Source of the DNA: an uncultured Gammaproteobacteria bacterium
GTDB lineage: Bacteria; Patescibacteriota; Microgenomatia; Levybacterales; GWA1-39-11
NCBI GenBank assembly: GCA_964472415.1
Contig: CAYYLC010000001.1
Location: 3,269-67,268, forward strand
DNA: 64,000 nucleotides
Direction of reading: 5' to 3'
Part shown: positions 1 through 64,000 of the stretch, piece after piece
How positions within the stretch are numbered: the first letter of the stretch is position 1
How the letters are laid out: every line of letters begins with the position of its first letter
Translations under genes and position numbers: made by a program
The notes under the pieces: generated by a model
Databases searched by the model: none
Told to the model about the DNA's origin: nothing
What the model saw: the letters and a program-made list of their open reading frames with translations, nothing else

Positions 1-909
1 AACTTCAAGTCCGAGGCCGTGTCCGAGAGAGTGGGGAAAGGTGGGGAGGCCCATTTTCTTAATGTGATTTTCTGCGATGGTGTGGAGGTGTGACATTTTG
101 AAATCATCTCTGTGCCATTCTTTTAACTTCTGGAGTGCCAGATTTTGTGCCTCAAGGACTGTATTGTAAAGCGTGATTTCTCGCTCATTCGGCTTTCCGA
201 AGTATATGGTTCTACTCATATCGCTACAATATCCTTCATGTTTTGCCCCAAAATCAAAGAGTATAAATGAATTATTCTCAAGTTTTGTATTTCCAGGAAT
301 GTGGTGAGGAATGGCAGCATTTCCCCCAAAAGCAACAATCGCTGGGAATGCATTTTTTCCATATGAATTACAATAAAATTCTATTTTTGAAGCGATTTCT
401 CGCTCAGTGACACCGATTTTTATATCTCCGAGAATTTCCTTGTAACAGTTGTCTGTTATTTCGCACGCTCTTTTCGTTTTTTCTATCTCATCAGCAGTTT
501 TTATAGTACGAAAACTTTCTACAAAATCCTCTAACGCGAAGAGTTCAGGATCTTTGAGAGCACTTTTTAAATGTTCGAATTCTGCATAACGCAAATTATA
601 TTTTTCAAATCCGAAAGAGCGGATATTTTCTGTCTTACAGATATCTTGGATATGTGTAAAAAGCCCCTTTTTAGCAGTAATTTCTCGATATTCAAAATAT
701 TTTTTCCGATCAGAAATTGCAAGGAGAAACATCTTTGGCGCGAGAAGGTAGATGTTGCTATGCGTGAGGATTAGATAGTATTCACGTTCCTCGATAGAAG
801 AAGGAAAAACTCCTGATAAATAGGATATATTGTATGGTGAGGTGATAAAGAGTGCATCAATGTTAGTATTTTTGAGTTTTCTTTGGATAGTATTTACGCG
901 ATTTTGCAT
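1..909 (-). CDS. Xaa-Pro aminopeptidase / M24 family metallopeptidase (partial; C-terminus lies beyond the window start)
   Basis: Minus-strand translation from ATG (plus-strand cat at 907-909) is open to position 1: MQNRVNTIQRKLKNTNIDALFITSPYNISYLSGV...HHIPGNTKLE...FDFGAKHEGYCSDMSRTIYFG...HSLGHGLGLEV. This matches the creatinase-N plus pita-bread M24 fold. It is absent from the ORF track because no stop codon lies inside the window. Confidence 0.7.
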   Translation of the reverse strand, partial: MQNRVNTIQRKLKNTNIDALFITSPYNISYLSGVFPSSIEEREYYLILTHSNIYLLAPKMFLLAISDRKKYFEYREITAKKGLFTHIQDICKTENIRSFGFEKYNLRYAEFEHLKSALKDPELFALEDFVESFRTIKTADEIEKTKRACEITDNCYKEILGDIKIGVTEREIASKIEFYCNSYGKNAFPAIVAFGGNAAIPHHIPGNTKLENNSFILFDFGAKHEGYCSDMSRTIYFGKPNEREITLYNTVLEAQNLALQKLKEWHRDDFKMSHLHTIAENHIKKMGLPTFPHSLGHGLGLEV

Positions 910-929
910 ATTCGTCCTATTATATCAGC

Positions 930-958
930 TTGACAGTTTCCTTAGTTCATTTTACAAT
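930..958 (+). promoter_or_regulatory. sigma70-like promoter of guaB (TTGACA 930-935, 17-nt spacer, TACAAT 953-958); the ATG at 964 implies a leaderless mRNA
   Basis: Read directly from the sequence: cTTGACAgtttccttagttcatttTACAATacactATG. The -10 box ends 5 nt before the start codon and there is no SD. Confidence 0.45.
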
Positions 959-963
959 ACACT

Positions 964-2115
964 ATGGATCCGAAAAATAAATTTCTTCAAGGTCTTACTT
1001 ACGACGATATACTCATTCTGCCTGGATACACAGACTTTTCGCGATCTGACATAGATCTTACGACTCAATTCACAAGAAATATTTCATTAAAAATTCCGTT
1101 TGTTTCTTCCCCTATGGATACAGTAACAAAGGCAGAGCTTGCGATTGCATTAGGACAACTAGGAGGAATTGGAATAATTCATAGAAATTTAGCTATTGAG
1201 GATCAGGCTGGAGAAGTTCAGAAAGTAAAGCGAGAAGGATATCTTGTTGGAGCTGCAATTGGAAGCAGTAGTGGTTTTGAGGATCGCATAAAAGCACTTT
1301 CTGAAGTGGGAGTTGATGTGGTAGTGATAGATTCTGCGCATGGGTATACGAAAGATATAATAAAAACAATTAAATTCCTTAAGGATAACTACCCACAGGT
1401 CGATGTGATTGCAGGAAGTATTGCAACAGGGGATGGTGCAAAAGCGCTGATTGAAGCAGGGGTAGATGGACTTAGAGTTGGTATGGGTCCTGGGGCAATT
1501 TGTACGACTCGAATAATTTCTGGGATGGGTGTACCACAGGTAACAGCACTTCAAGGTGTCATTACCGTTTCTCGAGAATACAATATTCCTGTTATTGCTG
1601 ATGGAGGAATAAAATATTCAGGAGATATGGTAAAAGCGCTTGCTCTCGGTGCATCAACCGTTATGATGGGGAGCTTTTTTGCACAAACTGAAGAATCACC
1701 TGGAGATGTATATGAGTTAACGCGAGAAGAAGTTCCTCAGAGATTTCAAAGTATTTTTGATAAAGATGCTCATAAAACGTTTAAATTTAAATCATATCGC
1801 GGAATGGGGTCTGAAGGTGCTATGAAGAGGGGTGCAGATGTAAAATCTGAAGATGAATTTCATGGGAAGGATTTTTATAAGGAACGGGTCTTGGTTGCAG
1901 AGGGTGTTGAGGGGTTAGTTCCAGTTCGCGGTACTGTTTCAGAATTATTAGATCAGGCGATTGGCGGGATAAAATCAGGAATGTTTTATGTTGGAGCGAA
2001 AACTATTTCGGAGCTTTCTTCTAAGGCGCAATTTATCCAGGTTACGCAAGCGTCTCTTACAGAAGGTCATCCACATGGGATAATAGTTAGTAATGCAGGT
2101 AAGAGTTATCAATAA
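964..2115 (+). CDS. guaB: IMP dehydrogenase (short form without CBS pair)
   Basis: 383 aa with IMPDH TIM-barrel motifs ([25 protein letters not shown], catalytic-loop region GPGAICTTR). It is immediately followed by guaA. Confidence 0.85.
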
Positions 2116-2117
2116 GA

Positions 2118-3650
2118 ATGGTAATCGTTATAGATTTTGGATCCCAAACTACTCACCTTATTGCCCGTCGTATCAAAGAATATGGTGCAGTGTCAGAAAT
2201 TGTTACGCCGCAAAAAGCCATTTCTCAAATTATGCTCAAGGAACCGAGTGGAATAATTCTTTCTGGAGGTCCTTCATCTGTTTATGAAGAGGGTGCCCCG
2301 CAAATAGAGCAGGATATTTTTAGTCTCGGTATCCCGCTCCTAGGAGTATGTTATGGGATGCAGCTGATGAGTAAGATTTACGGTGGGAGAGTAGTTTCTG
2401 GAAAGAAAGAATATGGTCCTGCTACACTTGCGCTTAGGTCTGGTACAAAGGAACTCATTGTAGGAAGGGCACTTCCTGATAGTTTTACTGTATGGATGAG
2501 TCATGGAGATGAGGTAAAAAAACCATTTAAGGGTGCAAAGATTTTAGGATCTACTACAGATGTTCCATATGCATTTGTCGGAGATGTAAAAAACAAATTT
2601 TATGGTGTTCAGTTTCATCCAGAAGTAGAGCATACGCAGCATGGAGACACCATCCTTAAAAACTTCCTTTCTATCTGTGGTGAGAAAGTTTCACATGCAC
2701 CGCTTTCTATTTCACAGCTTGTTAAAAATATCCGGAAAAAAGTAGGAGACGAATATGTGATTGGTGCGCTTTCTGGTGGAGTGGATTCAACAGTTGCATC
2801 AGTACTCATGGCACAGGCAATTGGTGAGAAATTCATTCCGGTGTATGTAGATACTGGACTGATGCGATATGATACTGATGAGCATATTAAAAAGATTTTC
2901 TCACATTTGAAAATAAGCCCGGTTATTATAAAAGCAAAAACAGAAATGCTTAAAAACTTAAAAGGAATTACTGAGCCTGAGAAAAAGCGAAAGATTATTG
3001 GTGCATTTTTTATCGAAATGTTTGAGCGGGAAGTAAAAAAGCTTGCAAAAGAAGGAAAACACGTAAAATTTCTTATGCAGGGAACGATTTATAGTGATGT
3101 GATAGAAAGTCGGGGAACGAGACATTCGGCAACCATAAAGTCGCATCATAATGTAGGGGGTCTTCCAAAGCGAATGAATCTTCGGCTTATTGAGCCGGTG
3201 CGAGAATTTTACAAAGATGAAGTGCGAAAATTGGGTGGAATGCTCAATATTCCCCATGAGTTTGTGATGAAGCAGCCATTCCCAGGACCTGGGTATGGAG
3301 TGCGAATTCGCGGTGAGGTTACTCGTGAGAGACTTAATGCAGAGGTCCGAGCTGATAAAATTGTTATGGAAGAGCTTTCTAAAGCAAAGCTACTCGATAA
3401 TATTTTTATCTCGTTCCCGGTTATGACGGGTGCGATGTCTACTGCAGTAAAAGGAGATGGGCGGCATTTTGGAGAAGTGGTTGCATTAAGAATTGTTGAA
3501 AGCAGTGATGTCATGACTGCTGAATGGGCACGAGTTTCTTATGATATATTACAGAAAATTTCTTCAAGAATCGTAAATGAAATCGAGGAGGTTTCTCGGG
3601 TGGTATACGATATTTCTACAAAACCTCCCGCTACAATGGAGTGGGAGTAG
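2118..3650 (+). CDS. guaA: GMP synthase (glutamine-hydrolysing)
   Basis: 510 aa with an N-terminal class I glutamine amidotransferase (GVCYGMQ, HPE) and a PP-loop ATP pyrophosphatase (SGGVDSTV). The C-terminal dimerisation domain is present. Confidence 0.9.
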   Translation: MVIVIDFGSQTTHLIARRIKEYGAVSEIVTPQKAISQIMLKEPSGIILSGGPSSVYEEGAPQIEQDIFSLGIPLLGVCYGMQLMSKIYGGRVVSGKKEYGPATLALRSGTKELIVGRALPDSFTVWMSHGDEVKKPFKGAKILGSTTDVPYAFVGDVKNKFYGVQFHPEVEHTQHGDTILKNFLSICGEKVSHAPLSISQLVKNIRKKVGDEYVIGALSGGVDSTVASVLMAQAIGEKFIPVYVDTGLMRYDTDEHIKKIFSHLKISPVIIKAKTEMLKNLKGITEPEKKRKIIGAFFIEMFEREVKKLAKEGKHVKFLMQGTIYSDVIESRGTRHSATIKSHHNVGGLPKRMNLRLIEPVREFYKDEVRKLGGMLNIPHEFVMKQPFPGPGYGVRIRGEVTRERLNAEVRADKIVMEELSKAKLLDNIFISFPVMTGAMSTAVKGDGRHFGEVVALRIVESSDVMTAEWARVSYDILQKISSRIVNEIEEVSRVVYDISTKPPATMEWE

Positions 3651-3673
3651 AAATAAATGAGAGAGGTAGAGAG

Positions 3674-3841
3674 CTATCTACCTGCCACGCCAAGGACTGA
3701 AGTATCTGCAGATTGGTTCGAAAACATGGCAATCGTCACTACAAAACACATAATTGCAACGAAAACGAGAAAATAAAACCCTTTTCGAGTCTGGAATGCT
3801 GGATATTTCTGTGTTATTTTCTTTTTGCTCCTTTTTGCCAT
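3674..3841 (-). CDS. hypothetical small membrane protein (55 aa, lysine-rich N-terminus plus one TM helix)
   Basis: My own minus-strand translation gives MAKRSKKKITQKYPAFQTRKGFYFLVFVAIMCFVVTIAMFSNQSADTSVLGVAGR*. It is convergent with guaA and below the ORF-track length cutoff. The SD is weak. Confidence 0.25.
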   Translation of the reverse strand: MAKRSKKKITQKYPAFQTRKGFYFLVFVAIMCFVVTIAMFSNQSADTSVLGVAGR

Positions 3842-3907
3842 GTCCTATTAATGCGCTTTTTCGGTACTTTTGTCAAGTGCAGAAGCTTATTCTGAATCTA
3901 GAGGTGC

Positions 3908-3936
3908 TTGACATCCAGGATATATTATCCTATAAT
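3908..3936 (+). promoter_or_regulatory. perfect consensus sigma70 promoter (TTGACA 3908-3913, 17-nt spacer, TATAAT 3931-3936)
   Basis: Read directly: gcTTGACAtccaggatatattatccTATAATacg. It lies about 90 nt upstream of the G+C-rich ORF at 4026. Confidence 0.55.
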
Positions 3937-4025
3937 ACGTAAGTTTTCTTGATAAAGCAGAGATTCGTCTCTGGGGAGTCAGGTTAGCACATTTCAAATC
4001 TGCAAGAAGCAGTGAGGAGAAAGTT

Positions 4026-4562
4026 TTGTCGGACGAACTGAAGGTCATTTCTCTTGAGGAAGCACAGCGGCTTCTGGGCAATAACGTGGTCGTGGCCTTG
4101 GATCCCAAGGCTGATTGGGTCTTTAACCCGGGAACCGGCGCTTCTGAGCGCCTTGACGGAAAGTTCTTCAAGGTCATTGCATATGACCGTGGGAATTTTC
4201 ATCAGCTCGGCATTTACGAAGAGCCGCGCATCGAAGCAGGCTCTGAGCCGCGAGTCGTCGGGAACGTCAAAATCTCGCGTAATGCGAGAGGTTTCATCCG
4301 CAGCCGCATAAATCGCGGCCTCGATGGGGACGAATTCCGCGAAGCGACACTTTCGAGCCTCTCAAATCCAGAGGCGGTGGAATTCGATGAGCAAGCAGTC
4401 AGGTCGGCTCTCATTCAGACCAATCCTCAGAGGATTGGAGGTTATGTCCGCGTCTTCCTCGTTGAGGAAGAATTCGATGACTCTGAAGGAGTCACTGTGG
4501 ATGAGCTTCGGAGAACAACTGATGGTCGGACCCTGGCAGCTCTTGCTGCTCTGATTCTCTAG
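4026..4562 (+). CDS. orphan G+C-rich hypothetical protein (178 aa), no family recognised
   Basis: TTG start preceded by GAGGAG (4014-4019). The protein has no internal Met and ends in the hydrophobic tail TLAALAALIL. Sampled 60-nt stretches give about 55-58% G+C, against about 37% at the start of fusA. Overlapping alternative-frame ORFs on both strands are treated as artefacts of G+C-rich DNA. Confidence 0.55.
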   Translation: MSDELKVISLEEAQRLLGNNVVVALDPKADWVFNPGTGASERLDGKFFKVIAYDRGNFHQLGIYEEPRIEAGSEPRVVGNVKISRNARGFIRSRINRGLDGDEFREATLSSLSNPEAVEFDEQAVRSALIQTNPQRIGGYVRVFLVEEEFDDSEGVTVDELRRTTDGRTLAALAALIL

Positions 4563-4579
4563 CGTTCAAGCAGATTTTT

Positions 4580-4619
4580 GGGTGCCTGGCGGTTTATTCC
4601 GCTTGGCACCCTTCATTTT
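4580..4619 (+). terminator. intrinsic terminator of the G+C-rich cassette
   Basis: Long imperfect hairpin GGGTGCCtGGCGG[tttatt]CCGCTtGGCACCC followed by the T-rich ttcattttc. Confidence 0.5.
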
Positions 4620-4659
4620 CTACTCTTTATTTTCCTCCCCTAATTTGATATACTTAGCC

Positions 4660-4684
4660 GAACCTTTAAACAGGTTCTTTTTTT
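4660..4684 (+). terminator. second intrinsic terminator (GAACCTttaaacAGGTTC plus TTTTTTT), plausibly the native guaA terminator
   Basis: Perfect 6-bp stem, 6-nt loop and a 7-T run, located 40 nt after the cassette terminator and before the fusA leader. Confidence 0.5.
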
Positions 4685-4748
4685 CGTTAAAAATATCCTC
4701 GATTCTGATTAAATCAGAATACAGGAGAAATTTATAGATATATACGAT

Positions 4749-6866
4749 ATGGCTGAAACAGTTGTTACAAAAGATAGAAACGTTGCGCTCGATAAAATCC
4801 GAAATTTCGGAATTATCGCGCATATTGATGCGGGGAAAACTACTACTTCTGAGCGTATTCTTTATTATACTGGAAGAACATATAAAATTGGTGAAGTTCA
4901 TGAGGGGGCAGCTACTATGGACTGGATGGCTCAGGAACGAGAACGGGGAATCACTATTGTATCTGCTGCGACTACCACATTTTGGAAAGATTATCGTTTT
5001 AATTTAATTGATACTCCCGGACACGTAGACTTTACTGCTGAAGTTGAGCGCTCGCTCAGAGTTCTTGATGGAGCAATTACGGTTCTGGATGCTGAGGAAG
5101 GAGTTCAGTCACAGTCAGAAACCGTTTGGCGACAAGCCGATAAATATCATGTTCCTCGAATTTGTTTCGTAAATAAGATGGATAAGTTAGGAGCAGATTA
5201 TGAAAAAACAATTCAGTCTGTGATTGATAGACTTGGGGCAAATCCAATAACGATCGGACTTCCAATCGGTGCTGAAAATGACTTCAAGGGAATCTATCAT
5301 GTACTAGATGAAAAGGCATATATTTGGTCGGGAGAAGAATTAGGGGCAAATTTTGAGATAGTTGAAGGAATTCCGGAAGGCATGGAAGAAATGGTGAAAA
5401 AATATCGTGAACAGATGATAGAAAAAATTGCGGAGACTGATGACGCCCTTCTTGAGAAATATCTGAACAGTGAAGAAATTTCATATGACGAATTAAAAAA
5501 AGCTCTGAGAGCAGCAACTATTGCCTATAAAGTAGTGCCAGTGTTTGCAGGAACATCATTGAGAAATAAAGGTGTGCAGCCACTTCTGGATGCAGTTGTT
5601 GATTTCCTTCCTTCTCCAATGGATCTCGAAACTGTTGTCGGTACAAACCCCAAAACGAATGAAGAAGTAGTAAGAAAGTTGACTCCTGAGGAATCATTTA
5701 CCGGATTTGCATTTAAAGTTCAAGTTGATCCACATGTAGGAAAGATTACATATGTTCGAATTTATTCAGGAAAGCTTACTTCTGGAAGTTACGCATATAA
5801 TTCTACAAAAGATGTGCGTGAGCGAGTAGGGAGACTTTTGCTTATGCATGCAAATCAACGAGAAGAAATTAAAGAAGCGTATGCTGGAGAGATAGTTGCG
5901 GTGGTTGGATTTAAAGAAACGATTACGGGAGATACGCTTTGTGAAGAAGCAAGTCCGATTCTTCTTCAGAAAATTACTTTCCAAGATCCAGTTATTTCTC
6001 TTGCTATTGAACCAAAGACGAAGACAGATCAAGAAAAATTAGGTGCTGCTATGAAGCGTCTTATGGAGGAGGATCCTACATTTTCTGTAAAGATTAATCA
6101 TGAAACAGGGCAGACTATTATGTCTGGAGTTGGGGAGCTGCAGCTTGAAATTATGGTTGACCGCATGAAGCGAGAGATGCACGTTGAGGCAAATGTAGGC
6201 GCGCCGCAAGTAGCATACAAAGAGACAATTAAAAATCCTGCTAACGCTGAGGCAAAGTATATCAAACAGACCGGAGGTCGTGGTCAATATGGCCATTGTT
6301 TGATAAAAGTTGAACCACTTCCTCGAGGTGAGGGATTTGAATTCGTTAACGCTATTAAGGGAGGAGCAATCCCGCAGGAATTCATTCCATCTGTTGAAAA
6401 AGGAGTAAGAGAAGCGATGGAGCGAGGGGTGCTTTTGGGATATCCAGTAGTAGATTTGAAAGTAACGCTCTATGATGGGACGTATCATGATGTGGACTCT
6501 TCTGATGTTGCATTTAAGATTGCAGGATCTCAGGCATTCCAGCAGGGTGCGAAGAAGGCAGAATTAACACTTCTTGAACCTATTATGAAAGTTGAAGTTA
6601 CCACTCCTGAAGAATTTATGGGAGATGTTATTGGTGATCTTTCCTCAAAAAGAGCACAAATTCAGGGGACAGAGGAGCGAGGAAATTCACGAATTGTTCT
6701 TGCACTCGTGCCGCTTGCAGAGCTTTCTGGATACGCTACAACGCTTCGATCTCTTACTCAAGGGCGTGCAAATCCATATATGGAGCCTTCTCATTATGAT
6801 GAGGTGCCGAAAAATGTTCAAGAACAAATGGTCGCAAAAACAAACTTCACCGCTCGAGTTGAATAA
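4749..6866 (+). CDS. fusA: elongation factor G
   Basis: 705 aa with the translational GTPase motifs ([21 protein letters not shown]) and EF-G domains II-V. Confidence 0.95.
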
Positions 6867-6899
6867 GCATATTTGTAGTTTTTCGGTATAATAAGCCAT

Positions 6900-8081
6900 A
6901 TGGCACGGAAAAAAATTTCAGAATTTAGAGCAAAGTCACTTCTTTATCAATTCCTACAAAGAGACTATTCAGGAATATCTATTGATGGAGATGAAGATTT
7001 TGATGAGAGAATTTCGCATCTTGATTCTTCAAAAAGATATGTTTTAAAAGTAGATCAAGGGATAAAGCAGCGCAAGAAAAAAGGGCTAGTATTTTTTAAT
7101 GTTACCTCTGAAAATATAAGAGGAAAAATAGAAGAATTAACCAATAGGGGATTTTCACACTTCATTATTGAAGAGTTTTTAGAGCACGAAAATTTTTCAG
7201 AAAAATATTTTGCAGTTGAACGCATTCGTGAAGGGAAAAAGATTTTGTATTCTCTAGAAGGTGGAGTTGATATAGAAGATAATAAAGAAACTATTAAAAG
7301 TTTTGTTGTAGGCAAGGATGAGGATTTGCGTGCGATAGCAAGTGTGTTAGAGGTAAGCTTTGAAGTAATTCGTGACATCCTTTCTGCATTTGATGATTAT
7401 TATTTTTCATTTTTGGAAATAAATCCATTAGTTGTGCATAGTGGAGAATTTTACTTCCTAGATACTGCTGTAGAGGTGGATAGCGCAGCTGAATTTTTTG
7501 TATCGGGCGCATGGGGAAGTAGTGATTTTAGGGAAAATGGCAATCGAAAAAAAACTTTAGAGGAACAAGAAGTAGAGAGGTTGAAAGAGGGGAGTCCTGC
7601 ATCATTTAGTTATGAAATACTTAATCCAGATGGAGCGATATTTTTACTGCTTTCAGGTGGTGGTGCATCGCTCGTTACAGCAGATGAGATTTATCAAAAG
7701 GGAAAGGGGGAGAAGTTGGCGAATTATGGAGAGTACAGTGGAAATCCGAATCAGGAGGAGACATATATATACACAAAACAAATCCTTGCAACGTTGTTGA
7801 AATCCAAAGCCCCTAAAAAATCTGTTATTATTTCCGGTGGAGTTGCGAATTTTACCGATGTGAGAAATACATTTCGGGGAATTATAACAGCTATGTCAGA
7901 AGTATCTAGTAGATTGCGGGAAGACAATGTGAAAGTATTTGTGCGACGCGGCGGACCGTATCAGGAGGAGGGGCTTTCTATGATGCGAGATTTCCTAGAA
8001 AAAGAAGAGTTGTTGGGAGCAGCTTGCGGACCTGATATGGTGTTAACAGATATTGTAAAACCAGCAATTGATCATTTGTAA
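6900..8081 (+). CDS. aclB: ATP-citrate lyase small subunit (ATP-grasp, SCS-beta-like)
   Basis: 393 aa that aligns well to the N-terminal region of eukaryotic ACLY (LANYGEYSGxP...GGxANFTxVxxTFxGI...FVRRGGPxYQEGL; YFLDTAVEVDSAAEF against YVLDLAAKVDATADY). Confidence 0.8.
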   Translation: MARKKISEFRAKSLLYQFLQRDYSGISIDGDEDFDERISHLDSSKRYVLKVDQGIKQRKKKGLVFFNVTSENIRGKIEELTNRGFSHFIIEEFLEHENFSEKYFAVERIREGKKILYSLEGGVDIEDNKETIKSFVVGKDEDLRAIASVLEVSFEVIRDILSAFDDYYFSFLEINPLVVHSGEFYFLDTAVEVDSAAEFFVSGAWGSSDFRENGNRKKTLEEQEVERLKEGSPASFSYEILNPDGAIFLLLSGGGASLVTADEIYQKGKGEKLANYGEYSGNPNQEETYIYTKQILATLLKSKAPKKSVIISGGVANFTDVRNTFRGIITAMSEVSSRLREDNVKVFVRRGGPYQEEGLSMMRDFLEKEELLGAACGPDMVLTDIVKPAIDHL

Positions 8082-8083
8082 CT

Positions 8084-9865
8084 ATGAATATTAATGCACT
8101 GAGAAGTACTTCAGTAAAAATAGTTGTTATTGGAAATCATCCAGCAATTATTCAGTCGATTCTCGACTATGACTATCTGTCTGGAAAAGATACTCCAAGT
8201 ATTCTTGCGGTGGTTTCAGGTGGGCGAAACTTTCAACGTTTTTTCTTTGGAAATAAGGAGATCTTAGTTCCGGTTTTTGATTCAATACAAAGCATCCCAA
8301 AAAATGTATGCAAGGAGATTACAATGTTTGTAAATGCAGGTTCTGGCAGACGAGTCCTAGTTTCTTCTGTTGAGGTAATTGATAGTTTTCCAAATCTGCA
8401 AATTGGGACAATATTTGCAGAGGGCGTCCCCGAAAAACATGTACTCGATTTGGGAGTATATGCAAAGCTAAAAAATATTGCCCTTATAGGTCCGGCAAGT
8501 GTCGGTATGGTTTTGCCAGGAGTATTTAAGCTGGGTGCAATTGGTGGGGTAAATAGTAAGCAAATTCAAACGTCTGGTATATTGCAGCGAGGTGGTGTGG
8601 CAGTGCTTTCAGCATCAGGGGGCATGGTGAATGAGGTAATAAATATCGTAGGAGCAAGTCATAATGCGCTTTCATTTGCATTATCTTTTGGAGGAGATAG
8701 ATTTCCATTACTTGAGCCGGTTGATGCCGTAAGATCTGCAGAATTAGATTCACAAACACAGGCAGTTGTTTATTATGGTGAGCTGGGTGGAGAAGACGAA
8801 TATAAAATTGCCGAACTCCTTAATCAGAATGAATTTAAAAAACAGATGATCTGCTATATTGCAGGCACTGTTTCTGATTTATTCGATACGCCTCCGCAGT
8901 TTGGTCATGCAAAGGCGATGGCAGAGAAAAATGAGGAATCAGCTCATGCAAAAAGACGTGTTCTTCGGGAAGCAGGTGCAATAGTTCCTGAGAGTTTTAC
9001 AGAATTTGTGCAGGAAATTCATAAATTGAAGAATTTTGGAACACGAGAGGTAAGTGATACAATAGAAATTGTGGAGGAAAGACATCATAGATTGATTGCT
9101 TCAAGTATTTCAAAAGACGAACAAGGGGAGATAAAAATTTTAGGCGAAGACTTAGTGCCTTTTGCAAAAGAGAATTCATTTTCGAAAATTGCCATATCAC
9201 TTTTTCTGGGGAAAAAGATTCAATCTTCTGATACTGAAGAATTAGTAGACTTTATTTTACGAATTTCTGTAGAGCATGGTCCCTATGTTTCAGGTGCTCT
9301 TAATACGATTATTACTGCTCGTGCAGGGAGAGATCTAGTTTCATCGCTTGCGAGCGGGCTTTTAACTATTGGTCCACGATTTGGTGGCGCTATAAATCAA
9401 GCAGCAGCCTCGTGGTTTGAGGGAGTAATGAATAAAAAAGATGCACATGATTTTGTAGAAGAATTTGCAGTACGTCGTGAATATATCCAAGGAATTGGGC
9501 ATAAAAAATACCGAATTGACATGCCGGATCCACGAGTTGTAGACTTAAAAAGATTTGCAGATAGGTTAGAGAAGAAGCGATTTATTACGTTTGCTCAGGC
9601 AGTAGAAAAGAAAACATCTGAGAAAAAAGGGAATTTGATTTTAAATGTTGATGGAACAATCGGGGCAATATTACTTGATTATCTTTCTGAAAAAGAAGGA
9701 TATACAGATGTTGATTTGAAAAGGCTTATTGATGCAGAGTTTTTTAATGCGCTATTTGTATTATCCAGAAGTGTTGGATTTATAGCACACTTCCTCGATC
9801 AAAAACGACTTGATGAAGGACTTCTCAGATTGACAGAAAATGATGTAGCCGATGCAAGTATATAA
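8084..9865 (+). CDS. aclA: ATP-citrate lyase large subunit (CoA-binding SCS-alpha-like plus citryl-CoA lyase/citrate-synthase-like domain)
   Basis: 593 aa. It carries the phospho-His loop QFGHAKA (ACLY has QFGHAGA), HGPYVSGALNTIITARAGRDLVSSLASGLLTIGPRFGG (ACLY: [38 protein letters not shown]), NLILNVDG, and FVLSRSVGFIAHFLDQKRL. Confidence 0.8.
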   Translation: MNINALRSTSVKIVVIGNHPAIIQSILDYDYLSGKDTPSILAVVSGGRNFQRFFFGNKEILVPVFDSIQSIPKNVCKEITMFVNAGSGRRVLVSSVEVIDSFPNLQIGTIFAEGVPEKHVLDLGVYAKLKNIALIGPASVGMVLPGVFKLGAIGGVNSKQIQTSGILQRGGVAVLSASGGMVNEVINIVGASHNALSFALSFGGDRFPLLEPVDAVRSAELDSQTQAVVYYGELGGEDEYKIAELLNQNEFKKQMICYIAGTVSDLFDTPPQFGHAKAMAEKNEESAHAKRRVLREAGAIVPESFTEFVQEIHKLKNFGTREVSDTIEIVEERHHRLIASSISKDEQGEIKILGEDLVPFAKENSFSKIAISLFLGKKIQSSDTEELVDFILRISVEHGPYVSGALNTIITARAGRDLVSSLASGLLTIGPRFGGAINQAAASWFEGVMNKKDAHDFVEEFAVRREYIQGIGHKKYRIDMPDPRVVDLKRFADRLEKKRFITFAQAVEKKTSEKKGNLILNVDGTIGAILLDYLSEKEGYTDVDLKRLIDAEFFNALFVLSRSVGFIAHFLDQKRLDEGLLRLTENDVADASI

Positions 9866-10820
9866 GAACGTTCCTCTCTCAACAATTTTATGGTACGAAA
9901 TAGGTGGAGTTGCCGAGACAGTAATTGATATTTCGTCTACACAAGATCTTCACGAAGCACTCCAGTATATTCAAGATCACAACATAACCAACGTTTTTTC
10001 CATAGGCTTTGGGAGCAATATACTTTTTCCTGATACCATTTTTAATGGTGTGATATTGCGATTTCAGATTCAAGAAGATGGAGAGGGAGTGCGAAGAATT
10101 TCAGAAGACACAGTAGAAGCATTCGCTGGAGAGATGTTTGATAGTGTTATTCAATTTGGATTTGATAATTCTTTAATAGGTTTGGAATGGGCAGGAGGAC
10201 TGCCGGGGACAGTGGGGGCTGCGGTGAGAGGAAATGTTGGCGCTTTTGGTGGAGAGGTCCAAGATGTATTTTTCAAAGCACATTGCATAAAGATTCTTGA
10301 CCATGGTGGATATGAAGAATTGATATTGACCCGAGATGAAATGGAGTTTGCGTATAGGACGAGTAAAGTAAAAAAGGAAAAATTAATTGTAGTTTCTAGT
10401 CAATTTAAATTAAAAATCGCCACTCCTGAAGAACTTCTGAATGCGCGGGAGGCATATTATCAGAATATAATCTATCGTCAGGAAAGACACCCTCTTGATT
10501 ATCCAAATTGTGGAAGTGTATTTAAGAATATTTCAAATACTGTTGAAGTTGAGAAAGTAAAAAAAACATGGCCTAATACAAAAGAGCTTATTGAAACAAA
10601 ATGGCATGGAAAGGTTAGTATGGGGTATTTGATAGAAAGATTAGGATTGAAAGGTTTTCAGGTTGGGAAAGCACAAGTCTCAGAGAAGCACCAGAATTTT
10701 ATCGTAAATTTGGGTGGTGCAAAATCTCAAGATGTACGAAAAATTATTACAACTATTGAGAATGCTGTACAGAAAGAATTTGGATTTACTCCAGAAGTGG
10801 AGATAGAGATAATCGAATAA
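9852..10820 (+). CDS. murB: UDP-N-acetylenolpyruvoylglucosamine reductase
   Basis: 322 aa with an FAD-binding PCMH domain and the MurB C-terminal motifs (AYRTS, NCGSVFKN). The start overlaps the end of aclA by 14 nt. Confidence 0.85.
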   Translation: MQVYKNVPLSTILWYEIGGVAETVIDISSTQDLHEALQYIQDHNITNVFSIGFGSNILFPDTIFNGVILRFQIQEDGEGVRRISEDTVEAFAGEMFDSVIQFGFDNSLIGLEWAGGLPGTVGAAVRGNVGAFGGEVQDVFFKAHCIKILDHGGYEELILTRDEMEFAYRTSKVKKEKLIVVSSQFKLKIATPEELLNAREAYYQNIIYRQERHPLDYPNCGSVFKNISNTVEVEKVKKTWPNTKELIETKWHGKVSMGYLIERLGLKGFQVGKAQVSEKHQNFIVNLGGAKSQDVRKIITTIENAVQKEFGFTPEVEIEIIE

Positions 10821-10956
10821 AATTAGAGGTTCTGGATAGGAGTTTTTTTTTAAAATTGCTATATTTAGTTTAATACCAAAAAAATCTATTGATTTCCCCG
10901 GCATGCAAAAAAATATTAATTTAGTAATCAAGAGAGAAGGTTAAGTTTTATTATTC

Positions 10957-11565
10957 CTATTTCGGCTCATTGTTTAAACTTTTCCATAGCACCATAGAGG
11001 CAAAAGTTCTATAGGGTTTCCATTTTTCTGAAATTTCTAGAAGCTCTTTCTTTGTGGGTTCTTCAAGTCCATATAATTTTTTAATTGCATTTCGTAGACC
11101 TAAGTCCTGTACAGAGAATATATCGGGTCTACCGAGTGAAAACATTAAAAACATCTCTGCGCTCCAATTTCCAATACCCTTAATAATAGTTAGATTTTTG
11201 ATAACAGTTTCATTATCATCCTTGTGGAGCGTTTCAAGAATTAGTTTTTTCTCGATTACTTTCTCTGCAAGGTCTTGTATATATCCTATTTTTGGATAAG
11301 AAATTCCACACATTCTTAGTTTTTCTGTATCCATGTGTAGTACTTTTTCAGGAGTTATATTATTCTCAAAAAGATTTTGGAATCGCGTAAAAATAGTTTG
11401 CGCAGCCTTAACTGAAAGTTGTTGTCCTACAATTGAACGACAAAGGCGAGTGAAGTGTTCTGAAGAGGGGAGCATCGGAGTAAATGGTCCAATACTTATA
11501 GCAAGTTTATAAAGGAGTGAATCTGTTTTCTTAAAATGTTCGAGTGCTTTTTCGTACATGTGCAT
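10957..11565 (-). CDS. HhH-GPD family DNA glycosylase (AlkA / 3-methyladenine glycosylase II-like)
   Basis: HhH-GPD motif (IKGIGNWSAEMFLMFSLGRPDIFSVQDLGL). The track ORF 10957..11790 was trimmed to the internal Met (MHMYEK...) because the upstream extension overlaps the promoter and start of the divergent gene at 11603. Confidence 0.65.
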   Translation of the reverse strand: MHMYEKALEHFKKTDSLLYKLAISIGPFTPMLPSSEHFTRLCRSIVGQQLSVKAAQTIFTRFQNLFENNITPEKVLHMDTEKLRMCGISYPKIGYIQDLAEKVIEKKLILETLHKDDNETVIKNLTIIKGIGNWSAEMFLMFSLGRPDIFSVQDLGLRNAIKKLYGLEEPTKKELLEISEKWKPYRTFASMVLWKSLNNEPK

Positions 11566-11602
11566 ATTATACTCATGATTTTTGTTATAATGACAGAATA
11601 AA

Positions 11603-12391
11603 ATGGCAAAACCAAAGATAGCATTTTCCGTGGCAGATATCCCTTTAGGAATTGCGCTAGAAGAGTATTTTTTACTCGCGAGCCATTTGAAAGTTGATGG
11701 TATAGAGCTTGTGATAGGATGGAAGACGCGCTGGGCGATGAAAAAAATTTCCCGACTTTCCAAGCGGTATGATGTCCCGATTCTTTCCATTCATCAGCCA
11801 CCCTGGGCACTTGCTGGATTTATTAAAGATGAAGGCAGCTTTAAGTTTGCTCAAAGATATAACGCAAAATTTGTTGCACATCCTCTGGTGGTGCAGCATA
11901 TTAATTCCCCTCAGTCTCAAAAATATTATCGATGGTTGAGAGATATGGGGAAAAAATACAACCTCGAGATTTTAATTGAGAATATGACAAACATTTATCA
12001 ATTACTCCCACTCCTTCACTATGTCTCGAAAAAGCACCATGATACTGCAACGGAACTTCCCCGGTTTGAGAAGATTTGTAAAAAATATAATTTCGGATTT
12101 ACGCTTGATATCGCACATCTTATGCAGTCAAATCCCCAAAATGCTCCAGGATTTAAAGAAATACTTCCGTATCTAAAAAATATTCATTTGAGCGACTACA
12201 CTGCGAAGAAAGAGCATATGGGTATTGGTAATGGAGACTTGAATTATGAAGGATTCCTTTCGTACCTTGTTGAAGAAAAATATGAAGGGATTGTAAATCT
12301 TGAATTGTGCCCTAGGATTTTGAATGCGCGGGAGAAGTATTATAAGGATATTACTGAATCAGTAAAACTCGTAAGGAAGTTTATTAAATAA
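11603..12391 (+). CDS. sugar phosphate isomerase/epimerase (xylose isomerase-like TIM barrel, AP endonuclease 2 superfamily)
   Basis: 262 aa with HxxE/ENM/D...H/E metal-ligand spacing typical of the family (IENMTN, LDIAHL, NLEL). TGtTATAAT at 11583-11591 lies 12 nt before the ATG. Confidence 0.5.
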   Translation: MAKPKIAFSVADIPLGIALEEYFLLASHLKVDGIELVIGWKTRWAMKKISRLSKRYDVPILSIHQPPWALAGFIKDEGSFKFAQRYNAKFVAHPLVVQHINSPQSQKYYRWLRDMGKKYNLEILIENMTNIYQLLPLLHYVSKKHHDTATELPRFEKICKKYNFGFTLDIAHLMQSNPQNAPGFKEILPYLKNIHLSDYTAKKEHMGIGNGDLNYEGFLSYLVEEKYEGIVNLELCPRILNAREKYYKDITESVKLVRKFIK

Positions 12392-12950
12392 CGCCTTCAA
12401 CTTTTTGATATTTTTCCTTGACATCTTTCCGGTAGTTCTGGAGTAGTCTTTTTATTTTTGGATCAATGACTGCAGTACAATACGGATAATTTCTATTCAG
12501 TTCATAATAATTTTTGTGATAGTTTTCTGCTGGAAAAAATTCTGCGAACTGTTCGATTACAGTTACAGCATCTTTTTTATAAGGATTATGAGTATTAAAT
12601 CTTTGCTTTTCTTGGAGCGCGATTTCTTTTTGTTGCTCATTATGATAGAAAATTGCTGAACGGTATTGAGTTCCAATATCGGCGCCTTGCTGATTAAGTG
12701 TAGTAGGATTGTGGGTGTGAAAAAAAATCTTCACAAGTTTTTCAAAGGAGATAATTTTTGGATCAAAAGTTATCTGAATTGCTTCTGCATGATTTGTATT
12801 TCCCAAGGACACTGTATCATAGGTCGGATTTTTTGTTTCTCCGCCAGTATATCCTGATTCTACTTTTTCTACTCCTCTGAGCCTCTGAAAAACTGCTTCC
12901 GTACACCAGAAGCATCCTCCTGCAAATGTTGCGATTATATTTTGTTGCAT
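12384..12950 (-). CDS. msrA: peptide methionine sulfoxide reductase A
   Basis: Catalytic GCFWC motif at the N-terminus and an MsrA fold of 188 aa. Confidence 0.9.
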   Translation of the reverse strand: MQQNIIATFAGGCFWCTEAVFQRLRGVEKVESGYTGGETKNPTYDTVSLGNTNHAEAIQITFDPKIISFEKLVKIFFHTHNPTTLNQQGADIGTQYRSAIFYHNEQQKEIALQEKQRFNTHNPYKKDAVTVIEQFAEFFPAENYHKNYYELNRNYPYCTAVIDPKIKRLLQNYRKDVKEKYQKVEGVI

Positions 12951-13020
12951 ATATCTGCGTATTGTATCAGAACGTAGGTAAAAAACTTGTAATAATGCTC
13001 TCGACTTATATAATGGCTGT

Positions 13021-14076
13021 ATGAGAAAACTGTTCTTAATCTTACTTCCGTTTTTGGGAATAGCCTGTTTTTTTGTTGTGTATGTTTTGTTTTCAAATGA
13101 CAGTAAAATTATTAACCCTTTGGTTCAGGAAGTAGAGGAGCTTACTTTGCCACTCAAAAAATATTCGTTTGAGAATCTTTCTCTCACTGAATTTGTGGGA
13201 TCGGAAATTGAAATTGGGGAACAAATAGAAGACGAGATTGAAGAGATTGATTTATATACGTTTTATTTTTATGCGCAAGATCCAGAAAATTCTCAAAAAC
13301 TGAGTAGGGTGAGTGGGCTTCTGACAATCCCAAGCGAGCCGGGAAATTATCCACTTTTATTGCAATTCCGTGGATATGTAGATAGGGAAATTTATGGAAC
13401 TGGCGTGGGGACAAGGCCTACTGCGGAGGAGTTTGCAAAGAGTGGATTTATAACACTCGCACCGGATTTTTTAGGGTATGGAGAGTCTCAAAATCCCTCT
13501 ACGGATTCCTTGGAAGAGAGATTTCAAACATATTCAACAGCATTATCACTGTTTGCATCAGTAAAAAATTTGAATAATGCGTTTCAGGAAAAGGGGATTG
13601 ATATTTCTATAGATAGTGAGAAATTAGGAATATGGGGACATAGTAATGGTGGTCATATCGCATTATCAACTCTTATTATAGCAAGGAAAAACATTCCTAC
13701 GGTTCTGTGGGCGCCTGTTAGTAAGCCGTTTCCATATTCAATTTTATACTTTACTGATGAATATGCAGATGAAGGTAAATCACTTCGAAAGGTTATGAGT
13801 AATTTTGAACAGAACTATGACGTGTTCGAATTTTCTCCCGCTCGTTATTATAGTCGTATTATAGCGCCCCTTCAAATTCATCAAGGAGGACTTGATGATG
13901 CAGTGCCAGTTGAATGGTCAAATGAATTTGTGCAAAAACTTGAAGAGTTAGAAATAGAACATGAATATTTCATATATCCAGGAGCAGATCATAATATGCG
14001 ACCTGCATGGGATACTGCAGTTGCAAGAAGTATAGGGTTTTATAAAGAAAAAATTGGATTTGATGATGAGCTATGA
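13021..14076 (+). CDS. membrane-anchored alpha/beta hydrolase (S9 / dienelactone hydrolase-like)
   Basis: N-terminal TM helix and nucleophile elbow GHSNGG. Promoter TTGTAA-16-TATAAT with the -10 ending 6 nt before the ATG. Confidence 0.55.
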   Translation: MRKLFLILLPFLGIACFFVVYVLFSNDSKIINPLVQEVEELTLPLKKYSFENLSLTEFVGSEIEIGEQIEDEIEEIDLYTFYFYAQDPENSQKLSRVSGLLTIPSEPGNYPLLLQFRGYVDREIYGTGVGTRPTAEEFAKSGFITLAPDFLGYGESQNPSTDSLEERFQTYSTALSLFASVKNLNNAFQEKGIDISIDSEKLGIWGHSNGGHIALSTLIIARKNIPTVLWAPVSKPFPYSILYFTDEYADEGKSLRKVMSNFEQNYDVFEFSPARYYSRIIAPLQIHQGGLDDAVPVEWSNEFVQKLEELEIEHEYFIYPGADHNMRPAWDTAVARSIGFYKEKIGFDDEL

Positions 14077-14134
14077 TAGTTTAGTTTTATTCAGTATGAT
14101 AAGGTAATTTTTGTTCAGCAAATGTTTGTGGTAT

Positions 14135-15901
14135 TTAATAAATATCGAATTGTTCTAGGAGCTTCTTGTCTCCCTCAATCTGATAATTAAGAAGTTCTGA
14201 GTAGACACCTTTTTTCTTCGAGAGTTCTTTTGGTTTGCCATAGTCAACAATTTTTCCTCCATCAATTACGATAATCTTATCTACATTCTGAAGGGTTGAG
14301 AATCTATGGGCGATAATGATAACGAGCTTATCTTTCATTAAATTTTCGAGTGCATCTTGCACCTCCTTTTCACTCTTTGCATCAAGTGAAGAAGTAGCCT
14401 CATCTAAAATAAGAATTGGTGCGTTTTTCAAAATTGCTCTGGCAATCTGAATCCGTTGTTTTTGGCCGCCTGAGAGTTTGACGCCCCGTTCTCCGATTTC
14501 ACTCTCAAGCTGTTTTGGTAATTGTTCAACGAACCCCCACGCGTTTGCTTTTTTGAGAGCCTCAATAATCTCTTTATCTGTTGCTTTCGTGCCATAGGCA
14601 ACGTTTTCCTTTATTGTCGAGGAGAAGAGTTCATTTTCCTGAAAAACAAGTGCAATATTGTGGCGAATAAAAAGCGTATCAAGTGCGCTATACGGTTTGT
14701 TGTTGAGATAAATATTTCCTGATGTAGGTTCGTATAATCTCAGAATAAGGTTTATGATCGTGGACTTTCCTGCACCGCTATGTCCGACAAGTGCTATAGA
14801 TTCATTACTACCGACTGTGAAAGAAATATTATTAAGAACGTTTTCAGATGTATCATATTTGAATGATACATCTGAAAATTTAATGGTTGGGCTTTTAATT
14901 TTATTGTATTTTTTATTGGATTTATATCCATCATTTCCAGGAAGTGCAAGAATTTCGAAAAATTCTTTACTTCCGCTTTCAGCAGTGTGAATTCTTGACA
15001 AAATAAAAGACATTGCGAAAAGAGGTCGTCGTGCTTGATTTACGAGCTGGAGGATGAGAACCATTTCACCAATAGAAAGTGTTCCTCGAAATGCATTCAT
15101 GAATACAATAATATTTACAATCAAAAGTATGATATTGAGCGATAGTCCTCGTATGAAATCATAAATATGGAATGCTTTGCTTTGTCGAGCGTATATTTTA
15201 TTGCTTTCCGTAAGATGTTTTGAGGCAGTTTTGTATTCGTGTGATTGTTGACTGAATCCTTTTACGAGTCGTATATTCCCGATTACTTCCTGAATTCTCC
15301 CTCGATATTTGTCTTCTATTTGGTTTTTGAGAATTTCTTCTTCGCCCCATTTTTTTGCTGAATAATAGGATATGACGCCGTAGATTGGAAATAGCACAAA
15401 GATTGCGATCGCGATTGGGATATTGTAGTAGGCTAGAATGACAATGGTAAAGATGCTTTGTAGAAACATTGGGATAAGAAAATTGGTTGAAGTGTTGATG
15501 AAGTTTTCGATCGATTGGATTCCACGATTGAGCTGATTTAATATTCGTCCAGAAATTTCTGAGTCATAATAACTTTGTGGGAGTGCAAGTGCTTTATCGT
15601 AAAACTTTTCTGTCAAAAATCGTCTTAATTCTCCAGCAAAATGATCTCCGAGACGTTCTGTGATAACAGTTAGGATGAGTCCTGTGATACTTACGATAAA
15701 TGTCAATCCAATAAGTCCAATGAGGATATTGATGTTCCCTGTATTTCCTGAAATCTGATTTACGATTTCATCTACTATAAATTTCGAAAAAATAGGCGTA
15801 GCAAGATCGAGAAGTGCGGTAAATACGATTAAGACCGCAATAATACCGGCGATTTTATGGAGTGGTTTTGAGATAAGGATAATCTTCCAGATATTTTTCA
15901 T
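14135..15901 (-). CDS. ABC transporter, fused permease/ATP-binding (MsbA-like exporter)
   Basis: Six-TM N-terminal domain, Walker A GHSGAGKST, signature LSGGQKQR, Walker B ILILDEATS. Confidence 0.85.
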   Translation of the reverse strand: MKNIWKIILISKPLHKIAGIIAVLIVFTALLDLATPIFSKFIVDEIVNQISGNTGNINILIGLIGLTFIVSITGLILTVITERLGDHFAGELRRFLTEKFYDKALALPQSYYDSEISGRILNQLNRGIQSIENFINTSTNFLIPMFLQSIFTIVILAYYNIPIAIAIFVLFPIYGVISYYSAKKWGEEEILKNQIEDKYRGRIQEVIGNIRLVKGFSQQSHEYKTASKHLTESNKIYARQSKAFHIYDFIRGLSLNIILLIVNIIVFMNAFRGTLSIGEMVLILQLVNQARRPLFAMSFILSRIHTAESGSKEFFEILALPGNDGYKSNKKYNKIKSPTIKFSDVSFKYDTSENVLNNISFTVGSNESIALVGHSGAGKSTIINLILRLYEPTSGNIYLNNKPYSALDTLFIRHNIALVFQENELFSSTIKENVAYGTKATDKEIIEALKKANAWGFVEQLPKQLESEIGERGVKLSGGQKQRIQIARAILKNAPILILDEATSSLDAKSEKEVQDALENLMKDKLVIIIAHRFSTLQNVDKIIVIDGGKIVDYGKPKELSKKKGVYSELLNYQIEGDKKLLEQFDIY

Positions 15902-15947
15902 GATTGCTTATTGTATCACGAAACGATTCTTTGAGGTAGGGAAGGGA

Positions 15948-16502
15948 TTATTCAGCGCCAATTATGATAACTGCATCATCAAGCCCATCATAGTCGGCAT
16001 TTGTTTCACCAATACTGTATTCATCTGAAAGGTCATCTTCAAGCATTTTAAGCAGTGCATTATTTCCGGATGCTACGTGAATTTCCGTTTCCTCGTATTC
16101 AAAATTATCTGCATTTTCTGTTCCACCGATTTTATATCCCAAATCTCCTAATATATCAGCAAGTCTTCCCGCAACACCTGCGGTCCCGCTTCCATTTTTG
16201 ATAAGAATCGTATAGTCTTCCCGATCGAGTTTAGGGTTTTCTGTTTCTTCTGTATCTTCCTCAGAATCTCTTGGGCTGGGAGTAGGGGTATCAGTGGGTG
16301 CTTGAGTGATTGCGGGAGTTGCAAATAAATCTTCGTCTTGTGCTGCATCATCTCCTGAGAATGCGAAGCTTGCTATGATGATTACGAGGAGAACAATGAT
16401 AGCACCACCGATAATTGCAAACATTTTCTTTCTGTTTTTTTTATTACCGTGAGATTCATAGACGTAAGATCTGCGTGAATGGATTTGGGGTTGTTCTTCC
16501 AT
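15948..16502 (-). CDS. LytR_C domain membrane protein (cell-envelope-related)
   Basis: N-terminal TM helix, an acidic Pro/Thr linker, and a C-terminal LytR_C-like segment (ILIKNGSGTAGVAGRLADIL...). Confidence 0.45.
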   Translation of the reverse strand: MEEQPQIHSRRSYVYESHGNKKNRKKMFAIIGGAIIVLLVIIIASFAFSGDDAAQDEDLFATPAITQAPTDTPTPSPRDSEEDTEETENPKLDREDYTILIKNGSGTAGVAGRLADILGDLGYKIGGTENADNFEYEETEIHVASGNNALLKMLEDDLSDEYSIGETNADYDGLDDAVIIIGAE

Positions 16503-16581
16503 AACTTTCTACACTTCATGATAGCACTTTTTCCAATAATTTCAAGTTAAAATGAAGTTATTGGAATTTGTATAATAGAGT

Positions 16582-17637
16582 ATGAAGAAAACAATTTTTC
16601 TTATAATTGCGCTTATTTCATTTAGCACTTTTTTATATTTGAGAAATTCTGATACGGAAATTATTCCTCCCCTTCCAAAAGATTCCCAAAAGGATTACGA
16701 AATTCAAGATTATGAACGGTTTGTCTTTGTTCCGTACTGGACGGTTTCCGAAAAACTGGATATAGAAGAATACGATAGTATTATTTATTTTGGGGTAACT
16801 TTTGACGAGAATGGGCTTAAGACCTCAGAAGATGGATATAAAATGTTAAGCACATTTTTGGGTGGAGTCTCGGAAGAAAAGAAAATATATCTTACCGTAA
16901 GAATGTTATCTGATGAATTGAATAAGAAAATTCTTAGTGATGGAGATTTACAAAATAAAGTAGGTAGTGCGATTGCACGAGTAGCTCAAGAACATGGATT
17001 TGATGGAGTAGTAGTAGATTATGAGACGTCAGCATTAGGGTTTATGTCTATTGAAGAGAAGATTACTAATATGTATGAAGTTTTGCAAGGACATGTGAAA
17101 GGAGAAGGGTTAGAGTTCTTTGTGACGGTATTTGGGGATACATTTTATCGCGGACGGCCATATGATATTTCCAAAGTTGCAAATCTTTCTGATGGAGTAA
17201 TTATTATGGCGTATGACTTTCATAAAGCTAGATTTAATCCTGGTCCAAACTTCCCGTTATCTGGGAAAGAAATCTATGGATATGATTTAAAGTCTATGAT
17301 AGAGGATTTCAGAAAAGACATGGAGCAGGAAAAAATTATTGTGACGCTGGGATATTTTGGATATGATTGGGCGCTTGATGAAAATGGAGTGAATATGGGA
17401 ATTGCAAAATCTTTGAGTACGAATCAAGGCATTTCTCGGTATATGAATAATTGTCTGCTTGATGATTGCGAGATAGAAAAGAATTTAGATAATGAAATCT
17501 CAGTGCAGTATAAGGATGAAGAAAGAGTTCAGCACGAAGTTTGGTTTGAGACAGAGGAGTCTGTGAATAAAAAAATAGAATTCTTACACGAATTGGGGAT
17601 TAATCGCATAGCTTTTTGGGCATATTCATATTTTTAG
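16582..17637 (+). CDS. glycoside hydrolase family 18-like protein
   Basis: N-terminal TM or signal sequence and the GH18 catalytic motif FDGVVVDYE (DxxDxDxE). TATAAT at 16571-16576 lies 5 nt before the ATG. Confidence 0.5.
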   Translation: MKKTIFLIIALISFSTFLYLRNSDTEIIPPLPKDSQKDYEIQDYERFVFVPYWTVSEKLDIEEYDSIIYFGVTFDENGLKTSEDGYKMLSTFLGGVSEEKKIYLTVRMLSDELNKKILSDGDLQNKVGSAIARVAQEHGFDGVVVDYETSALGFMSIEEKITNMYEVLQGHVKGEGLEFFVTVFGDTFYRGRPYDISKVANLSDGVIIMAYDFHKARFNPGPNFPLSGKEIYGYDLKSMIEDFRKDMEQEKIIVTLGYFGYDWALDENGVNMGIAKSLSTNQGISRYMNNCLLDDCEIEKNLDNEISVQYKDEERVQHEVWFETEESVNKKIEFLHELGINRIAFWAYSYF

Positions 17638-17682
17638 AATGTGGGGCGAAATAATATTCCGCCCCAAAAGTTCCGAGAGAAG

Positions 17683-18921
17683 TTAGGGGTAATTTGCATA
17701 GCAGGCAGCTAATGCCTGTTCTGCAGATCTTCCTAGAGGATTGAAGCTATTGATGAATTCCGCATCGCTTGGTAGGCGAAGGTCGATGAGCCACCAATGA
17801 ATGCCTCGTAGTTTGCCGGAGAACACCGCACACGTCGCTTCATAGAAACGCCGTTGGGTCTCCTCGTCAAATGGTGCGCTCGATTCCCACGCATAGGGAG
17901 TTCTGTGTGCGCCAAGATGGGGGATTATGCCAATCTCAGCAAATACGATTGAATCCAGGCTTCGTCCGCTGTCTGTGATGACTTGGATCCAGGGTTGCCA
18001 TGCAGCAATCAGTCGGTCAACCGTTGTGTAGTCAGGAGCATTCAGTCTGAAATAAGCATCTATGCTCTCAAAATCTAACTCCTTTTTCCAGGGTGTTACA
18101 GAAAGCGGGAAGTTAACCCAGGAAGGGTCCCAGTTTGTTGAATACGTAATCTGTCCGGTATAGACAGATCTGACATTGGTGATGAGCGCGAGCCACTCAT
18201 CGTTGAAGCTCTCCATCGTGCTAAACTCGCTTCCGATGCTAAAGAACTCTGCATTGTGCTCTTCAGCAAATTGTGCGTAGTCGGTAATAAGCGTCTTATA
18301 GCTTTCAAACCAGGCTTGGGGATTTGTCGGCTGTATACTTCCCCGCCAGTTTCCTTCAGGGATAAAAGCCTCTTCGTCCATCAATGGACGAAGCGTTATC
18401 GTGAAGCCACGTTTGTGTGCTTCATCGATAAAATAGGCGATATCTTCTCGCTTGGGTGTATTCTTCGGATGATCATATACCACTGTTGATTGGTATCCAT
18501 CTTGATAAATGGGGAATGCTACGCTGATGTGGTTGATATGAAGATCCATCAGACGTTCAAGATTCGGGATGACCTTTTCTCTGAACTCTGGATCCTGAAA
18601 GTAAAAGACTACGTTTACTCCCGCCTGGAAAGAATATTGTGTTTCCATGGGGTTTTTTACAGACCGTGGAGTTGGGATGGGGGTAGGTATCGTGATTGTT
18701 GATAATTCCTTTCCCCTTGGTGTTTTCGTCGGCTGTTGAGTCGGTGTGAGTGTGGGTGTGGGAATCCTGCGCGGTGGAGAGACGGGTGAAGAATCGGGTA
18801 TAGGAGTTGGATCCTTCACTTCTTGTTCACTCGAATGCTTATTCTGTGCGACAAGTATCCCTGTTCCCATAAGCACAATCAGGAGAAATGCGACTACCTG
18901 TTGAAAGGTGGATTTTGACAC
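17683..18921 (-). CDS. secreted/anchored TIM-barrel glycoside hydrolase (GH5/GH113-like) with a Pro/Thr-rich linker
   Basis: 412 aa with a signal/TM segment, a PTPTLTPTQQPTKTP linker, and a catalytic-domain-like body. G+C is visibly higher than in neighbouring genes (about 58% in one sampled 60-mer). Confidence 0.4.
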   Translation of the reverse strand: MSKSTFQQVVAFLLIVLMGTGILVAQNKHSSEQEVKDPTPIPDSSPVSPPRRIPTPTLTPTQQPTKTPRGKELSTITIPTPIPTPRSVKNPMETQYSFQAGVNVVFYFQDPEFREKVIPNLERLMDLHINHISVAFPIYQDGYQSTVVYDHPKNTPKREDIAYFIDEAHKRGFTITLRPLMDEEAFIPEGNWRGSIQPTNPQAWFESYKTLITDYAQFAEEHNAEFFSIGSEFSTMESFNDEWLALITNVRSVYTGQITYSTNWDPSWVNFPLSVTPWKKELDFESIDAYFRLNAPDYTTVDRLIAAWQPWIQVITDSGRSLDSIVFAEIGIIPHLGAHRTPYAWESSAPFDEETQRRFYEATCAVFSGKLRGIHWWLIDLRLPSDAEFINSFNPLGRSAEQALAACYANYP

Positions 18922-19067
18922 ATCGTGCCTCCTTCTCTCGAATTTGTAATGTGCCTCCCTTTATCTCATAAGAGGAAGGAGCGGCATTATTTTTAGGACA
19001 AGTAAATATCCCATAATGCAGTATATGGGATTATATAGAAAGAATAATTAAGAGTCAATGAAATGGG

Positions 19068-22000
19068 TTATTGGATAGCGGTTATGCGGAATATAACTTC
19101 TGTTGCGTCGCCAACAAAATCTTCATTACCGTCAACGGCAATATAAATTTTATCTCCAGCAGATAGTGTGCCGAGATTGAAGATTTCAGGATTTATCGTC
19201 CATGGTAGTCCAAGAGTTGTAAGAGATGCGATCTCCTCTTTGTCATTATTGAATACTCTCAAGGTTGCACTTGTTCCCCACGGAAGAACTCTTCGGATGC
19301 TAAGGTTTGATATTGAATACTCTCCAGTAATCGGCGTGATAAATGCGGATACTACGAGGTGATTATTTGCTGGCGGATGCATCTGAAGATCAAATACTCC
19401 GGATGGCTCTGGTGTGTTTGATTCTTCTCCTCCGCTTCCGCGCGGGGTAGAGCTTTTTCCAATATAGGGATAATTTCCGTTTCCTATCCAAAATGAAGAT
19501 AAATTATTAAATGTCTCGGGGTGATTACCGGATATAAATTGTGAGAATAAACTATCTAAAAGAACGCCATTATCGTCTGTTGATTCATATAATTCTAAGG
19601 TTGTCGATATTGTGTTTGATGAGTCGTTGAGCGTTGCTTGAGCACTATCGCTACTTATTTCGATATCATATGAATTCCAAATAAATTCACCTGTAGGAAT
19701 TATTGTAGGGGCTGGGCTTGGTGTTGGCGTAATGTTATGAGATTCTTTGAGGCTTACTGTCCAGGTAACCTCCGTCGCATCGCCGACAAAGTCTCCATCA
19801 CGATCAACTGCAAAATAAATTCTATCACCCTCTGAGAGTTCACCAAGTTCATATTCTGTAGTATCTATTGTCCAATCTTGTCCTGTTGCTTGGATGGTTG
19901 CTATCTCGTTCTGATCAGTATCAAATACTCGAAGTGTAGTCGTGTTTCCCCAGGAAAGTACTCTCCGTGCTGCGAGATTTGAAATAGAATAGGCGCCATC
20001 TTGAGGAATAATAAATGATGCGGTGATAAGCTTGTCGCTTTCTGGGGGTGACATCTGTAGATCATAAACTCCTTCTGGTGCAGGGGTGTCTATCTCACTT
20101 GATTCAGACCCTCGTGCAGTTGTACTTTTCCCAATATATGGATATTCTCCGAAGTCTCCTGGATCTCTTGACCAGAAGGTTGAGACATTGTTAAACGTTT
20201 CAGGATGAGTAGCGTCATTCCATGCTGAGAGTAGCTCACCGCGCTCTACTCCATCATCGTTGGCTGACTCATACAATTCTAGAATTACAGGATTTGATTC
20301 ATTTTCATCAAATAATATTGCAGTAGCTGATTCAGAGCTTGTCTCAGTGTCATATGAATTCCAGGAGGTAAGGATAGATTCGTTTCCATTGACAGTAAGC
20401 GTAATGCTTTGAGCTGCAGTGTCATTTTCATTCGATGCAGTAAGCGTATATTCAGTTGTTTCTGTTGGGGAGATGGTTGCTGTTCCACTGGCTTCAATAG
20501 AGCCTAAGTGTGTTATGGTTACCTCTGATGCGTTTGAAGTTTCCCAAGATATGGTCGCGTTATCTCCAGAATTTATCTCAGATGGATCTAGAGTGAAAGT
20601 ATGAATTATCGGTGAACTGGTAATAAGAGATGCAGAGATTGTGGCATTAGTTAGTGTAGAAATCTCTTGGTTTTGTAGTCCGCCATTTGACCAGCTATCA
20701 AATATATAGGTTGCGCCATTGATTATTTGTGGTGAAGGAACAAAAAGAGAACTCGTTCCACCAGCTGTTATTGCAGCAGTATCAGGCGTTGTGTGAGTTA
20801 TGCCATTAAGGACTACGGTTGCTCCTTCAGGAGCGCTTTGAAGGTTCAAATTTACCTTCTTTGATCCAATAATTCTGTTTGTTGTTGTTTCTAAGCCGCT
20901 ACTGTCTCTTGTAGTAACGAATAGCTCTAAATCTGTTCCTTCCCCATGATCAGGCGCAGTAAAACTTCCTGAAGAACCTGTGCCTGAAAGGAATGGGTGG
21001 GTGTGACAAGTGTTTGATATCAATTCACAGTGATTGAGAATAAGATTCCAGGAAATGTTATCTTCGCTGATGACTCCATCCTCTGTATCTATTGCTTGTG
21101 CAGTAAAATTTATGGTTTCTCCTACGATATATTCATACCCTTCTATAGGAGTATTGATAGTGACCTCTGGGGGAGTATTTCCTGGATACACCGTGAGCTC
21201 TTGAGTTGTAGAATTTCCTTTCAGGTCTGATACGGTTAATGAAACTTCATATGTGCCACCAATAAGATATGTGTGATTCGGATTTTCACTTTGTGAGGTA
21301 TTACTATCTCCAAAATCCCATTCATAGAATAACATTTCACCAGATGGACTATAAGTACCTTCGCTTGAGAACTGTATAAATAATGGAACTGGTCCTGACT
21401 GAGGTGTTGCTGTCATATTCACAATCGGAGCACTCGAAGATGTCCCATATGTAATTCTTCTCAATTGCCCAGTGTATATTGAGACATAATAGATGTCTCC
21501 ATTTGGACCAGAAAATATTTGTACGGGGCCATCTGGTTGCTCTGAAAACACCTCGACGCTTCCTTCGATAAGCTTATTTTCTTCATCAACATCCATTGCC
21601 CATATGACGCTTTGGCTATAATCTCCAAAGTAATATTTGTTGTGATATTGTTCAGGATATGATGTCCCCGCGTAGAAGGTGCCGCCCACAATAGAAGATC
21701 CTGGTGGATGAGGATATACGTGAATTGGCGGAATTACTGTGTTGGATGCTTCTAAGTCTTGGCATAATTCATAGGCGGAATATCCGAGGACGAACTCGTT
21801 TCCTTCAAAGCATGGCCATCCATAATTATTCCCAGGTGTTACTACGTTAATCTCTTCCCAGGTTCCCCATCCTACATCCCCAGCAAAAATAGTATTCTCT
21901 CCCGGCTTAACACTAAATCGGAATGGATTTCTAAAACCATATGCCCATACTTTAGAACGATTATCATTTGGATTGCCAGTATAGAATGGATTGTTCGGCA

Positions 22001-24026
22001 AGCCTGTTCCATCGGTATTGATTCTCAATATCTTTCCCGATAATATATCGAGATTCTGTGCTCTGAGTGCTTGAGTGTTTACATTCGTATCTGGTGCGCC
22101 ATCTCCTACAGATACGAGGAGTGAGCCATCTGCCATAAATGCCATTCCGCCAATAGTGTGGGTTCTTGCATCAGATGGTATGCAGTCAGTGTCTGGATAA
22201 TTGTCGCAAGAAGGATTTTCTACGGTGCCATTATTGGTTCCCAGGATAATTTCCATAGTGTTAAGATCTGCAGTAGTTCCTTCTACTGTGAGTCGTATAA
22301 CTCGTGCTGATTTGACGCCTTCAAAATCAGTTGGATTAATGTCATAAGAGTATGCAGCATAGAGGTGTCCATTTTGCGCAAAGTTGGGATCAAGTGCAAT
22401 GGAGAGAAGGCCTCTATCTTGGTATGTATTTACGTTTGGGATTACTACCAGAGGATCAGGAAGGAGTGTGCCATTTTCTACAACGCGTATAGTTCCATCT
22501 TTTTCAGCGACAAATATTTTTCCATCTGGAGCGATTGCGGCATATGTGGGAAGATTAAATCCAGTCGCAAGTACTTCAGTTTGGAAACTTTGGGATGCAT
22601 TTTGAATATAAGCATCGTTCAGCGTTACGTCGTCGAAATACATTGTGTGGTTATTTGTTGGTGTAGAGAAATAAGAACCCCATGTCATAACATGGATATC
22701 GTCGCGTCCAGCAAGCCCTGTATTAATCTCTGTAAAGTGTACGATCTTTTCACCATCGAGCCAAACTTCGATCTGTCCGTGTTCTTCATCAACAGTTACC
22801 CGTGATTGAATTTCATGCCAAGAACCATCTCGCGGAATTGCTGGACCGAAAGGACCAGGGAAATGCGTTTCTCCATCAGAGCTAAAATAGACTGGACTTA
22901 ATCGATAGTCTGATCCGATAGTAAGCCAGAGGATATTTCTAAAATCGTCAGTTTTATAGACGATTGCGTTGTGTACTGATCCGGGGTCGAGGTTGTAATC
23001 TTCCGGAAGACTGATGTGCGTTTTTTGATAAATGGTGCTTCGTTTATCAAAAAATTGATCAATAACTGCTGTAGGTTCTGAGCCGCCAGTACTTATTTCG
23101 AGAGCGTAATTTCCTGTTCTGACGTGATTGCTATTCACCTCCAAAGTGTTTCCTTGACGTACGTCAATATTTGGTTGAGGATAGGCAGAAGTGTCACCCT
23201 CTTCAAATCCATTTGAAAAAATAGGCATTGTTGAATTGATGGTAGTAAAGTTTGCTGTATAATTATTCTCTGATCCTATGGTGATAAATTGTTCTTGGTT
23301 TCCTCCATTTGACCAGTCTGAAAAAATAACAGTCCTTCCATCTGGTGTTGTTTGGGGTGAGGGTACGTATAAAGAGTGCATTTCGCCCGATGAAGTATGA
23401 AGTGTGTATGGAACTGTTTGAGTGACTCCGTCAACGACAATCTGTAATCCTGGTTCAGATGTGTTGATTGTAATATCACGTGGTGCCTCTTCTATTACAA
23501 CGCTCACAGAGCCTACCCACCACCGGTCAAAATATTCTACTATTACTTCGTGGCTCCCTGAATTGAGCGTAATATTTTCTGTATAGGTAGTTGCGAGTTG
23601 CACCTGCCACCCATCGATGATTTGATTTCCATCTACAAAGACTTTGATTCCGTCATCAGCTCGGACAGTGAAACGATATATGCCTTCAGAGACATTTATA
23701 ATTCCTCTCCACCGTGCGCTAAACTCATCAGAATTTACCACAGGATCTGGTGATCCTTGTTCCCAGTCATAATCAATTGAGGCTTCCTCTCGTGTAAGGA
23801 CCGGGTCACCGCTGAGAGTCATGTTGTTGAAATATTCTGCGTTCCACTGTACAGAAATTGGCTCAGCTTTAGCAGAAGGGAGGATATAGAGTGCCGAAAG
23901 TGCGGTAATACCAACCGCCGCGAACATTGCATTTCGAAGTTTTCTACGTTTCGTTATCTGCTTTATTGCGTAGTTAATTTTCGATTTAAAACTTATAATT
24001 TTTTTGGATAATTTCCTTATATTCAA
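19068..24026 (-). CDS. giant cell-surface protein (1652 aa): PA14, SGL/glucose-sorbosone-dehydrogenase-like beta-propeller, PKD, two tandem ~180-aa C-terminal repeat domains
   Basis: N-terminal TM or signal sequence. PA14-like segment (YFNNMTLSGDP...FTVRADDGIKVFVDGNQII). Propeller-like segment (GFNLPTYAAIAPDGKIFVAEKDGTIRVV). PKD signature (WDFGDSNTSQ...HTY...GTYEVSLTVSD). The two C-terminal repeats share ELYES..DD.GV...HPETFNN.S.FW...YPYIGKS...RG...LQM.PP...RVL.WG....LRVF......GDATEV. Confidence 0.7.
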   Translation of the reverse strand: MNIRKLSKKIISFKSKINYAIKQITKRRKLRNAMFAAVGITALSALYILPSAKAEPISVQWNAEYFNNMTLSGDPVLTREEASIDYDWEQGSPDPVVNSDEFSARWRGIINVSEGIYRFTVRADDGIKVFVDGNQIIDGWQVQLATTYTENITLNSGSHEVIVEYFDRWWVGSVSVVIEEAPRDITINTSEPGLQIVVDGVTQTVPYTLHTSSGEMHSLYVPSPQTTPDGRTVIFSDWSNGGNQEQFITIGSENNYTANFTTINSTMPIFSNGFEEGDTSAYPQPNIDVRQGNTLEVNSNHVRTGNYALEISTGGSEPTAVIDQFFDKRSTIYQKTHISLPEDYNLDPGSVHNAIVYKTDDFRNILWLTIGSDYRLSPVYFSSDGETHFPGPFGPAIPRDGSWHEIQSRVTVDEEHGQIEVWLDGEKIVHFTEINTGLAGRDDIHVMTWGSYFSTPTNNHTMYFDDVTLNDAYIQNASQSFQTEVLATGFNLPTYAAIAPDGKIFVAEKDGTIRVVENGTLLPDPLVVIPNVNTYQDRGLLSIALDPNFAQNGHLYAAYSYDINPTDFEGVKSARVIRLTVEGTTADLNTMEIILGTNNGTVENPSCDNYPDTDCIPSDARTHTIGGMAFMADGSLLVSVGDGAPDTNVNTQALRAQNLDILSGKILRINTDGTGLPNNPFYTGNPNDNRSKVWAYGFRNPFRFSVKPGENTIFAGDVGWGTWEEINVVTPGNNYGWPCFEGNEFVLGYSAYELCQDLEASNTVIPPIHVYPHPPGSSIVGGTFYAGTSYPEQYHNKYYFGDYSQSVIWAMDVDEENKLIEGSVEVFSEQPDGPVQIFSGPNGDIYYVSIYTGQLRRITYGTSSSAPIVNMTATPQSGPVPLFIQFSSEGTYSPSGEMLFYEWDFGDSNTSQSENPNHTYLIGGTYEVSLTVSDLKGNSTTQELTVYPGNTPPEVTINTPIEGYEYIVGETINFTAQAIDTEDGVISEDNISWNLILNHCELISNTCHTHPFLSGTGSSGSFTAPDHGEGTDLELFVTTRDSSGLETTTNRIIGSKKVNLNLQSAPEGATVVLNGITHTTPDTAAITAGGTSSLFVPSPQIINGATYIFDSWSNGGLQNQEISTLTNATISASLITSSPIIHTFTLDPSEINSGDNATISWETSNASEVTITHLGSIEASGTATISPTETTEYTLTASNENDTAAQSITLTVNGNESILTSWNSYDTETSSESATAILFDENESNPVILELYESANDDGVERGELLSAWNDATHPETFNNVSTFWSRDPGDFGEYPYIGKSTTARGSESSEIDTPAPEGVYDLQMSPPESDKLITASFIIPQDGAYSISNLAARRVLSWGNTTTLRVFDTDQNEIATIQATGQDWTIDTTEYELGELSEGDRIYFAVDRDGDFVGDATEVTWTVSLKESHNITPTPSPAPTIIPTGEFIWNSYDIEISSDSAQATLNDSSNTISTTLELYESTDDNGVLLDSLFSQFISGNHPETFNNLSSFWIGNGNYPYIGKSSTPRGSGGEESNTPEPSGVFDLQMHPPANNHLVVSAFITPITGEYSISNLSIRRVLPWGTSATLRVFNNDKEEIASLTTLGLPWTINPEIFNLGTLSAGDKIYIAVDGNEDFVGDATEVIFRITAIQ

Positions 24027-24130
24027 GTTTATTTGAAAAATAATACTATGAGCAGTCTCGTAATTATATTAGGGACTTATAGCTATGTCAAATAGGATAT
24101 AAGGATTAATAAAAATAGATCTTTTTATAC

Positions 24131-24159
24131 AAAAAAGGCGGAGATTATTAGTCTCCGCC
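24131..24159 (-). terminator. intrinsic terminator after the GT2 gene (minus strand)
   Basis: Plus-strand aaaaaaGGCGGAGAttattagTCTCCGCC. On the minus strand this is an 8-bp stem followed by UUUUUU. Confidence 0.5.
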
Positions 24160-24180
24160 TTAGGATAAGTCCTGAAAGAA

Positions 24181-25641
24181 TCATCCGAGAGAAGTTCGTT
24201 CTTGAACCTCTGTCGCTAAATCTTCCGTTTCTGTGCGAATAACTTTTGGTGTTAGTTCCCACATATGAGGACGTGTTATGAGCTGATATTTTTCTCTCCA
24301 AGCAGCGATTGCTTGGAGGATCCAATACAGCCATATCGTGCATAGGACGGTTCGAACATGCCCATCACTTTTTCCTTTGATGCATCCTGCATATGTGAGG
24401 AGAATCATCAGGAAATTGCCTGATACCATAGACAGGAGTCCAAGGTAAAAAAGCGTTTCTGGATACATTTGTTCGATAAAGTCCGGCTCTGATATAAGAT
24501 ACACAACTGTTAACGCCCAAAAAATGGGGTTAAGGAAGGGGATGAGCGGTGTTGATCCTATAAGGACATGAAAGGCTAGGAAGTTTTTAAATCCGAGTCT
24601 TTGATATGTCTTTAAGGGATTTCTCATGTACTTGAGCCATGTTTGGTCAAAACCTTTGAACCAGCGAGTTCTTTGTCTGATCCATGGAGCGATTTCTGAT
24701 GGTGCTTCTTCCCATGTTGCAGAGTTGACGCTCGCGATTTCGTAGTCGTCCATTGTGAACCGAACACCGAATTCACAGTCTTCTGTACTGTTGAATACGT
24801 CAAGACCTCCGCTTTGTCTTAAGACATTCGTTTTGATATAGACTGAATTTCCGGGAAAGAGGGGAAGTAGTCTATGTTTTGCAAGTGTCTGGACAACGAC
24901 TTTATGGTGAAAGTTGTACTCAGAAGCATGATGTTTCGTGAGCCAATTTTCGTCGTCATTTGAAACCAGTGTTTTTGCTTGAATGGCAGCAACGTTCGTC
25001 CCTGCTTTCTGAAGAAAGGCCATGTGTATTTTTTTGATTTGATCCGGTTCAGGTCGAGATTCGGAATCCATGATTACCGTTATCTCTCCTCTTGCCTTTT
25101 CAAGCCCAAACATAAGTGCACGAGGCTTATTCTTAGGGTAATGTTCGCCGAATGTAACGAGTTGATAGAACGATGGGAGCTGTATCGATGAGATCATCGA
25201 GAGCATTTCCATATCTTCTTCACGTACTAGTAGGATAACTTGTAGTTTTTCCTTTGGCCAGTCGAGTTTTGTGATACTTTCGAGTTGACCAGGGAATGCT
25301 ACGGTTTCCCGATAGTGAGGTGCAAGGATGGTTACTGTTGGGAGATTTTCGTTTTTGAGTTCTCCAATTTGCTCTGCGGTGACATTGATTTCCTTCGAAT
25401 CGATAGTGTGGCTGAGCATCAACAGCGCTTTTGAAATCGGATTTGCGAGGCCGATTATAGTTGCGCATGCAGTAAATACGACGAATACTGTCTGAGTGTG
25501 GCCTGTAGAAATCAGAATGCCAATTCCTAACAGTATGCCAATAAAGACACCAATTTGAGAATGGGTGAATGTTTTTTCTGAAGTCTCTATTTCTGCAAGA
25601 GGTTCTGCTGTTACAATCCGAACCTTAGGTTTCTTTTTCAA
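24181..25641 (-). CDS. processive family-2 glycosyltransferase (cellulose/chitin-synthase-like), membrane-integrated
   Basis: N-terminal TM helices, the D, D, D motifs (DSESRPEPD) and QRTRW (QxxRW), and C-terminal TM helices. Confidence 0.75.
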   Translation of the reverse strand: MKKKPKVRIVTAEPLAEIETSEKTFTHSQIGVFIGILLGIGILISTGHTQTVFVVFTACATIIGLANPISKALLMLSHTIDSKEINVTAEQIGELKNENLPTVTILAPHYRETVAFPGQLESITKLDWPKEKLQVILLVREEDMEMLSMISSIQLPSFYQLVTFGEHYPKNKPRALMFGLEKARGEITVIMDSESRPEPDQIKKIHMAFLQKAGTNVAAIQAKTLVSNDDENWLTKHHASEYNFHHKVVVQTLAKHRLLPLFPGNSVYIKTNVLRQSGGLDVFNSTEDCEFGVRFTMDDYEIASVNSATWEEAPSEIAPWIRQRTRWFKGFDQTWLKYMRNPLKTYQRLGFKNFLAFHVLIGSTPLIPFLNPIFWALTVVYLISEPDFIEQMYPETLFYLGLLSMVSGNFLMILLTYAGCIKGKSDGHVRTVLCTIWLYWILQAIAAWREKYQLITRPHMWELTPKVIRTETEDLATEVQERTSLG

Positions 25642-25653
25642 GTTGCCCTCCTT

Positions 25654-27447
25654 TTATGTCGGATTGATTGGATGTGTTTCGCTTATTGCTGGCAGATCGG
25701 TCCCTTTGATCTTATAAATCTCATATCCATATCCTTGTGCAACAAGGTCATAGTGTTCGACTAGTGTAGGAGATCCTCTGAGAGTTCTCCATATTTCATC
25801 TTGTCTGCGACCGTCGGGATGACCTCTCATGATAATCCAGTCGACATGTGCGCTTATTGGATTTGTGAGAGCCTGATTCCAGAAATCTTGCTCTACCCCC
25901 TCGTACGTAATCTTGTTAAGCGGCACGGGGGACTTGTAGAATATTGGCTCGTTTCCGAAGCGGTTCATGACAACAATTCCCCTGTCGTAGTGTTCGTCAA
26001 GGAAACTGGTAATTTCTGCATGAATCCGAGCGTCGTCATTCGTCTTGTTCTGGAGCGCTTCTCCAGCAGAGAGTATCCCTCCTTGCCAGGTGATGCCTGT
26101 TGAAAGTATCACGAGAACAAAAACGGGGAATTGGATAAATCGTACTTTGTGGACGAGATATCCAACACCAAGTGCTGCTGCGGGAGTCATAAGTACTCCA
26201 TAACGTGTTCCCCAATTTGATCCTTCAATAACGTCTGGATGCCAGAGGGCACTCCATCCGAAATAAAGAGACGCAATGAAGAATACGAATGGATATAGTA
26301 GGCAGAGGGTAAGAAGTTTTTCTGCCACGTTCTGTTTGGAGAAGAATAGGAGAGTTACCCCTACTATCCCAAGCGATGCTGTGATCCATCCTACAGTATC
26401 GAATGCCGATCGAGCATAGAGTTCGATAGACAAAGGAAGATTGTGGATGGAACGATTTGACTCATTCATGCCAGCAAGAGCCGCTCGTGCAATTGATCCA
26501 GAAGAAAATTCACTGTTCATAAAAAATAGCGGATCTCCTAGATATTGCAGATTGAGGATTAGCCAGGCAAGGATTGGCCCGCCTACGATTGTGGCAAAGA
26601 CGAAGAGGTGATCTTCTGTCTTTTTGTATGAGATCTTCCTCTGCCAATGGGTAATCGCTATGACGCTGAGAAACGGTATAAATCCGACCCAGCCTTCATA
26701 GCGGGTCATGCATGCTGCTGCGAGTGTTGCTGCTGCAAGACACAGAGGCTTAAGTTTACCCAAATCCTCTTGCAGCATCCATTGCCTTGTGAAGTATGTA
26801 GTCATTACGATGAACGTAGTGAATGGAACTTCTGACATTGGGGTTGATTGCAAGAAAAGCATGTCTGCTGTCGAGAATGCGACAAAACCACCGATGAACG
26901 ATGCAAGTTTGTCGTTAGTAAATGACAGAACGAGTTTGTACATGTAGGCGGCTCCTACCACAAAGCTTGTCATAATGACAAGCGATCCGGAAAGACCTGT
27001 TTCGTAGAGAGGGTCAATTATAGATAATAGGACCATCACTGCTTGAGGTAATGGTGGCCATACTCCTATAAGTTGCTCAATGCCTGGATTGACCGAGTTT
27101 GTTGCAAGACGTGACATAGTAAGCCGTGCTATGGCATCACCATATGCAAGAATCATGTCTTCCTGATAGAAATACACAAAGCTTGCTGCTGATGTAATTC
27201 CTGCCAGGAGTATAACGACATGAAGAACCTTGTCTCCTGTCCATTTGAATTCTATCTGTATGTTTATGAAGCCTTTGAATCTGTTGGGCTGAGAATTGCG
27301 CTTTTCTATTCGAGCAGCACTATTGGCTTGCATAAGGCTAAAGATGATGTACATGGTTTTAAAAGGAATGAAGCCTATTCGGATCAAATTCCAGATAATC
27401 CATGTATGACCTTTGGTTTCCAGTAAGGCTGATGGTATAGGTGTCAC
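25654..27447 (-). CDS. GT-C fold glycosyltransferase (ArnT/PMT-like polyprenyl-phosphate-sugar-dependent transferase); true start probably internal
   Basis: About 12 predicted TM helices. First-loop motif YQEDMILAYGDAIARL resembles the DE/acidic-loop region of the GT-C ArnT/PMT families. There is also a large C-terminal soluble domain. Confidence 0.45.
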   Translation of the reverse strand: MTPIPSALLETKGHTWIIWNLIRIGFIPFKTMYIIFSLMQANSAARIEKRNSQPNRFKGFINIQIEFKWTGDKVLHVVILLAGITSAASFVYFYQEDMILAYGDAIARLTMSRLATNSVNPGIEQLIGVWPPLPQAVMVLLSIIDPLYETGLSGSLVIMTSFVVGAAYMYKLVLSFTNDKLASFIGGFVAFSTADMLFLQSTPMSEVPFTTFIVMTTYFTRQWMLQEDLGKLKPLCLAAATLAAACMTRYEGWVGFIPFLSVIAITHWQRKISYKKTEDHLFVFATIVGGPILAWLILNLQYLGDPLFFMNSEFSSGSIARAALAGMNESNRSIHNLPLSIELYARSAFDTVGWITASLGIVGVTLLFFSKQNVAEKLLTLCLLYPFVFFIASLYFGWSALWHPDVIEGSNWGTRYGVLMTPAAALGVGYLVHKVRFIQFPVFVLVILSTGITWQGGILSAGEALQNKTNDDARIHAEITSFLDEHYDRGIVVMNRFGNEPIFYKSPVPLNKITYEGVEQDFWNQALTNPISAHVDWIIMRGHPDGRRQDEIWRTLRGSPTLVEHYDLVAQGYGYEIYKIKGTDLPAISETHPINPT

Positions 27448-27459
27448 TATCTGTGCCTC

Positions 27460-28338
27460 CTAATTTTTTGCAAGAAGAGTAGTTGAGAGTGTAAAGAATG
27501 CAGTGAATCCTATGAGGATGAATCTCATTTGGATGTCTGCAAAAATTACCCGTTGAGGATGTACATCTTCAATTTGTGTACTGATCAGATGCCAATATCG
27601 CCATATTCCTGGAAGTACAAGTACTCCAGAAAAAACGAAAAGTGGCGCGATGGAAATTGAAGCAGGTACATATATAAGAATAACAAGCACAAGGCCTACA
27701 GAGAACATTTGTGTAAGTCTTTTGTTCGAGTAGAACGAAAGAGTTCGGCGAGTCGTGGAAGAATTGCCGAGCGCCTGGACTTCACATTTTCGCTTGCCAA
27801 GTTCGACAATAAATGCGATAAGGCCAGCAAGAAGTACCCACAGTTCCCATCCTGGTGGATAATACGATACTGCAAGAAAGCCACCGAATGTCCGTATGCT
27901 AAATAGTACTCCCACAATGACTACATCAACCAGCGAGTGATGTTTCAGTTGGAAGGTGTAGATATGTGAAAGAATAAGATAGCCGGCAAGTAAGATGCCT
28001 GCTTGTATACTAATCACAAATCCTATCTCAAGAGAGAAGATTGTGAAGAGGATAGCCGCAATAATTGCAGCCCTTACTGATAGACGCCCTGATGCGATAG
28101 CACGGTAGCGTTTTCTAGGATGGAGTCTGTCTCGTTGACGATCCATCGTGTCATTTATAAGGTACGCGCTGCTTGCTGCTATGCAAAATCCTGCACAGAA
28201 GAATGCAAGCACAGCGACTTCATTGAGCATTCCTTCATGGAGAAGAAATGGAGCTGGTATGAGAGTGAAGACGTTTTTTGCCCACTGTTTTATTCGTATA
28301 GTAGACAAAACCTCTTGGATTGATTTTTTCGCATTCAC
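27460..28338 (-). CDS. UbiA-family prenyltransferase, decaprenyl-phosphate phosphoribosyltransferase-like
   Basis: Motifs IKQWAKNVF and NDTMDRQRDRLHPRKRYRAIASG (NDxxDxxxD...RxRPIASG), plus multiple TM helices. Confidence 0.6.
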   Translation of the reverse strand: MNAKKSIQEVLSTIRIKQWAKNVFTLIPAPFLLHEGMLNEVAVLAFFCAGFCIAASSAYLINDTMDRQRDRLHPRKRYRAIASGRLSVRAAIIAAILFTIFSLEIGFVISIQAGILLAGYLILSHIYTFQLKHHSLVDVVIVGVLFSIRTFGGFLAVSYYPPGWELWVLLAGLIAFIVELGKRKCEVQALGNSSTTRRTLSFYSNKRLTQMFSVGLVLVILIYVPASISIAPLFVFSGVLVLPGIWRYWHLISTQIEDVHPQRVIFADIQMRFILIGFTAFFTLSTTLLAKN

Positions 28339-28931
28339 GTTAACCTCTCCTCAGTAGGTTCGATAGGTTTTGAGTGAGATTGTATTTCCTGTCCGAGTGT
28401 GATCCGTCGAATGATACGAGTAATTATTCCAAAGGAGATAAGTTCTGCTCCAAAGAAATTGGCGATGAGTCCTATTCCGCTGAATATAAACCACGAAATT
28501 TCCGGTGAGATATGATAGAAAAAATCAAAGGAACTAATCCCAGCGATTTTTAATGGAACGGTTGGCGTGAAGACGCAGAATATGATGAAAAGTGGTATGA
28601 ACCACAATGCATTATGTTTTCGCGTTAGGCTGATGAATTCATGGCGCCAGGTAAATTTTCTATTTGCGACAAAATTGAATAATGCCGACAAAAGAACAGA
28701 TATACTGATTGCGACAAATACTTCTACTTCGATAGAGAGAAGAAGTATGAATAGTGTGCCTTGCAGAATGTTCGTTACTCCGCCAATTGGAATGAAATCC
28801 GATAGTTTGAGTGTAAGATTCGGCCATCTTCTCCAGATTTTTTCCTGGAGAAGAATAATGAATTGAGCTATTCTCCTACCAGGTGTAGGGAGAAATAAGG
28901 TAAGGATTCTTGTTGTTAAATTGCTTGGCAA
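28335..28931 (-). CDS. GtrA-like polysaccharide-synthesis membrane protein (start uncertain, probably downstream non-ATG)
   Basis: Four TM helices and the GtrA signature FVANRKFTW. Confidence 0.45.
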   Translation of the reverse strand: MPSNLTTRILTLFLPTPGRRIAQFIILLQEKIWRRWPNLTLKLSDFIPIGGVTNILQGTLFILLLSIEVEVFVAISISVLLSALFNFVANRKFTWRHEFISLTRKHNALWFIPLFIIFCVFTPTVPLKIAGISSFDFFYHISPEISWFIFSGIGLIANFFGAELISFGIITRIIRRITLGQEIQSHSKPIEPTEERLT

Positions 28932-29134
28932 TGTCCTTTTCCTTAGTTGTGTGGTTGTTAAAGAGCTGTTTAGATTGGTGGATAGCCTGGAGTTGTAGAT
29001 TATTGCAGCTAGTGCTAGTCTACGCTAAACCTAGAGCTATTCTCCAATGGCACAATTTTAGGTTAGGATATGTGGTAAGTCAACAGAGTTGTATAGCATG
29101 AGTAGGTGGGAGGGCATAAAGCCCTCCCTGTTGA

Positions 29135-30274
29135 TTAAAAAATTACCTTGAGGAGGCTGATGATTCCTTGTTTCCAAGGAACACGGTGACTTACACCGGA
29201 TTGAGCTGAGAGCCTGTTTCGGCTCTTCAGATACCAGTGGTAGTTTCGAAGGAGCGCGTCTTGATTTGAAAATTGAGGATTGAATCCTAGACTTTTCTCT
29301 GCCTTCTCAATCGAGACAAAGCTGTCTTTGCCGGCTGTCTCATATACCCATTTATAAATGGGTGAGATTTTAAGTTTTTCCAATACGCGAAGCGCCCAGA
29401 TTCCTGGCATTTCAGGAAATGAGACCATTCGCTTTCCAAATCCAGCTTCGTCAAGCACTACTTGGTAATCCTTTCTCATGGTGGTGTAGTTTTTTGCACC
29501 AATATTAAATGTGTCGTTAACTGTTTCTATGGAAAGAGTCATTGTCAGGTGGATTGCTTGACAAAGATCTTCGACATCCAGAAGCTGATAACGATTCTTG
29601 CCATTTCCCAACATTGGGAAATGATGTCCAGTGTTTGCCCAATCATATAGCAGGGCAAAAATCCCTAACCGTTCGGGCCCAATGAATGACTTGGGGCGAA
29701 TGATAGACACGCACATGCCGTTTCTTCGATAATCTTCACAGATTTTTTCTGCTTTGATTTTTGCTTTGCCATACGGGCCGACACCAATAAGTTGATCAGT
29801 TTCAATGAGTGGATGGTGGTCAGGGATTCCGTAGACTGCGGTCGACGAGATGTGAATTACTCGCTCGACGTTGTTGAGATGAGCTGCTGCTAAGACATTC
29901 TGAGTTCCTTGAACATCGGTAGTATAGATGTCTCGTTTGGAATAGAGTGGCAAGGCAGCGGCTGCATGGATGACTATATCGACTCCTTCCATAGCTTCAT
30001 TGAGTAGTTTTTGATTGCGGATGTCTCCACGAATTATCTTTATTTGCTTTGACTCAGGGTAGCTGAATGGTTCTTTATCGAAAGAACAGACGGCATATCC
30101 TCGCTTCAGAAGATAGCGTGTGAGGTTAATTCCAAGAAATCCTGCACCTCCTGTGATGAGTACCGCCTGAGTTTGTTGCGGTATATTGTTATCCTGTTGA
30201 GGTTGTGCTTCACGTTCTATAGTGAGAGATGGCGCAGCCTTCTGAGGCTTGAGCTTGATGGTTGGTGTTGTCAC
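29135..30274 (-). CDS. extended-SDR NAD-dependent epimerase/dehydratase (nucleotide- or lipid-linked sugar epimerase)
   Basis: Rossmann motif ITGGAGFLG, catalytic YGKAK (YxxxK), and a roughly 35-aa low-complexity N-terminal extension. Confidence 0.75.
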   Translation of the reverse strand: MTTPTIKLKPQKAAPSLTIEREAQPQQDNNIPQQTQAVLITGGAGFLGINLTRYLLKRGYAVCSFDKEPFSYPESKQIKIIRGDIRNQKLLNEAMEGVDIVIHAAAALPLYSKRDIYTTDVQGTQNVLAAAHLNNVERVIHISSTAVYGIPDHHPLIETDQLIGVGPYGKAKIKAEKICEDYRRNGMCVSIIRPKSFIGPERLGIFALLYDWANTGHHFPMLGNGKNRYQLLDVEDLCQAIHLTMTLSIETVNDTFNIGAKNYTTMRKDYQVVLDEAGFGKRMVSFPEMPGIWALRVLEKLKISPIYKWVYETAGKDSFVSIEKAEKSLGFNPQFSNQDALLRNYHWYLKSRNRLSAQSGVSHRVPWKQGIISLLKVIF

Positions 30275-30401
30275 TTCCGATCTCCTCTATGGTAATGTGC
30301 GCTTGCCCATACTGCGTGCCTAATTGTTTGCTGGAACAATAGGTTCATAGTTTGGCAATTCGTGAGTATATCAAAGCACTCTTAAGATGGCAAAAAAAGT
30401 T

Positions 30402-31622
30402 TTATGGTAATTTCGGAAATAATGGGATATGGAAGTTAGTGTTTGGAGAAGTTTTTCTATCAATACTGAGAAGAGTTGTTGCAAAATTAATCTGTTTTTT
30501 ATCATAGAGTGCGTAGATGCGCCTTGCTTTATTTTTTTGGATTGGGCTTTCAGGGAAAAGTAAGCCTTGATAAGAATTATCTTCAGAAAAATCAGAAATA
30601 GTGACACCTGTTGCGCGATAAAGTGTGTTGGAATGATATATCTTTTTAAATCCCGCACGGAGCTCTTTGCGAATAAGGATGGGGAAAGATGTTTTCTGGG
30701 GAATTTTTAGTTCAATTTCATGGTAGGTAAATTTCTGCGTTTTTAAATAGAGGAAAATTTTCCCTACAGAATAATTAAATTTTCTTGCCTTCAGAAATGA
30801 GCTTTCAACATGCGTAAGGATTCGCGCCCAGAGAATACTTTTATTAGTGATTGCAGGAGTAATTGTTTGAGATTTGGTAATAGACTTATAATTTGCTTTA
30901 GGTTGAGGGTCTACGGAGAAAAGTAATATGCCGTTTAATTCTTGCCAGATTTCATAAAATGGTTTTGGGAATGCTGACTTAATAAATCCTTCCGGGCGAA
31001 TGGTGAAGTCGTACGCAGTTTTTATGTTGAGTGCGCGAAGCTTTGGAGCGCTTCGGTAGCCGATTCCCCAAACTTTCTCAATACCAGTTTGCTTGAGAAG
31101 ATCTTTTGCTTGGTCTTTTGGAGCGATAGTAAGTCCAGATGGCTTATTAAGGTTTGCTGCAATTTTTGCAAGAGATTTTGTAATAGAGATGCCTATCGAG
31201 ACAGTGATGCCAAGCGAATTCTCAATCTCATTTTTCAGAGCTTTTCCGATTTGTTCATAAGACATATTAAATGGTTTTTCAAGTCCGCGTAGATCCATAA
31301 ATCCTTCATCTATAGAATATATCTCTACGCTTGGTGAATATTTTTTCATGACAGAAAACATGTTGTCTGAGAATAAATGGTACAGTCTGTAGTCAGAGGC
31401 TGTAATAATTACCTGAGGGAATTGTTTTTTAATCTCCCAGCAAGGCATGCCACGAATGACTCCCAGTTTTTTTGCTTCATATGATACAGCTGTTGCGATT
31501 CCTCGCTCAAGACCGGAGACGATTGGTTTCCCCTGGAGCTCTGGTCGGATTGCCTGAGTTACTGATGCAAAAAATGCATCAGCATCCAAGTGTAATATTG
31601 CGTTAGGCCATGAAGTGGACAT
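30402..31622 (-). CDS. dinB: DNA polymerase IV (Y-family translesion polymerase)
   Basis: N-terminal HLDADAFFASV and SIDEGFMDL catalytic motifs, with palm, fingers and little-finger organisation. Confidence 0.85.
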   Translation of the reverse strand: MSTSWPNAILHLDADAFFASVTQAIRPELQGKPIVSGLERGIATAVSYEAKKLGVIRGMPCWEIKKQFPQVIITASDYRLYHLFSDNMFSVMKKYSPSVEIYSIDEGFMDLRGLEKPFNMSYEQIGKALKNEIENSLGITVSIGISITKSLAKIAANLNKPSGLTIAPKDQAKDLLKQTGIEKVWGIGYRSAPKLRALNIKTAYDFTIRPEGFIKSAFPKPFYEIWQELNGILLFSVDPQPKANYKSITKSQTITPAITNKSILWARILTHVESSFLKARKFNYSVGKIFLYLKTQKFTYHEIELKIPQKTSFPILIRKELRAGFKKIYHSNTLYRATGVTISDFSEDNSYQGLLFPESPIQKNKARRIYALYDKKQINFATTLLSIDRKTSPNTNFHIPLFPKLP

Positions 31623-31682
31623 AATACATTCTGAAGAACTGTTTAAATAATTGTAAAATTTTTTTAGATTGGGATTTCATAA

Positions 31683-32243
31683 TTAGTACTTTCGCATGAC
31701 ACTTTTTACAATGCCAAATACTCTAAGCTCCGTAACGGGAATAAATTCAGGATAATTTGGATTTGCAGCTCTGAGAATGCTGATGCCATTCTTCTTATCG
31801 AGGAGTTTGAGAGTCCATTCATTATCAATAAGTGCCAGCACAATATCTCCAGAGCGGGCGTTGGTCGTTTTTTCTATTACTATGAGATCTCCTTCAAAAA
31901 TCCCCACACCCTCCATAGAATCTCCAGATACTTTTAGGAGAAACGAGCTTGTGGGTTTGTCTATGAGATACTCATCAAGAGAGAGGAAATTTAATTCCTC
32001 TTCAGCACCAGTTGGAAATCCTGCTTTAATATTTCCGAGAATCGGTACCTGAAAGAAAAAATTCGTGGGAGAGAGTTTATTGTTTACTTTCTGGAGATAG
32101 TTTTCTTCAATCAAGCCTTTAATAATTTTATGAATCGCGTTTTTAGAAGAGAGTTCAAAAAGTACAAGCATTTCAGAATATGAGGGTATGCGTTTATTTT
32201 TTTTATAAAATTGTCTAATTTGTTCGAGATATTTCGTATTCAT
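31683..32243 (-). CDS. lexA: LexA repressor (S24 peptidase)
   Basis: N-terminal wHTH and a C-terminal S24 domain with Ser (GDSM) and Lys. It lies upstream of dinB on the same strand, as in an SOS operon. Confidence 0.8.
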   Translation of the reverse strand: MNTKYLEQIRQFYKKNKRIPSYSEMLVLFELSSKNAIHKIIKGLIEENYLQKVNNKLSPTNFFFQVPILGNIKAGFPTGAEEELNFLSLDEYLIDKPTSSFLLKVSGDSMEGVGIFEGDLIVIEKTTNARSGDIVLALIDNEWTLKLLDKKNGISILRAANPNYPEFIPVTELRVFGIVKSVMRKY

Positions 32244-32263
32244 AATTTTCCGATAGGAATAAT

Positions 32264-32292
32264 ACTATAGTGAACGATTGTTCACCTGTCAA
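32264..32292 (-). promoter_or_regulatory. lexA promoter (TTGACA-17-TATAGT on the minus strand) with the LexA operator GTGAACgattGTTCAC (32270-32285) filling the spacer
   Basis: Minus-strand read: TTGACAgGTGAACaatcGTTCACTATAGT. A perfect GAAC-N4-GTTC (Cheo-box-like) palindrome lies 27 nt upstream of the lexA ATG. Confidence 0.6.
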
Positions 32293-32311
32293 TATGACAA
32301 AGTAGTGCAAT

Positions 32312-33286
32312 TTATTGACTGGAAAAATATTCGTAGACTTTCTCAGAAATTTTTGCCTCAATTTCTGCGGCAGTTGTTTGGTTGTTTGTTTGAGAGAGTA
32401 GTACTAATACATAGTCTCCATACGGTGAATAGATAATTCCTGCATCATGTTTTATCGTTCCCAATTCTCCAGTTTTATGTGCGATCTCTATATTTTTAGG
32501 AAGGTATTTCGGAATCCTGTCATTAAGCTGCTGACGCTTTAGGATCATAAGCATTTCTCTCGAAGCGTTTTTGCTAACAATTTCACCTTTATATAGGAGT
32601 TCATAATATTTAAGGACGTCATTTGCTGTACTGGTGACAGAGTCAATTGATGAGTTATCTAAACTGTATTTACTTAAAAATTCTCCAACCTTATTCCAGC
32701 CAATCGTAAGATAGAGAATATGTGCAGAATAGTTATCAGATACAGTTATCATGCGATCGAGTGCGCCTTCTACTGTATTGCCTATGAATCCTTCGGTAAT
32801 TTCTGCTGATTCTGTTGCGATACCTAATCGTTTATTGATAATATCTGCTTCAAATCCTATATTCTGTTGTAGAGTGAGATTTCCTTTTTCGATTTCTTCA
32901 AATATCGCTCCCATGACCCAGAGCTTGTAAAGGCTCGCGGTTTCAAAAATTTCATGCTCATTATAAAAATAGGACTCATTAGTCTTTAGATTTTTTATTG
33001 AGATGGCATATTTTCCCTCAGCATTCTGAAGCTCTTCTTGAATGATTTCTTCCAGTTCTGATGATTCAGATCCACTCTCGACAGTCTCTTCGATCAGATC
33101 GCCAAGTGGTTTCAGAATGGTATTTGATTCTGAACGGTTAAAAAATAGAGACACAGGGAAGCTGATGAGTAGCAAGAGAAAAAAAAGTTTTATGAGAATA
33201 TGCGCTTGAGAGCGGAAAAGTTTTTGGTAGAAAAATACGAGGAAAAAGACTCCTAAGATAAGAAGTAAAAGATATAAAAATTCCAT
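32312..33286 (-). CDS. class A beta-lactamase-like serine hydrolase (membrane-anchored)
   Basis: N-terminal TM helix, S-x-x-K motif (ASLYK), SDN (VSDNYS), and KTG (HKTGE). Confidence 0.65.
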   Translation of the reverse strand: MEFLYLLLLILGVFFLVFFYQKLFRSQAHILIKLFFLLLLISFPVSLFFNRSESNTILKPLGDLIEETVESGSESSELEEIIQEELQNAEGKYAISIKNLKTNESYFYNEHEIFETASLYKLWVMGAIFEEIEKGNLTLQQNIGFEADIINKRLGIATESAEITEGFIGNTVEGALDRMITVSDNYSAHILYLTIGWNKVGEFLSKYSLDNSSIDSVTSTANDVLKYYELLYKGEIVSKNASREMLMILKRQQLNDRIPKYLPKNIEIAHKTGELGTIKHDAGIIYSPYGDYVLVLLSQTNNQTTAAEIEAKISEKVYEYFSSQ

Positions 33287-33523
33287 GTGGATTTTAGTAT
33301 AGCAGGGAAGGTTTATATATATAGGTAGGGATTCACCATGCTTGTTATAAGACGCACTCAGGATATATTAATGTACAGAAGATACTTCTCTTGAAATTTG
33401 CTTAGATTTCACTCAACCTATTTTCTATAGGTTATGAAAACTTGAAAAATATTATGGTAAGTATACTATTATAGGTCAATATTGAATATATTTTCTCCTT
33501 CTCAATTTACCTTCATTTACCTC

Positions 33524-33552
33524 TTGACGAAGTGAAAAAGATATTGTATTAT
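33524..33552 (+). promoter_or_regulatory. candidate tuf promoter (TTGACG-17-TATTAT)
   Basis: Read directly: cTTGACGaagtgaaaaagatattgTATTATtc. Confidence 0.3.
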
Positions 33553-33598
33553 TCTTCATACACCTAAAACAAATCGGGTGTTTTATTTTTGAAAAAAT

Positions 33599-34786
33599 AT
33601 GGCAACAGCAAAATTTGATAGATCAAAACCACACGTAAATATCGGGACCATTGGTCACGTCGACCATGGTAAGACGACAACAACTGCTGCAATAACTAGT
33701 GTTCTTGCAAAGAAAGGTTTTGCAGAGGCAAAGAAGTACGAAGATATTGATAATGCTCCTGAAGAAAAAGAACGAGGAGTTACTATTAACATTTCCCACC
33801 AGGAATACGAGACTGATAAAAGACACTATGCGCACATTGATGCTCCTGGGCACGCTGACTATATCAAAAACATGATTACTGGTGCAGCCCAGATGGACGG
33901 TGCGATCCTTGTAGTATCAGCTCCAGATGGACCTATGCCTCAGACTCGAGAACACATTCTTCTTGCACGACAAGTTGGAGTACCAAGAATTATAGTATTC
34001 CTAAATAAAACAGACATGGTTGATGACCCAGAACTTATTGAGCTCGTTGAGATGGAGATCCGAGAACTTCTTACAAAATATCAATATCCAGGAGATGATA
34101 CTCCGATTATCAGAGGATCAGCTTTGAAAGCGCTTGAGGGTGACGCAGATGCTGAAAAAGCAATTATGGATCTTATGGATAAGGTTGATGAGTATATTCC
34201 TACCCCAGAGCGGCCAGTCGACAAACCTCTTCTTATGCCTGTAGAAGATGTTTTCTCGATCAAAGGACGAGGAACTGTGGTAACGGGAAGAATTGAACGA
34301 GGAATGGTTAAAGTAAATGAAGAAGTAGAAATTGTTGGGATTACACCAAAATCAACAAAGACAATTGTTACTGGAATCGAGATGTTTCGAAAGCAGCTTG
34401 ATGAGGGACAAGCAGGAGATAACGCTGGATTACTACTTAGAGGAGTAGAAAAAGATGATGTAGAGCGTGGACAGGTTATAGCAAAGCCAGGATCCATTAC
34501 TCCTCATACTGATTTTGAAGCTGAAGTGTATATTTTGACAAAAGAAGAGGGTGGACGACATACACCATTTTTCTCAGGATATCGACCACAATTCTATGTA
34601 CGAACTACTGATGTAACTGGAGAGATTAAACTTCAAGAAGGTGTTGAGATGGTTATGCCTGGAGATAACGCAAAAATGAATGTTTCACTGATCGTTCCTG
34701 TTGCTATGGAAGAGGGAATGAGATTCGCTATTCGAGAAGGCGGAAGGACAGTAGGAGCTGGAGTTGTCACGAAAATAACAAAATAA
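33599..34786 (+). CDS. tuf: elongation factor Tu
   Basis: 395 aa with [21 protein letters not shown]. Near-canonical EF-Tu. Confidence 0.97.
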
Positions 34787-34839
34787 CGAGCAGGTTATTT
34801 GCACTTTGTACAATTTATTTAAAGGAATAGGATGTATGG

Positions 34840-34866
34840 CCTGCTTATCAATGAGCAGGTTTTTTT
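34840..34866 (+). terminator. intrinsic terminator after tuf (CCTGCTtatcaatgAGCAGG plus T7), directly followed by TGtTATAAT (34866-34874)
   Basis: Stem, loop and T-run read directly. The -10-like box overlaps the T-run. The rpsJ ATG is at 34890. Confidence 0.5.
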
Positions 34867-34889
34867 GTTATAATTAGAAAGAAAACAAT

Positions 34890-35198
34890 ATGTCAAAAGG
34901 AAGAATTCGCGTAAAATTAAAGAGTTATGATTCTCGGATCATAGATAATACATGTCAACAAATCATTGACACCGCGCTTCGTACTGGTGCAAAGGTAATT
35001 GGTCCAGTACCGCTCCCCACAAATAGATCATTGTTTACAGTAAATAAATCTCCGTTTGTTGATAAAGATGCGCGGGATCATTTTGAACTCAAAACGCATA
35101 AACGGCTTATTGATATAGAATCACCTACTGAATCAACTATTGAAAATCTTATTCATCTTGATCTTCCAACCGGAGTGAACGTAGAGATTAAGATGTAG
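34890..35198 (+). CDS. rpsJ: 30S ribosomal protein S10
   Basis: [14 protein letters not shown]... Confidence 0.95.
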
Positions 35199-35411
35199 AG
35201 ATCGCTCTCCTTTCGTAAATTATTCTCTGATTTCACGTAGTTGCTTTTTTTCACTAGATCCTCTAAAAATTTACCCTATTTTAATCCTCAGAACGTCTTG
35301 TATTTGAAGCTCAGGCACGATATAATAATGTTCGGTGATTATGACCTATACTTTGGAGGTGAATATTGCTGCATAAGCGTTAAGTAAAAGCTTTTTTGAG
35401 CTTTTTGCTGA

Positions 35412-35438
35412 AACGACTGTATAGCAGTCGTTTTTTTT
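35412..35438 (+). terminator. intrinsic terminator/attenuator hairpin inside the S10 operon (AACGACTGtatagCAGTCGTT plus T8), fused to TGtTATAAG 35438-35446
   Basis: 8-bp perfect stem, 5-nt loop and a T8 run. The rplC ATG at 35454 follows 8 nt after the -10-like box. Confidence 0.5.
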
Positions 35439-35453
35439 GTTATAAGGGATATT

Positions 35454-36278
35454 ATGAATATACCAACAGTAATCGGACAAAAGATTGAACAAACACAAGC
35501 GTTTTTAGAAAACGGAACACGGGTTCCGTTGACTCATGTGTATGTAGGAGAAAATTCTGTGAGTCAGATAAAGACTGTGGAGAAAGACGGATATTCAGCA
35601 GTTCAAGTAGCATTCGGAGAAAGAAATAAGATTGCAAAACCACTCGCTGGTCATCTCAAAAAAGCGGGGCTAAAAAAATCACCTCGCTTTTTGCGTGAAA
35701 TACGAGTTGGTGAAGTAGAAGGCATAGGAATAGGGGCAGCAATTTTACCAGAAGAAGTTTTGAAGCCAGGGGATAAGATCGATGTAGTAGGAATTTCAAA
35801 AGGAAAAGGATTTGCTGGAGGAGTTAAGCGGTGGGGATTTCGAGGAGGGCCAAAAACTCACGGACAATCAGACCGTCACAGAGCTCCTGGTTCTATTGGA
35901 CAAGGGACTACGCCAGGGAGAGTTTATAAAGGAAAGAAGATGGCAGGTCGCATGGGGAATGAGCAGGTTACTATCAAAAACCTTGAGGTTATCGATATAA
36001 AAGATGGAGAGGTTATTATAAAAGGGCTTGTTCCTGGACCAAAAGGTGGCGTAATTGTAATCACAAAAATTGGGGAGAATAAAAACTTTAAGCCATTATT
36101 TACAGTTGTCGAAGAGACAGTTGAAGTGTCATCTGAGGAAGTAGCGGAAGTGCCAATAGAAACATCTATTGAAACAAATCAGGCAGCTAAGGCATCAGTT
36201 GAAACAGAAAAAGCTGTTGCAGCAGATACGAAAGAAGTGATGCCAGATAATGCTGAAGGAATAAAAGAGGAGAAATAG
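35454..36278 (+). CDS. rplC: 50S ribosomal protein L3 (with ~70-aa acidic C-terminal extension)
   Basis: Conserved L3 core with an extended E/V/A-rich tail. Confidence 0.93.
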   Translation: MNIPTVIGQKIEQTQAFLENGTRVPLTHVYVGENSVSQIKTVEKDGYSAVQVAFGERNKIAKPLAGHLKKAGLKKSPRFLREIRVGEVEGIGIGAAILPEEVLKPGDKIDVVGISKGKGFAGGVKRWGFRGGPKTHGQSDRHRAPGSIGQGTTPGRVYKGKKMAGRMGNEQVTIKNLEVIDIKDGEVIIKGLVPGPKGGVIVITKIGENKNFKPLFTVVEETVEVSSEEVAEVPIETSIETNQAAKASVETEKAVAADTKEVMPDNAEGIKEEK

Positions 36279-36279
36279 T

Positions 36280-37014
36280 ATGGCAGAAAAAGTTATAAAA
36301 CCAACAAAAAAAGCGGAAAAAGTAGCGGCAAAGAAGACTGCAGAGGTGAGCGTGAAAGTATCAAAGAAAGACGCGAAAGTTTCTGTGCAGAGCTTTGATT
36401 TGACAGGAAAAAATATAGGGACGGTAAGTCTTCCAGAGGAGCTTTTTAATGGAAAAATAAATGCGCAACTTATGGCACAAGCTGTCCGAGTGTATCTTGC
36501 GAATCAGCGTCAGGGGACAGCAAGCACTAAAACGAGAAGTGAAGTGACGGGATCACGAAGAAAAGTATGGAGGCAAAAAGGAACAGGGCGTGCACGTCAT
36601 GGATCTATCACTGGCCCTATTTTTGTGGGTGGAGGAATCGTGCATGGACCAAAACCACGAAGTTATGATCTCAGGATGCCAAAGAAGATGAAGTATCAGG
36701 CACTTGTAAGTGCATTAACAGAAAAGGTACAGGCCAATAAAATTTTTGTGATTGATGGGGAGATGAGTGGGAAGACGAAAGAGTTTGCGCAAGCTCTGAA
36801 GGCGATTGTGGAAAGTCAGAATAAAAAGGCGCCGTCAGTACTTTTTGTAAGGGCAAAAGGTGATGAGAAGGCAAAGTTTGCGTCTAGGAATGTAGAACGA
36901 GTAGATGTGGTAACAGGTGCAACAGTAAATACGTATGGAGTGATAAAAAATAGCACGATTGTCCTTTCAAAACAGGCAATTGATGAGATGAAAGAGACAT
37001 TTATAAAAGTATAA
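36280..37014 (+). CDS. rplD: 50S ribosomal protein L4 (N-terminal lysine-rich extension)
   Basis: KGTGRARHGS motif. SD gaggag upstream. Confidence 0.93.
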   Translation: MAEKVIKPTKKAEKVAAKKTAEVSVKVSKKDAKVSVQSFDLTGKNIGTVSLPEELFNGKINAQLMAQAVRVYLANQRQGTASTKTRSEVTGSRRKVWRQKGTGRARHGSITGPIFVGGGIVHGPKPRSYDLRMPKKMKYQALVSALTEKVQANKIFVIDGEMSGKTKEFAQALKAIVESQNKKAPSVLFVRAKGDEKAKFASRNVERVDVVTGATVNTYGVIKNSTIVLSKQAIDEMKETFIKV

Positions 37015-37018
37015 AATT

Positions 37019-37318
37019 ATGAAACAAGCATACGAAATAATTAAAAAACCAGTGATCTCTGAGCAGTCTTTTAAGGAGGCAGAAATAGGCAGATACAGTT
37101 TTATCGTGGATATTGCATCTTCAAAGGATGAGATAAAAAAAGCAATTGAGACTACGTTTGGCGTTTCAGTTACAAAGGTTATGACAAATATTGTAAAAGG
37201 GAATAGAACTCGACTTACAAAAAAGAGAAAGATTGTTTCAAATGCAGCGTATAAAAAAGCACGTGTAACGCTGAAAAAAGGAGAAAAGCTTACTATATTT
37301 GATGAACATGTAGAATAA
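37019..37318 (+). CDS. rplW: 50S ribosomal protein L23
   Basis: Conserved L23 sequence and operon position. Confidence 0.93.
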   Translation: MKQAYEIIKKPVISEQSFKEAEIGRYSFIVDIASSKDEIKKAIETTFGVSVTKVMTNIVKGNRTRLTKKRKIVSNAAYKKARVTLKKGEKLTIFDEHVE

Positions 37319-37320
37319 AT

Positions 37321-38058
37321 ATGGGAAAACTAAGAACAATACTTAAAAAACATTCAGGGAGAGATACAAGTGGAAAAATCTCTGTTAGACATCAGGGTGG
37401 ACGCCATAAGAGGTTTTATCGAACTATAGATTTTCGACGGGATAAATATGGTGTTGAGGGGCAAGTTACAGGGATTGAATATGATCCAAATAGATCTGCA
37501 GAGATTGTGTTGATTCAGTATGCGGATGGGGATAAGCGATATATTTTGAGGCCTTTAGGGCTTAATATTGGAGATAAAGTCGTGTCTGGAGAGAAGTCGG
37601 ATATAAAACTTGGGAATGCACTTCCGCTCAAGCTTATCCCGATTGGGTCTGCAGTTCATAATATTGAGCTTACAAAAGGAAAAGGTGGTCAGATCGTGAG
37701 ATCTGCTGGAAATCAGGCATTTGTGGCTGCTCGAGAAGAGCGTTATGTGCATATAAAAATGCCATCAGGAGAGATGAGGCGCGTTTTTGGTGAAAATTAT
37801 GCTACAATTGGCCAACTTTCACTTATCGAGTGGAAAGACAGAGTATTGGGAAAAGCAGGTGCGGCACGGAGGATTGGGAGAAGGCCTACTGTTAGAGGGG
37901 TTGCACAGGATCCGGGATCTCATCCTCATGGAGGAGGAGAAGGAAGGACTGGAATTGGATTGAAGTACCCGAAAACGTATGCTGGTAAAAAAGCTGTTGG
38001 AAAAACACGAACGAAGAAAAAATATTCTGATAAGTTTATTATTAAAAGAAGGAAATAA
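37321..38058 (+). CDS. rplB: 50S ribosomal protein L2
   Basis: C-terminal HPHGGGEGR motif. Confidence 0.95.
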   Translation: MGKLRTILKKHSGRDTSGKISVRHQGGRHKRFYRTIDFRRDKYGVEGQVTGIEYDPNRSAEIVLIQYADGDKRYILRPLGLNIGDKVVSGEKSDIKLGNALPLKLIPIGSAVHNIELTKGKGGQIVRSAGNQAFVAAREERYVHIKMPSGEMRRVFGENYATIGQLSLIEWKDRVLGKAGAARRIGRRPTVRGVAQDPGSHPHGGGEGRTGIGLKYPKTYAGKKAVGKTRTKKKYSDKFIIKRRK

Positions 38059-38061
38059 ATT

Positions 38062-38346
38062 ATGAGTAGAAGTTTAAAAAAAGGACCATTGATTGATGAG
38101 AGGCTTATGAAAAAAGTTATGGCTCAGAAGGAGAATGGGAAACGTGATCAAATAAAGACATGGTCGAGGTCATGTCAGGTTCCGCCGGAGTTTGTGGGGC
38201 ACATATTTGGTGTACATAACGGAAAAAACTTTATAACGGTGAAAGTAAATGAATCGATGGTAGGGCACAGGCTTGGGGAATTTAGTCCAACGAGACACTT
38301 TAAGGGGCACGGAAGAATTGTTGCTCGAGACATTAGTAAAACTTAA
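38062..38346 (+). CDS. rpsS: 30S ribosomal protein S19
   Basis: Conserved S19. Confidence 0.95.
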
Positions 38347-38352
38347 GAAATT

Positions 38353-38727
38353 ATGGAATATCAAGCAATTGCAAAATATATAAAAATTAGTCCACGAAAA
38401 GTGCGACTTGTGGCAGACGCAGTACGCGAGCTTTCAATCGATGATGCGAAGAGATCACTTGAAAGTTTGAATAACCGTGCAGCGCTACCACTTTTGAAGA
38501 CTATGAATAGTGCGATTGCGAATGCTGTGCATAATGGGAATGAAAATAAAACAGACCTAAATATCAAGGAGATAAATGTGACAGAAGGTGTTCGTTATAA
38601 GAGATATCATTATGCAGGGCGAGGACGTATACGACCATATGTACGACGAACCAGCCATATAGTGGTTACCGTTTCCGGAAAAAATAAAACGGATATGAAA
38701 GGAGCAAACGATGGGACAAAAAGTTAA
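38353..38727 (+). CDS. rplV: 50S ribosomal protein L22
   Basis: Conserved L22. Confidence 0.93.
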   Translation: MEYQAIAKYIKISPRKVRLVADAVRELSIDDAKRSLESLNNRAALPLLKTMNSAIANAVHNGNENKTDLNIKEINVTEGVRYKRYHYAGRGRIRPYVRRTSHIVVTVSGKNKTDMKGANDGTKS

Positions 38728-39352
38728 TCCAATAGCATTACGACTTGGAATACATCATGAATTTAAGAGTGTTGGATTTTATCCAAGGAAAACTTATGCG
38801 AAAAATGTCTTGAAGGATATTCAGATTCGTGATGCACTTTTAAATAAACTAAAGCACGCTGGAGTTGGAGATGTAATTATTGAACGATCACAGAACCAGA
38901 TAAAGTTGACAATTTATGTAACAAAACCAGGAATTGTTATTGGCCGAGGGGGTTCAGGTCTTGAGATTGTGAAAAAAGACATTGTACGGCTTCTTAAGGG
39001 AAGCAGTAATGATGGTTCAGGAGAGCTTAAGATTGAGATTAAAGTAGAGCCTATTAAAGAGCCGAATTTGAATGCACGAATTGTTGCGTCAAATATTGCG
39101 GACCAGTTAATTCGTCGAATGCCTCATAGACGTGTTATGAAGCAGACAGTTGAGCGGGTTATGACAAGCGGTGCAAAAGGAGTGCGAATTGTTCTGTCTG
39201 GAAGAATTGCAGGAGCAGAAATTTCTCGAGTTGAGAGAAATCAGGCTGGAAAATTGTCACTTTCGACAATTCGAGAAGATATTGATTATGCGCAGATTCC
39301 TGCACTTACGAAAAGCGGATATATCGGAGTAAAAGTTTGGATAAATAAATAA
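38711..39352 (+). CDS. rpsC: 30S ribosomal protein S3
   Basis: KH plus S3-C domains. [13 protein letters not shown]. Confidence 0.95.
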
Positions 39353-39353
39353 T

Positions 39354-39761
39354 ATGTTACAACCAAAAAAACAAAAATATAGAAAACAGTTTAAGCCACG
39401 AAAGCTTCCTCATGTATCACATAGAGGGAATAAAGTAGCATTTGGAGACTTTGGTCTTCAGGTTACTGAGCCGGGTCATATTTCAAGTCGACAAATTGAG
39501 GCGGCAAGACGAGCTATTGTGCATTATATAAAAAGAGGTGGACGTGTATGGATTCGAATTTTTCCGGATCTTCCTATGACAAAAAAACCACCGGAAACGA
39601 GAATGGGTGGAGGAAAAGGAGATATTGATCGATATGTTGCGGTAACCAAATCTGGGCAAATTGTATTTGAGATGAGCGGAGTTGCAGAAGATGTAGCAAA
39701 GGAGGCATTACGACGTGCAGGGCACAAATTGCCGGTGAAGAATACATTTGTAAAACGATAA
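39354..39761 (+). CDS. rplP: 50S ribosomal protein L16
   Basis: Conserved L16. Confidence 0.95.
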
Positions 39762-39762
39762 T

Positions 39763-39972
39763 ATGAAAAAGCAAGTAAGAGAAGAATTAAAAACAAGAAC
39801 ACGGGAAGAATTAGTGAAGGAGCTCTCTGATAAGAGACTAGAGGTTTCACGGCTTTCTCTTGACATTTCGACACAAAAAGAGAAAAATACAGCACTCCTT
39901 AAAACAAAGAAGAAGGAAATAACGAGGATCTTGACATTACTTAGTCAGAAAAATAGTGAAATTGAAAAATAA
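39763..39972 (+). CDS. rpmC: 50S ribosomal protein L29
   Basis: 69 aa, position and coiled-coil L29 sequence. Confidence 0.9.
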   Translation: MKKQVREELKTRTREELVKELSDKRLEVSRLSLDISTQKEKNTALLKTKKKEITRILTLLSQKNSEIEK

Positions 39973-39975
39973 AAT

Positions 39976-40215
39976 ATGAAAAAAATATTAACCGGTACAG
40001 TAGTATCAAATAAAATGCAAAATACAGCAGTTGTTGCTGTGTACAGAATTGTTGCGCACCCATTGTATGGGAAAAAAATGCGAAGAACGACAAGGCTGAG
40101 CGCAGATACGAATAATATAGAGTTAGCAGTTGGAGATGTTGTGCGAATTGAAGAAGTGAAGAAAATGAGTAAGACAAAGCATTTTAAGATAATTGGAAAG
40201 GAGGACTCAAAGTAA
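39976..40215 (+). CDS. rpsQ: 30S ribosomal protein S17
   Basis: Conserved S17 OB fold. Confidence 0.93.
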   Translation: MKKILTGTVVSNKMQNTAVVAVYRIVAHPLYGKKMRRTTRLSADTNNIELAVGDVVRIEEVKKMSKTKHFKIIGKEDSK

Positions 40216-40235
40216 TTTTATTTTGAGTTTAGAAT

Positions 40236-40610
40236 ATGGTACAACACAGAACAATGTTGACTAGTGCTGATAATTCGGGTGCAAGAATTTTGCAGGTGAT
40301 TCAAGTTTATGGTGGATCGGGGAAGCGGTATGGCCGTTTGGGAGAGATTTTAGGATGCGTGGTGAAAAAAGCACTTCCGCATACACAGTATAAAAAAGGA
40401 GATAAGGTAAAGGTTGTATTGGTAAGAGCGAGAAAAGAATACAAGAGGAGCGATGGGACATATATCAGATTTTCAGAAAACGCCGGAGTTATTATTGAAA
40501 ATGAAAAGACGAAAAATCCTACCGGGACTCGAATCTTTGGTCCTGTAGCACGAGAAGTGAAGGATGCGGGCTTCGGGAAGATAGCATCTCTTGCAAAAAA
40601 CGTAGTATAA
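40236..40610 (+). CDS. rplN: 50S ribosomal protein L14
   Basis: Conserved L14. Confidence 0.95.
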   Translation: MVQHRTMLTSADNSGARILQVIQVYGGSGKRYGRLGEILGCVVKKALPHTQYKKGDKVKVVLVRARKEYKRSDGTYIRFSENAGVIIENEKTKNPTGTRIFGPVAREVKDAGFGKIASLAKNVV

Positions 40611-40614
40611 AGAT

Positions 40615-40920
40615 ATGAAAATAAGAAAAGACGACACAGTACAGATAATGATGGGGAAAGATAAAGGTAAGACTGGAAAGGTCTTGAGAGCAATCCCGTC
40701 AAAAAATATGGTGCTTGTGGAAGGCGTTAATCAATTTAAGCGTCATATGAAGGGGCAAGCTCAGGGTCAAAAGTCTGAAATTGTGACGATTACAAAGCCG
40801 CTAAGTGTGTCGAAGGTGTCATTAATTGATCCGAAGAGTAAGAAACCAACACGAGTAGGGTATAAAAACGAAAATGATACAAAGGTGAGGATTGCGAAAA
40901 AATCGCAAGCAATAATTTAG
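40615..40920 (+). CDS. rplX: 50S ribosomal protein L24
   Basis: KOW motif. Confidence 0.93.
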   Translation: MKIRKDDTVQIMMGKDKGKTGKVLRAIPSKNMVLVEGVNQFKRHMKGQAQGQKSEIVTITKPLSVSKVSLIDPKSKKPTRVGYKNENDTKVRIAKKSQAII

Positions 40921-40923
40921 AAT

Positions 40924-41037
40924 ATGAAAGTAAGAGCGTCAGTAAAAAAAAGATGTCTAAAATGTAAAATTATCCGCAGGAAAGGGAACGTTTTAGTAAT
41001 TTGCGAGAACCCTCGCCACAAACAGCGACAAGGGTAG
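40924..41037 (+). CDS. rpmJ: 50S ribosomal protein L36 (zinc-ribbon), unusually located between rplX and rplE
   Basis: My own translation gives [37 protein letters not shown] (37 aa, C-x2-C...C-x4-H). It is not in the ORF track because it is under 60 aa. Confidence 0.85.
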
Positions 41038-41045
41038 ATAGAACT

Positions 41046-41615
41046 ATGAGTAATTTTAAGAAAGAATACGAAACAAAAATACGACAAGAATTGAAGGAAA
41101 AGCTCGGGTATAAATCTGCGATGGCGGTACCAAGAGTTGAGAAGATAGTGGTGAATACGAGTATGAAATCATTCTTACAAGATAAGAGAAATCTTGAGCG
41201 TGCAGCACAGGAGCTGACTATTATTACTGGTCAAAAACCGAAAGTAGGGGCAGCGCGAGCTTCTATTGCGACATTTAAGTTGCGAGAAGGAGATAAGATT
41301 GGGCTTTCTGTGACGCTTCGTGGAAAGAGAATGTATGATTTTTTGGAAAAACTTATCTCTGTGGTATTTCCACGAGTGAAGGATTTTTCAGGAGTGGACT
41401 TGAAAGCATTCGATGGACGAGGTAATATAAGCGTCGGGTTTTCTGAACAGATAGTTTTCCCTGAAATTGATCCGGGACAGACTGAGGCAGTCAGATCGCT
41501 ACAAGTGACAATTGTTACTTCAGCAAAAGATGATACTGAAGGAAAAGCACTTTTAGAAGGATTTGGAATGCCATTTAGAAAGGTAAATCCAGACGAAAAT
41601 ATAGGAAAAAATTAA
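41046..41615 (+). CDS. rplE: 50S ribosomal protein L5
   Basis: Start moved to Met (MSNFKKEYE...). The track ORF start at 41001 would overlap rpmJ. Confidence 0.93.
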
Positions 41616-41616
41616 T

Positions 41617-41802
41617 ATGTCTAAAAAATCGACAGTAGTAAAATTAGGAAAGAAGCAAAAATATATGACTCGTAATGTGAATCTATGTTCTTTGTGTGGA
41701 AGAACGAGAGCGTATATGAGATTGTTTGGAGTATGTAGAATTTGTTTTCGAGAGCGCGCATTGAAAGGAGAGTTTCCAGGAGTAAAGAAATCAAGCTGGT
41801 AG
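41617..41802 (+). CDS. rpsN: 30S ribosomal protein S14 type Z (zinc-binding)
   Basis: 61 aa with a CxxC...CxxC cluster. Confidence 0.93.
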
Positions 41803-41809
41803 AAATATT

Positions 41810-42199
41810 ATGAATTATCCAATAGCATCATTTTTAACACAAGTAAAAAACGCATATATGGCTCGAAAAAAGTCTGTAGTGTTTCAGCATTCAAAAATTA
41901 TTGAGGCTATCGGAAATATTATGGTAAAGGAAGGATATGTGAAATCCTTGAAAGTAATAGAAGATAATAATAAGAAGAATATTGAAGTAGCACTTCTTTA
42001 CCATAGTCACGAACCGGCATTAAATGAAGTAAGGATTATTTCTAAACCTTCGATTCACCGATATGCAAAGCAAGATGAGGTAAAAAAGAGTGTGAGTCGA
42101 TTTAAGACAAATATTTTGTCAACGAATCAGGGAATTATGACAGCAAAAGATGCAGGCGCAAAAAATATCGGCGGAGAGGTAATTTGTATACTTAGTTAA
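41810..42199 (+). CDS. rpsH: 30S ribosomal protein S8
   Basis: Conserved S8. Confidence 0.95.
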   Translation: MNYPIASFLTQVKNAYMARKKSVVFQHSKIIEAIGNIMVKEGYVKSLKVIEDNNKKNIEVALLYHSHEPALNEVRIISKPSIHRYAKQDEVKKSVSRFKTNILSTNQGIMTAKDAGAKNIGGEVICILS

Positions 42200-42200
42200 T

Positions 42201-42743
42201 ATGTCACATATAGGAAAACAACCAATAACAATTGAAAATGGAGTAGAACTCATCATTGACGAGCGAGATGTTGTAGTGAAGGGTCCGAAAGGGGAACTTT
42301 CTTGGACTCTTCCGAAAGGAATCGGGATAGAGCTTGCAGATGGTGTTGCAACAATTGTTTTGAAAAAGGACAACAAAAATTTAATGAAATTCTATGGACT
42401 CTCACGTTCACTCGTTTTTAATATGGTGCATGGGGTTAGTAAGGGATTTGATAAAAAACTTGAAATGAAAGGTGTAGGATATAGAGCACGGATTGATGGG
42501 AGATCTTTAGTTTTAAATGTTGGATATTCTCATCCTGTTAAAATAGATCCCCCAGAGGGAATTACCCTTCAGGTAGAAGAGGGGGGAATAATAGTGGTAA
42601 GTGGAATTAATAAACAACTTGTCGGAGACACCGCAAGTAAGATTAGATCGGTAAGAAAGCCAGAACCATATAAAGGGAAAGGTATAAAATACGTAGGGGA
42701 GGTAGTTCGACGAAAAGCTGGAAAGGCAGCAAAGTCAGCATAA
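42201..42743 (+). CDS. rplF: 50S ribosomal protein L6
   Basis: Conserved L6. Confidence 0.95.
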   Translation: MSHIGKQPITIENGVELIIDERDVVVKGPKGELSWTLPKGIGIELADGVATIVLKKDNKNLMKFYGLSRSLVFNMVHGVSKGFDKKLEMKGVGYRARIDGRSLVLNVGYSHPVKIDPPEGITLQVEEGGIIVVSGINKQLVGDTASKIRSVRKPEPYKGKGIKYVGEVVRRKAGKAAKSA

Positions 42744-42748
42744 CTAAT

Positions 42749-43087
42749 ATGAAAAATATAAAAGATATTCGAAAAAAACGAGCATTAAGAACAAAGTATA
42801 ATATTTCAGGAAGCCTGCGACCACGATTGAGCGTATTTCGTTCAAACAAGTATTTATATGCGCAGCTTCTTGATAATACAACCTCGAGAGTGATAGTAGC
42901 AGCGAGCTCGAAGCAATACGAGGAGGCTAATAAGACTGATGCAGCACAGAAGCTGGGACTTGAGTTTGCAAAAGAAGTTATCGGTAAAAAAATAAAAGAT
43001 GTCGTGTTTGATAAAGGCCCTTATAGATATCATGGGCGAGTAAAAGCGTTTGCTGATGCAGCGCGGGAAGGAGGATTGAATTTCTAG
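42749..43087 (+). CDS. rplR: 50S ribosomal protein L18
   Basis: Conserved L18. Confidence 0.93.
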   Translation: MKNIKDIRKKRALRTKYNISGSLRPRLSVFRSNKYLYAQLLDNTTSRVIVAASSKQYEEANKTDAAQKLGLEFAKEVIGKKIKDVVFDKGPYRYHGRVKAFADAAREGGLNF

Positions 43088-43088
43088 T

Positions 43089-43541
43089 ATGTACAACAAA
43101 CATCAAGATAGAGAAAAATTTGAAGAAAAGATCGTTCAGATTAATAGAGTTTCGAAAAAAACTAAAGGAGGAAATACGATGAGATTTTCAGTCTTGGTAG
43201 TGGTTGGAGACAAGAAGGGGAAAGTAGGCGTCGGACTCGGAAAATCTGCAGATATCGCATCAGCGATTCAGAAAGCAGTTTCCTATGCAAAAAAACATTT
43301 TATCGATGTGCCGATCGTGAATGAAACAATTCCTCACGATATTCAATTAAAATTAGGAGCATCAAAGATTCTCTTAAAACCTGCACCTCAAGGATCGGGA
43401 CTTATTGCAGGAGGGGCGGTGCGAAGTGTTGTAGAGGCAGCTGGAATTCGAAATATCTCTTCGAAAATATTAGGGACTAATAATAAAGCGAGCAACGTAT
43501 ATGCAACATTTGCAGCGCTTGAGAAATTAAAAAACGAATAA
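43089..43541 (+). CDS. rpsE: 30S ribosomal protein S5
   Basis: Conserved S5. It is followed directly by rplO with no L30 gene between them. Confidence 0.95.
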   Translation: MYNKHQDREKFEEKIVQINRVSKKTKGGNTMRFSVLVVVGDKKGKVGVGLGKSADIASAIQKAVSYAKKHFIDVPIVNETIPHDIQLKLGASKILLKPAPQGSGLIAGGAVRSVVEAAGIRNISSKILGTNNKASNVYATFAALEKLKNE

Positions 43542-43542
43542 T

Positions 43543-43986
43543 ATGAAAAAACTAGATAATTTACAAAAAATTGTAGAAAAGCCAAAGAGACGTCTCGGTC
43601 AAGGTCATGGCTCTGCACGGGGAAAGACTGCAGGACGAGGAATGAAAGGGCAAAAAGCTCGAACGAAGATTGCACTTTCTTTTGAAGGTGGAGCACTACC
43701 ATTGATTAAAAGACTGCCATTGCTTCGTGGAAAAGGAAGAAATTATTCTCTTCAGAAAGATTTTCTTGGAATTAATGTTTCTCAACTGAATACGTTTCCT
43801 GCAAAGGCAGTGGTTGATGTAGAGAGTTTGGTCAAGTACAATATTATTCCTGCAGATTTTATGAAAAGAAATGCTGGCGTAAAGATTCTGGGTGACGGTG
43901 ATCTTTCAAAAGCATTAACAGTAAAGCTCTCAGTATCAAAAGGAGCGAAGGAAAAGATTGAATCAGCAGGTGGAAGTGTAGAATAA
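43543..43986 (+). CDS. rplO: 50S ribosomal protein L15
   Basis: Conserved L15. Confidence 0.93.
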   Translation: MKKLDNLQKIVEKPKRRLGQGHGSARGKTAGRGMKGQKARTKIALSFEGGALPLIKRLPLLRGKGRNYSLQKDFLGINVSQLNTFPAKAVVDVESLVKYNIIPADFMKRNAGVKILGDGDLSKALTVKLSVSKGAKEKIESAGGSVE

Positions 43987-43995
43987 AATCATACC

Positions 43996-45282
43996 ATGGG
44001 GAAAGCATTTGACGTTATTACAAAAATCTTTAAGGACCCCGAACTCAGAAAGAAAATTCTCATAGTTTTAGGACTCTTTTTAATATTCCGATTCCTTGCG
44101 CACATTCCTGTTGCAGGAGTGAATATCAATCAGCTCAGATCCCTCTTTGACCAGAATCAATTCTTGGGATTGTTGGACATCTTTTCCGGAGGGACATTGT
44201 CTAATTTTTCTATTCTTGCAGTAGGAATTGGACCATATATTTATGCTTCTATTGTAATGCAGCTTTCCGCAAAAATTTATCCAAAGCTCGAGGAGCTTCA
44301 GAAAGAGGGCCAATATGGAAAGCAAAAAATAAACCGATATACGCGATATGCGACTATTCCTCTTGCGATCCTTCAGTCGGTTGGAATGTATACACTGCTT
44401 CGAAGTCAGGGGCTTATTGGTAATCTAACAGTGATCGATTTACTTGCATTTGTAGCGACTATGGTTGCTGGAACTATGCTTCTTATGTGGATTGGAGAAA
44501 TTATTTCTGAGCAAAATATCGGGAATGGGATTTCTCTTATTATCTTTGCTGGAATTGTTGGGCAGATCCCTATTGCCATATTTCAACTTCTCACGACTAT
44601 TAATGCAGAGCAAGTTCTGAATATTGCTCTCCTTATCGCTATGGGAGTGTTGGTGATTGGAGCAATTGTGTTTGTAAATGAAGCGATTCGAAAAGTGCCA
44701 ATTATGTATGCAAAACGAATTCGTGGTGCAAGATCTCAAGCCTCACAATCAACACACTTACCACTTAAGCTGAATTCTGCAGGGGTTATTCCGATCATTT
44801 TTGCAATTTCACTCGTGCTGCTTCCCTCGTTGTTTGCGAACTATTTTGTGGCATCTTCCAATCCCCAGCTTTCTGCAATTGGGAATTGGCTTGTTGCGAA
44901 TTTTGGTGTCGCAAGTCTTTTGTATAACATAGTATATTTTGCACTTATTTTTGGATTTACTTATTTCTACACAGCGATAATTTTTAACCCAAAAGATATT
45001 GCAGAAAACGTTCAGCAGAGTGGAGGGTTTATTCCAGGGATTAGGCCAGGGAGGCAAACAGAGAAATATCTGAATTTTATTATTACGAGAATTACTCTTT
45101 TCGGGGCGATATTTTTAGGTCTTGTTGCTGTCCTCCCAAATATTTTACAAGCATATACCGGTATCCAGACATTGGTAGTAGGAGGGACAAGTATTTTGAT
45201 TGTTGTTGCGGTAGTTATTGAAACCATAAAAATTTTGGAAACACAAATGGTGAATAGAAGTTACGATAGATTTTTAGATTAA
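43996..45282 (+). CDS. secY: preprotein translocase subunit SecY
   Basis: 428 aa, 10 TM helices, conserved SecY. Confidence 0.95.
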   Translation: MGKAFDVITKIFKDPELRKKILIVLGLFLIFRFLAHIPVAGVNINQLRSLFDQNQFLGLLDIFSGGTLSNFSILAVGIGPYIYASIVMQLSAKIYPKLEELQKEGQYGKQKINRYTRYATIPLAILQSVGMYTLLRSQGLIGNLTVIDLLAFVATMVAGTMLLMWIGEIISEQNIGNGISLIIFAGIVGQIPIAIFQLLTTINAEQVLNIALLIAMGVLVIGAIVFVNEAIRKVPIMYAKRIRGARSQASQSTHLPLKLNSAGVIPIIFAISLVLLPSLFANYFVASSNPQLSAIGNWLVANFGVASLLYNIVYFALIFGFTYFYTAIIFNPKDIAENVQQSGGFIPGIRPGRQTEKYLNFIITRITLFGAIFLGLVAVLPNILQAYTGIQTLVVGGTSILIVVAVVIETIKILETQMVNRSYDRFLD

Positions 45283-45284
45283 TT

Positions 45285-45821
45285 ATGAGGATTATTCTTA
45301 TTGGTATTCAGGGTTCAGGAAAATCAACCCAAGGAAATTTACTTTCTGAGAAACTTTCAATTCCATATCTTTCAACAGGACATATTTTCCGGAAGATTGC
45401 GAAAGAAAAAACTCCATTTGGACGGTATGTTAAAGAGACACTTAATGCGGGTGTTCTTATTTCAGATGATAAAACCCTTGAGATTGTAAGTGGTTATCTT
45501 AGTCGTGATGAATATGAAAATGGATATATTCTTGATGGGTTTCCGCGAACAGTAATGCAGGCAAATGATTTTCAGGAAGAAATCGATTATGTGTTTTACT
45601 TGAATGTCTCAGACAGAGAGGCGTTGTGGAGATTGTCGTATCGAGAAGATGAGCGAGAAGATGATACGCTTCTTGCGCTTCGGAAGCGGATAGAGTTATT
45701 TCACGAAATAACAGAGCCGGTCCTTGGCTATTATAGAAAAAAAGGGCTTTTGACAGAGATAGATGGAGAAAAAAAGATTGAAGAAATAAGTGGGGAAATA
45801 CTAGGTACAATGCAACGTTAA
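45285..45821 (+). CDS. adk: adenylate kinase (short form, no zinc lid)
   Basis: P-loop GIQGSGKSTQ and NMP-binding segment GDLLR-like (STGHIFR). Confidence 0.85.
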   Translation: MRIILIGIQGSGKSTQGNLLSEKLSIPYLSTGHIFRKIAKEKTPFGRYVKETLNAGVLISDDKTLEIVSGYLSRDEYENGYILDGFPRTVMQANDFQEEIDYVFYLNVSDREALWRLSYREDEREDDTLLALRKRIELFHEITEPVLGYYRKKGLLTEIDGEKKIEEISGEILGTMQR

Positions 45822-45828
45822 TCTTCTT

Positions 45829-46380
45829 ATGGCACAAAAAATTATTCTTGCTTTTGTTGGAATGCCCGGAGCTGGGAAAAGTGAGGCTGCTTCTTATTTA
45901 CAGGGAAAGGGAGTTCCATTTATTCGATTTGGGAGCTTTACAGACGAAGGAGTTAAAGAGATGGGGCTTGAGTTGACTCCCGATAATGAGCGAGTGGTTC
46001 GAGAAAAATTTCGAGAAGAGTTGGGAATGGCAGCATATGCAATAAAATCTGAAGAAAAAATATCTCAGATGCTTAAAAAGAACGACATAATTGGTATTGA
46101 TGGATTATATTCTTGGGAAGAGTATGTATATTTGAAGGAGAAATTCTCCAATTTAATTTTAATTCAAGTATATAGTGAGCCCAATGTTCGTTATAGACGA
46201 CTTTCTGAGCGCCCTATTCGTCCTGTTCTTCCGGGAAAGTCTCGTGAACGTGATATTGCAGAGCTTGAAAATCTGAATAAAGGCGGTCCGATTGCGATTG
46301 CGGACTATATGGTAGAGAATGAAGGAGAACTCACGAAAATGTATGAGCAGATAGATAAAATACTTGAAAAAGTTCAATAA
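45829..46380 (+). CDS. additional P-loop nucleotide/nucleoside kinase-family protein (dephospho-CoA-kinase/AAA-like)
   Basis: Walker A GMPGAGKSEA. 183 aa, inserted between adk and map. Confidence 0.45.
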   Translation: MAQKIILAFVGMPGAGKSEAASYLQGKGVPFIRFGSFTDEGVKEMGLELTPDNERVVREKFREELGMAAYAIKSEEKISQMLKKNDIIGIDGLYSWEEYVYLKEKFSNLILIQVYSEPNVRYRRLSERPIRPVLPGKSRERDIAELENLNKGGPIAIADYMVENEGELTKMYEQIDKILEKVQ

Positions 46381-46381
46381 T

Positions 46382-47155
46382 ATGGATGATAGAACAAAGC
46401 GAAAAATTGAGACTATGCAGCGTGCTGGTGGGATATTGGGTCAAGTAATGAGAGAGATAATCGATTATGTAAAGGAAGGAGTAAGTGAACTTGATGTAGA
46501 TAAGCTTGCTGAACGACGTATCTTAGAGTTGGGTGGAGAGCCTGGATTCAAGAAAGTGGATGGGTATAGACATACAATTTGTGCTTCGACTAATGATGTA
46601 GTGGTGCATGGGATTCCAAAGGATAAGAAGTTTGTGCAAGGAGATATATTCGGTTTTGATTGTGGGGTATATTTGGATGGGTACCATACTGACATGGCAG
46701 AAAGTATAATTGTGGGTGAAACACACGATGTGGGTCGAAGAAAATTTTTAGATGCTGGTAAAAAAGCTCTATTTCAGGCAATTGCAGAAGCAAAGCCAGG
46801 AAATCATGTAGGACATATTTCTCAGGCAATGCAAGAGGGTGTTGAGTCGCATGGATACAGTATTGTGAGGAGTTTGGTAGGGCATGGAGTGGGAAGAGAA
46901 CTTCATGAAGAGCCTGAGATTCCAGGATATCTTGAGGGAAAGATAGAGAAGACTCCGAGGCTTCGCGTGGGAATGACGATTGCGATAGAAGTAATCTATA
47001 ATATGGGCAATCCTGAGGTAGTTTTTGAGGGAACTGATGATTGGACAATTGTCAGCGAAGATGGTTCTCTTTCAGGACTTTTTGAGCGAACCTTATACAT
47101 TTCTGAGAGTGGGCCGAAACTTATCACAAAACTTTTTGATGATCCATTAGAATAG
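46382..47155 (+). CDS. map: methionine aminopeptidase type I
   Basis: M24A pita-bread fold with Co/Mn ligands (D, D, H, E, E context: FDCGVYLDGYHTDMAES, HGVGRELHEEP). Start taken at MDDRTKRK. Confidence 0.9.
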   Translation: MDDRTKRKIETMQRAGGILGQVMREIIDYVKEGVSELDVDKLAERRILELGGEPGFKKVDGYRHTICASTNDVVVHGIPKDKKFVQGDIFGFDCGVYLDGYHTDMAESIIVGETHDVGRRKFLDAGKKALFQAIAEAKPGNHVGHISQAMQEGVESHGYSIVRSLVGHGVGRELHEEPEIPGYLEGKIEKTPRLRVGMTIAIEVIYNMGNPEVVFEGTDDWTIVSEDGSLSGLFERTLYISESGPKLITKLFDDPLE

Positions 47156-47226
47156 TACGCTCAAATGAGGCTTGCTAATTCAAATGTCATTTGTTAAAAT
47201 TAACAGATTAAATTGGAGCAGTTTTT

Positions 47227-47442
47227 ATGGCTCATCAAGGATCAGTAGAGATAGACGGAATTGTAAAAGAGGTTTTACCGAATACTCTTTTCAGAGTTGA
47301 AATAGAAGGAGGAAATCTTATCTTGTGTCATCTATCCGGAAAAATGAGAATTCATTTTATTAAGATAATGCCAGGAGATAGGGTCAAAATAGAAATGACT
47401 CCCTATGATACTGAAAAAGGTAGGATAATTTATCGTTATTAA
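47227..47442 (+). CDS. infA: translation initiation factor IF-1
   Basis: 71-aa S1-like OB fold ([19 protein letters not shown]). Confidence 0.93.
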
Positions 47443-47473
47443 CCTCTTCGTACCGTTCCACTAAGATAAAAAT

Positions 47474-47866
47474 ATGAGAGTAGCAGGAGTAAACATACCA
47501 GATGATAAAAGAGTCGATATTTCATTGACTTATATTTATGGTATTGGAAGAAAAACTGTGTACGAAATTTTGGAAATAGCAGACGTTGATCCTTCAACGA
47601 GAACAAAGGATTTGAGTGAAGATCAGATTATTAAGATTCAGAAGACGCTTGATAAGTATAAGATAGAAGGAGATTTGCGAGCAGATATCGTATCAAATGT
47701 TAAACGACTGAGAGATATTAATTCATATCGAGGAATGAGGCATACTCGCGGACTTCCTGCTCGAGGGCAAAGAACTCGATCAAATGCTCGAACAAAGAGG
47801 GGTAAGAGGGTAACAATTGGAGCAGTGAGAAAAGATGTAGCTGAGAGAATGGCTGCAGGAAAATAA
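47474..47866 (+). CDS. rpsM: 30S ribosomal protein S13
   Basis: Conserved S13. Confidence 0.95.
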   Translation: MRVAGVNIPDDKRVDISLTYIYGIGRKTVYEILEIADVDPSTRTKDLSEDQIIKIQKTLDKYKIEGDLRADIVSNVKRLRDINSYRGMRHTRGLPARGQRTRSNARTKRGKRVTIGAVRKDVAERMAAGK

Positions 47867-47871
47867 TATAT

Positions 47872-48270
47872 ATGGCACAAGCAGTAAAAAATAAAAAACC
47901 GGCAAAGAAGTCTACAGTTGTGACAACTGGAAAGGGGAAAATCTTTGTAGGGACGACATTTAATAACACAATCGTAACCATTACGAATGAAAAGGGAGAT
48001 GTAGTTTCGTGGAGTAGTAGTGGAAAAGCAGGATTTAAAGGAACGAGAAAATCTACTCCATATGCTGCAACGCTTGCGGTAGAGGCGGCGTTGGGGAAAG
48101 CACGAGAGGTGGGAATAAAGACCCTTGACGTCTATATTAAAGGTCCAGGAGTTGGGCGAGATGCATCACTCCGAGCTCTCAGAAATTCCGGTATGGGAAT
48201 TTCGATGATTGCAGATGTGACGCCTATTCCACACAATGGTCCACGACAGAAGAAACGGAGGAGAGTTTAA
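47872..48270 (+). CDS. rpsK: 30S ribosomal protein S11
   Basis: Conserved S11. Confidence 0.95.
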   Translation: MAQAVKNKKPAKKSTVVTTGKGKIFVGTTFNNTIVTITNEKGDVVSWSSSGKAGFKGTRKSTPYAATLAVEAALGKAREVGIKTLDVYIKGPGVGRDASLRALRNSGMGISMIADVTPIPHNGPRQKKRRRV

Positions 48271-48273
48271 TCT

Positions 48274-48882
48274 ATGGCACGATATATAGGTCCAAAACAC
48301 AAACTAGCGCGACGAGAAGGGGTGAATATCCTCGGAAAGTCTTCTCCGTCTCTTGAGAGGCGTTTAAATGTGCTTCCTGGCGCCTTGAATCGCCGTGGGA
48401 GATTCTCTCGACCGACTGAATATGGTCTCCAGCTTAGAGAAAAGCAGAAATTGAAGAGGATTTATGGCATGATGGAGAAACAGTTTAGAAAATATGTGGC
48501 GGAGGCTGAGAGAATGAAAGAAAATACGGATGAGGCACTTGTGCAGCTTTTGGAATCACGACTTGATAATATCGTATATCGCCTTGGATTCGCACAGAGT
48601 AGGCCGCAGGCTCGACAGATGGTTTCACACGGACATATATTAGTAGATGGGAAGAGAGTAGATATTCCATCCTATAAAGTAAAGGTAGGACAGAAGATTG
48701 AAGTATCAGAAAAATATGTTAAAAATGAGATTAACAAAAAGACTCTTGAAGATATCCAAATAGAGACATTACCGTTTCTGGCAAAGGGCAAGCTGAGTGG
48801 TGAGCTCAAAAGGATGCCAAAAAGTGAGGAAATTGTAAATCCAGTAGAATATCAGTTGGTTATTGAATTTTACTCAAGATAG
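48274..48882 (+). CDS. rpsD: 30S ribosomal protein S4
   Basis: Conserved S4 with S4 RNA-binding domain. Confidence 0.95.
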   Translation: MARYIGPKHKLARREGVNILGKSSPSLERRLNVLPGALNRRGRFSRPTEYGLQLREKQKLKRIYGMMEKQFRKYVAEAERMKENTDEALVQLLESRLDNIVYRLGFAQSRPQARQMVSHGHILVDGKRVDIPSYKVKVGQKIEVSEKYVKNEINKKTLEDIQIETLPFLAKGKLSGELKRMPKSEEIVNPVEYQLVIEFYSR

Positions 48883-48906
48883 TAGTAAAATTAACACTTG
48901 TTGAAT

Positions 48907-49839
48907 ATGAATAGACCAGTATTTCAATTAAAAGAAGAAAAAAAGGAAAACGGATATACTCAATTCGTTGTCGAGCCACTTGAGCCAGGTTTTGGACATA
49001 CGATGGGAGTAGCAATTCGCCGCGTACTTCTTACAAATATTCAGGGTGCAGCAGTTACTTCTGTAAAGATAGATGGTGTTCCCCATATGTTCTCTACACT
49101 TCCAGGATTAAAAGAAGACATTATTGAATTAATTTTTAATATCAAGACGCTCCGAGTAAAGCTTCCTGAAGAAGTATCAGTTGCACGACTTACTCTCACA
49201 AAGACAGGGCCAGGAGATATCACTGGAGCAGACATTGAAGCACATGATGGTGCAGAGGTCGTAGATGCAAAGCATTACCTTGGAAATCTTGCAGACAAGA
49301 AAGCAAAAATATCTATGGAGATGACTGTAGAGAAAGGTTTTGGTTATTCACTCTCAGGTGAGCGGGAAGTAACTACAGTAGGAGTTATTCCGATTGATGC
49401 AATCTTTACCCCAGTAACAAAAGTTAACTACAAAGTTGAACAGACTCGTGTAGGAGGTCAAACAAATTATGATAAACTCGTTCTTGAAGTAACAACTGAT
49501 GGGTCTGTTGATCCAAAAGAAGCAGTAGAGACTGCAAGTATGATTCTAGTGTCCTATTTTAAACAAGTATTCTCTCCTGCAGACTTAAATGAAGACTCTG
49601 AGGATGCTGAACCTTCTGAGGCACGAGTAAAACAGATAGGAGAAGACGTAACAGTGGATGAGCTCGATCTTCCGACAAGAATCTATAATAGCTTGAAAAA
49701 TGCAGGCATGGAAACAGTTGCAGATATTCTTAATACTCCTCGAAAAGAACTCATGACATATCGAAACTTAGGCGCAAAGTCGCTTTCAGTTATTGAAGAG
49801 GCACTCGATAAAAAAGGAATAGAGTTCAATACGAAATAA
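48907..49839 (+). CDS. rpoA: DNA-directed RNA polymerase subunit alpha
   Basis: N-terminal dimerisation domain plus C-terminal alpha-CTD (HhH). Start taken at the ATG (MNRPVFQ). Confidence 0.93.
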   Translation: MNRPVFQLKEEKKENGYTQFVVEPLEPGFGHTMGVAIRRVLLTNIQGAAVTSVKIDGVPHMFSTLPGLKEDIIELIFNIKTLRVKLPEEVSVARLTLTKTGPGDITGADIEAHDGAEVVDAKHYLGNLADKKAKISMEMTVEKGFGYSLSGEREVTTVGVIPIDAIFTPVTKVNYKVEQTRVGGQTNYDKLVLEVTTDGSVDPKEAVETASMILVSYFKQVFSPADLNEDSEDAEPSEARVKQIGEDVTVDELDLPTRIYNSLKNAGMETVADILNTPRKELMTYRNLGAKSLSVIEEALDKKGIEFNTK

Positions 49840-49866
49840 ATAAATAGGTTCGGAATGAATACATAT

Positions 49867-49892
49867 ATGCGTCAAGAGGACGCATTTTTTTT
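49867..49892 (+). terminator. intrinsic terminator/attenuator between rpoA and rplQ (ATGCGTCaagagGACGCAT plus T8)
   Basis: Perfect 7-bp stem, 5-nt loop and a T8 run. Confidence 0.5.
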
Positions 49893-49906
49893 ACGAATGA
49901 TATATT

Positions 49907-50419
49907 ATGAAAAAGAAAGTATTTGGGAGAAGATTCAAAAAAGATATAAATCAGAGGAAGGCGTTATTTAAAAATTTGATACGCTCTCTTATTTTGAATG
50001 AGGAGATAAAGACAACTGAAGCAAAAGCAAAGTCTATCAAAGGACAAGTTGAAAAACTCGTAACAGTTGCAAAGAGAGGCGAAGATGCAGCATATCATTT
50101 AAATAAAGATATCAATGAGGATGCAGTGCGAAAGCTTGTTCAGGAGATTGGGCCACGATTTAAAGATCGACCAGGTGGATACACAAGAATTGTAAAATTA
50201 GGGAGCAGATTAAAAGATAATGCACCAATGGTGCTTCTCGAATTTGTCGAAAAGGGAGAAAGAGTAATTGAGAAAAGTGTAAAGAAAAAAGATGATAAAA
50301 AGAAAGAAGTGAAAACTGAAAAGAAAGAATTAAAAAAACCTACTGAAAAGAAAAGTGCTGTCGTAAAGACAAAAGCATCAGCGCCAAAAAAGACAGTAAC
50401 AAGGCAGAAAAAAGGATAA
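49907..50419 (+). CDS. rplQ: 50S ribosomal protein L17 (with lysine-rich C-terminal extension)
   Basis: Conserved L17 core plus a KKKDDKKKEVK... tail. Confidence 0.92.
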   Translation: MKKKVFGRRFKKDINQRKALFKNLIRSLILNEEIKTTEAKAKSIKGQVEKLVTVAKRGEDAAYHLNKDINEDAVRKLVQEIGPRFKDRPGGYTRIVKLGSRLKDNAPMVLLEFVEKGERVIEKSVKKKDDKKKEVKTEKKELKKPTEKKSAVVKTKASAPKKTVTRQKKG

Positions 50420-50425
50420 ATTATT

Positions 50426-50845
50426 ATGAAACAAACAACGCCAACAAAAATAAAAAATATACAGAGAAATTGGCATATTGTTGATGCTAAAGGAAAGATT
50501 TTGGGAAGAATTGCGACTGAGATTGCGCAGCATCTGATTGGAAAAAGAAAGCCATATTTCGTTCCGAATTTAGATTGCGGAGATAGTGTAGTAGTAATTA
50601 ATGCAAAGCGTGTTGAAGTTTCTGGAAATAAGGAAACACAAAAAAAATATACGAGATTTTCTGGATATCCAGGAGGATTGAAGGTAAGAAGATATAAAGA
50701 AGTAAAAGAGAATAGTCCTGAAGAAGTGCTGCGTCATGCAGTTCGTGGAATGCTCCCAAAAAATAAATTGCGAGATGGAATGTTAAAAAGACTGCATGTT
50801 TTCAATGAGGCTGAGCATACATTTACTGATAAATTTGCTAATTAG
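50426..50845 (+). CDS. rplM: 50S ribosomal protein L13
   Basis: Conserved L13. Confidence 0.95.
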   Translation: MKQTTPTKIKNIQRNWHIVDAKGKILGRIATEIAQHLIGKRKPYFVPNLDCGDSVVVINAKRVEVSGNKETQKKYTRFSGYPGGLKVRRYKEVKENSPEEVLRHAVRGMLPKNKLRDGMLKRLHVFNEAEHTFTDKFAN

Positions 50846-50851
50846 TAATAT

Positions 50852-51307
50852 ATGGCACGAGTAAAGAAAAATACAACAAAAGACTATATACAAACAGTTG
50901 GACGACGAAGGTCTGCAATTGCTCGCGTTCGACTTTATCCTTCTGTGAGAAAGGTTCAAGATAAAGAGTTAGAGCTTCAAAAAGGCGAAGTGTCAGTAAA
51001 TCATATGTTGATGAAGGACTACTTTAGATTCGAAGCGTATTACCCAAAGCTAAATAAATTTTTGAAAAATATGGGAGTGGAGGGGAAGTTTATATTTACG
51101 ATAAAAGTTGTTGGTGGAGGAGTTAATGGCCAGCTTGATGCGATGATTCATGGAATGGCACGCGCGCTTGATAAACAAGATTCTGATACGTATCACGATA
51201 TCCTAAAAGAAGGTGGATATCTAACACGCGATGCACGAGTTAGAGAGCGAAGAAAGGTGGGAACTGGGGGAAAAGCGCGAAGGAAGAAGCAGTCGCCTAA
51301 GAGGTAG
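50852..51307 (+). CDS. rpsI: 30S ribosomal protein S9
   Basis: Conserved S9, C-terminal ...RRKKQSPKR. Confidence 0.95.
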   Translation: MARVKKNTTKDYIQTVGRRRSAIARVRLYPSVRKVQDKELELQKGEVSVNHMLMKDYFRFEAYYPKLNKFLKNMGVEGKFIFTIKVVGGGVNGQLDAMIHGMARALDKQDSDTYHDILKEGGYLTRDARVRERRKVGTGGKARRKKQSPKR

Positions 51308-51776
51308 TTTCGATAATTTTTAAAACTTCGCTTATTATATCCCAATTGTATCCTCGCATTTTGAGCCTATTGATAATTTTTTTTTCACGATCATTTTTCG
51401 GGAGCTTTTCAAGTTGATGAATGCGCTTTTGAATATATTCTTTTGCAATCTCTAAATCATCTTTTGCCTCATTGAGTACTTCTTCGGAAGTGTCTGGAGA
51501 TACTCCTTTTAACTTTAATTCGAATGATATATTTCTTTTACTCTTTCCACGCAATTGCTTAGAATTTACAAAAGTTCGAGCGAACTCTGTATCATTTAAA
51601 AATTTATAATCCAGGAGTTTTTGGATAGTTTCTGAGATTTCTTGTTCGGAAAAGTCCTTTTTTTGCAAGTAGTCCCGAATCTCTTTAATACTGCGTTGCC
51701 TATATGAAAGATATTTTAATGCTTTATTAAATGGGGATTGAAGATTTGTATCACTCTTCCTCTTCATTATTTTCAA
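51297..51776 (-). CDS. recX: recombination regulator RecX
   Basis: Three-helix repeat RecX fold ([20 protein letters not shown]). It lies downstream of recA and overlaps it. Confidence 0.8.
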
Positions 51777-52836
51777 CTCCTACGGCTATTTTTGATCCAT
51801 TTGTTTTTATTTTTTCCAATACTTCCTTCTTAATTTTTTCAGTTATATTAGGATTTTCTTTCAGGTGCTGTTTTGCTGCTTCTCGTCCTTGGCCAATTAT
51901 TTCTCCTTCGTATCGTAAGAATGCACCATTCTTTTCGATAATACCAAACTCGATTCCAACATCTAACACCCCTCCCTCTTTAGAAATTCCATCTGACATA
52001 ATATCAAATTCTGCAATCCGAAAAGGTGGTGCAACTTTATTTTTTACTACCTTTACTCGAGAGCGCGTTCCGATGACTTTATCTCCTTGCTTGAGTGTCT
52101 CAATGCGTCTGATATCAAGCCTGACTGAGGCATAAAATTTTAGTGCGAGTCCTCCCGGGGTGGTTTCTGGATTCCCAAACATAATGCCAATTTTCTGCCG
52201 GAGTTGATTGGTGAATACGAGAACGGTTTTACTCTTTGAGATGATTCCTGTTAATTTTCTGAGTGCTTGTGACATTAGTCTTGCTTGCACTCCCACCATC
52301 GCGTCTCCCATCTCTCCTTCAATTTCAGCTCGAGGCACGAGCGCAGCAACAGAATCAACTACTACGACATCTACTCCTCCGCTCCTAATAAGTTGCTCAG
52401 TAATCTCTAGTGCTTGTTCTCCGGTGTCGGGTTGCGAAATCAGAAGTTCATCAAGATTTACCCCAATAGTCTGCGCCCACATTGGATCAAGAGCGTGCTC
52501 TGCATCAATAAATGCTACAACGCCACCTTTTTTCTGTGCCTCTGCGATAAGGGAGAGTGAAACAGTAGTTTTTCCAGATGCTTCAGGACCATAGATTTCT
52601 ACTACACGCCCTCTGGGGAGGCCGCCTACGCCGAGTGCAATATCAAGGGGAAATGCTCCTGTTGGAATAACATCAATTGCAACTTTGCCACTTGAGTCGC
52701 CGAATTTCATAATGGAACCTTTTCCATACTGCTTTTCTATCTGCTCCATCGCCATTTTGATGGCGAGCTCTCGTCCTGATTCGGGGACTGGACCTTTGGG
52801 GATTGCTTTTGTAGTTTTGCTTGATGCACGAGCCAT
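51751..52836 (-). CDS. recA: recombinase RecA
   Basis: Walker [11 protein letters not shown]1/L2 loops, near-canonical sequence. Start taken at MARASSK. Confidence 0.95.
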
Positions 52837-52937
52837 AATATAGTTCCATTGTAGCAAGTTTCATGGCGATTACAATACTGTAGAGATATAGTTTTTAATT
52901 CTTATCATAGACAGTATCTGATACAATAGTGAACACT

Positions 52938-53008
52938 CGGGGTGTAGTTTAACGGTAGAATGCGCGGCTGGGGGTCGTGCGGCTGGAGTTCAATTCTCCG
53001 CACCCCGA
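52938..53008 (+). tRNA. tRNA, tentatively tRNA-Pro (anticodon GGG)
   Basis: Hand-folded cloverleaf. Acceptor CGGGGTG/CACCCCG with discriminator A. U8, A14, G18G19. T-arm UGGAG-UUCAAUU-CUCCG. Anticodon arm CGCGG-CUGGGGG-UCGUG (two G-U pairs) with U33 and G37. 4-nt variable loop. Confidence 0.5.
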
Positions 53009-53098
53009 CAAGAAAAGCCAAGAGCACACACATTATATCTGGCTTAATAAGCGTCAAGACTGTGCCTTATCTTTTTTATAGATTTAACATCATATTTT

Positions 53099-53380
53099 AT
53101 GAAACTGAATATTAATAAAATCAACAGGAAGCTTAAATCTCTGAGTGGGTGGAATTTTTCTGATGATAATCTCGTAAAAACATTTCAGTTTAAAGATTTC
53201 CTTGAGTCTATACATTTTATAAATGATATTTCGAAAATTGCGGAAAAGCATGATCATCATCCTGATATTTTAATTCAATATAGTAAAGTTACTCTTTCTC
53301 TTTCTACGCACGATGAAGGTGGTGTAACAGAAAAAGATTTTAGTCTCGCTGAAGAAATAGAATCGCAGTATGAAAATTAA
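53099..53380 (+). CDS. pterin-4a-carbinolamine dehydratase (PCD/DCoH)
   Basis: 93 aa with the E..HHP catalytic motif (AEKHDHHPDI). Confidence 0.75.
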   Translation: MKLNINKINRKLKSLSGWNFSDDNLVKTFQFKDFLESIHFINDISKIAEKHDHHPDILIQYSKVTLSLSTHDEGGVTEKDFSLAEEIESQYEN

Positions 53381-54011
53381 AATTAAAAAATTTGAACATT
53401 CTTGTTTATTAGTAGAGATTGATAATAAGAAATTTTTATATGATCCTGGGGATTATTCTCGGAATACATTGTTAGAGAATAAAAACAATCTAGAAGGATT
53501 GGATTATCTTTTGGTAACGCATGAACATTTTGATCATTGTAATAGTTCTTTGATAGAAGAGATTGCATCGTTCAATAAAAATCTGAAAATTATTGCACCA
53601 AAGTCTGTTATGAAGAAAATAGCATTGGGAAGCTATAATACTCAGAGCACTGGTGATGAAATAGTGTCTATAGAAAATGCTCCTCATGAGTATTTGCTGG
53701 ATATGAAAGTGCCCGAGAATTTTAGTATTACTGTTATGGATGCGCTGACTCATGTTGGAGATTCATTACAGTTTAAAAAAACTGCTGATGTTCTTGCGCT
53801 CCCAATTCAAGCTCCTTGGGGGAGCATGACTGAAGCTGCATTATATGCATTATCAGCAAAGCCAAGATATATAATTCCTATTCATGACTGGCATTGGAAG
53901 GATGAAGTTAGAAAAAGTATGTACGAGAGGCTCGAAAATTTCTTTAAAAATCATAATATTAAGTTTCTTAATATATATGGAAAAGAGAGCGTAGAGATAG
54001 ATTTACGATGA
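53370..54011 (+). CDS. MBL-fold metallo-hydrolase
   Basis: HxHxDH motif (VTHEHFDHC). Confidence 0.65.
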   Translation: MKIKIKKFEHSCLLVEIDNKKFLYDPGDYSRNTLLENKNNLEGLDYLLVTHEHFDHCNSSLIEEIASFNKNLKIIAPKSVMKKIALGSYNTQSTGDEIVSIENAPHEYLLDMKVPENFSITVMDALTHVGDSLQFKKTADVLALPIQAPWGSMTEAALYALSAKPRYIIPIHDWHWKDEVRKSMYERLENFFKNHNIKFLNIYGKESVEIDLR

Positions 54012-54721
54012 AGAAACTTGCAGTATTTGATATCGATGGGACTCTATTCCGCTCAAGTCTTCTGATAGAGCTAACAAATGAGCTAATTTTAAGAAAAATA
54101 TTTCCAAAATCTACAAGAATAGAAATAGATAAAGATTTTAAAGCATGGGTAAATAGAGAGGGAGATTACGAGAGCTATATAAGGAAGGTAATCAATAGTT
54201 ATGAGGATAATATTGTGGGGTGTCTTGAAAGAGACATAGAGAGATGTGCCATAGATGTTCTCGAGAAAGAAAAAAGAAAGCTATATAGGTACACTCGTAA
54301 TTTGATTCAAGAATTAAAATCAAGAAACTATTTTCTTTTTGCAATTTCGGGTTCGCCAGGGCATATATTAACGAGTTTTGCAAAAGATATGGGTTTTGAT
54401 AAATATCTTGGCGGATATTATGAGATCGTTGATGGGAAGTTTACGGGAAGGCAGCCTTTTGGTAATCCTTCATATGATAAGAAAAAAACCCTTACTCAAT
54501 TTCTTGAAAAAAATAGGGATGGTATTAATCTTGAGGATTCAATTGGTGTTGGGGATACAGAATCCGATATAGCTTTTCTAGAAATGGTGGATAATCCGAT
54601 CGCATTTAATCCAAACAAAAGGCTTGTTGACCATGCAAAGAGAAGAGGGTGGAAAATAATAATTGAAAGAAAAGATGTAATCTATGATATTTCAAAGTTT
54701 GAACTTCTTCAAGCTTCTTGA
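54008..54721 (+). CDS. HAD-superfamily hydrolase (subfamily IB-like phosphatase)
   Basis: Motif I DIDGT, motif III K, motif IV GDTESD. Confidence 0.65.
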   Translation: MKKLAVFDIDGTLFRSSLLIELTNELILRKIFPKSTRIEIDKDFKAWVNREGDYESYIRKVINSYEDNIVGCLERDIERCAIDVLEKEKRKLYRYTRNLIQELKSRNYFLFAISGSPGHILTSFAKDMGFDKYLGGYYEIVDGKFTGRQPFGNPSYDKKKTLTQFLEKNRDGINLEDSIGVGDTESDIAFLEMVDNPIAFNPNKRLVDHAKRRGWKIIIERKDVIYDISKFELLQAS

Positions 54722-54753
54722 CTTTTTTTTCAAATAACGCTTCAATATAATCA

Positions 54754-55236
54754 ATGGCTAAAATTTATATAGCACTACTCAGAATTAGTATTGGATTCAT
54801 TTTCATTTGGACGTTTTTAGATAAGCTTTTTGGTTTAGGATTCTCGACAGATCCAGCAAAATCATGGATTGCAGGTTCTTCTCCCACTGCAGGGTATTTA
54901 TCAAACGCTACATATGGTCCATTTGCAGAAGTATTTCAGAGTCTTATGAGTAATCCGGTTACCGATTGGTTATTTATGCTTGGGATGCTTGGTGTAGGAG
55001 TTGCTTTTATTTTAGGTATTGCGTTGAAATTTTCTTCTTATGCCGGAGCACTGATGATGGGGCTTTTTTATCTATCAGCTTTTCCTCCAGCAACAAACCC
55101 CTTGGTGGATAATCATGTAATTTATGCTTTAGTATTATTATTTTTAGGTCAGTCTGATGCAGCAAGTCATTTAGGGGTAGGAAAAAAATGGAATAAAAGC
55201 TTGATTGTAAGGAAATTTCCCTTGCTTCGAAATTAA
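54754..55236 (+). CDS. DoxX-family membrane protein
   Basis: 160 aa with 4 TM helices in the DoxX pattern. Confidence 0.55.
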   Translation: MAKIYIALLRISIGFIFIWTFLDKLFGLGFSTDPAKSWIAGSSPTAGYLSNATYGPFAEVFQSLMSNPVTDWLFMLGMLGVGVAFILGIALKFSSYAGALMMGLFYLSAFPPATNPLVDNHVIYALVLLFLGQSDAASHLGVGKKWNKSLIVRKFPLLRN

Positions 55237-55252
55237 AATTTTATAAATTCTT

Positions 55253-56902
55253 CTACCAGTCTTTTTTCAGGTGATTCATTGCATAGTCCAGGTCACCATG
55301 GACTTTTTTTCGGGGATTAAATATATTTTCTGGATCAAAAATCTTTTTTGTTTCTTCAAATAATTTAACAACATTCTTCCCATACATTTCTTCAAGATAA
55401 GGAGTTCTTATCAATCCATCATTGTGTTCTCCAGTTATAGATCCTTTGTATTTTGCAATGACTTTATAGACTTGATCAGAGATTTCTGGGATTGCAGTTC
55501 TTACTTTTGGGTTTCTGATATCCACCAAAGGAATGATGTGAAAATTACCATCGCCCACATGGCCTGCAACGGTAAAAATAAATTTAGGATGCTTTTTTAA
55601 GATGTCGGTTACTTGAGGGATAACTTCTGCTATATCACGAGGATTTATTACAAAATCGTCTATAAAAGGAGCAGTATGTTTGTTTCTAATCTTCTTTCTA
55701 AGGAGGTTAAAGCTTTCACGTCTAACAAGCCAATATTTTTTTTGCTCTTCTTCTTCTGCTGTTTGAGTTAGAACACGGAGAGGTTTTAATCTTTCTCTCA
55801 GTAGGTTTAATTTATCCTTTACTTCATCAGGATTGTTTCCAGCAAATTCTACCTGAAGTACAAGGCTTGGCAGCCTTTTGCCTGTAAATAGAGAAATAAA
55901 AGCAGGCATGAAAGCTAGTCCTGCTTGAACCATCCCTATCGGTCCAAGCTGTTTGAGAAATTCTGGGAAATATTTTAGAGCAAGTCTGAGTGTGTTATTA
56001 TCATATGATTCAAAACTTTCAGGGTTTAGGGCCAGTACTTCATCTATGATTTTTCCGAGATGAGTCATACTTCTGAGGTAGATTATAAGCATTCCGCTAT
56101 GCTTCTTTTCATCTACCAGCTCTAAGTCTCCTTCAAGCATCATTCCCAATGTTCCTTGTGCCCCTGCCCATAATTGAGTAAGGTCAAAAGTTTTATTTTC
56201 TTTGTCATATACATTCCAAAGAGAATACCCGGCAGAGTTTTTCGATACATTGGGCTTTGCCTTCATTATAGTTTCATAATTATTATTTATAAGATTATAC
56301 ATTTTTTTATAGATTTCACCTTCAAAATTTTTCTGTGCCATTTTCTTTTTAAGTTCTTCTTCGCTTAATTTCTTTAATTCGTAGGCATTCCCGTCACTAA
56401 GAACTACTTTTATCCGTCTTATATATTTTTCTGTTTTCCCATATTGCAGCGATTTTTCTCCACCAGAATTATTATTAATAATTCCACCCATAGCACACAA
56501 TCCTTTTGAAGCTGGATAAGAGGGGAAGATGAGATTTTTTTCTAGGGTTTTTTCCTCAAAGTCACGGTAGAATACGCCGGGTTGTACGGTTGCTACGTTT
56601 CCGGTTATTTTAGGATCTTTATTAAAATATTTTGTGAAAGATATAATTATCGATTCATTGATTGCCCCTCCGCTCATATCCGTCCCCGCTGAGCGTCCAG
56701 TCAGTGATAGATTGGGATTATCTAATTTGTGATTATTTACAAATTTCACTAAAGCCTTTACGTCGCTTTCGTCTTTTGGGAAAACTACAACCTGAGGTTT
56801 TATTTCAAATAAAGAAGCATCATGGCTATATTCTGAGAGAGTTGCTTCATCATTGAAAACATCGCCCTTAATAACCTTTTTTAATTCTTTCGATAAATCC
56901 AT
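55253..56902 (-). CDS. FAD-linked oxidase (PCMH-type FAD-binding; GlcD/D-lactate dehydrogenase/alkyl-DHAP synthase-like), paralog 1
   Basis: N-terminal FAD-binding domain and the C-terminal oxidase domain motif AGHVGDGNFHIIPL. Confidence 0.7.
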   Translation of the reverse strand: MDLSKELKKVIKGDVFNDEATLSEYSHDASLFEIKPQVVVFPKDESDVKALVKFVNNHKLDNPNLSLTGRSAGTDMSGGAINESIIISFTKYFNKDPKITGNVATVQPGVFYRDFEEKTLEKNLIFPSYPASKGLCAMGGIINNNSGGEKSLQYGKTEKYIRRIKVVLSDGNAYELKKLSEEELKKKMAQKNFEGEIYKKMYNLINNNYETIMKAKPNVSKNSAGYSLWNVYDKENKTFDLTQLWAGAQGTLGMMLEGDLELVDEKKHSGMLIIYLRSMTHLGKIIDEVLALNPESFESYDNNTLRLALKYFPEFLKQLGPIGMVQAGLAFMPAFISLFTGKRLPSLVLQVEFAGNNPDEVKDKLNLLRERLKPLRVLTQTAEEEEQKKYWLVRRESFNLLRKKIRNKHTAPFIDDFVINPRDIAEVIPQVTDILKKHPKFIFTVAGHVGDGNFHIIPLVDIRNPKVRTAIPEISDQVYKVIAKYKGSITGEHNDGLIRTPYLEEMYGKNVVKLFEETKKIFDPENIFNPRKKVHGDLDYAMNHLKKDW

Positions 56903-58579
56903 TTATTTTGCTGCTGAATAATCTAACACCTGCTTTTTTTGATCTCCAGTTATGAAAAATTGTGAAGCGTATTCTTGAGTTACCCCTATTTTTTTCTTTG
57001 GGTTAAAAATTCCATCTGGGTCAAAAATATTTTTTATTTCAGTAAATAGTTTGTAAACTTTTTCGCCATATTGTTCTCTCAGAAATGGCGCTCTGATGAG
57101 TCCATCATTGTGCTCCCCAGACATTGAACCGCTATATTCCCAAACCAAATCAAATACTTTTTTTGATGATTTGTAGATCTTATTTCTTTCAGAAGGATCG
57201 CTCATATTCATGAGGGGAATAATATGAAAGTTCCCATTCCCTATGTGTCCTGCAATAGTGTATTGAAGATTCTCTTCGTTTAGTATTTTGTAAACTCTTG
57301 GAAAAAATTCAGTTAATCGTTTCGGATCAACTATTGTATCATCAATAAATGGAGCAGCATGTTTTCCTTGGACTCTTTGTCTTAATAAATTAAAGCTCTC
57401 ACGTCTAATTGCCCAGTATTTATTTTTAGTTAATTTATTCTTTGCAATCCTAACCTGAACAACATCTTTGTATATATTGAGGTCTTTTTTTAAAGATCTC
57501 AAATTTTGCCGAATAGTTTTTAGTGATTCGTCTTCAAATTCTACAATTAAGACTAATTTTGGCATTCCATTTTTCAAGATATAGATAAATTCGGGGAGAA
57601 ATGCTAAAAATGTGTTTAGAAGATTGCTTTTCAAGGCTTTCTTTAACCCATAAAAATATTTGAGAGCAAGTTTGAGTGTTTGATCATCATAGGATTCGAA
57701 AGAATCCGGATTGTACGCAAGGACTTTGTTTACGATGTCCGGCAATGCATTATAGTCGTTAAGATAGATTGCGAGAAGGCCTGTATGTTTCGTTTTTGGA
57801 ACGAGTTTTAGTTTTGCTTCTGTAATGATTCCTAGAGTCCCCTGTGCGCCGGTGAATAGTTTTGTCATATCAAAGCTCTCTCCATCCCAAACTTCCCAAA
57901 TATTGTACCCTGTTGAGTTTTTAGAAACTGTTGGAAGGGAGTCGTGTATGAGTTGTTGATTTTCTGTTATTAGTTTGAATACTTTTTTATAAACATCTCC
58001 CTCTGCATTATTCCGTTTCATTTTTTTCTCTAATTCATTTTTATTTATTTTTTCAAATTCATATTCATTTCCATCTTTGAGGATTACTTTTAGTTTTTGT
58101 ACATAGTCTTTTGCTTTTCCGTGTTTTAGAGATTTTTCTCCACCAGCATTGTTCGATACTATTCCACCAATTTTGCATAGCAGTTTTGAGGAAGGGTAGG
58201 GAGGGTAGAGAACGCCAAGCTTTCCGGCCTTCTTTTCAAGATCTCTGTAGAACACCCCCGGCTCTAGGGTAACTGAAGTCTTTCCAAGTGATTTAATGTT
58301 ATCCATCTTATCTAATACGATAAGAATTTCCTGAGTTAGGCTCCCACCGCTCATACATGTCCCTGCAGCTCTAACCGAAATTGAAATCTTCGGATCCTTT
58401 TTCTTATATTCTTTAACGAATTGGACAAGTTTTTCTATATCTGTTGAATTTTCAGGAAAGACTACAATTTTTGGTTTCATTTCAAACACACTAGCGTCGT
58501 GTTTGTATTTTTCCAAAACATTGCCATCGTTTGTAACCTTCCCGGGAAGGATCTTATTTAGTTCTTCAAATAAATTCAT
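56903..58579 (-). CDS. FAD-linked oxidase, paralog 2 (tandem duplicate of the downstream gene)
   Basis: Colinear with the neighbour throughout (KHDASVFEMKPKIVVFP against SHDASLFEIKPQVVVFP; AGHIGNGNFHIIPL). About half the residues are identical by eye. Confidence 0.7.
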   Translation of the reverse strand: MNLFEELNKILPGKVTNDGNVLEKYKHDASVFEMKPKIVVFPENSTDIEKLVQFVKEYKKKDPKISISVRAAGTCMSGGSLTQEILIVLDKMDNIKSLGKTSVTLEPGVFYRDLEKKAGKLGVLYPPYPSSKLLCKIGGIVSNNAGGEKSLKHGKAKDYVQKLKVILKDGNEYEFEKINKNELEKKMKRNNAEGDVYKKVFKLITENQQLIHDSLPTVSKNSTGYNIWEVWDGESFDMTKLFTGAQGTLGIITEAKLKLVPKTKHTGLLAIYLNDYNALPDIVNKVLAYNPDSFESYDDQTLKLALKYFYGLKKALKSNLLNTFLAFLPEFIYILKNGMPKLVLIVEFEDESLKTIRQNLRSLKKDLNIYKDVVQVRIAKNKLTKNKYWAIRRESFNLLRQRVQGKHAAPFIDDTIVDPKRLTEFFPRVYKILNEENLQYTIAGHIGNGNFHIIPLMNMSDPSERNKIYKSSKKVFDLVWEYSGSMSGEHNDGLIRAPFLREQYGEKVYKLFTEIKNIFDPDGIFNPKKKIGVTQEYASQFFITGDQKKQVLDYSAAK

Positions 58580-59565
58580 TTTCGACTGATCACTTTTTTA
58601 ACTGAATTATAAATTGCGTCACTATCCATTTCATATTTTTTCAGCAGTTCTTCTGGATTTCCAGATTCTCCAAATACATCTCTCATTCCTACAAATTCCA
58701 TAGGGGCAGGGTGATTCATGGCGAGAGCTTCAGCGATTGCGCCACCAAGCCCTCCAGCAATCTGGTGGTCTTCAGCAGTGACAACCGCACCAGTTTCTTT
58801 TACTTGATTAATAATAGTTTCTGTATCGAGAGGCTTAACGGTGTGGATATTTGTGACAAGAGTGTTTATTCCTTCTTCTGAAAGTCTTTTCGCTGCAACA
58901 AGTGCATAATACGTCATATAGCCAAAAGAAAAAATAACTGCTTGAGGATTTTCTGTAATCCAAAATGTTTGTGCCTTGCCTAATTCGAACGGTGTTTCAG
59001 GCGTTGTCATGATAGGAGATTTATCCCGTGAGAATCTCAGGTAAAATGGTCCGTATTCTTTCCCGCTTGCAACAGTAGCTGATTTTCCTTGAATACTATC
59101 ACAGGGGACTATGATTTTAATCTCGGGCCATGGGCGAACTGAGGCAATATCTTCTGTTGCTTGATGCGTTGCGCCATCGGGGCCAGTCATAATCCCTGCA
59201 TGATGCCCTGCAACCTTCACATTTGAATTGTTATAGACGATAGTAGTTCTAATAGTCTCCCAATTTTTTCCTGGAGAAAATGTTGCATATGAAGATATGA
59301 AGACTGTTTTCCCAGATACTCCAAGACCTGCTGCTACAGCTGCCATGTTTTGTTCAGCAACGCCTACTTGGATAAATCTTTCAGGGTATGCCTTCGCAAA
59401 TTTATCAGCTTTTGTTGATTCAGTAAGATCTGCAGACATCGCTACGACATTCGGATCTTCCTTTCCAAGCTCTACAAGTCCTTCTCCATATCCTACTCGT
59501 GTTGAGTCTTTTTCAACATCTGTATCAAAAATTTTTGGATTTAATTTTAAATCTGGATTAAGCAT
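58576..59565 (-). CDS. transketolase, C-terminal (pyrimidine-binding plus C-terminal domain) subunit
   Basis: Split transketolase. Pyr domain motifs (GVAEQNM, ATFSPG). Confidence 0.85.
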   Translation of the reverse strand: MLNPDLKLNPKIFDTDVEKDSTRVGYGEGLVELGKEDPNVVAMSADLTESTKADKFAKAYPERFIQVGVAEQNMAAVAAGLGVSGKTVFISSYATFSPGKNWETIRTTIVYNNSNVKVAGHHAGIMTGPDGATHQATEDIASVRPWPEIKIIVPCDSIQGKSATVASGKEYGPFYLRFSRDKSPIMTTPETPFELGKAQTFWITENPQAVIFSFGYMTYYALVAAKRLSEEGINTLVTNIHTVKPLDTETIINQVKETGAVVTAEDHQIAGGLGGAIAEALAMNHPAPMEFVGMRDVFGESGNPEELLKKYEMDSDAIYNSVKKVISRK

Positions 59566-60421
59566 GATAGTTCCTTTCTATGCTTGCTTTAATTTTCTCT
59601 AATTCTTCAAGGGCTTTTTCTGCCTCTTCTTCATTTGGCGGTTTTCCGTGCCATGTGTAATCATTTTCCATAAAGCTTACCCCTTTTCCTGGCGTGGTAT
59701 TCGCGAGAACAAAGACCGGTTTATCAGGAGACTTTTTTGCTTTCTTAATTCCGGCAATAATTTCTTCCATATTATTTCCATTTATCTCTATCACTTGCCA
59801 TCCAAAGCTGAGATATTTTTCTTTCATAGGATCAAGTGGTAACACATCTGTAGTTCGTCCATCGATTTGGATGTAGTTTCTGTCAACAATTTGGATAAGA
59901 TTATTTAATTTGTATTTGGGTGCAAGCATTGCTGCTTCCCAAGTATTTCCTTCTTGATGCTCGCCATCAGAGGTTAGGCAGTAGATATAGAAATCCTTTT
60001 TATCCATTTTTGCAGCGATAGCCATACCGATTGCTTGCGATAATCCTTCACCAAGTGGGCCAGAAGTATTTTCTATTCCGGGGAGTGCTGTTCTGTGAGG
60101 ATGACCTTGGAGGCGAGAATCCAGCTTTCGAAGAGTATCGAGTTCCTCGATAGGAAAGTATCCTGCCCGTGCGAGTGTGGCGTACAAAACTGGGCAGATA
60201 TGCCCATTTGATAAAAGAACACGATCTCGGTCTTCCCAAGTTGGATCATCTGGTTTTATATTTAGGATATGAAAATAGAGTGCAGTAAAAATGTCTGTCA
60301 TTCCGAGTGGTCCACCGGAATGGCCAGAGCCTGCTTTTACGAGTGACTTGATGATAAGGATACGAATTTCGTTTGCAACCTTTTCTAATTCGAAGATTTT
60401 TTGATCAGTCAGCGTGGGCAT
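59558..60421 (-). CDS. transketolase, N-terminal (TPP-binding) subunit
   Basis: TPP-binding GDG...N motif (TSDGEHQEGNTWEA). Overlaps the C-terminal subunit gene. Confidence 0.85.
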   Translation of the reverse strand: MPTLTDQKIFELEKVANEIRILIIKSLVKAGSGHSGGPLGMTDIFTALYFHILNIKPDDPTWEDRDRVLLSNGHICPVLYATLARAGYFPIEELDTLRKLDSRLQGHPHRTALPGIENTSGPLGEGLSQAIGMAIAAKMDKKDFYIYCLTSDGEHQEGNTWEAAMLAPKYKLNNLIQIVDRNYIQIDGRTTDVLPLDPMKEKYLSFGWQVIEINGNNMEEIIAGIKKAKKSPDKPVFVLANTTPGKGVSFMENDYTWHGKPPNEEEAEKALEELEKIKASIERNYHA

Positions 60422-61698
60422 TATATTTTTAATACTATCATGAAATCAGCAACATTGGAAGGAAGTCTACCCGTCATGATTTGAGAATCAACTTTCGCGA
60501 AAAAATTATATGAATCATTATTTTGGAGGTATTTATCGATGCCGAGATTTTGCTCTTGCGCTTTCTGTCTTACGTCCTTGTCAGCAATTGCTCCCGCTGC
60601 GTCTGTGAAGTCCCACCCATCGCTCCCGATGGATACGAAAAATGTATTATCGTCGATAATTTTAAGGGCTTCTAAAGCTGTTTCTTGATTTCTTCCTCCT
60701 TTTCCATCTCCTTTTACTTCTACTGTTGCCTCTCCTGCTGCTATCAATAAGCCTTTTTCTGTAGCATTATTTACTAATTCTTGAGCGACTTCATGTGCGG
60801 ATCCTTGTATTCTGTCTGAATATCTTTTGCAGTCTATATTGAGCTTTTGTGCTTTCTCTTCAAGAGCGTCAAGGACTGTAAGATTGCTTAAGATTATAGT
60901 ATTAGTTACATTTTTGAAATATTTGTCATCCTTGGGGTTTTCCCTGAATGCCTCTCGTGGTAAGCCGATTTCTTCAGTGAGGTTGTATTTATTAAGGATA
61001 GCTATTGCATCATCAATGGTGTTTTCATTTTTGACAGTTGGGCCAGATGCGATGAATACCATGTCGTTTCCTATAACATCGGAGTAGATAAGTGTTGCAA
61101 CTTTTGCTGGGTACAGGATCTGAGCAAGACCTCCGCCTTTCACATCTGAAAGATGTTGGCGTACGATATTCATTTCTGTTATATCGGCACCAGATTTTAG
61201 GAGTAATTTCTCTGCATTTATTTTTTGAGCAAGAGTGATACTGTGTGGATGTTCAAACATCGCACTCCCTCCTCCACAAACTACAACAAGAACCAAATCT
61301 TTCTCAGTTAAACCTGAAAATTTATCCATAACCTCCAAGGTAAAGTCAACATTTTCTTGTGATATAACCGGGTGAGTTCCAAGGGTAAATTGAATTTTAG
61401 AGAATTTTTCTTCTGAAGTATCGATAACATATCCTTCAGTTAACCTCTCACCTAAAAGGTTCTCAAGGAGCTTTGCGTTTCCTGCAGATCCTTTCCCAAA
61501 TCCGAGAATATAAATATTTGAATATTCGTCTAGGTTGTACGTTTGATTTTGTATTGAAAGAATATTTCCATCAAGCCTTACATTTTTTTGAAAAACATTT
61601 TGTGGTTGGATTGATTCAAGTCCTGCTTCGACAAGGTCAATAATTACCTTTCTTTCAGGAGAAATATTTAATTCGTTATAGTTATTAATAATTGCCAC
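60421..61698 (-). CDS. glycerate kinase (MOFRL/GckA family, glycerate 2-kinase)
   Basis: 425 aa with DUF4147-like N-terminal and MOFRL C-terminal domains (VVCGGGSAMFEHP, IAAGEATVEVKGDGKGGRNQE). Confidence 0.7.
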   Translation of the reverse strand: MAIINNYNELNISPERKVIIDLVEAGLESIQPQNVFQKNVRLDGNILSIQNQTYNLDEYSNIYILGFGKGSAGNAKLLENLLGERLTEGYVIDTSEEKFSKIQFTLGTHPVISQENVDFTLEVMDKFSGLTEKDLVLVVVCGGGSAMFEHPHSITLAQKINAEKLLLKSGADITEMNIVRQHLSDVKGGGLAQILYPAKVATLIYSDVIGNDMVFIASGPTVKNENTIDDAIAILNKYNLTEEIGLPREAFRENPKDDKYFKNVTNTIILSNLTVLDALEEKAQKLNIDCKRYSDRIQGSAHEVAQELVNNATEKGLLIAAGEATVEVKGDGKGGRNQETALEALKIIDDNTFFVSIGSDGWDFTDAAGAIADKDVRQKAQEQNLGIDKYLQNNDSYNFFAKVDSQIMTGRLPSNVADFMIVLKI

Positions 61699-61863
61699 AG
61701 ATCTAGTTTAGAATATTTAACATTTATATGCAAAGTAATTGTGATATAATAGGTTTTGTACGGTAGAGAGAGCCGGATTATGCAAAATTTTAATAATTTC
61801 TGCACATATACGTATTGTTAGTTTTTAATAACTTTCGGTTTCCTTTTCCCAAAAAAATATATT

Positions 61864-63030
61864 ATGAGCGATACAGATAAAAGAGAAGATTATATTAAAA
61901 AGTTGGAGAGCATAGCGAGTCTTTCACGCGAAGAAGCAAAAAAGCTGTTGATTGCAGAAGTGGAGAAAGATACGAAGGCAGATATTGCGAAGATCATTAA
62001 AGAAACTGAGGATGAGGCGAAGGCAATTGCTCATAAAAAAGCTCAAGAGATAATTGCTGATGCAATTCGACATGGTGCACTAGATTTCCTTCCTGAATAT
62101 ACCGTTTCTGTAATTAAGCTTGAGGATGATGATATGAAGGGGAGGATTATTGGAAAAGAGGGAAGAAATATCCGTGCATTCGAAGATGTAACAGGAGTAG
62201 ATGTGGACTTAGAAGAGAAAGGGCTTATTCGCCTTTCAAGTTTTGATCCAGTAAGACGTCAAATCGCAAAGCAGGCCTTGGAGCTTCTTATGAAGGATAC
62301 GAGAATTCAGCCAGTTAGGATTGAGGAAGTCGTAGGGATGAAAAAAAAGGAGATGCAAAAAACCTTATTTGAAGAGGGAGAGCGGCTTGCTCATGAGGTT
62401 AATGCGTTTAATGTACACCCAGATCTTCTTACTACACTCGGGAGATTTAAGTTTAGGACCTCTTTCGGGCAAAATCTGCTCGTTCACACTCTTGAACTTA
62501 CAAAGATAGGTATTCAGATTGCGCATGAATTAGGAGCGGATGTGGAGACAGTTAAGCTTGGGTGTTTATTCCATGATATTGGAAAAGTCGTGACAGATAA
62601 AGAAGGTTCTCATGTAGATTTAGGAGTTGATCTTTTGAATCGCTATAAAATTCCAAAAGAAATTGTGAATTGTGTAGCAGAGCATCATGAGGATAAGCCA
62701 TTTTCATCAATAGAATCTATTATTGTGCATGTGGCAGATGCTATTTCAGGCGCCCGCCCTGGCGCTCGACACGAAGACCTTCAAGAGTATATGAAAAGGA
62801 TTCGAGATATGGAAGATATTGCAAAGAACTTCAAAGGTGTAGAGGATGCATATGCATTTGAGGCTGGGCGCGAAATTCGTGTGATTGTAAATCCCGGGAA
62901 GCTTGATGATGTGGAAACAACAATTCTTGCAAAACGCATTAAAGATGAGGTAGATAGAAAGGTTATCGTTCCGGGAGTGGTCAGAGTAACAGCTATTCGA
63001 GATTTTAGGGTAACCGAGCCAAAAGAATAA
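61864..63030 (+). CDS. rny: ribonuclease Y (KH plus HD domains; no N-terminal membrane anchor)
   Basis: Coiled-coil N-terminus, KH (GKEGRNIRAFEDVTGVD), HD (HDIGK...EHHE). Confidence 0.8.
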   Translation: MSDTDKREDYIKKLESIASLSREEAKKLLIAEVEKDTKADIAKIIKETEDEAKAIAHKKAQEIIADAIRHGALDFLPEYTVSVIKLEDDDMKGRIIGKEGRNIRAFEDVTGVDVDLEEKGLIRLSSFDPVRRQIAKQALELLMKDTRIQPVRIEEVVGMKKKEMQKTLFEEGERLAHEVNAFNVHPDLLTTLGRFKFRTSFGQNLLVHTLELTKIGIQIAHELGADVETVKLGCLFHDIGKVVTDKEGSHVDLGVDLLNRYKIPKEIVNCVAEHHEDKPFSSIESIIVHVADAISGARPGARHEDLQEYMKRIRDMEDIAKNFKGVEDAYAFEAGREIRVIVNPGKLDDVETTILAKRIKDEVDRKVIVPGVVRVTAIRDFRVTEPKE

Positions 63031-63057
63031 TTTTTCCCCCAGAACATTTTACTCCTA

Positions 63058-63086
63058 TTGACAAAAAAATTTGCAGAATGTATTGT
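63058..63086 (+). promoter_or_regulatory. candidate hup promoter (TTGACA-17-TATTGT)
   Basis: Read directly. A strong SD GGGAGGTG precedes the TTG start. Confidence 0.3.
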
Positions 63087-63127
63087 TGAATCAACATAAA
63101 TATTGTTTGAAAGGGAGGTGAAGTGCA

Positions 63128-63409
63128 TTGTCAGTTACAAAGAAAGAACTCATAGAACTTGTCGCTAAGAAAGGAAATCTCACTAATAAAGCTGCAAAGC
63201 AATCGGTGAAAGTTTTTTTGGATGGAATTCGAGATAGTTTAAAAAGAGGTGAGAAAGTGGTGATTACAGGATTTGGTACATTTAGCGTGAGAACAAGAAG
63301 AGAGCGAAAAGGAAGAAATCCCAAAACCGGAGAAGCAATAAAAATTGGCGCACGGAAAGCCCCTGGATTCACTGCTGGTAAGAGTTTAAAAAAGGCAGTA
63401 AAGGGTTGA
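63128..63409 (+). CDS. hup: DNA-binding protein HU
   Basis: 93 aa with the HU/IHF fold signature (GFGTFSVRTRRERKGRNPKTGE). Confidence 0.88.
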   Translation: MSVTKKELIELVAKKGNLTNKAAKQSVKVFLDGIRDSLKRGEKVVITGFGTFSVRTRRERKGRNPKTGEAIKIGARKAPGFTAGKSLKKAVKG

Positions 63410-63442
63410 TTGCAACATTAAAAATTGAGAAAATCTGCCTAT

Positions 63443-64000
63443 ATGAAAAAGGTAGTAGTTATTGTTGGTCCTACAGCAGTTGGGAAGACTGATTTCGCTT
63501 TTGAAATTGCAAAAGCGAAGAATGGTGCCCTCGTAAGTGCTGACGCTGTGCAGGTATTTAAGACACTTGATATTATTTCTGGGAAAGATATAGATATCTC
63601 AATAGCCCAGAAAAAGACTTCTTATAATTTAGAGTATTATAGTATTGATGATATTGATGTATATCTTCTGGATTTAGTGGATCCGACTAATTCATTTTCA
63701 GTTTCTCAGTTCCAAGATTTCGGTAATCGAGCTCTTCACCACATTATTCGAGAAAATAAATTGCCCATTATTGTGGGTGGGACAGGATTGTATATAAAGT
63801 CTCTTGTGGATGGAATAGAGACCGCCTCTGTCCAGCCAGATTTCAAACTGCGGGAAAAATTACACAGTCTAGAGTTAGAGGAAATACAAAACATGCTTCG
63901 AAAATTAGATAGTAGCATCTTTGAGTCTATGAATGAATCAGATAAAAAAAATAAGAGGCGACTAGTACGAAAAATGGAAATTATTCAATCAGGGCAGAGA
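63443..64000 (+). CDS. miaA: tRNA dimethylallyltransferase (partial; continues past the window end)
   Basis: MKKVVVIVGPTAVGKTDFAFEIAK... P-loop, open to the window edge. Absent from the ORF track because there is no stop codon. Confidence 0.8.
   Translation, partial: MKKVVVIVGPTAVGKTDFAFEIAKAKNGALVSADAVQVFKTLDIISGKDIDISIAQKKTSYNLEYYSIDDIDVYLLDLVDPTNSFSVSQFQDFGNRALHHIIRENKLPIIVGGTGLYIKSLVDGIETASVQPDFKLREKLHSLELEEIQNMLRKLDSSIFESMNESDKKNKRRLVRKMEIIQSGQR

Follow-up and report, generated by a model that had tools for sequence, protein, structure and literature searches.

An AT-rich Patescibacteria (Levyibacteriota-like) genome carries a resident unit between guaA and fusA that consists of a promoter, a leader, a GC-rich ORF and a 3' hairpin, and the ORF is a real gene (referred to here as X). 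The unit lies within the window, the whole 64-kb stretch of DNA that was analysed, and had been recognised as self-contained in an earlier sequence-only reading, a description that holds. Compositional outliers are routinely called recent horizontal transfer, and X is an outlier that, at a locus of conserved synteny, has outlived the saturation of its synonymous sites. The explanation favoured here combines a resident unit, a protein with a Nudix fold, a GC-richness maintained by selection and a nuclease-resistant, long-lived mRNA, and taken as a whole it has roughly an even chance of being correct.

Anatomy and conservation of the X unit

The features of the unit and of the adjoining fusA side, in window coordinates, are as follows.

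3908–3936, + strand: sigma-70-type promoter TTGACA-17-TATAAT with 12 of 12 consensus matches (−35 box at 3908–3913, −10 box at 3931–3936)
Near 3943, + strand: predicted transcription start of the X unit
3943–3988, + strand: predicted 5' leader stem-loop domain, present in the MFE and centroid structures of the whole transcript
3958–3973, + strand: inner leader hairpin CAGAGA-UUCG-UCUCUG, within the leader stem-loop domain
3996–4008, + strand: 5' arm of the closing helix, complementary to 4565–4577, with the perfect core AAATCTGC at 3996–4003
4014–4019, + strand: Shine-Dalgarno GAGGAG, read from the sequence, with 6 nt between it and the TTG at 4026
4026–4562, + strand: ORF X, 178 aa, GC 54.0% (GC1/2/3 65/40/56%), a new family with a predicted Nudix fold and no Nudix box
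4565–4577, + strand: 3' arm of the same helix, beginning just past the stop codon, with the perfect core GCAGATTT at 4570–4577
4580–4611, + strand: GC-rich 3' hairpin GGGTGCCTGGCGG / CCGCTTGGCACCC with 13-nt arms and a 6-nt loop, followed by TTCATTTTCT
4646–4654, + strand: extended −10-like motif TGATATACT, read from the sequences (TGTTATACT in the syntenic relative L001)
4660–4684, + strand: canonical intrinsic-terminator-like hairpin with a T7 run, immediately upstream of fusA

Positions 3908–4620 would form a monocistronic unit, its transcript of ~670 nt being made from a consensus promoter of the host type. The promoter, described as a perfect consensus from the sequence alone, is indeed one of only two perfect TTGACA-17-TATAAT sites in the window, and because five sites with at most one mismatch occur where 0.79 would be expected, it is of the host's style and not unique to the X locus. 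Also as described, a 5'UTR of about 80 nt (~83 nt, 3943–4025) contains a strong Shine-Dalgarno and leads to a TTG start, with the TTG lining up with the ATG starts of homologs, and the accompanying remark that host genes tend to be leaderless fits guaB, for which a TTGACA-17-TACAAT promoter ends 6 nt ahead of the ATG.

A guaA-X-fusA junction with an X ortholog (62% identical) is found in the L001–L008 lineage, which is represented by eight independent assemblies, and the flanking proteins of the window and the L001-type relative are 69–94% identical. Within this lineage the strain membership of the X and guaA clusters matches. The promoter, leader and 3' region of X are conserved between the window and L001: the promoter is kept as TTGACT-17-TATAAT, the alignable region starts at the −35 box while the guaA-side spacer is unalignable, and at the position of the inner leader hairpin the relative has CAAGGG-CUCG-CCUUUG, with compensatory changes. 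The L001 ortholog is more GC-rich than the window copy (GC3 70%). The guaA-fusA junction, to which the sequence-only reading had looked for a comparison, thus holds the same gene with similar or higher GC in eight assemblies, and the suggestion that X was recently acquired, engineered or a contaminant fails, as a divergent relative has X at the same junction and the promoter and AT-rich leader are host-like and conserved.

On the 3' side, the long-stem hairpin described after X is present with 13 GC-rich base pairs (4580–4611). Its consensus over six lineages has 13 pairs, five of them with compensatory changes, and the hairpin base, GGGYG...CRCCC-TTCA, is common to genomic contexts A and B. 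The stem is strong and the U-tract weak, and owing to the tails (TTCATTTTCT in the window, TTCACACAC in other lineages) the terminator consensus scan did not call this hairpin, which may act as a terminator with a weak U-tract or else protect the 3' end. The second hairpin (4660–4684), which the sequence-only reading called a host-style terminator, is canonical, but its assignment as the original guaA terminator is unsupported: it is conserved beside fusA (the L001 version differs in loop and stem and lies ~10 nt from the fusA ATG) and follows a conserved −10-like motif. The latter motif may be a candidate promoter for fusA or the fusA leader.

The leader is further predicted to pair with the nucleotides just past the stop codon. 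For the closing helix of the window a shuffle test gave p ~0.016, and all 8 of 8 core pairs are in the MFE structure, with pair probabilities of 0.5–0.68. Equivalents of the 3' arm with a different sequence occur in L001, L009, L010, L012, L018 and L021; five of six lineages have perfect 8–10-nt complements between 5'UTR and 3'UTR, with differing sequences (p 0.000–0.018 each), and the sixth has a G-U-containing equivalent. The distant L021 has a 9-nt complement. The arm pairs are all in the MFE, with pair probabilities mostly of 0.7–1.0, and the arms differ by lineage yet stay complementary (AAATCTGC, ATCTGGAG, GCTATTGAAA, GAAAGCTA, CTGTTGAAAA and CTCTGTTAC). The L001 version has a 5' arm that overlaps its GGAGG Shine-Dalgarno, the position of the 5' arm differs between contexts A and B, and no closing helix was found in contexts C and D. 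The covariation and the modelled pairing point to an X mRNA closed by a 5'UTR-3'UTR helix, which would be a further case, backed by covariation, of a bacterial mRNA closed in this way, and one that comes from an uncultured phylum.

Folding of the whole X transcript is stronger than that of dinucleotide shuffles (z = −4.1). Codon shuffles of the ORF gave z-scores of −0.4 to −7.4, not clearly stronger than the −0.2 to −5.0 of the controls (host genes and other GC-rich ORFs), and with the scores within the control range, extra RNA structure internal to the ORF is not demonstrated. Rfam 15 had no match at E up to 1 in positions 3000–5500, at the gathering threshold it matched only tRNA in the whole window, and it gave nothing over the X units of six related loci.

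Protein family and predicted fold

X codes for a real protein, with an unambiguous protein signal. Its relatives comprise 8 close homologs and 64 family representatives, a 41-sequence family alignment shows protein-like conservation and dN/dS is 0.26–0.47. The 178-aa product has no Met beyond the start codon, as had been read from the sequence, and the earlier failure to assign it to a family recurred in every sequence-based search: among the 41 members there was no match to the Pfam Nudix models at E up to 1 or to the NCBIfam Nudix models at E up to 0.01, a PDB sequence profile search returned nothing relevant, none of the PADLOC families matched X and PHROGs gave isolated weak matches only, without a family. 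The idea of a toxin or immunity function found nothing in support, with no defence-system model matching X.

Structure prediction did provide an assignment. The AlphaFold model of X (pLDDT 92, pTM 0.81) is a Nudix alpha/beta/alpha sandwich of the ADP-ribose-pyrophosphatase-like kind, and a Foldseek search with the model led to the ADP-ribose-pyrophosphatase-like Nudix subgroup at TM ~0.45–0.5. A regular expression for the Nudix box (GX5EX7REUXEEXGU) found no strict match, no REUxEE core and one relaxed match among the 41 family members. In place of the box the family has PSSxSKGE and NPQRI with a variable loop between them, and the invariant residues of the family in the 41-sequence alignment are S111, R136 and D166. 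As modelled, X defines a rare, unannotated and undescribed Nudix-fold branch in which the catalytic box has been lost. Given that the box is replaced by PSSxSKGE...NPQRI, X probably binds a ligand that is ADP-ribose-like or a nucleotide, or hydrolyses it in a non-canonical way, rather than working as a classical Nudix pyrophosphatase.

Base composition, synonymous sites and rival explanations

The GC contrast reported for the locus is real, with 54.0% for the ORF, though the neighbouring genes guaB, guaA, fusA, aclB and aclA are at 37–41% GC (GC3 25–31%) and the 32–37% given for them in the sequence-only reading was slightly low. The GC3 of X (0.564) is the highest of 60 window ORFs (mean, 0.306; sd, 0.06; ~+4.3 sd), and X is the most GC-rich 300-nt stretch within the window. 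Only the ORF and the 3' hairpin deviate, the promoter and 5'UTR having 38% GC, and third positions have moved chiefly from A/T to C. Across the window and ten further lineages, X has a GC3 of 56–85%, in about six genomic contexts, on contigs with 34–51% GC, all but one of which are AT-rich (34–47%). Avoidance of RNase-type motifs in X amounts to a generic depletion of TA-containing 3- and 4-mers, with no motif absent and none avoided beyond composition. An overlapping or antisense gene was considered as the cause of the high GC and rejected, as no alternative frame is consistently stop-free and the counts are close to those of shuffles; the spacer between guaA and X has a 55-aa ORF on the minus strand, which relatives do not conserve. 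Literature searches on genes that stay GC-rich in CPR genomes brought up no pertinent work.

Four-fold sites between X copies are at the identity expected from composition and are thus saturated, and copies separated by saturated synonymous sites keep a GC3 of 0.56–0.74, none having ameliorated. For two genome pairs the dS of X lies below that of its neighbours (0.55 vs 1.2–1.7 for L013/L017 and 0.76 vs 1.64 for L010/L012), while dN of X is equal to or above that of the neighbours in both. The reduced dS, together with GC-richness past saturation, suggests selection on synonymous sites, and the GC-richness would then be a family property kept by purifying synonymous-site selection against the AT-biased mutation of the host; alternatively, the lower dS could come from exchange between lineages after their split. 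The outlier occurs in ten or more lineages, almost all of them AT-rich, ends at the ORF boundaries and has a low dS, which makes it a clean case, provided by nature, in which to test whether selection acts on the base composition of a single gene in reduced Patescibacteria genomes.

A different account would make X a mobile promoter-gene-hairpin cassette, or the product of repeated horizontal acquisition, which took its composition from a GC-rich reservoir such as the Actinomycetota and landed between guaA and fusA. This is unlikely, if still credible. The junction, promoter and leader are common to a relative diverged to synonymous saturation, and the GC-richness belongs to the ORF only, with accompanying UTRs that are AT-rich, which mobility would not explain. 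The strong composition contrast and the occurrence of X in about six genomic contexts are in line with mobility, as are a homolog in Baekduia alba, another homolog adjoining a TniB gene, and an X identity matrix that is star-like, not grouped by context and mildly incongruent with a neighbouring gene. The Patescibacteria copies nevertheless form one clade with a common 3' hairpin base and closing-helix design, and have diverged inside AT-rich genomes without ameliorating. X also appears patchy among related guaA lineages: a context-A X homolog is in the protein database for only 2 of the ~15 guaA clusters at 77–82% identity, so the gene may be accessory, and its dS, lower than that of the neighbours, could mean a younger coalescence. 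Signs of mobility are absent from the locus itself, with no integrase or transposase in the ORF list for 1–9000, no tRNA target (the only tRNA of the window is at 52938) and only chance-level 10–13-mers as flanking direct repeats or target-site duplications, none of them at the block boundaries. Phage and plasmid collections (tblastn) and viral contigs yielded no relatives of X, which leaves the proposed phage-derived origin unsupported, and a BFVD search with X returned weak Nudix matches only.

Regulation at the codon level is distinctly improbable. The ORF would in this case be kept rich in host-rare codons, making translation slow or dependent on scarce tRNAs, as a mirror image of the TTA/bldA control of Streptomyces. 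A C3 of 31–47% in X against 8–9% in host genes, the confinement of the deviation to the coding region, the A/T to C shift at third positions and the constrained synonymous sites would all agree with it, but GC1 is raised too, and a consensus promoter combined with a strong Shine-Dalgarno points to high expression and not to restraint. That the transcript is a structured non-coding or dual-function RNA, with the ORF secondary or spurious, is very improbable even though the closing helix and terminal hairpin recall the stalks that flank stable RNAs, the GC of 54–65% is near that of the window tRNA-Pro (62%) and the whole transcript folds more strongly than its shuffles; the protein signal, the missing Rfam family, ORF structure scores no higher than those of control genes and the lack of a consistently open alternative frame all oppose it, and saturation of synonymous sites between most X copies leaves little room for conserved internal RNA structure. 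The textbook promoter and sharp GC step might also be taken for an assembly chimera, contaminant or engineered insert, a reading whose probability is practically nil, refuted as it is by independent assemblies: the ortholog architecture was assembled independently from at least eight samples, a 99% identical X protein is found in other data sets, including on a 303-kb contig, and the window has another perfect consensus promoter away from X.

Proposed mechanism and comparison with known systems

Under the favoured explanation of a resident, selected unit, the AT-rich leader would fold into its stem-loop domain and pair over 8–13 bp with the first nucleotides past the stop codon, looping the whole ORF, and the 13-bp GC hairpin would cap the 3' end of the transcript. 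Pairing of the ends would protect the mRNA from 5'-end-dependent and from 3' exonucleases, and the GC-rich body would give RNase Y/E-type endonucleases few AU-rich single-stranded sites, so that X, a putatively cytosolic protein of 178 aa, could be made abundantly, or during general mRNA decay. It is rather improbable that synonymous-site selection holds this one family at high GC because such an 'armoured' mRNA, with its ends paired, its 3' end capped and its body poor in AU-rich cleavage sites, survives bulk mRNA destruction (e.g., by toxin or abortive-infection RNases or in dormancy) and delivers a box-less Nudix-fold binder or sponge for an ADP-ribose-like signalling nucleotide; were it so, an mRNA would have been adapted at the level of composition in a single gene, in conjunction with a new Nudix-fold branch.

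Under the amelioration model, compositionally atypical islets that arise from horizontal transfer drift toward the composition of the host. X resembles such islets in its sharp GC and GC3 deviation and in its patchy family distribution, and differs from them in that the deviation ends at the ORF boundaries, outlasts synonymous saturation at a syntenic locus and recurs in every Patescibacteria X examined, with no mobility genes attached. With the ADP-ribose and NDP-sugar pyrophosphatases (M. tuberculosis Rv1700, 1mk1; T. thermophilus Ndx2, 2yvm; E. coli YffH, 3o52; and human NUDT5) X shares the predicted fold, but it has no Pfam Nudix match, a TM of only ~0.45–0.5, no box and other invariant residues. 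The C-terminal domain of MutY/MUTYH and the ligand-binding domains of NrtR, NadQ and AraR are Nudix folds that are not pyrophosphatases; these sit in larger DNA-repair or regulator proteins, whereas X is a stand-alone single domain without a DNA-binding module.

In the mRNAs of hok-type type I toxins, a fold-back inhibition element pairs the 5' and 3' ends and gives a compact, long-lived mRNA. Pairing of the two ends is also predicted for the X mRNA; hok toxins, however, are membrane peptides of ~50 aa with an antisense RNA, while X is a 178-aa soluble protein of predicted Nudix fold with no antisense gene evident.

Parallels are offered by two further mRNAs, that of B. subtilis hbs, a precedent in which a 14-bp pairing of the 5' and 3' UTRs limits cleavage by RNase Y (PMC5737220), and that of S. 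aureus icaR, whose Shine-Dalgarno region is bound by its own 3'UTR (PMC3868564). The X mRNA is similar in being monocistronic and in combining a structured leader and strong Shine-Dalgarno with a putative long-range 5'UTR-3'UTR duplex, and the L001 version is like icaR in that the 5' arm overlaps the Shine-Dalgarno. The evidence for the X duplex is covariation and thermodynamics, and both a stabilising (hbs-like) and a repressing (icaR-like) role are conceivable. Unlike in hbs and icaR, the X duplex would hug the ORF, with a 3' arm 1–19 nt past the stop codon, and would enclose a GC-rich ORF in an AT-rich genome.

Composition and signals of the unit

X, the ORF between guaA and fusA, is a real gene and the most GC-rich stretch of the whole window. 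The following features lie at and around it.

3908-3913 / 3931-3936, plus strand: promoter, TTGACA + 17 nt + TATAAT (12/12 consensus match)
3943-3988, plus strand: leader stem-loop domain of context A (guaA-X-fusA), inner hairpin CAGAGA-UUCG-UCUCUG
3996-4008 x 4565-4577, plus strand: closing helix by complementarity between leader and the sequence directly after the stop codon
4014-4019, plus strand: Shine-Dalgarno GAGGAG, 6 nt 5' of the TTG start
4026-4562, plus strand: ORF X, TTG start, 178 aa, 54.0% GC, GC1/2/3 = 65/40/56%
4580-4611, plus strand: 3' hairpin with 13-nt arms
4646-4654, plus strand: extended -10-like motif TGnTATACT, just 5' of the next hairpin (window TGATATACT; syntenic relative L001 TGTTATACT)
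4660-4684, plus strand: canonical terminator-like hairpin, conserved just upstream of fusA in L001

The sequence-only reading had described the ORF as GC-rich relative to its neighbours, and computed GC and GC3 bear this out, with 54.0% GC in X versus 37-41% (GC3 25-31%) in guaB, guaA, fusA, aclB and aclA. X tops the GC3 ranking of 60 window ORFs (mean, 0.306; sd, 0.06), with third positions moving mainly toward C (31-47% in X versus 8-9% in host genes), and the deviation goes no further than the ORF and its 3' hairpin: GC is 38% across 3908-4025, which holds the promoter and 5'UTR. Another compositional outlier is a 412-aa, Pro/Thr-rich, secreted-looking ORF on the minus strand (17683-18921; GC 47.5%), whose GC3 (0.475) ranks second in the window.

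The perfect promoter (3908-3936) and the GAGGAG with TTG start that the same reading had picked out are both present, the TTG aligning with the ATG starts of homologs. The promoter is host-style and not exotic, as five sites with at most one mismatch occur in the window versus 0.79 expected. The only other perfect copy in the 64 kb (24063-24091, minus strand) is upstream of a 1652-aa surface-protein-like ORF (19068-24026, minus strand). A TTGACA-17-TACAAT promoter at 930-964 ends 6 nt 5' of the guaB ATG, which fits a guaB mRNA without a leader and agrees with the earlier remark that host operon-first genes are mostly leaderless.

Both of the hairpins previously proposed as terminators exist, though the interpretation of 4660-4684 as the original guaA terminator is doubtful, given its conservation just upstream of fusA and the preceding TGnTATACT. 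In L001 the equivalent hairpin ends ~10 nt before the fusA ATG. The element may belong to the leader of fusA itself, and 4646-4684 may combine a promoter with an attenuator leader serving fusA, instead of terminating transcription of the genes upstream.

Distribution and apparent maintenance of GC-richness

Among named organisms, those nearest by guaA are Candidatus Levybacteria/Levyibacteriota and Patescibacteria MAGs; one X homolog is on a Ca. Levyibacteriota MAG contig and a second carries the annotation 'Patescibacteria group bacterium'. At 62% identity, ortholog P0004 occupies the same guaB-guaA-X-fusA-aclB-aclA junction on contigs from eight independent samples, flanked by proteins 69-94% identical to the window counterparts, which rules out an assembly artefact or an engineered or contaminating insert. 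This L001 lineage has a 36%-GC genome and an X of 59% GC (GC3 70%), and retains the promoter (as TTGACT-17-TATAAT), leader and 3' region. The same gene of similar composition thus sits at the same junction in a relative, leaving a recently acquired foreign gene unsupported.

The guaA-side spacer is not alignable between the window and L001. In the window it carries a minus-strand ORF of 55 aa (3674-3841) that runs convergently to guaA, includes a hydrophobic segment and is followed by a hairpin (3664-3683). L001 has no conserved counterpart of this ORF; its spacer has a called 75-aa plus-strand ORF. ATP-citrate lyase-like genes (Citrate_synth_N/Citrate_bind; CoA-ligase/Citrate_synt) lie directly 3' of fusA in both (window 6900-9865; L001 10818-13806), and ~8 kb separates rpsG from fusA in L001, splitting the str operon.

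X occurs in about six contexts: guaA-X-fusA (A), DUF4342-X-469-aa gene (B), X followed by a 75-aa basic protein gene and an epimerase (C), X-rpmE-prfA (D), X followed by dnaJ in opposite orientation (E), and epimerase-X (F). In context C the ~75-aa basic protein gene is itself GC-rich and is conserved between the two loci L013 (892-1119) and L017 (~4070-4290), and the L017 island extends into a 161-aa ORF (~4333-4818) resembling the GspE/PilB N-terminal region. In every homolog for which DNA was obtained, X is a GC-rich island.

Composition of X homologs (X GC/GC3; GC of rest of contig)
L009: 54/59%; 36%
L010: 62/73%; 41%
L012: 62/74%; 43%
L013: 65/85%; 41%
L014: 55/67%; 47%
L017: GC3 85%; about 39%
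L018: 52/56%; 34%
L021: 60/71%; 42%
L024: 60/78%; 51%

The Levyibacteriota contig L012 carries a second GC-rich island gene (1680-2627, plus strand; 315 aa, ~61% GC), which by its N-terminal sequence resembles a class I (archaeal-type) fructose-bisphosphate aldolase.

At four-fold degenerate sites, identity between most X copies is no higher than composition predicts (window versus L001, 0.25 observed, 0.28 expected), and therefore synonymous sites have fully turned over while the copies all stayed GC-rich. A two-state amelioration estimate, assuming equilibrium GC3 of ~0.27 and more than ~0.65 S-to-W substitutions at each site along each lineage, leaves less than ~20% of an initial GC3 excess and predicts a GC3 of at most ~0.4, compared with the observed 0.56 and 0.70. 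At unsaturated divergence, dS of X is about half that of its neighbours (L013-L017, 0.55 versus 1.21-1.74; L010-L012, 0.76 versus 1.64) with equal or higher dN (0.26 versus 0.06-0.11; 0.20 versus 0.17), and the approximately two-fold difference persists after composition-aware correction of the four-fold data. Based on the saturated yet GC-rich copies, the low dS and the AT-rich flanking UTRs, G/C at synonymous sites of X appears to be selectively maintained in these AT-rich Patescibacteria genomes.

If the GC-richness came from recent import out of a GC-rich donor, each Patescibacteria copy would have to be an independent fresh arrival, yet these copies have in common AT-rich promoters and leaders, the 3' hairpin base and the transcript design. 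The X identity matrix is star-like with no grouping by context, and the protein database contains just two clusters of context-A X versus some 15 of guaA (77-82% identity). X may therefore be an accessory gene that has been gained and lost, and these data also speak for a mobile cassette moving between genomes, a reading that is nonetheless unlikely. Mobility leaves unexplained why only the ORF stays GC-rich, the unit is flanked by no tRNA, mobility gene or direct repeat of note, and searches of phage, plasmid and viral-contig sequences found no relatives.

A protein family lacking the Nudix box

As the sequence-only reading had held, the product fits no family, with no match in Pfam, NCBIfam, PHROG, PADLOC or PDB sequences, nor does any Rfam family match the locus. 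Eight homologs share 49-99% identity, and only 64 relatives (46 at E <=1e-10), nearly all of 170-210 aa, emerged when 1.8 billion representatives were searched exhaustively by profile. dN/dS of X is 0.26-0.47. The 41-sequence alignment has protein-type conservation, with S111, R136 and D166 invariant and W31, R42, D44, E66, P67, G79, G101, S113, G139 and R168 nearly so; no conserved overlapping reading frame or specifically avoided sequence motif was found in X. On its AlphaFold model and Foldseek comparison, X is a Nudix-fold protein, yet it falls outside the Nudix hydrolases: all 41 members lack the Nudix box, with (E)LxPSSxSKGE, a variable loop and NPQRI in its position. A binding or non-canonical role is therefore likelier than classical pyrophosphatase activity.

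Closed transcript ends and known parallels

Perfect complements of 8-10 nt equivalent to the closing helix of the window occur in L001, L009, L010 and L018, while L012 has 10 bp including two G-U pairs and the more distant L021 a 9-nt complement (CTCTGTTAC). The 5' arms differ between loci (window, AAATCTGC; L001, ATCTGGAG; L009, GCTATTGAAA; L010, GAAAGCTA; L018, CTGTTGAAAA), so the pairing covaries. Shuffle p-values of individual helices are 0.000-0.018, and in whole-transcript folds all arm pairs are in the minimum-free-energy structure with pair probabilities mostly of 0.7-1.0. The L001 arm overlaps the GGAGG Shine-Dalgarno. No closing helix was detected in contexts C and D. The 3' hairpin is kept across contexts A and B, with compensatory changes in 5/13 pairs and a common base (GGGYG...CRCCC-TTCA), and the inner leader hairpin is replaced in L001 by CAAGGG-CUCG-CCUUUG. 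Codon-shuffle z-scores run from -0.4 to -7.4 within the ORF and from -0.2 to -5.0 in control genes, and with this overlap they do not show extra structure. Context-B leaders (L010, 1620-1800; L012, 5830-5990) are ~190 nt, with two or three strong hairpins, two tandem -10 elements and no Rfam match.

At the X locus lies a resident unit that expresses a member of a new box-less, Nudix-fold (as modelled) family, with an end-closed mRNA backed by covariation; what is said here of its biochemical function and of the selective reason for its GC-richness is inferred. All of the earlier sequence observations hold, though the foreign or engineered origin drawn from them is unsupported. With a strong host-type promoter, strong Shine-Dalgarno, closed ends, capped 3' end, synonymously constrained GC-rich ORF and Nudix-fold product, the design suggests that the X mRNA would be compact, nuclease-resistant and long-lived. 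The closest precedent for the 5'/3'-UTR closure is the hbs mRNA of B. subtilis, whose leader is highly structured and in which a 14-bp 5'/3'-UTR interaction limits cleavage of that leader by RNase Y (PMC5737220), and S. aureus icaR provides a repressive variant of such pairing (PMC3868564).

Follow-up and report, generated by a model that had tools for sequence, protein, structure and literature searches.

The gene pair described here lies in a window of 64 kb (the whole stretch of DNA that was analysed) and consists of the genes for the two subunits of an ATP-citrate lyase (ACL), placed between fusA and murB on the same strand:

4749..6866, + strand: fusA (EF-G), recognised by Pfam EF-G domains; upstream gene of the probable transcription unit
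6900..8081, + strand: aclB, ACL small subunit, 393 aa (ATP-grasp plus ACL-specific citrate-binding domain; Pfam, phmmer)
8084..9865, + strand: aclA, ACL large subunit, 593 aa (SCS-alpha-like CoA-ligase/phosphohistidine module fused to a citryl-CoA lyase domain; Pfam, phmmer)
9852..10820, + strand: murB (UDP-N-acetylenolpyruvoylglucosamine reductase), NCBIfam TIGR00179, 193 bits (cutoff 144.5)

The distances at the three junctions are 33 nt (fusA-aclB), 2 nt (aclB-aclA) and -14 nt (aclA-murB, i.e. an overlap of 14 nt); both the gap after fusA and the overlap with murB had been reported correctly in the first-pass annotation. A terminator scan detected a terminator-like hairpin at positions 4660-4677, upstream of fusA, and no terminator-like site at any of the fusA-aclB-aclA-murB junctions. 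The four genes are probably co-transcribed and may thus constitute an operon. Since the promoter scan performed no better than on shuffled sequence (21 found vs 18.5 expected), no promoter is claimed. Genes for translation, envelope and salvage functions are present in the window; its 64 kb yielded neither a citrate transporter nor a malate dehydrogenase, GlmU or any other sink.

Human ACLY was the best PDB match for both subunits. In phmmer comparisons the alignment with AclB joined residues 1-391 to human residues 1-420 (E 1.6e-63, 218 bits), while that with AclA ran continuously from residues 6-588 to human residues 492-1091 (E 2e-101, 343 bits), which bears out the original observation that both ORFs, found at the coordinates listed above, match the human enzyme along their whole length. 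AclA also matched Methanothrix (Methanosaeta) concilii ACLY-B (1e-94, 321 bits) and Chlorobium limicola AclA (6.5e-67, 230 bits), as did AclB the corresponding subunits (M. concilii ACLY-A, E 3e-60, 207 bits; C. limicola, 126 bits). The Pfam domains identified were (i) in AclB, Citrate_synth_N (PF24948, the ACL ATP-grasp; 122 bits, cutoff 83) and Citrate_bind (PF16114; 174.5 bits, cutoff 26.8), which together cover residues 2-391, and (ii) in AclA, Ligase_CoA (PF00549; residues 175-299) and the C-terminal citrate-synthase domain (PF00285; residues 365-582). Judged from sequence, homology to known ACLs covers the entire lyase domain of AclA.

Related enzyme families scored far lower. For AclA, the values were 230-343 bits with ACL, at most 82 with the alpha subunit of succinyl-CoA synthetase (SCS), 68 with the small subunit of citryl-CoA synthetase (CCS), 59 with citryl-CoA lyase (CCL) and at most 56 with citrate synthase; for AclB, they were 126-218 bits with ACL, 63 with the CCS large subunit and 26 with SCS-beta. 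The NCBIfam SCS models remained far under their cutoffs (sucCoAbeta, 58 bits vs 375.6; sucCoAalpha, 102 bits vs about 336-353). Identity as SCS was rejected on these sub-cutoff scores and on the presence of the fused lyase domain, and identity as CCS/CCL or citrate synthase on low scores and, again, the lyase fusion. The initial proposal of a two-subunit ACL therefore withstood the comparison with SCS (at most 82 bits for PDB SCS chains vs 343 bits for human ACLY), and by homology the gene pair is a genuine two-subunit heteromeric ATP-citrate lyase (EC 2.3.3.8).

The residues and motifs expected of such an enzyme were located as follows:

7722..7742, + strand: NYGEYSG loop of AclB; its last residue, G281, corresponds to human G309; conserved in 73 CPR sequences
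7845..7856, + strand: ANFT loop of AclB, citrate-site motif; N317 and T319 correspond to human N346 and T348
7944..7955, + strand: RRGG of AclB, citrate-site motif; R350 corresponds to human R379
8420..8422, + strand: E113 of AclA, corresponding to human E599
8897..8917, + strand: phosphohistidine loop QFGHAKA of AclA; H275 corresponds to human H760
9272..9313, + strand: EHGPYVSGALNTII block of the lyase domain; H398 corresponds to human H900
9500..9502, + strand: H473 of AclA, corresponding to human H975 (catalytic His of lyase/citrate-synthase type)
9650..9652, + strand: D523 of AclA, corresponding to human D1026 (lyase catalytic Asp, in NVDG)

The motifs named in the first-pass annotation, i.e. 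QFGHAKA, EHGPYVSGALNTII and LILNVDGT (nt 9635-9658), were all present at the expected positions. Human G309, N346, T348 and R379 are the residues that we take to bind citrate in the human ACLY-citrate structures, and the catalytic roles are those presumed from PDB alignments and general knowledge of ACL structures. Five residues of AclA (E113, H275, H398, H473 and D523) were invariant in 13 of 13 CPR large subunits (alignment A1). Among 73 CPR small subunits, G281, N317, T319 and R350 of AclB were each kept in at least 97% of the sequences, a level reached by 71 AclB positions. None of the catalytic and citrate-binding residues checked was substituted on alignment. Because the scores are at the level of ACL and the catalytic residues are conserved, neither an affinity to SCS nor a degenerate active site was observed.

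It is very unlikely, in our view, that the pair represents an ACL-fold enzyme with another substrate or a partial activity, such as a variant of citryl-CoA synthetase/lyase or some other acyl-CoA synthetase. Identity to ACLs of the characterised type is only 36-37%, AclB falls approximately 30 residues short of the N-terminal half of human ACLY and has deletions in its ATP-grasp region, and our literature search found no assay of any CPR-clade ACL. However, the citrate-site, lyase and phosphohistidine residues are all conserved, the lyase is fused as in true ACL (CCS and CCL being separate proteins), and the scores with CCS (68/63 bits) and SCS (82/26 bits) are far below those with ACL.

The streamlined host genome inferred at first sight proved to be that of a CPR bacterium (candidate phylum Levybacteria, CPR/Patescibacteria). 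At least 80 species-level genomes carry orthologues with 49-73% identity, the number of matched relatives reaching up to 409, and every informatively named genome carrying them is patescibacterial; aclB and aclA were adjacent in all loci examined. The ACL genes of these relatives are often labelled "citrate/2-methylcitrate synthase", "succinyl-CoA synthetase alpha" or "hypothetical". The GC content of aclBA (0.37-0.38) is close to that of the window (0.389), so the genes do not look foreign. Contamination or recent transfer was rejected because the GC content matches and because more than 50 Levybacteria species have orthologues in synteny, and the sequence data indicate that aclBA is native to the Levybacteria genome and under selection.

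The description of the enzyme as eukaryote-like, in contrast, could not be upheld. In a neighbor-joining tree (58 sequences, 583 columns), the 28 CPR-type sequences were split from all others in 200 of 200 bootstraps, this being a distance tree only, with support obtained by split counting over the 200 bootstraps and with deeper relations supported at less than 35%. The window ACL is a member of this separate, CPR-specific clade, which comprises sequences of Levybacteria, Saccharimonadia, Woesebacteria and Dojkabacteria. Its identity to fused representatives (29-37%) falls in the same range as that to canonical two-subunit ones, fused eukaryote-type and M. concilii-like representatives alike giving 36-37%, and canonical prokaryotic two-subunit ACLs reach approximately 690 bits with human ACLY, compared with 343 bits for the window AclA. 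A specifically eukaryotic affinity was thus rejected on both tree and bit scores. A study of 2025 placed the eukaryotic ACL clades beside DPANN and Thermoplasmatota archaea (PMC11976288). With the CPR clade, the ACL tree on which the origins of eukaryotic ACLY and citrate synthase are discussed gains a deep bacterial branch.

The gene neighbourhoods were surveyed in 80 species-level genomes, including 54 Levybacteria-type loci, with annotation of recurrent neighbours. The most conserved neighbour of aclA is murB, which in 35 of the 54 Levybacteria-type loci follows on the same strand at a distance of no more than three genes and accompanies at least three different upstream contexts with changing flanks; the suggested connection with the cell wall, first raised from the murB overlap, thereby gains support. 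fusA occurs within five called genes of aclA in 28 of the 54 loci, upstream in all but one (L015). Other companions are ddl (directly upstream in 4 loci), a GNAT gene (nearby in 6) and tdh-kbl (immediately upstream in 7-8), while Acyl_transf_3, glmS and a sugar nucleotidyltransferase gene are found nearby in Saccharimonadia-type loci. One subgroup has aclBA in the greA-lysS slot, accompanied there by an acetate-CoA ligase (812 bits, cutoff 729), tdh-kbl or a phosphoketolase::CoA-binding fusion, or alternatively by an aminotransferase-lysA-aspartate kinase-dapB-dapA cluster. A slot common to ACL and other producers of acetyl-CoA fits ACL as a further acetyl-CoA supplier.

A MatC/CitMHS-type transporter gene was present near ACL in only one of the 80 loci (L074, Saccharimonadia-type). 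Since BLAST revealed no second copy among the 1,464 locus ORFs, transporter linkage is not a general feature of ACL loci. The THDP acyltransferase of locus L030 is DapD-like, of the succinyl type, and was therefore dropped as a sign of acetyl-CoA use in DAP synthesis.

Taken as a whole, we consider it probable that the fusA-aclB-aclA-murB unit carries a native, functional ACL of the CPR clade that cleaves acquired citrate to acetyl-CoA and oxaloacetate. If it works like the homologous ACLs of known structure, the ATP-grasp of AclB would bind the ATP that phosphorylates His275 of AclA, the phosphate would pass to citrate held in the citrate-binding domain of AclB, and attack by CoA would yield citryl-CoA, which the C-terminal lyase domain (H398, H473, D523) would split into acetyl-CoA and oxaloacetate. 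The citrate would presumably come from the host or the surroundings, the organism being expected to have neither a TCA cycle nor fatty-acid synthesis. Acetyl-CoA may be consumed in N- and O-acetylations, above all in the UDP-GlcNAc/UDP-MurNAc route that includes murB, and oxaloacetate may feed aspartate and then, where the pathway is present, DAP and lysine. Most likely, then, this ACL serves the supply of envelope and amino-acid precursors rather than carbon fixation.

Several points speak against this role. The 64-kb window holds no citrate transporter or sink, as stated above, and a CitMHS-type transporter lies near ACL in only one of the 80 loci. Compact small genomes mix unrelated functions in their neighbourhoods, fusA is itself a neighbour, and synteny inherited within a single phylum could account for the murB linkage. 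In addition, PEP carboxylase, 2-oxoacid:ferredoxin oxidoreductase and tdh-kbl, all found as neighbours, make the products of ACL, which would suit citrate formation as well.

The ACL reaction lies near equilibrium, and its direction is consequently not readable from sequence. The enzyme could instead work backwards, as a citrate synthase that yields ATP (acetyl-CoA + oxaloacetate + ADP + Pi -> citrate + CoA + ATP), conserving the thioester energy of acetyl-CoA derived from threonine, pyruvate or sugars, or else, where the genome has no canonical citrate synthase, providing the citrate from which glutamate is made; we regard reversal, for either purpose, as rather unlikely. Besides the near-equilibrium nature of the reaction, it is favoured by the precedent of Desulfobacter postgatei and by neighbours that would make its substrates, i.e. 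tdh-kbl, the 2-oxoacid:ferredoxin oxidoreductase that adjoins aclA only in two Saccharimonadia-type loci (L065/L066), and the archaeal-type PEP carboxylase and aminotransferase upstream of ACL in L073/L076/L082. However, reversal would demand oxaloacetate stoichiometrically, which is costly for a fermentative symbiont, and would create a futile loop with the AMP-forming acetate-CoA ligase (acs) co-located in L030, L040 and L045; an ACL consuming acetyl-CoA is an unlikely partner for this enzyme, as the pairing would be wasteful. Moreover, aconitase and isocitrate dehydrogenase are not among the annotated neighbours (recurrent neighbours only), and the anabolic companions murB, ddl and the DAP/lysine genes are better suited to a supply role.

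That the gene pair signals a reductive TCA (rTCA) cycle and autotrophic CO2 fixation, as MAG surveys using the aclAB marker would infer, appears extremely improbable. aclAB is a standard rTCA marker (PMC12930757), and the two oxidoreductase loci mentioned above could be read in the same way. The host is nevertheless a CPR bacterium, the 64-kb window shows no recognisable TCA/rTCA enzyme, and known rTCA autotrophs have ACLs that fall outside the CPR clade. No 2-oxoglutarate synthase, fumarate reductase, aconitase, isocitrate dehydrogenase or pyruvate synthase was seen in the window or in most of the flanks, and CPR genomes, to our knowledge, generally lack TCA cycles. ACL has also been described as "rarely detected in CPR" and given a scavenging role (PMC6851277). 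The marker is carried by a widespread CPR clade that lacks an autotrophic context, and its routine use would lead to false rTCA calls in metagenome surveys.

CPR bacteria need metabolites from their partners, and the association of ACL with murB, ddl, DAP/lysine genes and acetyl-CoA sources points to imported citrate as a carbon currency and to a bottleneck in providing acetyl-CoA for cell-wall synthesis. A broader proposal, which we put forward only tentatively, is that a vertically inherited, CPR-wide ACL would act like ACLY in turning partner citrate into the sole cytoplasmic acetyl-CoA and oxaloacetate, wired to peptidoglycan precursors (murB, ddl, DAP/lysine, GlcNAc acetylation), or would operate backwards as an ATP-conserving citrate synthase. 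If either were true, exchange between host and symbiont in Levybacteria and Saccharimonadia would have citrate as a key currency.

The presence of ACL in CPR bacteria (Gracilibacterium, Saccharimonadia) and the citrate-scavenging hypothesis (PMC6851277) are already published. The two-subunit ACL of Gracilibacterium (BD1-5) was found by HMM and phospho-His motif (Sieber et al. 2019, PMC6851277); conversion of imported citrate to acetyl-CoA and oxaloacetate was proposed, citrate transporters being present, and the proteins were most similar to archaeal ones, indicating lateral transfer. The window ACL shares with it the CPR host, the two subunits and the proposed role, but belongs to a broad CPR clade with Saccharimonadia, Woesebacteria and Dojkabacteria, whereas the Gracilibacterium enzyme was reported as archaeal-like. 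In 2025, aclAB (K15230/K15231) was found enriched in Saccharimonadia MAGs (3 of 11 in the top group, a few percent or none elsewhere; PMC12577380). This is the same gene pair by KEGG orthology, and Saccharimonadia sequences share the clade of the window ACL; that report gives a frequency statistic only, with no treatment of phylogenetic placement, gene context or role and no mention of Levybacteria. Our literature search found no paper tying ACL to Levybacteria, and the gene context over 80 species-level genomes appears to be new.

Among characterised systems, the heteromeric ACLs of C. limicola (AclB/AclA, PDB 6HXJ) and M. concilii (ACLY-A/B, PDB 6HXI) resemble the window pair in their adjacent genes with the small subunit first, domain order, lyase fused to the large subunit, shared catalytic residues and whole-length alignment. 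The window ACL differs in its separate CPR clade, with approximately 36% identity to them, in a host without a known rTCA cycle and in its position beside translation and peptidoglycan genes instead of carbon-fixation genes. The CCS/CCL of Hydrogenobacter thermophilus (PDB 6HXQ/6HXP) consists of homologous modules with the same overall two-step chemistry, but as separate proteins, unlike the fused lyase of the window, and scores only 68/63/59 bits. The ACL of D. postgatei, of the same family, makes citrate with substrate-level phosphorylation and exemplifies the ATP-forming direction in vivo, according to Moller et al. 1987 as cited in PMC8085960; it does so within the complete oxidative TCA cycle of a sulfate reducer, which is not expected in the Levybacteria host. 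Human ACLY (PDB 6HXH, 6POE) has its E599, H760, H900, H975, D1026, N346, T348 and R379 all matched by equivalents in the window enzyme, whose halves are unfused, lack the linker region, show 36-37% identity and are not sister to eukaryotes in the neighbor-joining tree; its role is likely analogous, namely the provision of acetyl-CoA from the citrate of another compartment or organism.

The enzyme pair is encoded by two co-directional ORFs separated by 2 nt, which are placed in the window as follows:

4749-6866 (+): fusA, upstream neighbour
6900-8081 (+): aclB, small subunit of ATP-citrate lyase (ACL), 393 aa
8084-9865 (+): aclA, large subunit of ACL, 593 aa
9852-10820 (+): murB, downstream neighbour

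Pfam analysis revealed the ATP-grasp (PF24948, 122 bits) and citrate-binding (PF16114, 174.5 bits) domains of ACL in the small subunit, and a Ligase_CoA domain (PF00549) and C-terminal citrate-synthase-fold domain (PF00285) in the large one. When all PDB chains were searched, ACL structures were the top matches for both subunits.

PDB matches of the two subunits (bits)
Human ACLY: small subunit 218 (residues 1-391 to 1-420); large subunit 343 (6-588 to 492-1091)
M. concilii ACLY-A/B: small subunit 207; large subunit 321
C. limicola AclB/AclA: small subunit 126; large subunit 230
Succinyl-CoA synthetase (SCS): small subunit 26; large subunit ≤82
Citryl-CoA synthetase: small subunit 63; large subunit 68
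Citryl-CoA lyase: small subunit, no match; large subunit 59

As judged from its sequence, the window enzyme is a true ACL. An SCS identity of the pair was rejected (the NCBIfam SCS models scored far under their cutoffs). The ORFs, gene spacing and motifs by which the first-pass annotation had recognized an ACL were all borne out by the coordinates, domains and PDB matches; QFGHAKA was located at nt 8897-8917 and the other motifs at nt 9272-9313 and 9635-9658. The names given to the large subunit in databases are inconsistent and mostly wrong ('citrate/2-methylcitrate synthase', 'succinyl-CoA synthetase alpha subunit', 'hypothetical protein', 'ATP citrate (pro-S)-lyase').

Residue pairs were read from the HMMER alignment with the full-length human enzyme. 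E113, H275, H398, H473 and D523 of aclA pair with human E599, H760 (the phosphohistidine), H900, H975 and D1026, respectively, and none of the five varies among 13 aligned CPR large subunits. In aclB, G281, N317/T319 and R350 pair with human G309, N346/T348 and R379, which we take, from human ACLY-citrate structures, to form the citrate site. These residues, as well as the ATP-grasp lysines and the GGGAS loop, are kept in at least 97% of 73 CPR small-subunit orthologues. Substituted catalytic residues, named beforehand as evidence against an intact ACL, were not found on alignment to human ACLY, and the aclBA sequences give no sign of a pseudo-enzyme.

The ACL large-subunit family is small, since just 136 of 1.84 billion 50%-identity cluster representatives reach E ≤1e-30. 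A Kimura-distance neighbour-joining tree (200 bootstraps) was constructed for 58 sequences and 583 columns: the window protein, 20 CPR loci, 22 two-subunit representatives and 15 fused, eukaryote-type representatives (about 1,000-1,160 aa). In this distance-based tree, a clade of 28 sequences (Levybacteria, Woesebacteria, Saccharimonadia, one Dojkabacteria representative and a few others) was set apart from all others in 200/200 bootstraps, while the support of deeper branches was below 35%. Outside the CPR clade were the cluster representatives P0144 (a second, distant Saccharibacteria lineage, 35% identity) and P0134 (DPANN). The window protein is 44-73% identical to members of its own clade, and it reaches about half of the ~690 bits scored by the canonical two-subunit representatives P0139 and P0140 against human ACLY and M. 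concilii ACLY-B. The term "eukaryote-like", applied to this enzyme in the first-pass annotation, could not be upheld: the CPR clade is separate, and the window protein is 36-37% identical to the best representatives of the fused and of the M. concilii-like type alike. Human ACLY heads the PDB matches chiefly because no other canonical ACL is as well represented there. On these sequence comparisons, the window ACL is not specially eukaryote-like.

Relatives are encoded at 409 loci (scan of one genome per GTDB species), of which the best 80 show 49-73% identity and belong to Levyibacteriota, Saccharimonadia/Saccharibacteria, Woesebacteria and "Patescibacteria group". Assemblies from NCBI, JGI, ENA and Logan include the identical protein, and the homologues carrying names are "Candidatus Levybacteria". 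The genome records of many loci (L006-L011, L013-L019 and many more) are titled 'uncultured Gammaproteobacteria bacterium', with the ACL sequence inside the CPR clade and Levybacteria synteny often shared; such titles look like placeholder or mislabelled taxonomy, and they are evidently wrong where that synteny is present. The window also carries a ribosomal-protein/secY/rpoA block, recA-recX, guaB-guaA, envelope glycosyltransferases and a single tRNA, a content that fits a CPR genome. The ACL genes (GC 0.37-0.38, compared with 0.389 for the window) are native to the host genome. Several other features were observed in the window:

10957-11790 (-): longest ORF of an HhH-GPD glycosylase, 277 aa
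11603-12391 (+): convergent AP-endonuclease-like gene, overlapping the former by ~190 nt
19068-24026 (-): 1,652-aa ORF, probably encoding a giant surface protein; residues 475-744 resemble a PQQ-dependent glucose/sorbosone dehydrogenase domain
30402-33286 (-): SOS-type pair, LexA-like S24 peptidase and Y-family DNA polymerase (IMS), adjoining a class-A-like beta-lactamase-fold gene
45285-46380 (+): two consecutive adenylate-kinase-like genes after secY in the ribosomal operon, one matching ADK, the other only AAA_17/AAA_18
55253-61698 (-): a tandem pair of paralogous FAD-linked oxidases (GlcD/YdiJ-like; 549 and 558 aa), then a transketolase split in two (287 and 329 aa) and a gene resembling glycerate 2-kinase; the set forms a small central-carbon cluster

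Public gene calls start the glycosylase later (200 aa), so its N-terminal extension is probably not real.

The ACL genes are tightly packed, i.e. fusA ends 33 nt before aclB, 2 nt separate aclB from aclA, and the first 14 nt of murB overlap the end of aclA (gaps of 33, 2 and -14 nt). No terminator-like hairpins were detected at the fusA-aclB-aclA-murB junctions; one is present upstream of fusA (4660-4677), and the gene after murB lies on the opposite strand. This arrangement suggests that the four genes are likely to form a single transcription unit.

Gene neighbourhoods were compared for 80 loci and the window, using simple ORF picks clustered by BLASTP; the frequencies are counts without a background model for enrichment. 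Adjacency of aclB and aclA was universal. The most conserved neighbour was murB; in 35 of the 54 Levybacteria-type loci it lies on the same strand, no more than three genes downstream. Their upstream context differs (fusA in 28 loci, greA-tdh-kbl in 7-8, ddl directly upstream in 4) and the context farther downstream is likewise variable. At L022, L028, L031, L035 and L048 (around 8-18 kb), ddl-aclB-aclA(-murB) lies between fusA and tuf-rpsJ, within the classical str/S10 ribosomal region, whose order is usually conserved; the tuf of the window is displaced, at 33599-34786.

In one Levybacteria subgroup (L020, L026, L030, L033, L036, L039, L040, L043, L044, L045, L049, L053, L055; about 8-20 kb), VanW-SBP-x-greA and class-I lysS form fixed flanks of a variable slot, which always contains aclBA with changing same-strand companions:

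murB
acs, AMP-forming acetate-CoA ligase (812 bits, cutoff 729)
tdh-kbl, threonine dehydrogenase and Kbl-type glycine C-acetyltransferase (named from best hits that fall just short of the cutoffs)
phosphoketolase fused to a CoA-binding domain; at L030, 4183-6975 (+), 930 aa, XFP_N, XFP, XFP_C and C-terminal CoA_binding_2
aminotransferase-lysA-aspartate kinase-dapB-dapA cluster; L030 adds a dapD-like gene and an M20 deacylase
GNAT acetyltransferases (6 loci, after murB in most of those)

The unusual L030 fusion, encoded immediately upstream of the acs and ACL genes, may link the formation of acetyl-phosphate with CoA chemistry.

The downstream murB link was absent from the 27 more distant, mostly Saccharimonadia-type loci, among which only L083 (Woesebacteria) has murB nearby (upstream, opposite strand). 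Their neighbours include Acyl_transf_3 O-acyltransferases and a ManC-like nucleotidyltransferase (4 loci each), glmS (2 loci), glycosyltransferases and GDP-mannose dehydratase, as well as the following genes:

L065:12424-15028 and L066:12319-14917 (-): 2-oxoacid:ferredoxin oxidoreductase, alpha and beta subunits, convergent with aclA, one short ORF between
L073:3913-5433, L076:2560-4164 and L082:4265-5860 (+): archaeal-type PEP carboxylase (TIGR02751, 490 bits)
L074:9206-10456 (-): MatC_N/CitMHS-family carrier (citrate/dicarboxylate transporter family), 416 aa, roughly 10 TM

In the Saccharimonadia-like genomes L073, L076 and L082, the PEP carboxylase and a divergently oriented class I/II aminotransferase lie a few genes upstream of aclBA. 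The L074 carrier is three genes from aclA.

By homology, the ATP-grasp module would phosphorylate His275, the synthetase module would make citryl-phosphate and then citryl-CoA, and cleavage of citryl-CoA would take place in the fused lyase domain. The ACL reaction is near equilibrium, so its physiological direction is not readable from sequence. With moderate confidence we favour citrate cleavage, because (i) ACL shares the variable slot with acetyl-CoA producers (Acs, Tdh-Kbl, phosphoketolase), which look like a set of alternative acetyl-CoA supplies, and an acetyl-CoA-consuming ACL next to AMP-forming Acs would create a futile pairing, (ii) the conserved companions are anabolic and envelope-related, (iii) scavenged citrate would cost one ATP per acetyl-CoA, cheaper than Acs, and (iv) the same role has been proposed for Gracilibacterium with citrate transporters (PMC6851277). 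Acetyl-CoA is required for UDP-GlcNAc, the precursor of the UDP-MurNAc-peptide route to which murB and ddl belong, and oxaloacetate could feed the aspartate-to-DAP/lysine genes. Against cleavage, the window shows neither a transporter nor an oxaloacetate sink, a CitMHS-like carrier was found at only one of the 80 loci, neighbourhoods of compact genomes are noisy, and synteny by descent may explain the murB link. The main rival is the reverse direction, i.e. ATP-yielding citrate synthesis, as reportedly described in 1987 by Moller et al. (cited in PMC8085960) for Desulfobacter postgatei; neighbouring acetyl-CoA and oxaloacetate producers would fit it too, but we consider it unlikely. Autotrophy by the reductive TCA cycle in this lineage is very unlikely.

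ACL in CPR has already been published. Sieber et al. (2019) described a two-subunit, archaeal-like Gracilibacterium ACL, "rarely detected in CPR" (PMC6851277), and a 2025 groundwater study found aclAB enriched in Saccharimonadia, its supplementary table giving 3/11 MAGs of one group and 0-5% in others (PMC12577380). A 2022 preprint draws attention to mis-annotated homologues of citrate-cleavage enzymes in CPR and DPANN. In the literature searched, no paper was found that brings together Levybacteria and citrate lyase. To the searchable literature, the present analysis adds an ACL clade that is specific to CPR, well supported and found in many Levybacteria, and the recurrent linkage of ACL to murB, ddl, DAP/lysine genes and alternative acetyl-CoA sources.

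Follow-up and report, generated by a model that had tools for sequence, protein, structure and literature searches.

A five-gene CPR locus predicted to join a lipid-linked pentofuranose donor to a polysaccharide-building enzyme pair

What kind of sugar-transfer system is encoded by a set of five contiguous glycan-related genes in a CPR genome, and is it the decaprenyl-phosphoryl-arabinose (DPA) route known from mycobacteria, as a first-pass annotation had proposed? CPR cell envelopes are scarcely characterised. CPR bacteria live attached to host cells and surface glycans are therefore likely to be important for their lifestyle. We suggest that the locus probably comprises two modules, a donor module and a glycan module, by which a lipid-linked pentofuranose would be made, exported and attached to a polysaccharide.

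The ORF list of the window (the whole 64-kb stretch of DNA which was analysed) includes five consecutive minus-strand ORFs between positions 24181 and 30274, exactly where they had been placed:

29135..30274, minus strand: extended SDR, 379 aa, candidate polyprenyl-P-ribofuranose epimerase (Epimerase, 2e-42)
28335..28931, minus strand: GtrA-family small membrane protein, 198 aa, candidate lipid-linked-pentose flippase (PF04138, 3e-8)
27460..28338, minus strand: PPPRS of the Rv3806c type, UbiA superfamily, 292 aa (PF01040, 2e-30)
25654..27447, minus strand: GT-C fold glycosyltransferase, 597 aa, predicted to be extracytoplasmic and to use a lipid-linked donor (AF2 and Foldseek)
24181..25641, minus strand: membrane-embedded cellulose-synthase-like GT2, 486 aa, predicted to synthesise and export the acceptor polymer (Glyco_trans_2_3, 1.7e-24)

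The five family assignments are borne out by Pfam or, for the GT-C, by the AlphaFold fold, while none of the cluster proteins reaches an NCBIfam equivalog cutoff. The GtrA and UbiA genes overlap by 4 bp and the UbiA/GT-C and GT-C/GT2 spacers are 12 bp each. The NCBI call for the GT-C gene is 559 aa with a start at 27333. The giant surface protein announced as a neighbour is also present, as an adjoining 1652-aa protein with PA14, polysaccharide lyase, GSDH and PKD domains. RecA has its top named matches in Parcubacteria (79%) and Levybacteria (72%), which supports the proposed CPR origin.

The G+C content of the cluster had been put at about 52-55%. The measured values are lower: 43.3% for the region against 38.9% for the whole window, 39 to 45% for the individual genes, and a 200-bp maximum of 51%. 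GC3 is 0.36-0.43 in the five genes compared with 0.30 +/- 0.04 in other genes, so that the rise is genuine and modest. A raised G+C is also found in a GH113 gene at 17683-18921 (47.5%), which has the highest G+C and GC3 of all window genes. Horizontal acquisition had been considered possible; recent transfer is not indicated, because the order DinB-SDR-GtrA-UbiA-GT-C is common to three related contigs. All five genes occur in the same order in loci L002-L005, and L008 retains UbiA-GT-C-GT2 (identities of 43%, 38% and 31%). The window, L002 and L008 represent three diverged lineages, and all of them keep this order together with the 12-bp spacers.

Putative transcription signals in and around the cluster are:

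30393-30365: promoter-like site of the SDR gene
29108..29128, no strand assigned: G+C-rich hairpin with an 8 bp stem and no T-run, lying after the SDR stop and ahead of the promoter-like site of GtrA
29083-29055: promoter-like site TTGACT-17-TAAAAT upstream of GtrA
24135..24161, minus strand: intrinsic-terminator-like hairpin with a 10-bp stem and then TTTTTGT, immediately 3′ of the GT2 stop
24091-24063: promoter (12/12 consensus) for the next gene after the terminator-like hairpin

From these signals the SDR gene is probably its own transcription unit, and the hairpin at 24135..24161 appears to mark the end of a GtrA-UbiA-GT-C-GT2 unit.

The nature of the donor is indicated by the UbiA homolog, which indeed contains the DPPR-synthase-type motif quoted in the first-pass annotation, YLINDTMDRQRDRLHPRKRYRAIASG. 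It scores 142, 130 and 106 bits against the NCBIfam DPPRS models NF008978, NF008977 and NF008976 and 138 bits against the HAD-UbiA fusion family NF006088; the next unrelated model, PRK12884 prenyltransferase, gives 64 bits, haem O synthase 58 and UbiA 41. The two best DPPRS scores are below their equivalog cutoffs (142 vs 207 and 130 vs 234 bits) and the protein forms a divergent clade with 27-32% identity to other DPPRS members. Among 177,635 distinct PDB sequences it matches, at E<=0.01, only the Rv3806c chains 8j8j and variant 8j8k (best E 5e-23), and in a neighbour-joining (NJ) tree it is separated from E. coli UbiA, MenA and CyoE with a bootstrap of 100/100. A check of its phylogeny thus places it with Rv3806c and not with the quinone or haem prenyltransferases. 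Identity to Rv3806c is 27.5%, and ten of the 13 Rv3806c residues which bind Mg2+, PRPP or the lipid phosphate (PMC10994848) are identical (R22, K28, Y70, N73, D77, K87, R90, Y138, K143 and K191). Two more are changed conservatively (Y157 to F and K208 to R), giving 12 of 13 retained on this count, and Q135, which contacts ribose O3, is replaced by Ser. On sequence evidence the protein is thus a polyprenyl-phosphate phosphoribosyltransferase (PPPRS) of the Rv3806c type, predicted to use PRPP.

The extended SDR carries the motifs TGGAGFLG and YGKAK. Its closest PDB matches are dTDP-glucose 4,6-dehydratases and UDP-glucose 4-epimerases, and its NCBIfam scores are 76 bits for GalE (cutoff 262) and 88 for RmlB (cutoff 365). 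It belongs to a strongly conserved subfamily (alignment A3) with more than 560 metagenome relatives; among the best 80, at 60-69% identity, the most recurrent neighbour is a PPPRS gene (12-13 of 80 loci). The low GalE score and this neighbourhood indicate that it is not a generic GalE, a possibility which had been raised. PPPRS genes also lie beside members of the subfamily in L034, L040 and L050, and the adjacency occurs in several phyla. Locus L166 has the order PPPRS-HAD-GtrA-SDR-membrane protein and L112 a HAD-PPPRS fusion followed by the SDR. The order in L040 is PPPRS-SDR-TM/TPR protein-PAP2, a PAP2 gene accompanying the PPPRS-SDR pair there. Since about 85% of SDR-family loci are without PPPRS in the available flanks, the SDR could have a wider role than the PPPRS route. 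Compared over the whole protein, identity to the SDR of a published candidate pentofuranose system in Rhizobium sp. CCGE531 (PMC11127046) is 34% (E 1e-67). For a lone GalE-like SDR, the only published precedent is conversion of Ribf to Xylf (PMC11127046).

The GtrA protein (Pfam score 34.3 bits, cutoff 26.1) has about four hydrophobic segments, and GtrA genes also adjoin PPPRS in L166 and in the Lactococcus plasmid pF27D. A gene for a 5-phosphatase was not found inside the five-gene cluster. The sole candidate, which is also the sole HAD protein in the window, is located 24 kb away:

54008..54721, plus strand: HAD-IB hydrolase, 237 aa (TIGR01490, 104.8 bits vs cutoff 98.3; PF12710)

It is of the same HAD class as the PPPRS-adjacent phosphatases of L166 and Lactococcus pF27D, with marginal pairwise similarity, and is a weak candidate for the missing enzyme.

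To which acceptor might the pentose be transferred, and by what enzyme? The GT-C was recognised principally by its structure. It had been called ArnT/PMT-like: the fold does match ArnT and Pmt4, but the sequence match to PMT_2 (1.5e-4) is below cutoff. The AlphaFold (AF2) model (pLDDT 81.8, pTM 0.83) matches GT-C enzymes exclusively in a Foldseek search of the PDB at E<=0.001, including STT3 (1e-7), DPY19, ArnT (TM 0.55/0.56), Pmt4, ALG9/12, AftB (7e-4) and PglB; Emb proteins appear from 3e-3. An invariant Asp (AYGDA) follows TM1, and 1177 representatives make up the family at E<=1e-30. No similarity to Aft or Emb proteins was detected in its sequence. In structure the model comes nearer to ArnT, STT3 and DPY19 than to Aft/Emb, which lends no support to the AftA parallel drawn initially.

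These data bear directly on the question of a true DPA route, in which the SDR would make lipid-linked Araf and the GT-C would build arabinan as in Mycobacterium. As in Rv3789-Rv3792 and Rv3805c-Rv3808c, an Rv3806c-homologous PPPRS with conserved ligands, a GtrA-family protein (as Rv3789) and a GT-C beside the PPPRS are clustered, and a GT2 belongs to the cluster too. AftB and Emb are among the structural matches of the GT-C (7e-4 to 3e-3), and the sequence would allow a single SDR to act as a C2 epimerase. Against this, the 64-kb window contains no DprE1-like FAD/ALO oxidase (FAD_binding_4 + ALO), its two FAD oxidases (55253-58579) being GlcD/YdiJ-like with FAD-oxidase_C; no DprE2-type classical SDR, that of the cluster being of the extended GalE type; no Rv3807c-like PAP2 phosphatase among the ORFs scanned; and no Aft/Emb-like sequence. 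In non-actinobacterial systems Araf tracks DprE1/E2 homologs while a lone GalE-like SDR tracks Xylf (PMC11127046). The check suggested originally, for a DprE1-like oxidase and a PRPP synthase, was run on the window and found neither. Because the window is without DprE1, a DprE2-type SDR, PAP2 and Aft/Emb-like sequence, membership in the DPA/arabinan module is not supported, and we consider this route unlikely. Of the proposed likeness, the general plan of a polyprenyl-phosphate-linked pentose supplied to a GT-C is supported as a prediction; the mycobacterial identity is not.

The GT2 (PF13632 and PF13641, with weak NCBIfam matches to CelA and PgaC) has the motifs DSE192, TED286 and QRTRW323, the last as first reported for a processive enzyme. 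Two N-terminal and at least two C-terminal TM segments (residues 30-69 and 366-415) flank these. The GT-A motifs D, DxD, TED and Q(Q/R)xRW with flanking TM segments correspond to those expected of processive BcsA-like enzymes. The best PDB sequence match is PcManGT (9e-5), followed by BcsA (1.6e-4, aligned over residues 172-401); a single-sequence AF2 model (pLDDT 39.7) is unusable for channel structure. PcManGT is said to have been described by Gandini et al. in 2020 as a dolichyl-phosphate-dependent mannosyltransferase, and by analogy the GT2 itself might make a lipid-linked donor.

GT2 and GT-C are paired in L008 and in L168-L172, the L168-L172 pairs being without UbiA, and at least 12 proteins are single-chain GT2-GT-C fusions. 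GT2 and GT-C are thus a conserved unit of their own, and, because this pair is also found without a nearby PPPRS, a pentose donor is no intrinsic requirement of the GT-C. One polypeptide, P0267, is a GT2-GT-C-GH113 fusion, and in L168 a set of three GH113 paralogs comes immediately after GT-C and GT2. The window includes such a gene:

17683..18921, minus strand: GH113 glycoside hydrolase, 412 aa (PF22612, 3.4e-41)

To judge from linkage and fusion, this enzyme probably serves GT2 and GT-C as an accessory hydrolase. GH113 is made up solely of endo-mannanases (PMC7710045). GT-C relatives P0216, P0238 and P0243 are fused to DPMS/ArnC/GtrB-like GT2 domains. P0243 combines a DPMS/ArnC-like GT2, a synthase-type GT2 and a GT-C, which shows that the lipid-phosphate-sugar synthase is an interchangeable third part.

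The same observations could be read as two uncoupled modules, the GT2 supplying a lipid-linked hexose (e.g. polyprenyl-P-mannose) which the GT-C would polymerise outside, and the PPPRS/GtrA/SDR donor serving another GT-C or acceptor, encoded elsewhere. The pairs and fusions without PPPRS, the match to the membrane mannosyltransferase PcManGT, the linked endo-mannanase family and the seemingly separate transcription of the SDR are in accord with this. The conserved UbiA-GT-C-GT2 order and spacers speak against it, as do features of the GT2 which are usual in channel-forming synthases, namely the TED and QRxRW motifs with TM segments on either side. Moreover, in the triple fusions P0243 and P0298 a separate DPMS/ArnC-like GT2 accompanies the synthase-type one, implying that the latter is not the enzyme which makes the donor. 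We regard uncoupled modules as rather improbable. A conventional polysaccharide cluster, in which the SDR would be a generic nucleotide-sugar epimerase or dehydratase feeding the GT2 and the UbiA homolog a prenyltransferase, is very improbable: the SDR has its best PDB matches in such enzymes and the majority of its family loci lack an adjacent PPPRS, but it is far below the GalE and RmlB cutoffs, has PPPRS as its top recurrent neighbour and occurs within PPPRS-HAD-GtrA modules, and the UbiA homolog is clearly apart from aromatic and haem prenyltransferases.

For the favoured arrangement of a donor module coupled to a glycan module, the family or fold of each protein, the gene linkage and the fusions lead us to infer the following substrates, sugars, acceptor and order of steps. 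In the donor module (SDR, GtrA and UbiA-type enzyme), the latter would transfer 5-phosphoribose from PRPP to polyprenyl phosphate at the inner membrane face. A phosphatase encoded outside the cluster would remove the 5-phosphate and the extended SDR would epimerise the lipid-linked ribofuranose, at C3 to give Xylf or at C2 to give Araf. Xylofuranose, ribofuranose and arabinofuranose are all candidates for the pentose. GtrA would then flip the lipid-linked pentose to the outer face. The glycan module would consist of GT-C and GT2, probably joined by the neighbouring GH113; in it, the cellulose-synthase-like GT2 would polymerise and export a backbone glycan, possibly beta-mannan-like. The GT-C would move the pentofuranose from its lipid donor, outside the membrane, onto this polymer or another envelope acceptor, and GH113 would trim the polymer. 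More tentatively, GT2 and GT-C (with or without GH113) may represent a widespread polysaccharide machine in which a membrane synthase is coupled physically, in many cases by fusion, to an extracytoplasmic GT-C. Its lipid donor would be modular, provided by a DPMS/ArnC-like GT2 in some other lineages and by PPPRS in this CPR lineage, with one extended SDR, of the subfamily common in metagenomes, yielding the pentofuranose and, if this is Araf, replacing DprE1/DprE2.

If true, lipid-linked pentofuranose glycosylation, demonstrated so far, in the literature consulted, in Actinobacteria and Gram-negatives, would extend to CPR. A very common, uncharacterised SDR subfamily would acquire a function, and a GT2-GT-C-GH113 machine, of which no description was found in the literature searched, would be defined. 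Production of lipid-linked Araf or Xylf by one enzyme would also be of interest for work on DprE1, a tuberculosis drug target. The finding is expected in kind, since many such loci were predicted in 2024 (PMC11127046).

How does the locus compare with known systems? It shares with the BcsA/BcsZ type and the C. difficile BcsA-like GT2/GH113 system (PMC7710045) a membrane GT2 bearing the D, DxD, TED and QxxRW motifs and a linked clan GH-A hydrolase (GH113). In contrast to BcsA-type systems, it has no BcsB, PilZ or c-di-GMP module, and the conserved partner of the GT2 is a GT-C, fused to it in other organisms. The logic of lipid-phosphate-sugar synthase, GtrA-family flippase and GT-C is that of GtrA/GtrB/GtrC and CsbB/GtcA/YfhO, and the GT-C relatives fused to DPMS/ArnC/GtrB-like GT2 domains are in keeping with it; the predicted donor synthase of the cluster, however, belongs to the UbiA family and would depend on PRPP, in place of a nucleotide-sugar-dependent GT2. 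In Mycobacterium, where aftB, ubiA, Rv3807c and glfT2 are likewise adjacent genes, GlfT2 is peripheral, unlike the membrane-embedded synthase-type GT2 of the cluster.

The closest described kind is the three-component extracytoplasmic pentofuranosylation system exemplified by Citrobacter youngae O1/O2 ORF12-15 (Kelly et al., PNAS 2024; PMC11127046), whose published pattern is PPPRS, flippase and GT-C, to which a GalE-like epimerase may be added. There are differences: the cluster is without a fused or adjacent HAD phosphoribose phosphatase, its flippase candidate is of the GtrA family instead of MATE, its glycan partner is a synthase-type GT2 instead of an ABC-transporter O-antigen pathway, and its host is a CPR bacterium. 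Citrobacter ORF12 is a GT136 GT-C (PMC11127046). BLAST comparisons detect no similarity between the cluster GT-C and either the Rhizobium candidate GT-C or the membrane proteins adjacent to PPPRS-SDR in L112 and L166. The likeness lies in the parts and their arrangement: an Rv3806c-type PPPRS, a small membrane flippase candidate and a GT-C, encoded by contiguous GtrA, UbiA and GT-C genes (4-bp overlap, 12-bp gap), and a putative auxiliary GalE-like SDR with TGxxGxxG and YxxxK whose 34%-identical counterpart belongs to the candidate locus of Rhizobium sp. CCGE531.

The cluster is best read as a CPR variant of a three-component pentofuranosylation system joined to a conserved, so far uncharacterised GT2-GT-C-GH113 polysaccharide machine. 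A lipid-linked pentose donor, with xylofuranose (Xylf) or arabinofuranose (Araf) as candidate sugar, would feed the predicted GT-C. ORF positions bear out exactly the five consecutive minus-strand genes described in the first-pass annotation, and both motifs that it quoted occur in the encoded proteins:

24181-25641, minus strand: GT2 (Pfam Glyco_trans_2_3, 1.7e-24; QRTRW)
25654-27447, minus strand: 597-aa membrane protein (GT-C), with a PMT_2 match that is sub-threshold only
27460-28338, minus strand: UbiA-family protein (PF01040, 2e-30; NDTMDRQRD...RYRAIASG)
28335-28931, minus strand: GtrA-family protein (PF04138, 3e-8)
29135-30274, minus strand: extended SDR (Epimerase, 2e-42)

The original observation was right except for its G+C figure of 52-55%: the cluster region has 43.3% G+C versus 38.9% for the window, with individual genes at 39-45% and a maximum of 51% for any 200-bp stretch in the region. 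GC3 of the cluster genes is 0.36-0.43, compared with 0.30 +/- 0.04 elsewhere in the window. A 178-aa ORF without Pfam match (4026-4562) lies in a G+C-richer kilobase (46.9%). Consensus scans suggest four transcription units, namely the SDR gene, GtrA-UbiA-GT-C-GT2, the gene of a giant 1652-aa protein, and GH113; the promoter and terminator calls are consensus matches only. They include a strong terminator-like hairpin at 24161-24135 and a perfect -35/-10 consensus at 24091-24063 belonging to the giant protein gene. The description of the genome as CPR-like is reasonable, since the closest named relatives of its RecA are from Parcubacteria (79%) and Levybacteria (72%). An ATP-citrate-lyase-like gene pair at 6900-9865 (Citrate_bind + ATP-grasp; Citrate_synt + CoA-ligase) is unusual in such a genome.

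The cluster had been interpreted as an actinobacterial decaprenyl-phosphoryl-arabinose (DPA)/arabinan module. One part of this interpretation stands, a lipid-linked pentose donor feeding a GT-C, while the actinobacterial assignment is not supported: Pfam and NCBIfam scans of the window's non-ribosomal ORFs for DPA-route genes found no DprE1-like oxidase, classical DprE2-type SDR, PAP2 or PRPP synthase. Two FAD oxidases at 55253-58579 were rejected as DprE1, as both carry FAD-oxidase_C and match GlcD/YdiJ; these tandem genes belong to a stretch (55253-61698) that also includes a split transketolase and a glycerate-kinase-like gene (DUF4147 + MOFRL). The only phosphatase candidate in the window, a HAD-IB hydrolase (54008-54721), was not accepted as the 5-phosphatase, its similarity to the HADs linked elsewhere to Rv3806c-type polyprenyl-phosphate 5-phosphoribosyltransferases (PPPRS) being marginal.

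Judged on its sequence, the UbiA homolog is a PPPRS-type protein of a divergent clade. Its top four NCBIfam matches are three families of the decaprenyl version, DPPRS (142, 130 and 106 bits), and a HAD-UbiA fusion family (138 bits), ahead of the next unrelated family (64 bits), haem O synthase (58) and UbiA (41), all of these scores lying under the curated equivalog cutoffs. Among 177,635 distinct PDB sequences it matches two only, the Rv3806c chains 8j8j and, as a variant, 8j8k (best E 5e-23). In a neighbour-joining tree the homolog and its clade (comparison loci L002, L003 and L008) fall within the PPPRS group alongside Rv3806c, and E. coli UbiA, MenA and CyoE are separated from that group in 100/100 bootstraps, an outcome that does not refute the first-pass annotation on the phylogenetic check it had proposed. 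Ten of the 13 ligand residues named in the Rv3806c structure paper (PMC10994848) are identical (R15, K21, Y59, N62, D66, K76, R79, Y127, K132 and K182), two are conservatively changed (F146, R198), and Q135, which contacts the ribose O3, is replaced by Ser. Beyond its own small clade its closest relatives are that of L008 (43% identity) and others at about 35%. On the family-model ranking, PDB matches and tree, a quinone or haem prenyltransferase was rejected.

The 597-aa membrane protein is, on its predicted structure, a GT-C. An AlphaFold model built from an alignment of ten homologs (pLDDT 81.8, pTM 0.83) has 15 PDB matches at E<=0.001, all to GT-C enzymes, including STT3 (1e-7), DPY19, ArnT, Pmt4, ALG9/12, AftB (7e-4) and PglB. 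The best balanced of them is ArnT (TM 0.55/0.56). An invariant Asp in an AYGDA motif just after the first transmembrane helix, the usual position of the catalytic Asp in other GT-C enzymes (PMC11127046), agrees with this assignment and is by analogy a candidate catalytic residue. Emb proteins match the model only from E 3e-3, and structure comparison gave no specific tie to the Aft or Emb arabinosyltransferases.

For the SDR, a generic GalE reading was rejected on NCBIfam comparison. The subfamily is strikingly conserved (alignment A3), with more than 560 relatives in a metagenome scan, the best 80 of which are 60-69% identical. When the neighbours of these 80 were clustered, PPPRS was the top recurrent family, directly adjoining the SDR in 12-13 loci; any other family was found in at most six. 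Gene orders include PPPRS-HAD-GtrA-SDR-large membrane protein (L166), a HAD-PPPRS fusion followed by SDR and membrane proteins (L112), and PPPRS-SDR-TM/TPR protein-PAP2 in an Omnitrophota locus (L040). In a Rhizobium sp. CCGE531 locus, a candidate system of Kelly et al., the gene beside the SMR transporter encodes an SDR that aligns with the window protein over its full length at 34% identity (E 1e-67), the C-terminal HR-P-KQ motif included. Similarity of the window GT-C to the large membrane proteins adjoining PPPRS-SDR in L112, L166 and Rhizobium was not found. PPPRS is absent from the available flanks in most SDR loci, so the genomic association of the two genes, though strong, falls short of proof. 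Both in the window (32312-33286) and in a distant locus (L034, 7510-8484), the SDR gene has a Beta-lactamase2-family gene nearby, whose product (23% identity between the two loci) is hydrophobic in an N-terminal segment.

The GT2 and GT-C also occur together elsewhere. In five comparison loci (L168-L172) GT-C homologs (28-35% identity) adjoin GT2 homologs (35-37%), and none has PPPRS, SDR or GtrA near the pair. In L168 a 2000-aa protein precedes the GT-C/GT2 pair and three GH113 genes follow; the window has the same ingredients, with GH113 (17683-18921) and the 1652-aa protein (19068-24026) beside the pair. The latter, with PA14, polysaccharide lyase, GSDH (glucose/sorbosone dehydrogenase) and PKD domains, occupies an equivalent place to the L168 protein, yet the two are non-homologous. 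Along with GH113, the stretch 14135-18921 beside the cluster encodes further envelope-related proteins: an ABC exporter, a LytR_C-domain protein and GH18. Run against 1.84 billion representatives, a profile recovered 1177 GT-C family members at E<=1e-30. Among the best 148 there are at least 12 single-chain fusions with a window-type GT2 N-terminal to the GT-C, the fused domains being 31-35% identical to the window GT2 and having TED and QRxRW. One representative, P0267, is a GT2-GT-C-GH113 single chain; another, P0243, consists of a DPMS/ArnC/GtrB-like GT2 (PDB 5mlz, 7e-21), a synthase-type GT2 and a GT-C. A third, P0245, joins a PF00535 GT2, a GT-C and a GH5 cellulase. Fusions of this kind speak for joint action of the synthase-type GT2, GT-C and GH113, and for a lipid-phosphate-sugar synthase as an interchangeable third component, a role that PPPRS would take in the clade of the window (with L002-L005 and L008). 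In a C. difficile locus a BcsA-like GT2 neighbours GH113, a family whose members are, according to the authors who analysed it, exclusively endo-mannanases; they took the linkage as an argument that the polymer is of mannose type (PMC7710045). The best PDB sequence match of the window GT2 is PcManGT, a membrane mannosyltransferase, which together with the GH113 linkage may give weak clues to such a polymer. A single-sequence structure model of the GT2 was unusable (pLDDT 39.7).

Three related loci (L002-L004) keep the order DinB-SDR-GtrA-UbiA-GT-C. Their donor genes (SDR, GtrA and UbiA) are 63-70% identical to those of the window, whereas GT-C and GT2 (24181-27447) are just 33-38% identical to those of relatives (e.g. 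L002, 3424-6577). The glycan-specific enzymes evolve far more quickly than the donor genes do, a pattern which fits diversification of acceptor-specific enzymes. Directly upstream of the SDR (30402-32243) are a DinB-type (IMS) polymerase, whose adjacency to the SDR is kept in these loci, and a LexA-like S24 peptidase. Since this synteny is common to relatives, the horizontal acquisition envisaged earlier is unlikely as a recent transfer into this genome; an older acquisition is possible because of the GC3 shift.

The closest known precedent is the O antigen of Citrobacter youngae, to which addition of alpha-ribofuranose (Ribf) or xylofuranose was shown experimentally (Kelly et al., PNAS 2024, PMC11127046). 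In that system the PPPRS is fused to a HAD phosphatase and acts alongside a GT-C (GT136), and a MATE-family protein was assigned as flippase by bioinformatics and genetic context, not by direct test; transporters of candidate systems are of MATE or SMR/GtrA type (PMC11127046). Sequences like C. youngae ORF12/ORF13, searched with the Enterobacteriaceae PPPRS locus, had no match in an E. coli collection and one, unannotated, in a phage collection. In the exopolysaccharide locus of Lactococcus cremoris plasmid pF27D (L177, 6467-9586) a 462-aa hypothetical protein is followed by PPPRS, HAD-IB phosphatase and GtrA, an apparent pentofuranose system in a monoderm host, a dairy Lactococcus. The window cluster and the system of Kelly et al. 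have a common architecture. In C. youngae a single GalE-like SDR, ORF13, decides between Xylf and Ribf side chains, according to NMR of a mutant and its complementation, and lipid-linked Ribf is, by the authors' inference, its substrate; DprE1/DprE2 homologs correlate with Araf-containing glycans (PMC11127046). Going by this precedent, the lone extended SDR of the window would speak for Xylf no less than for Araf.
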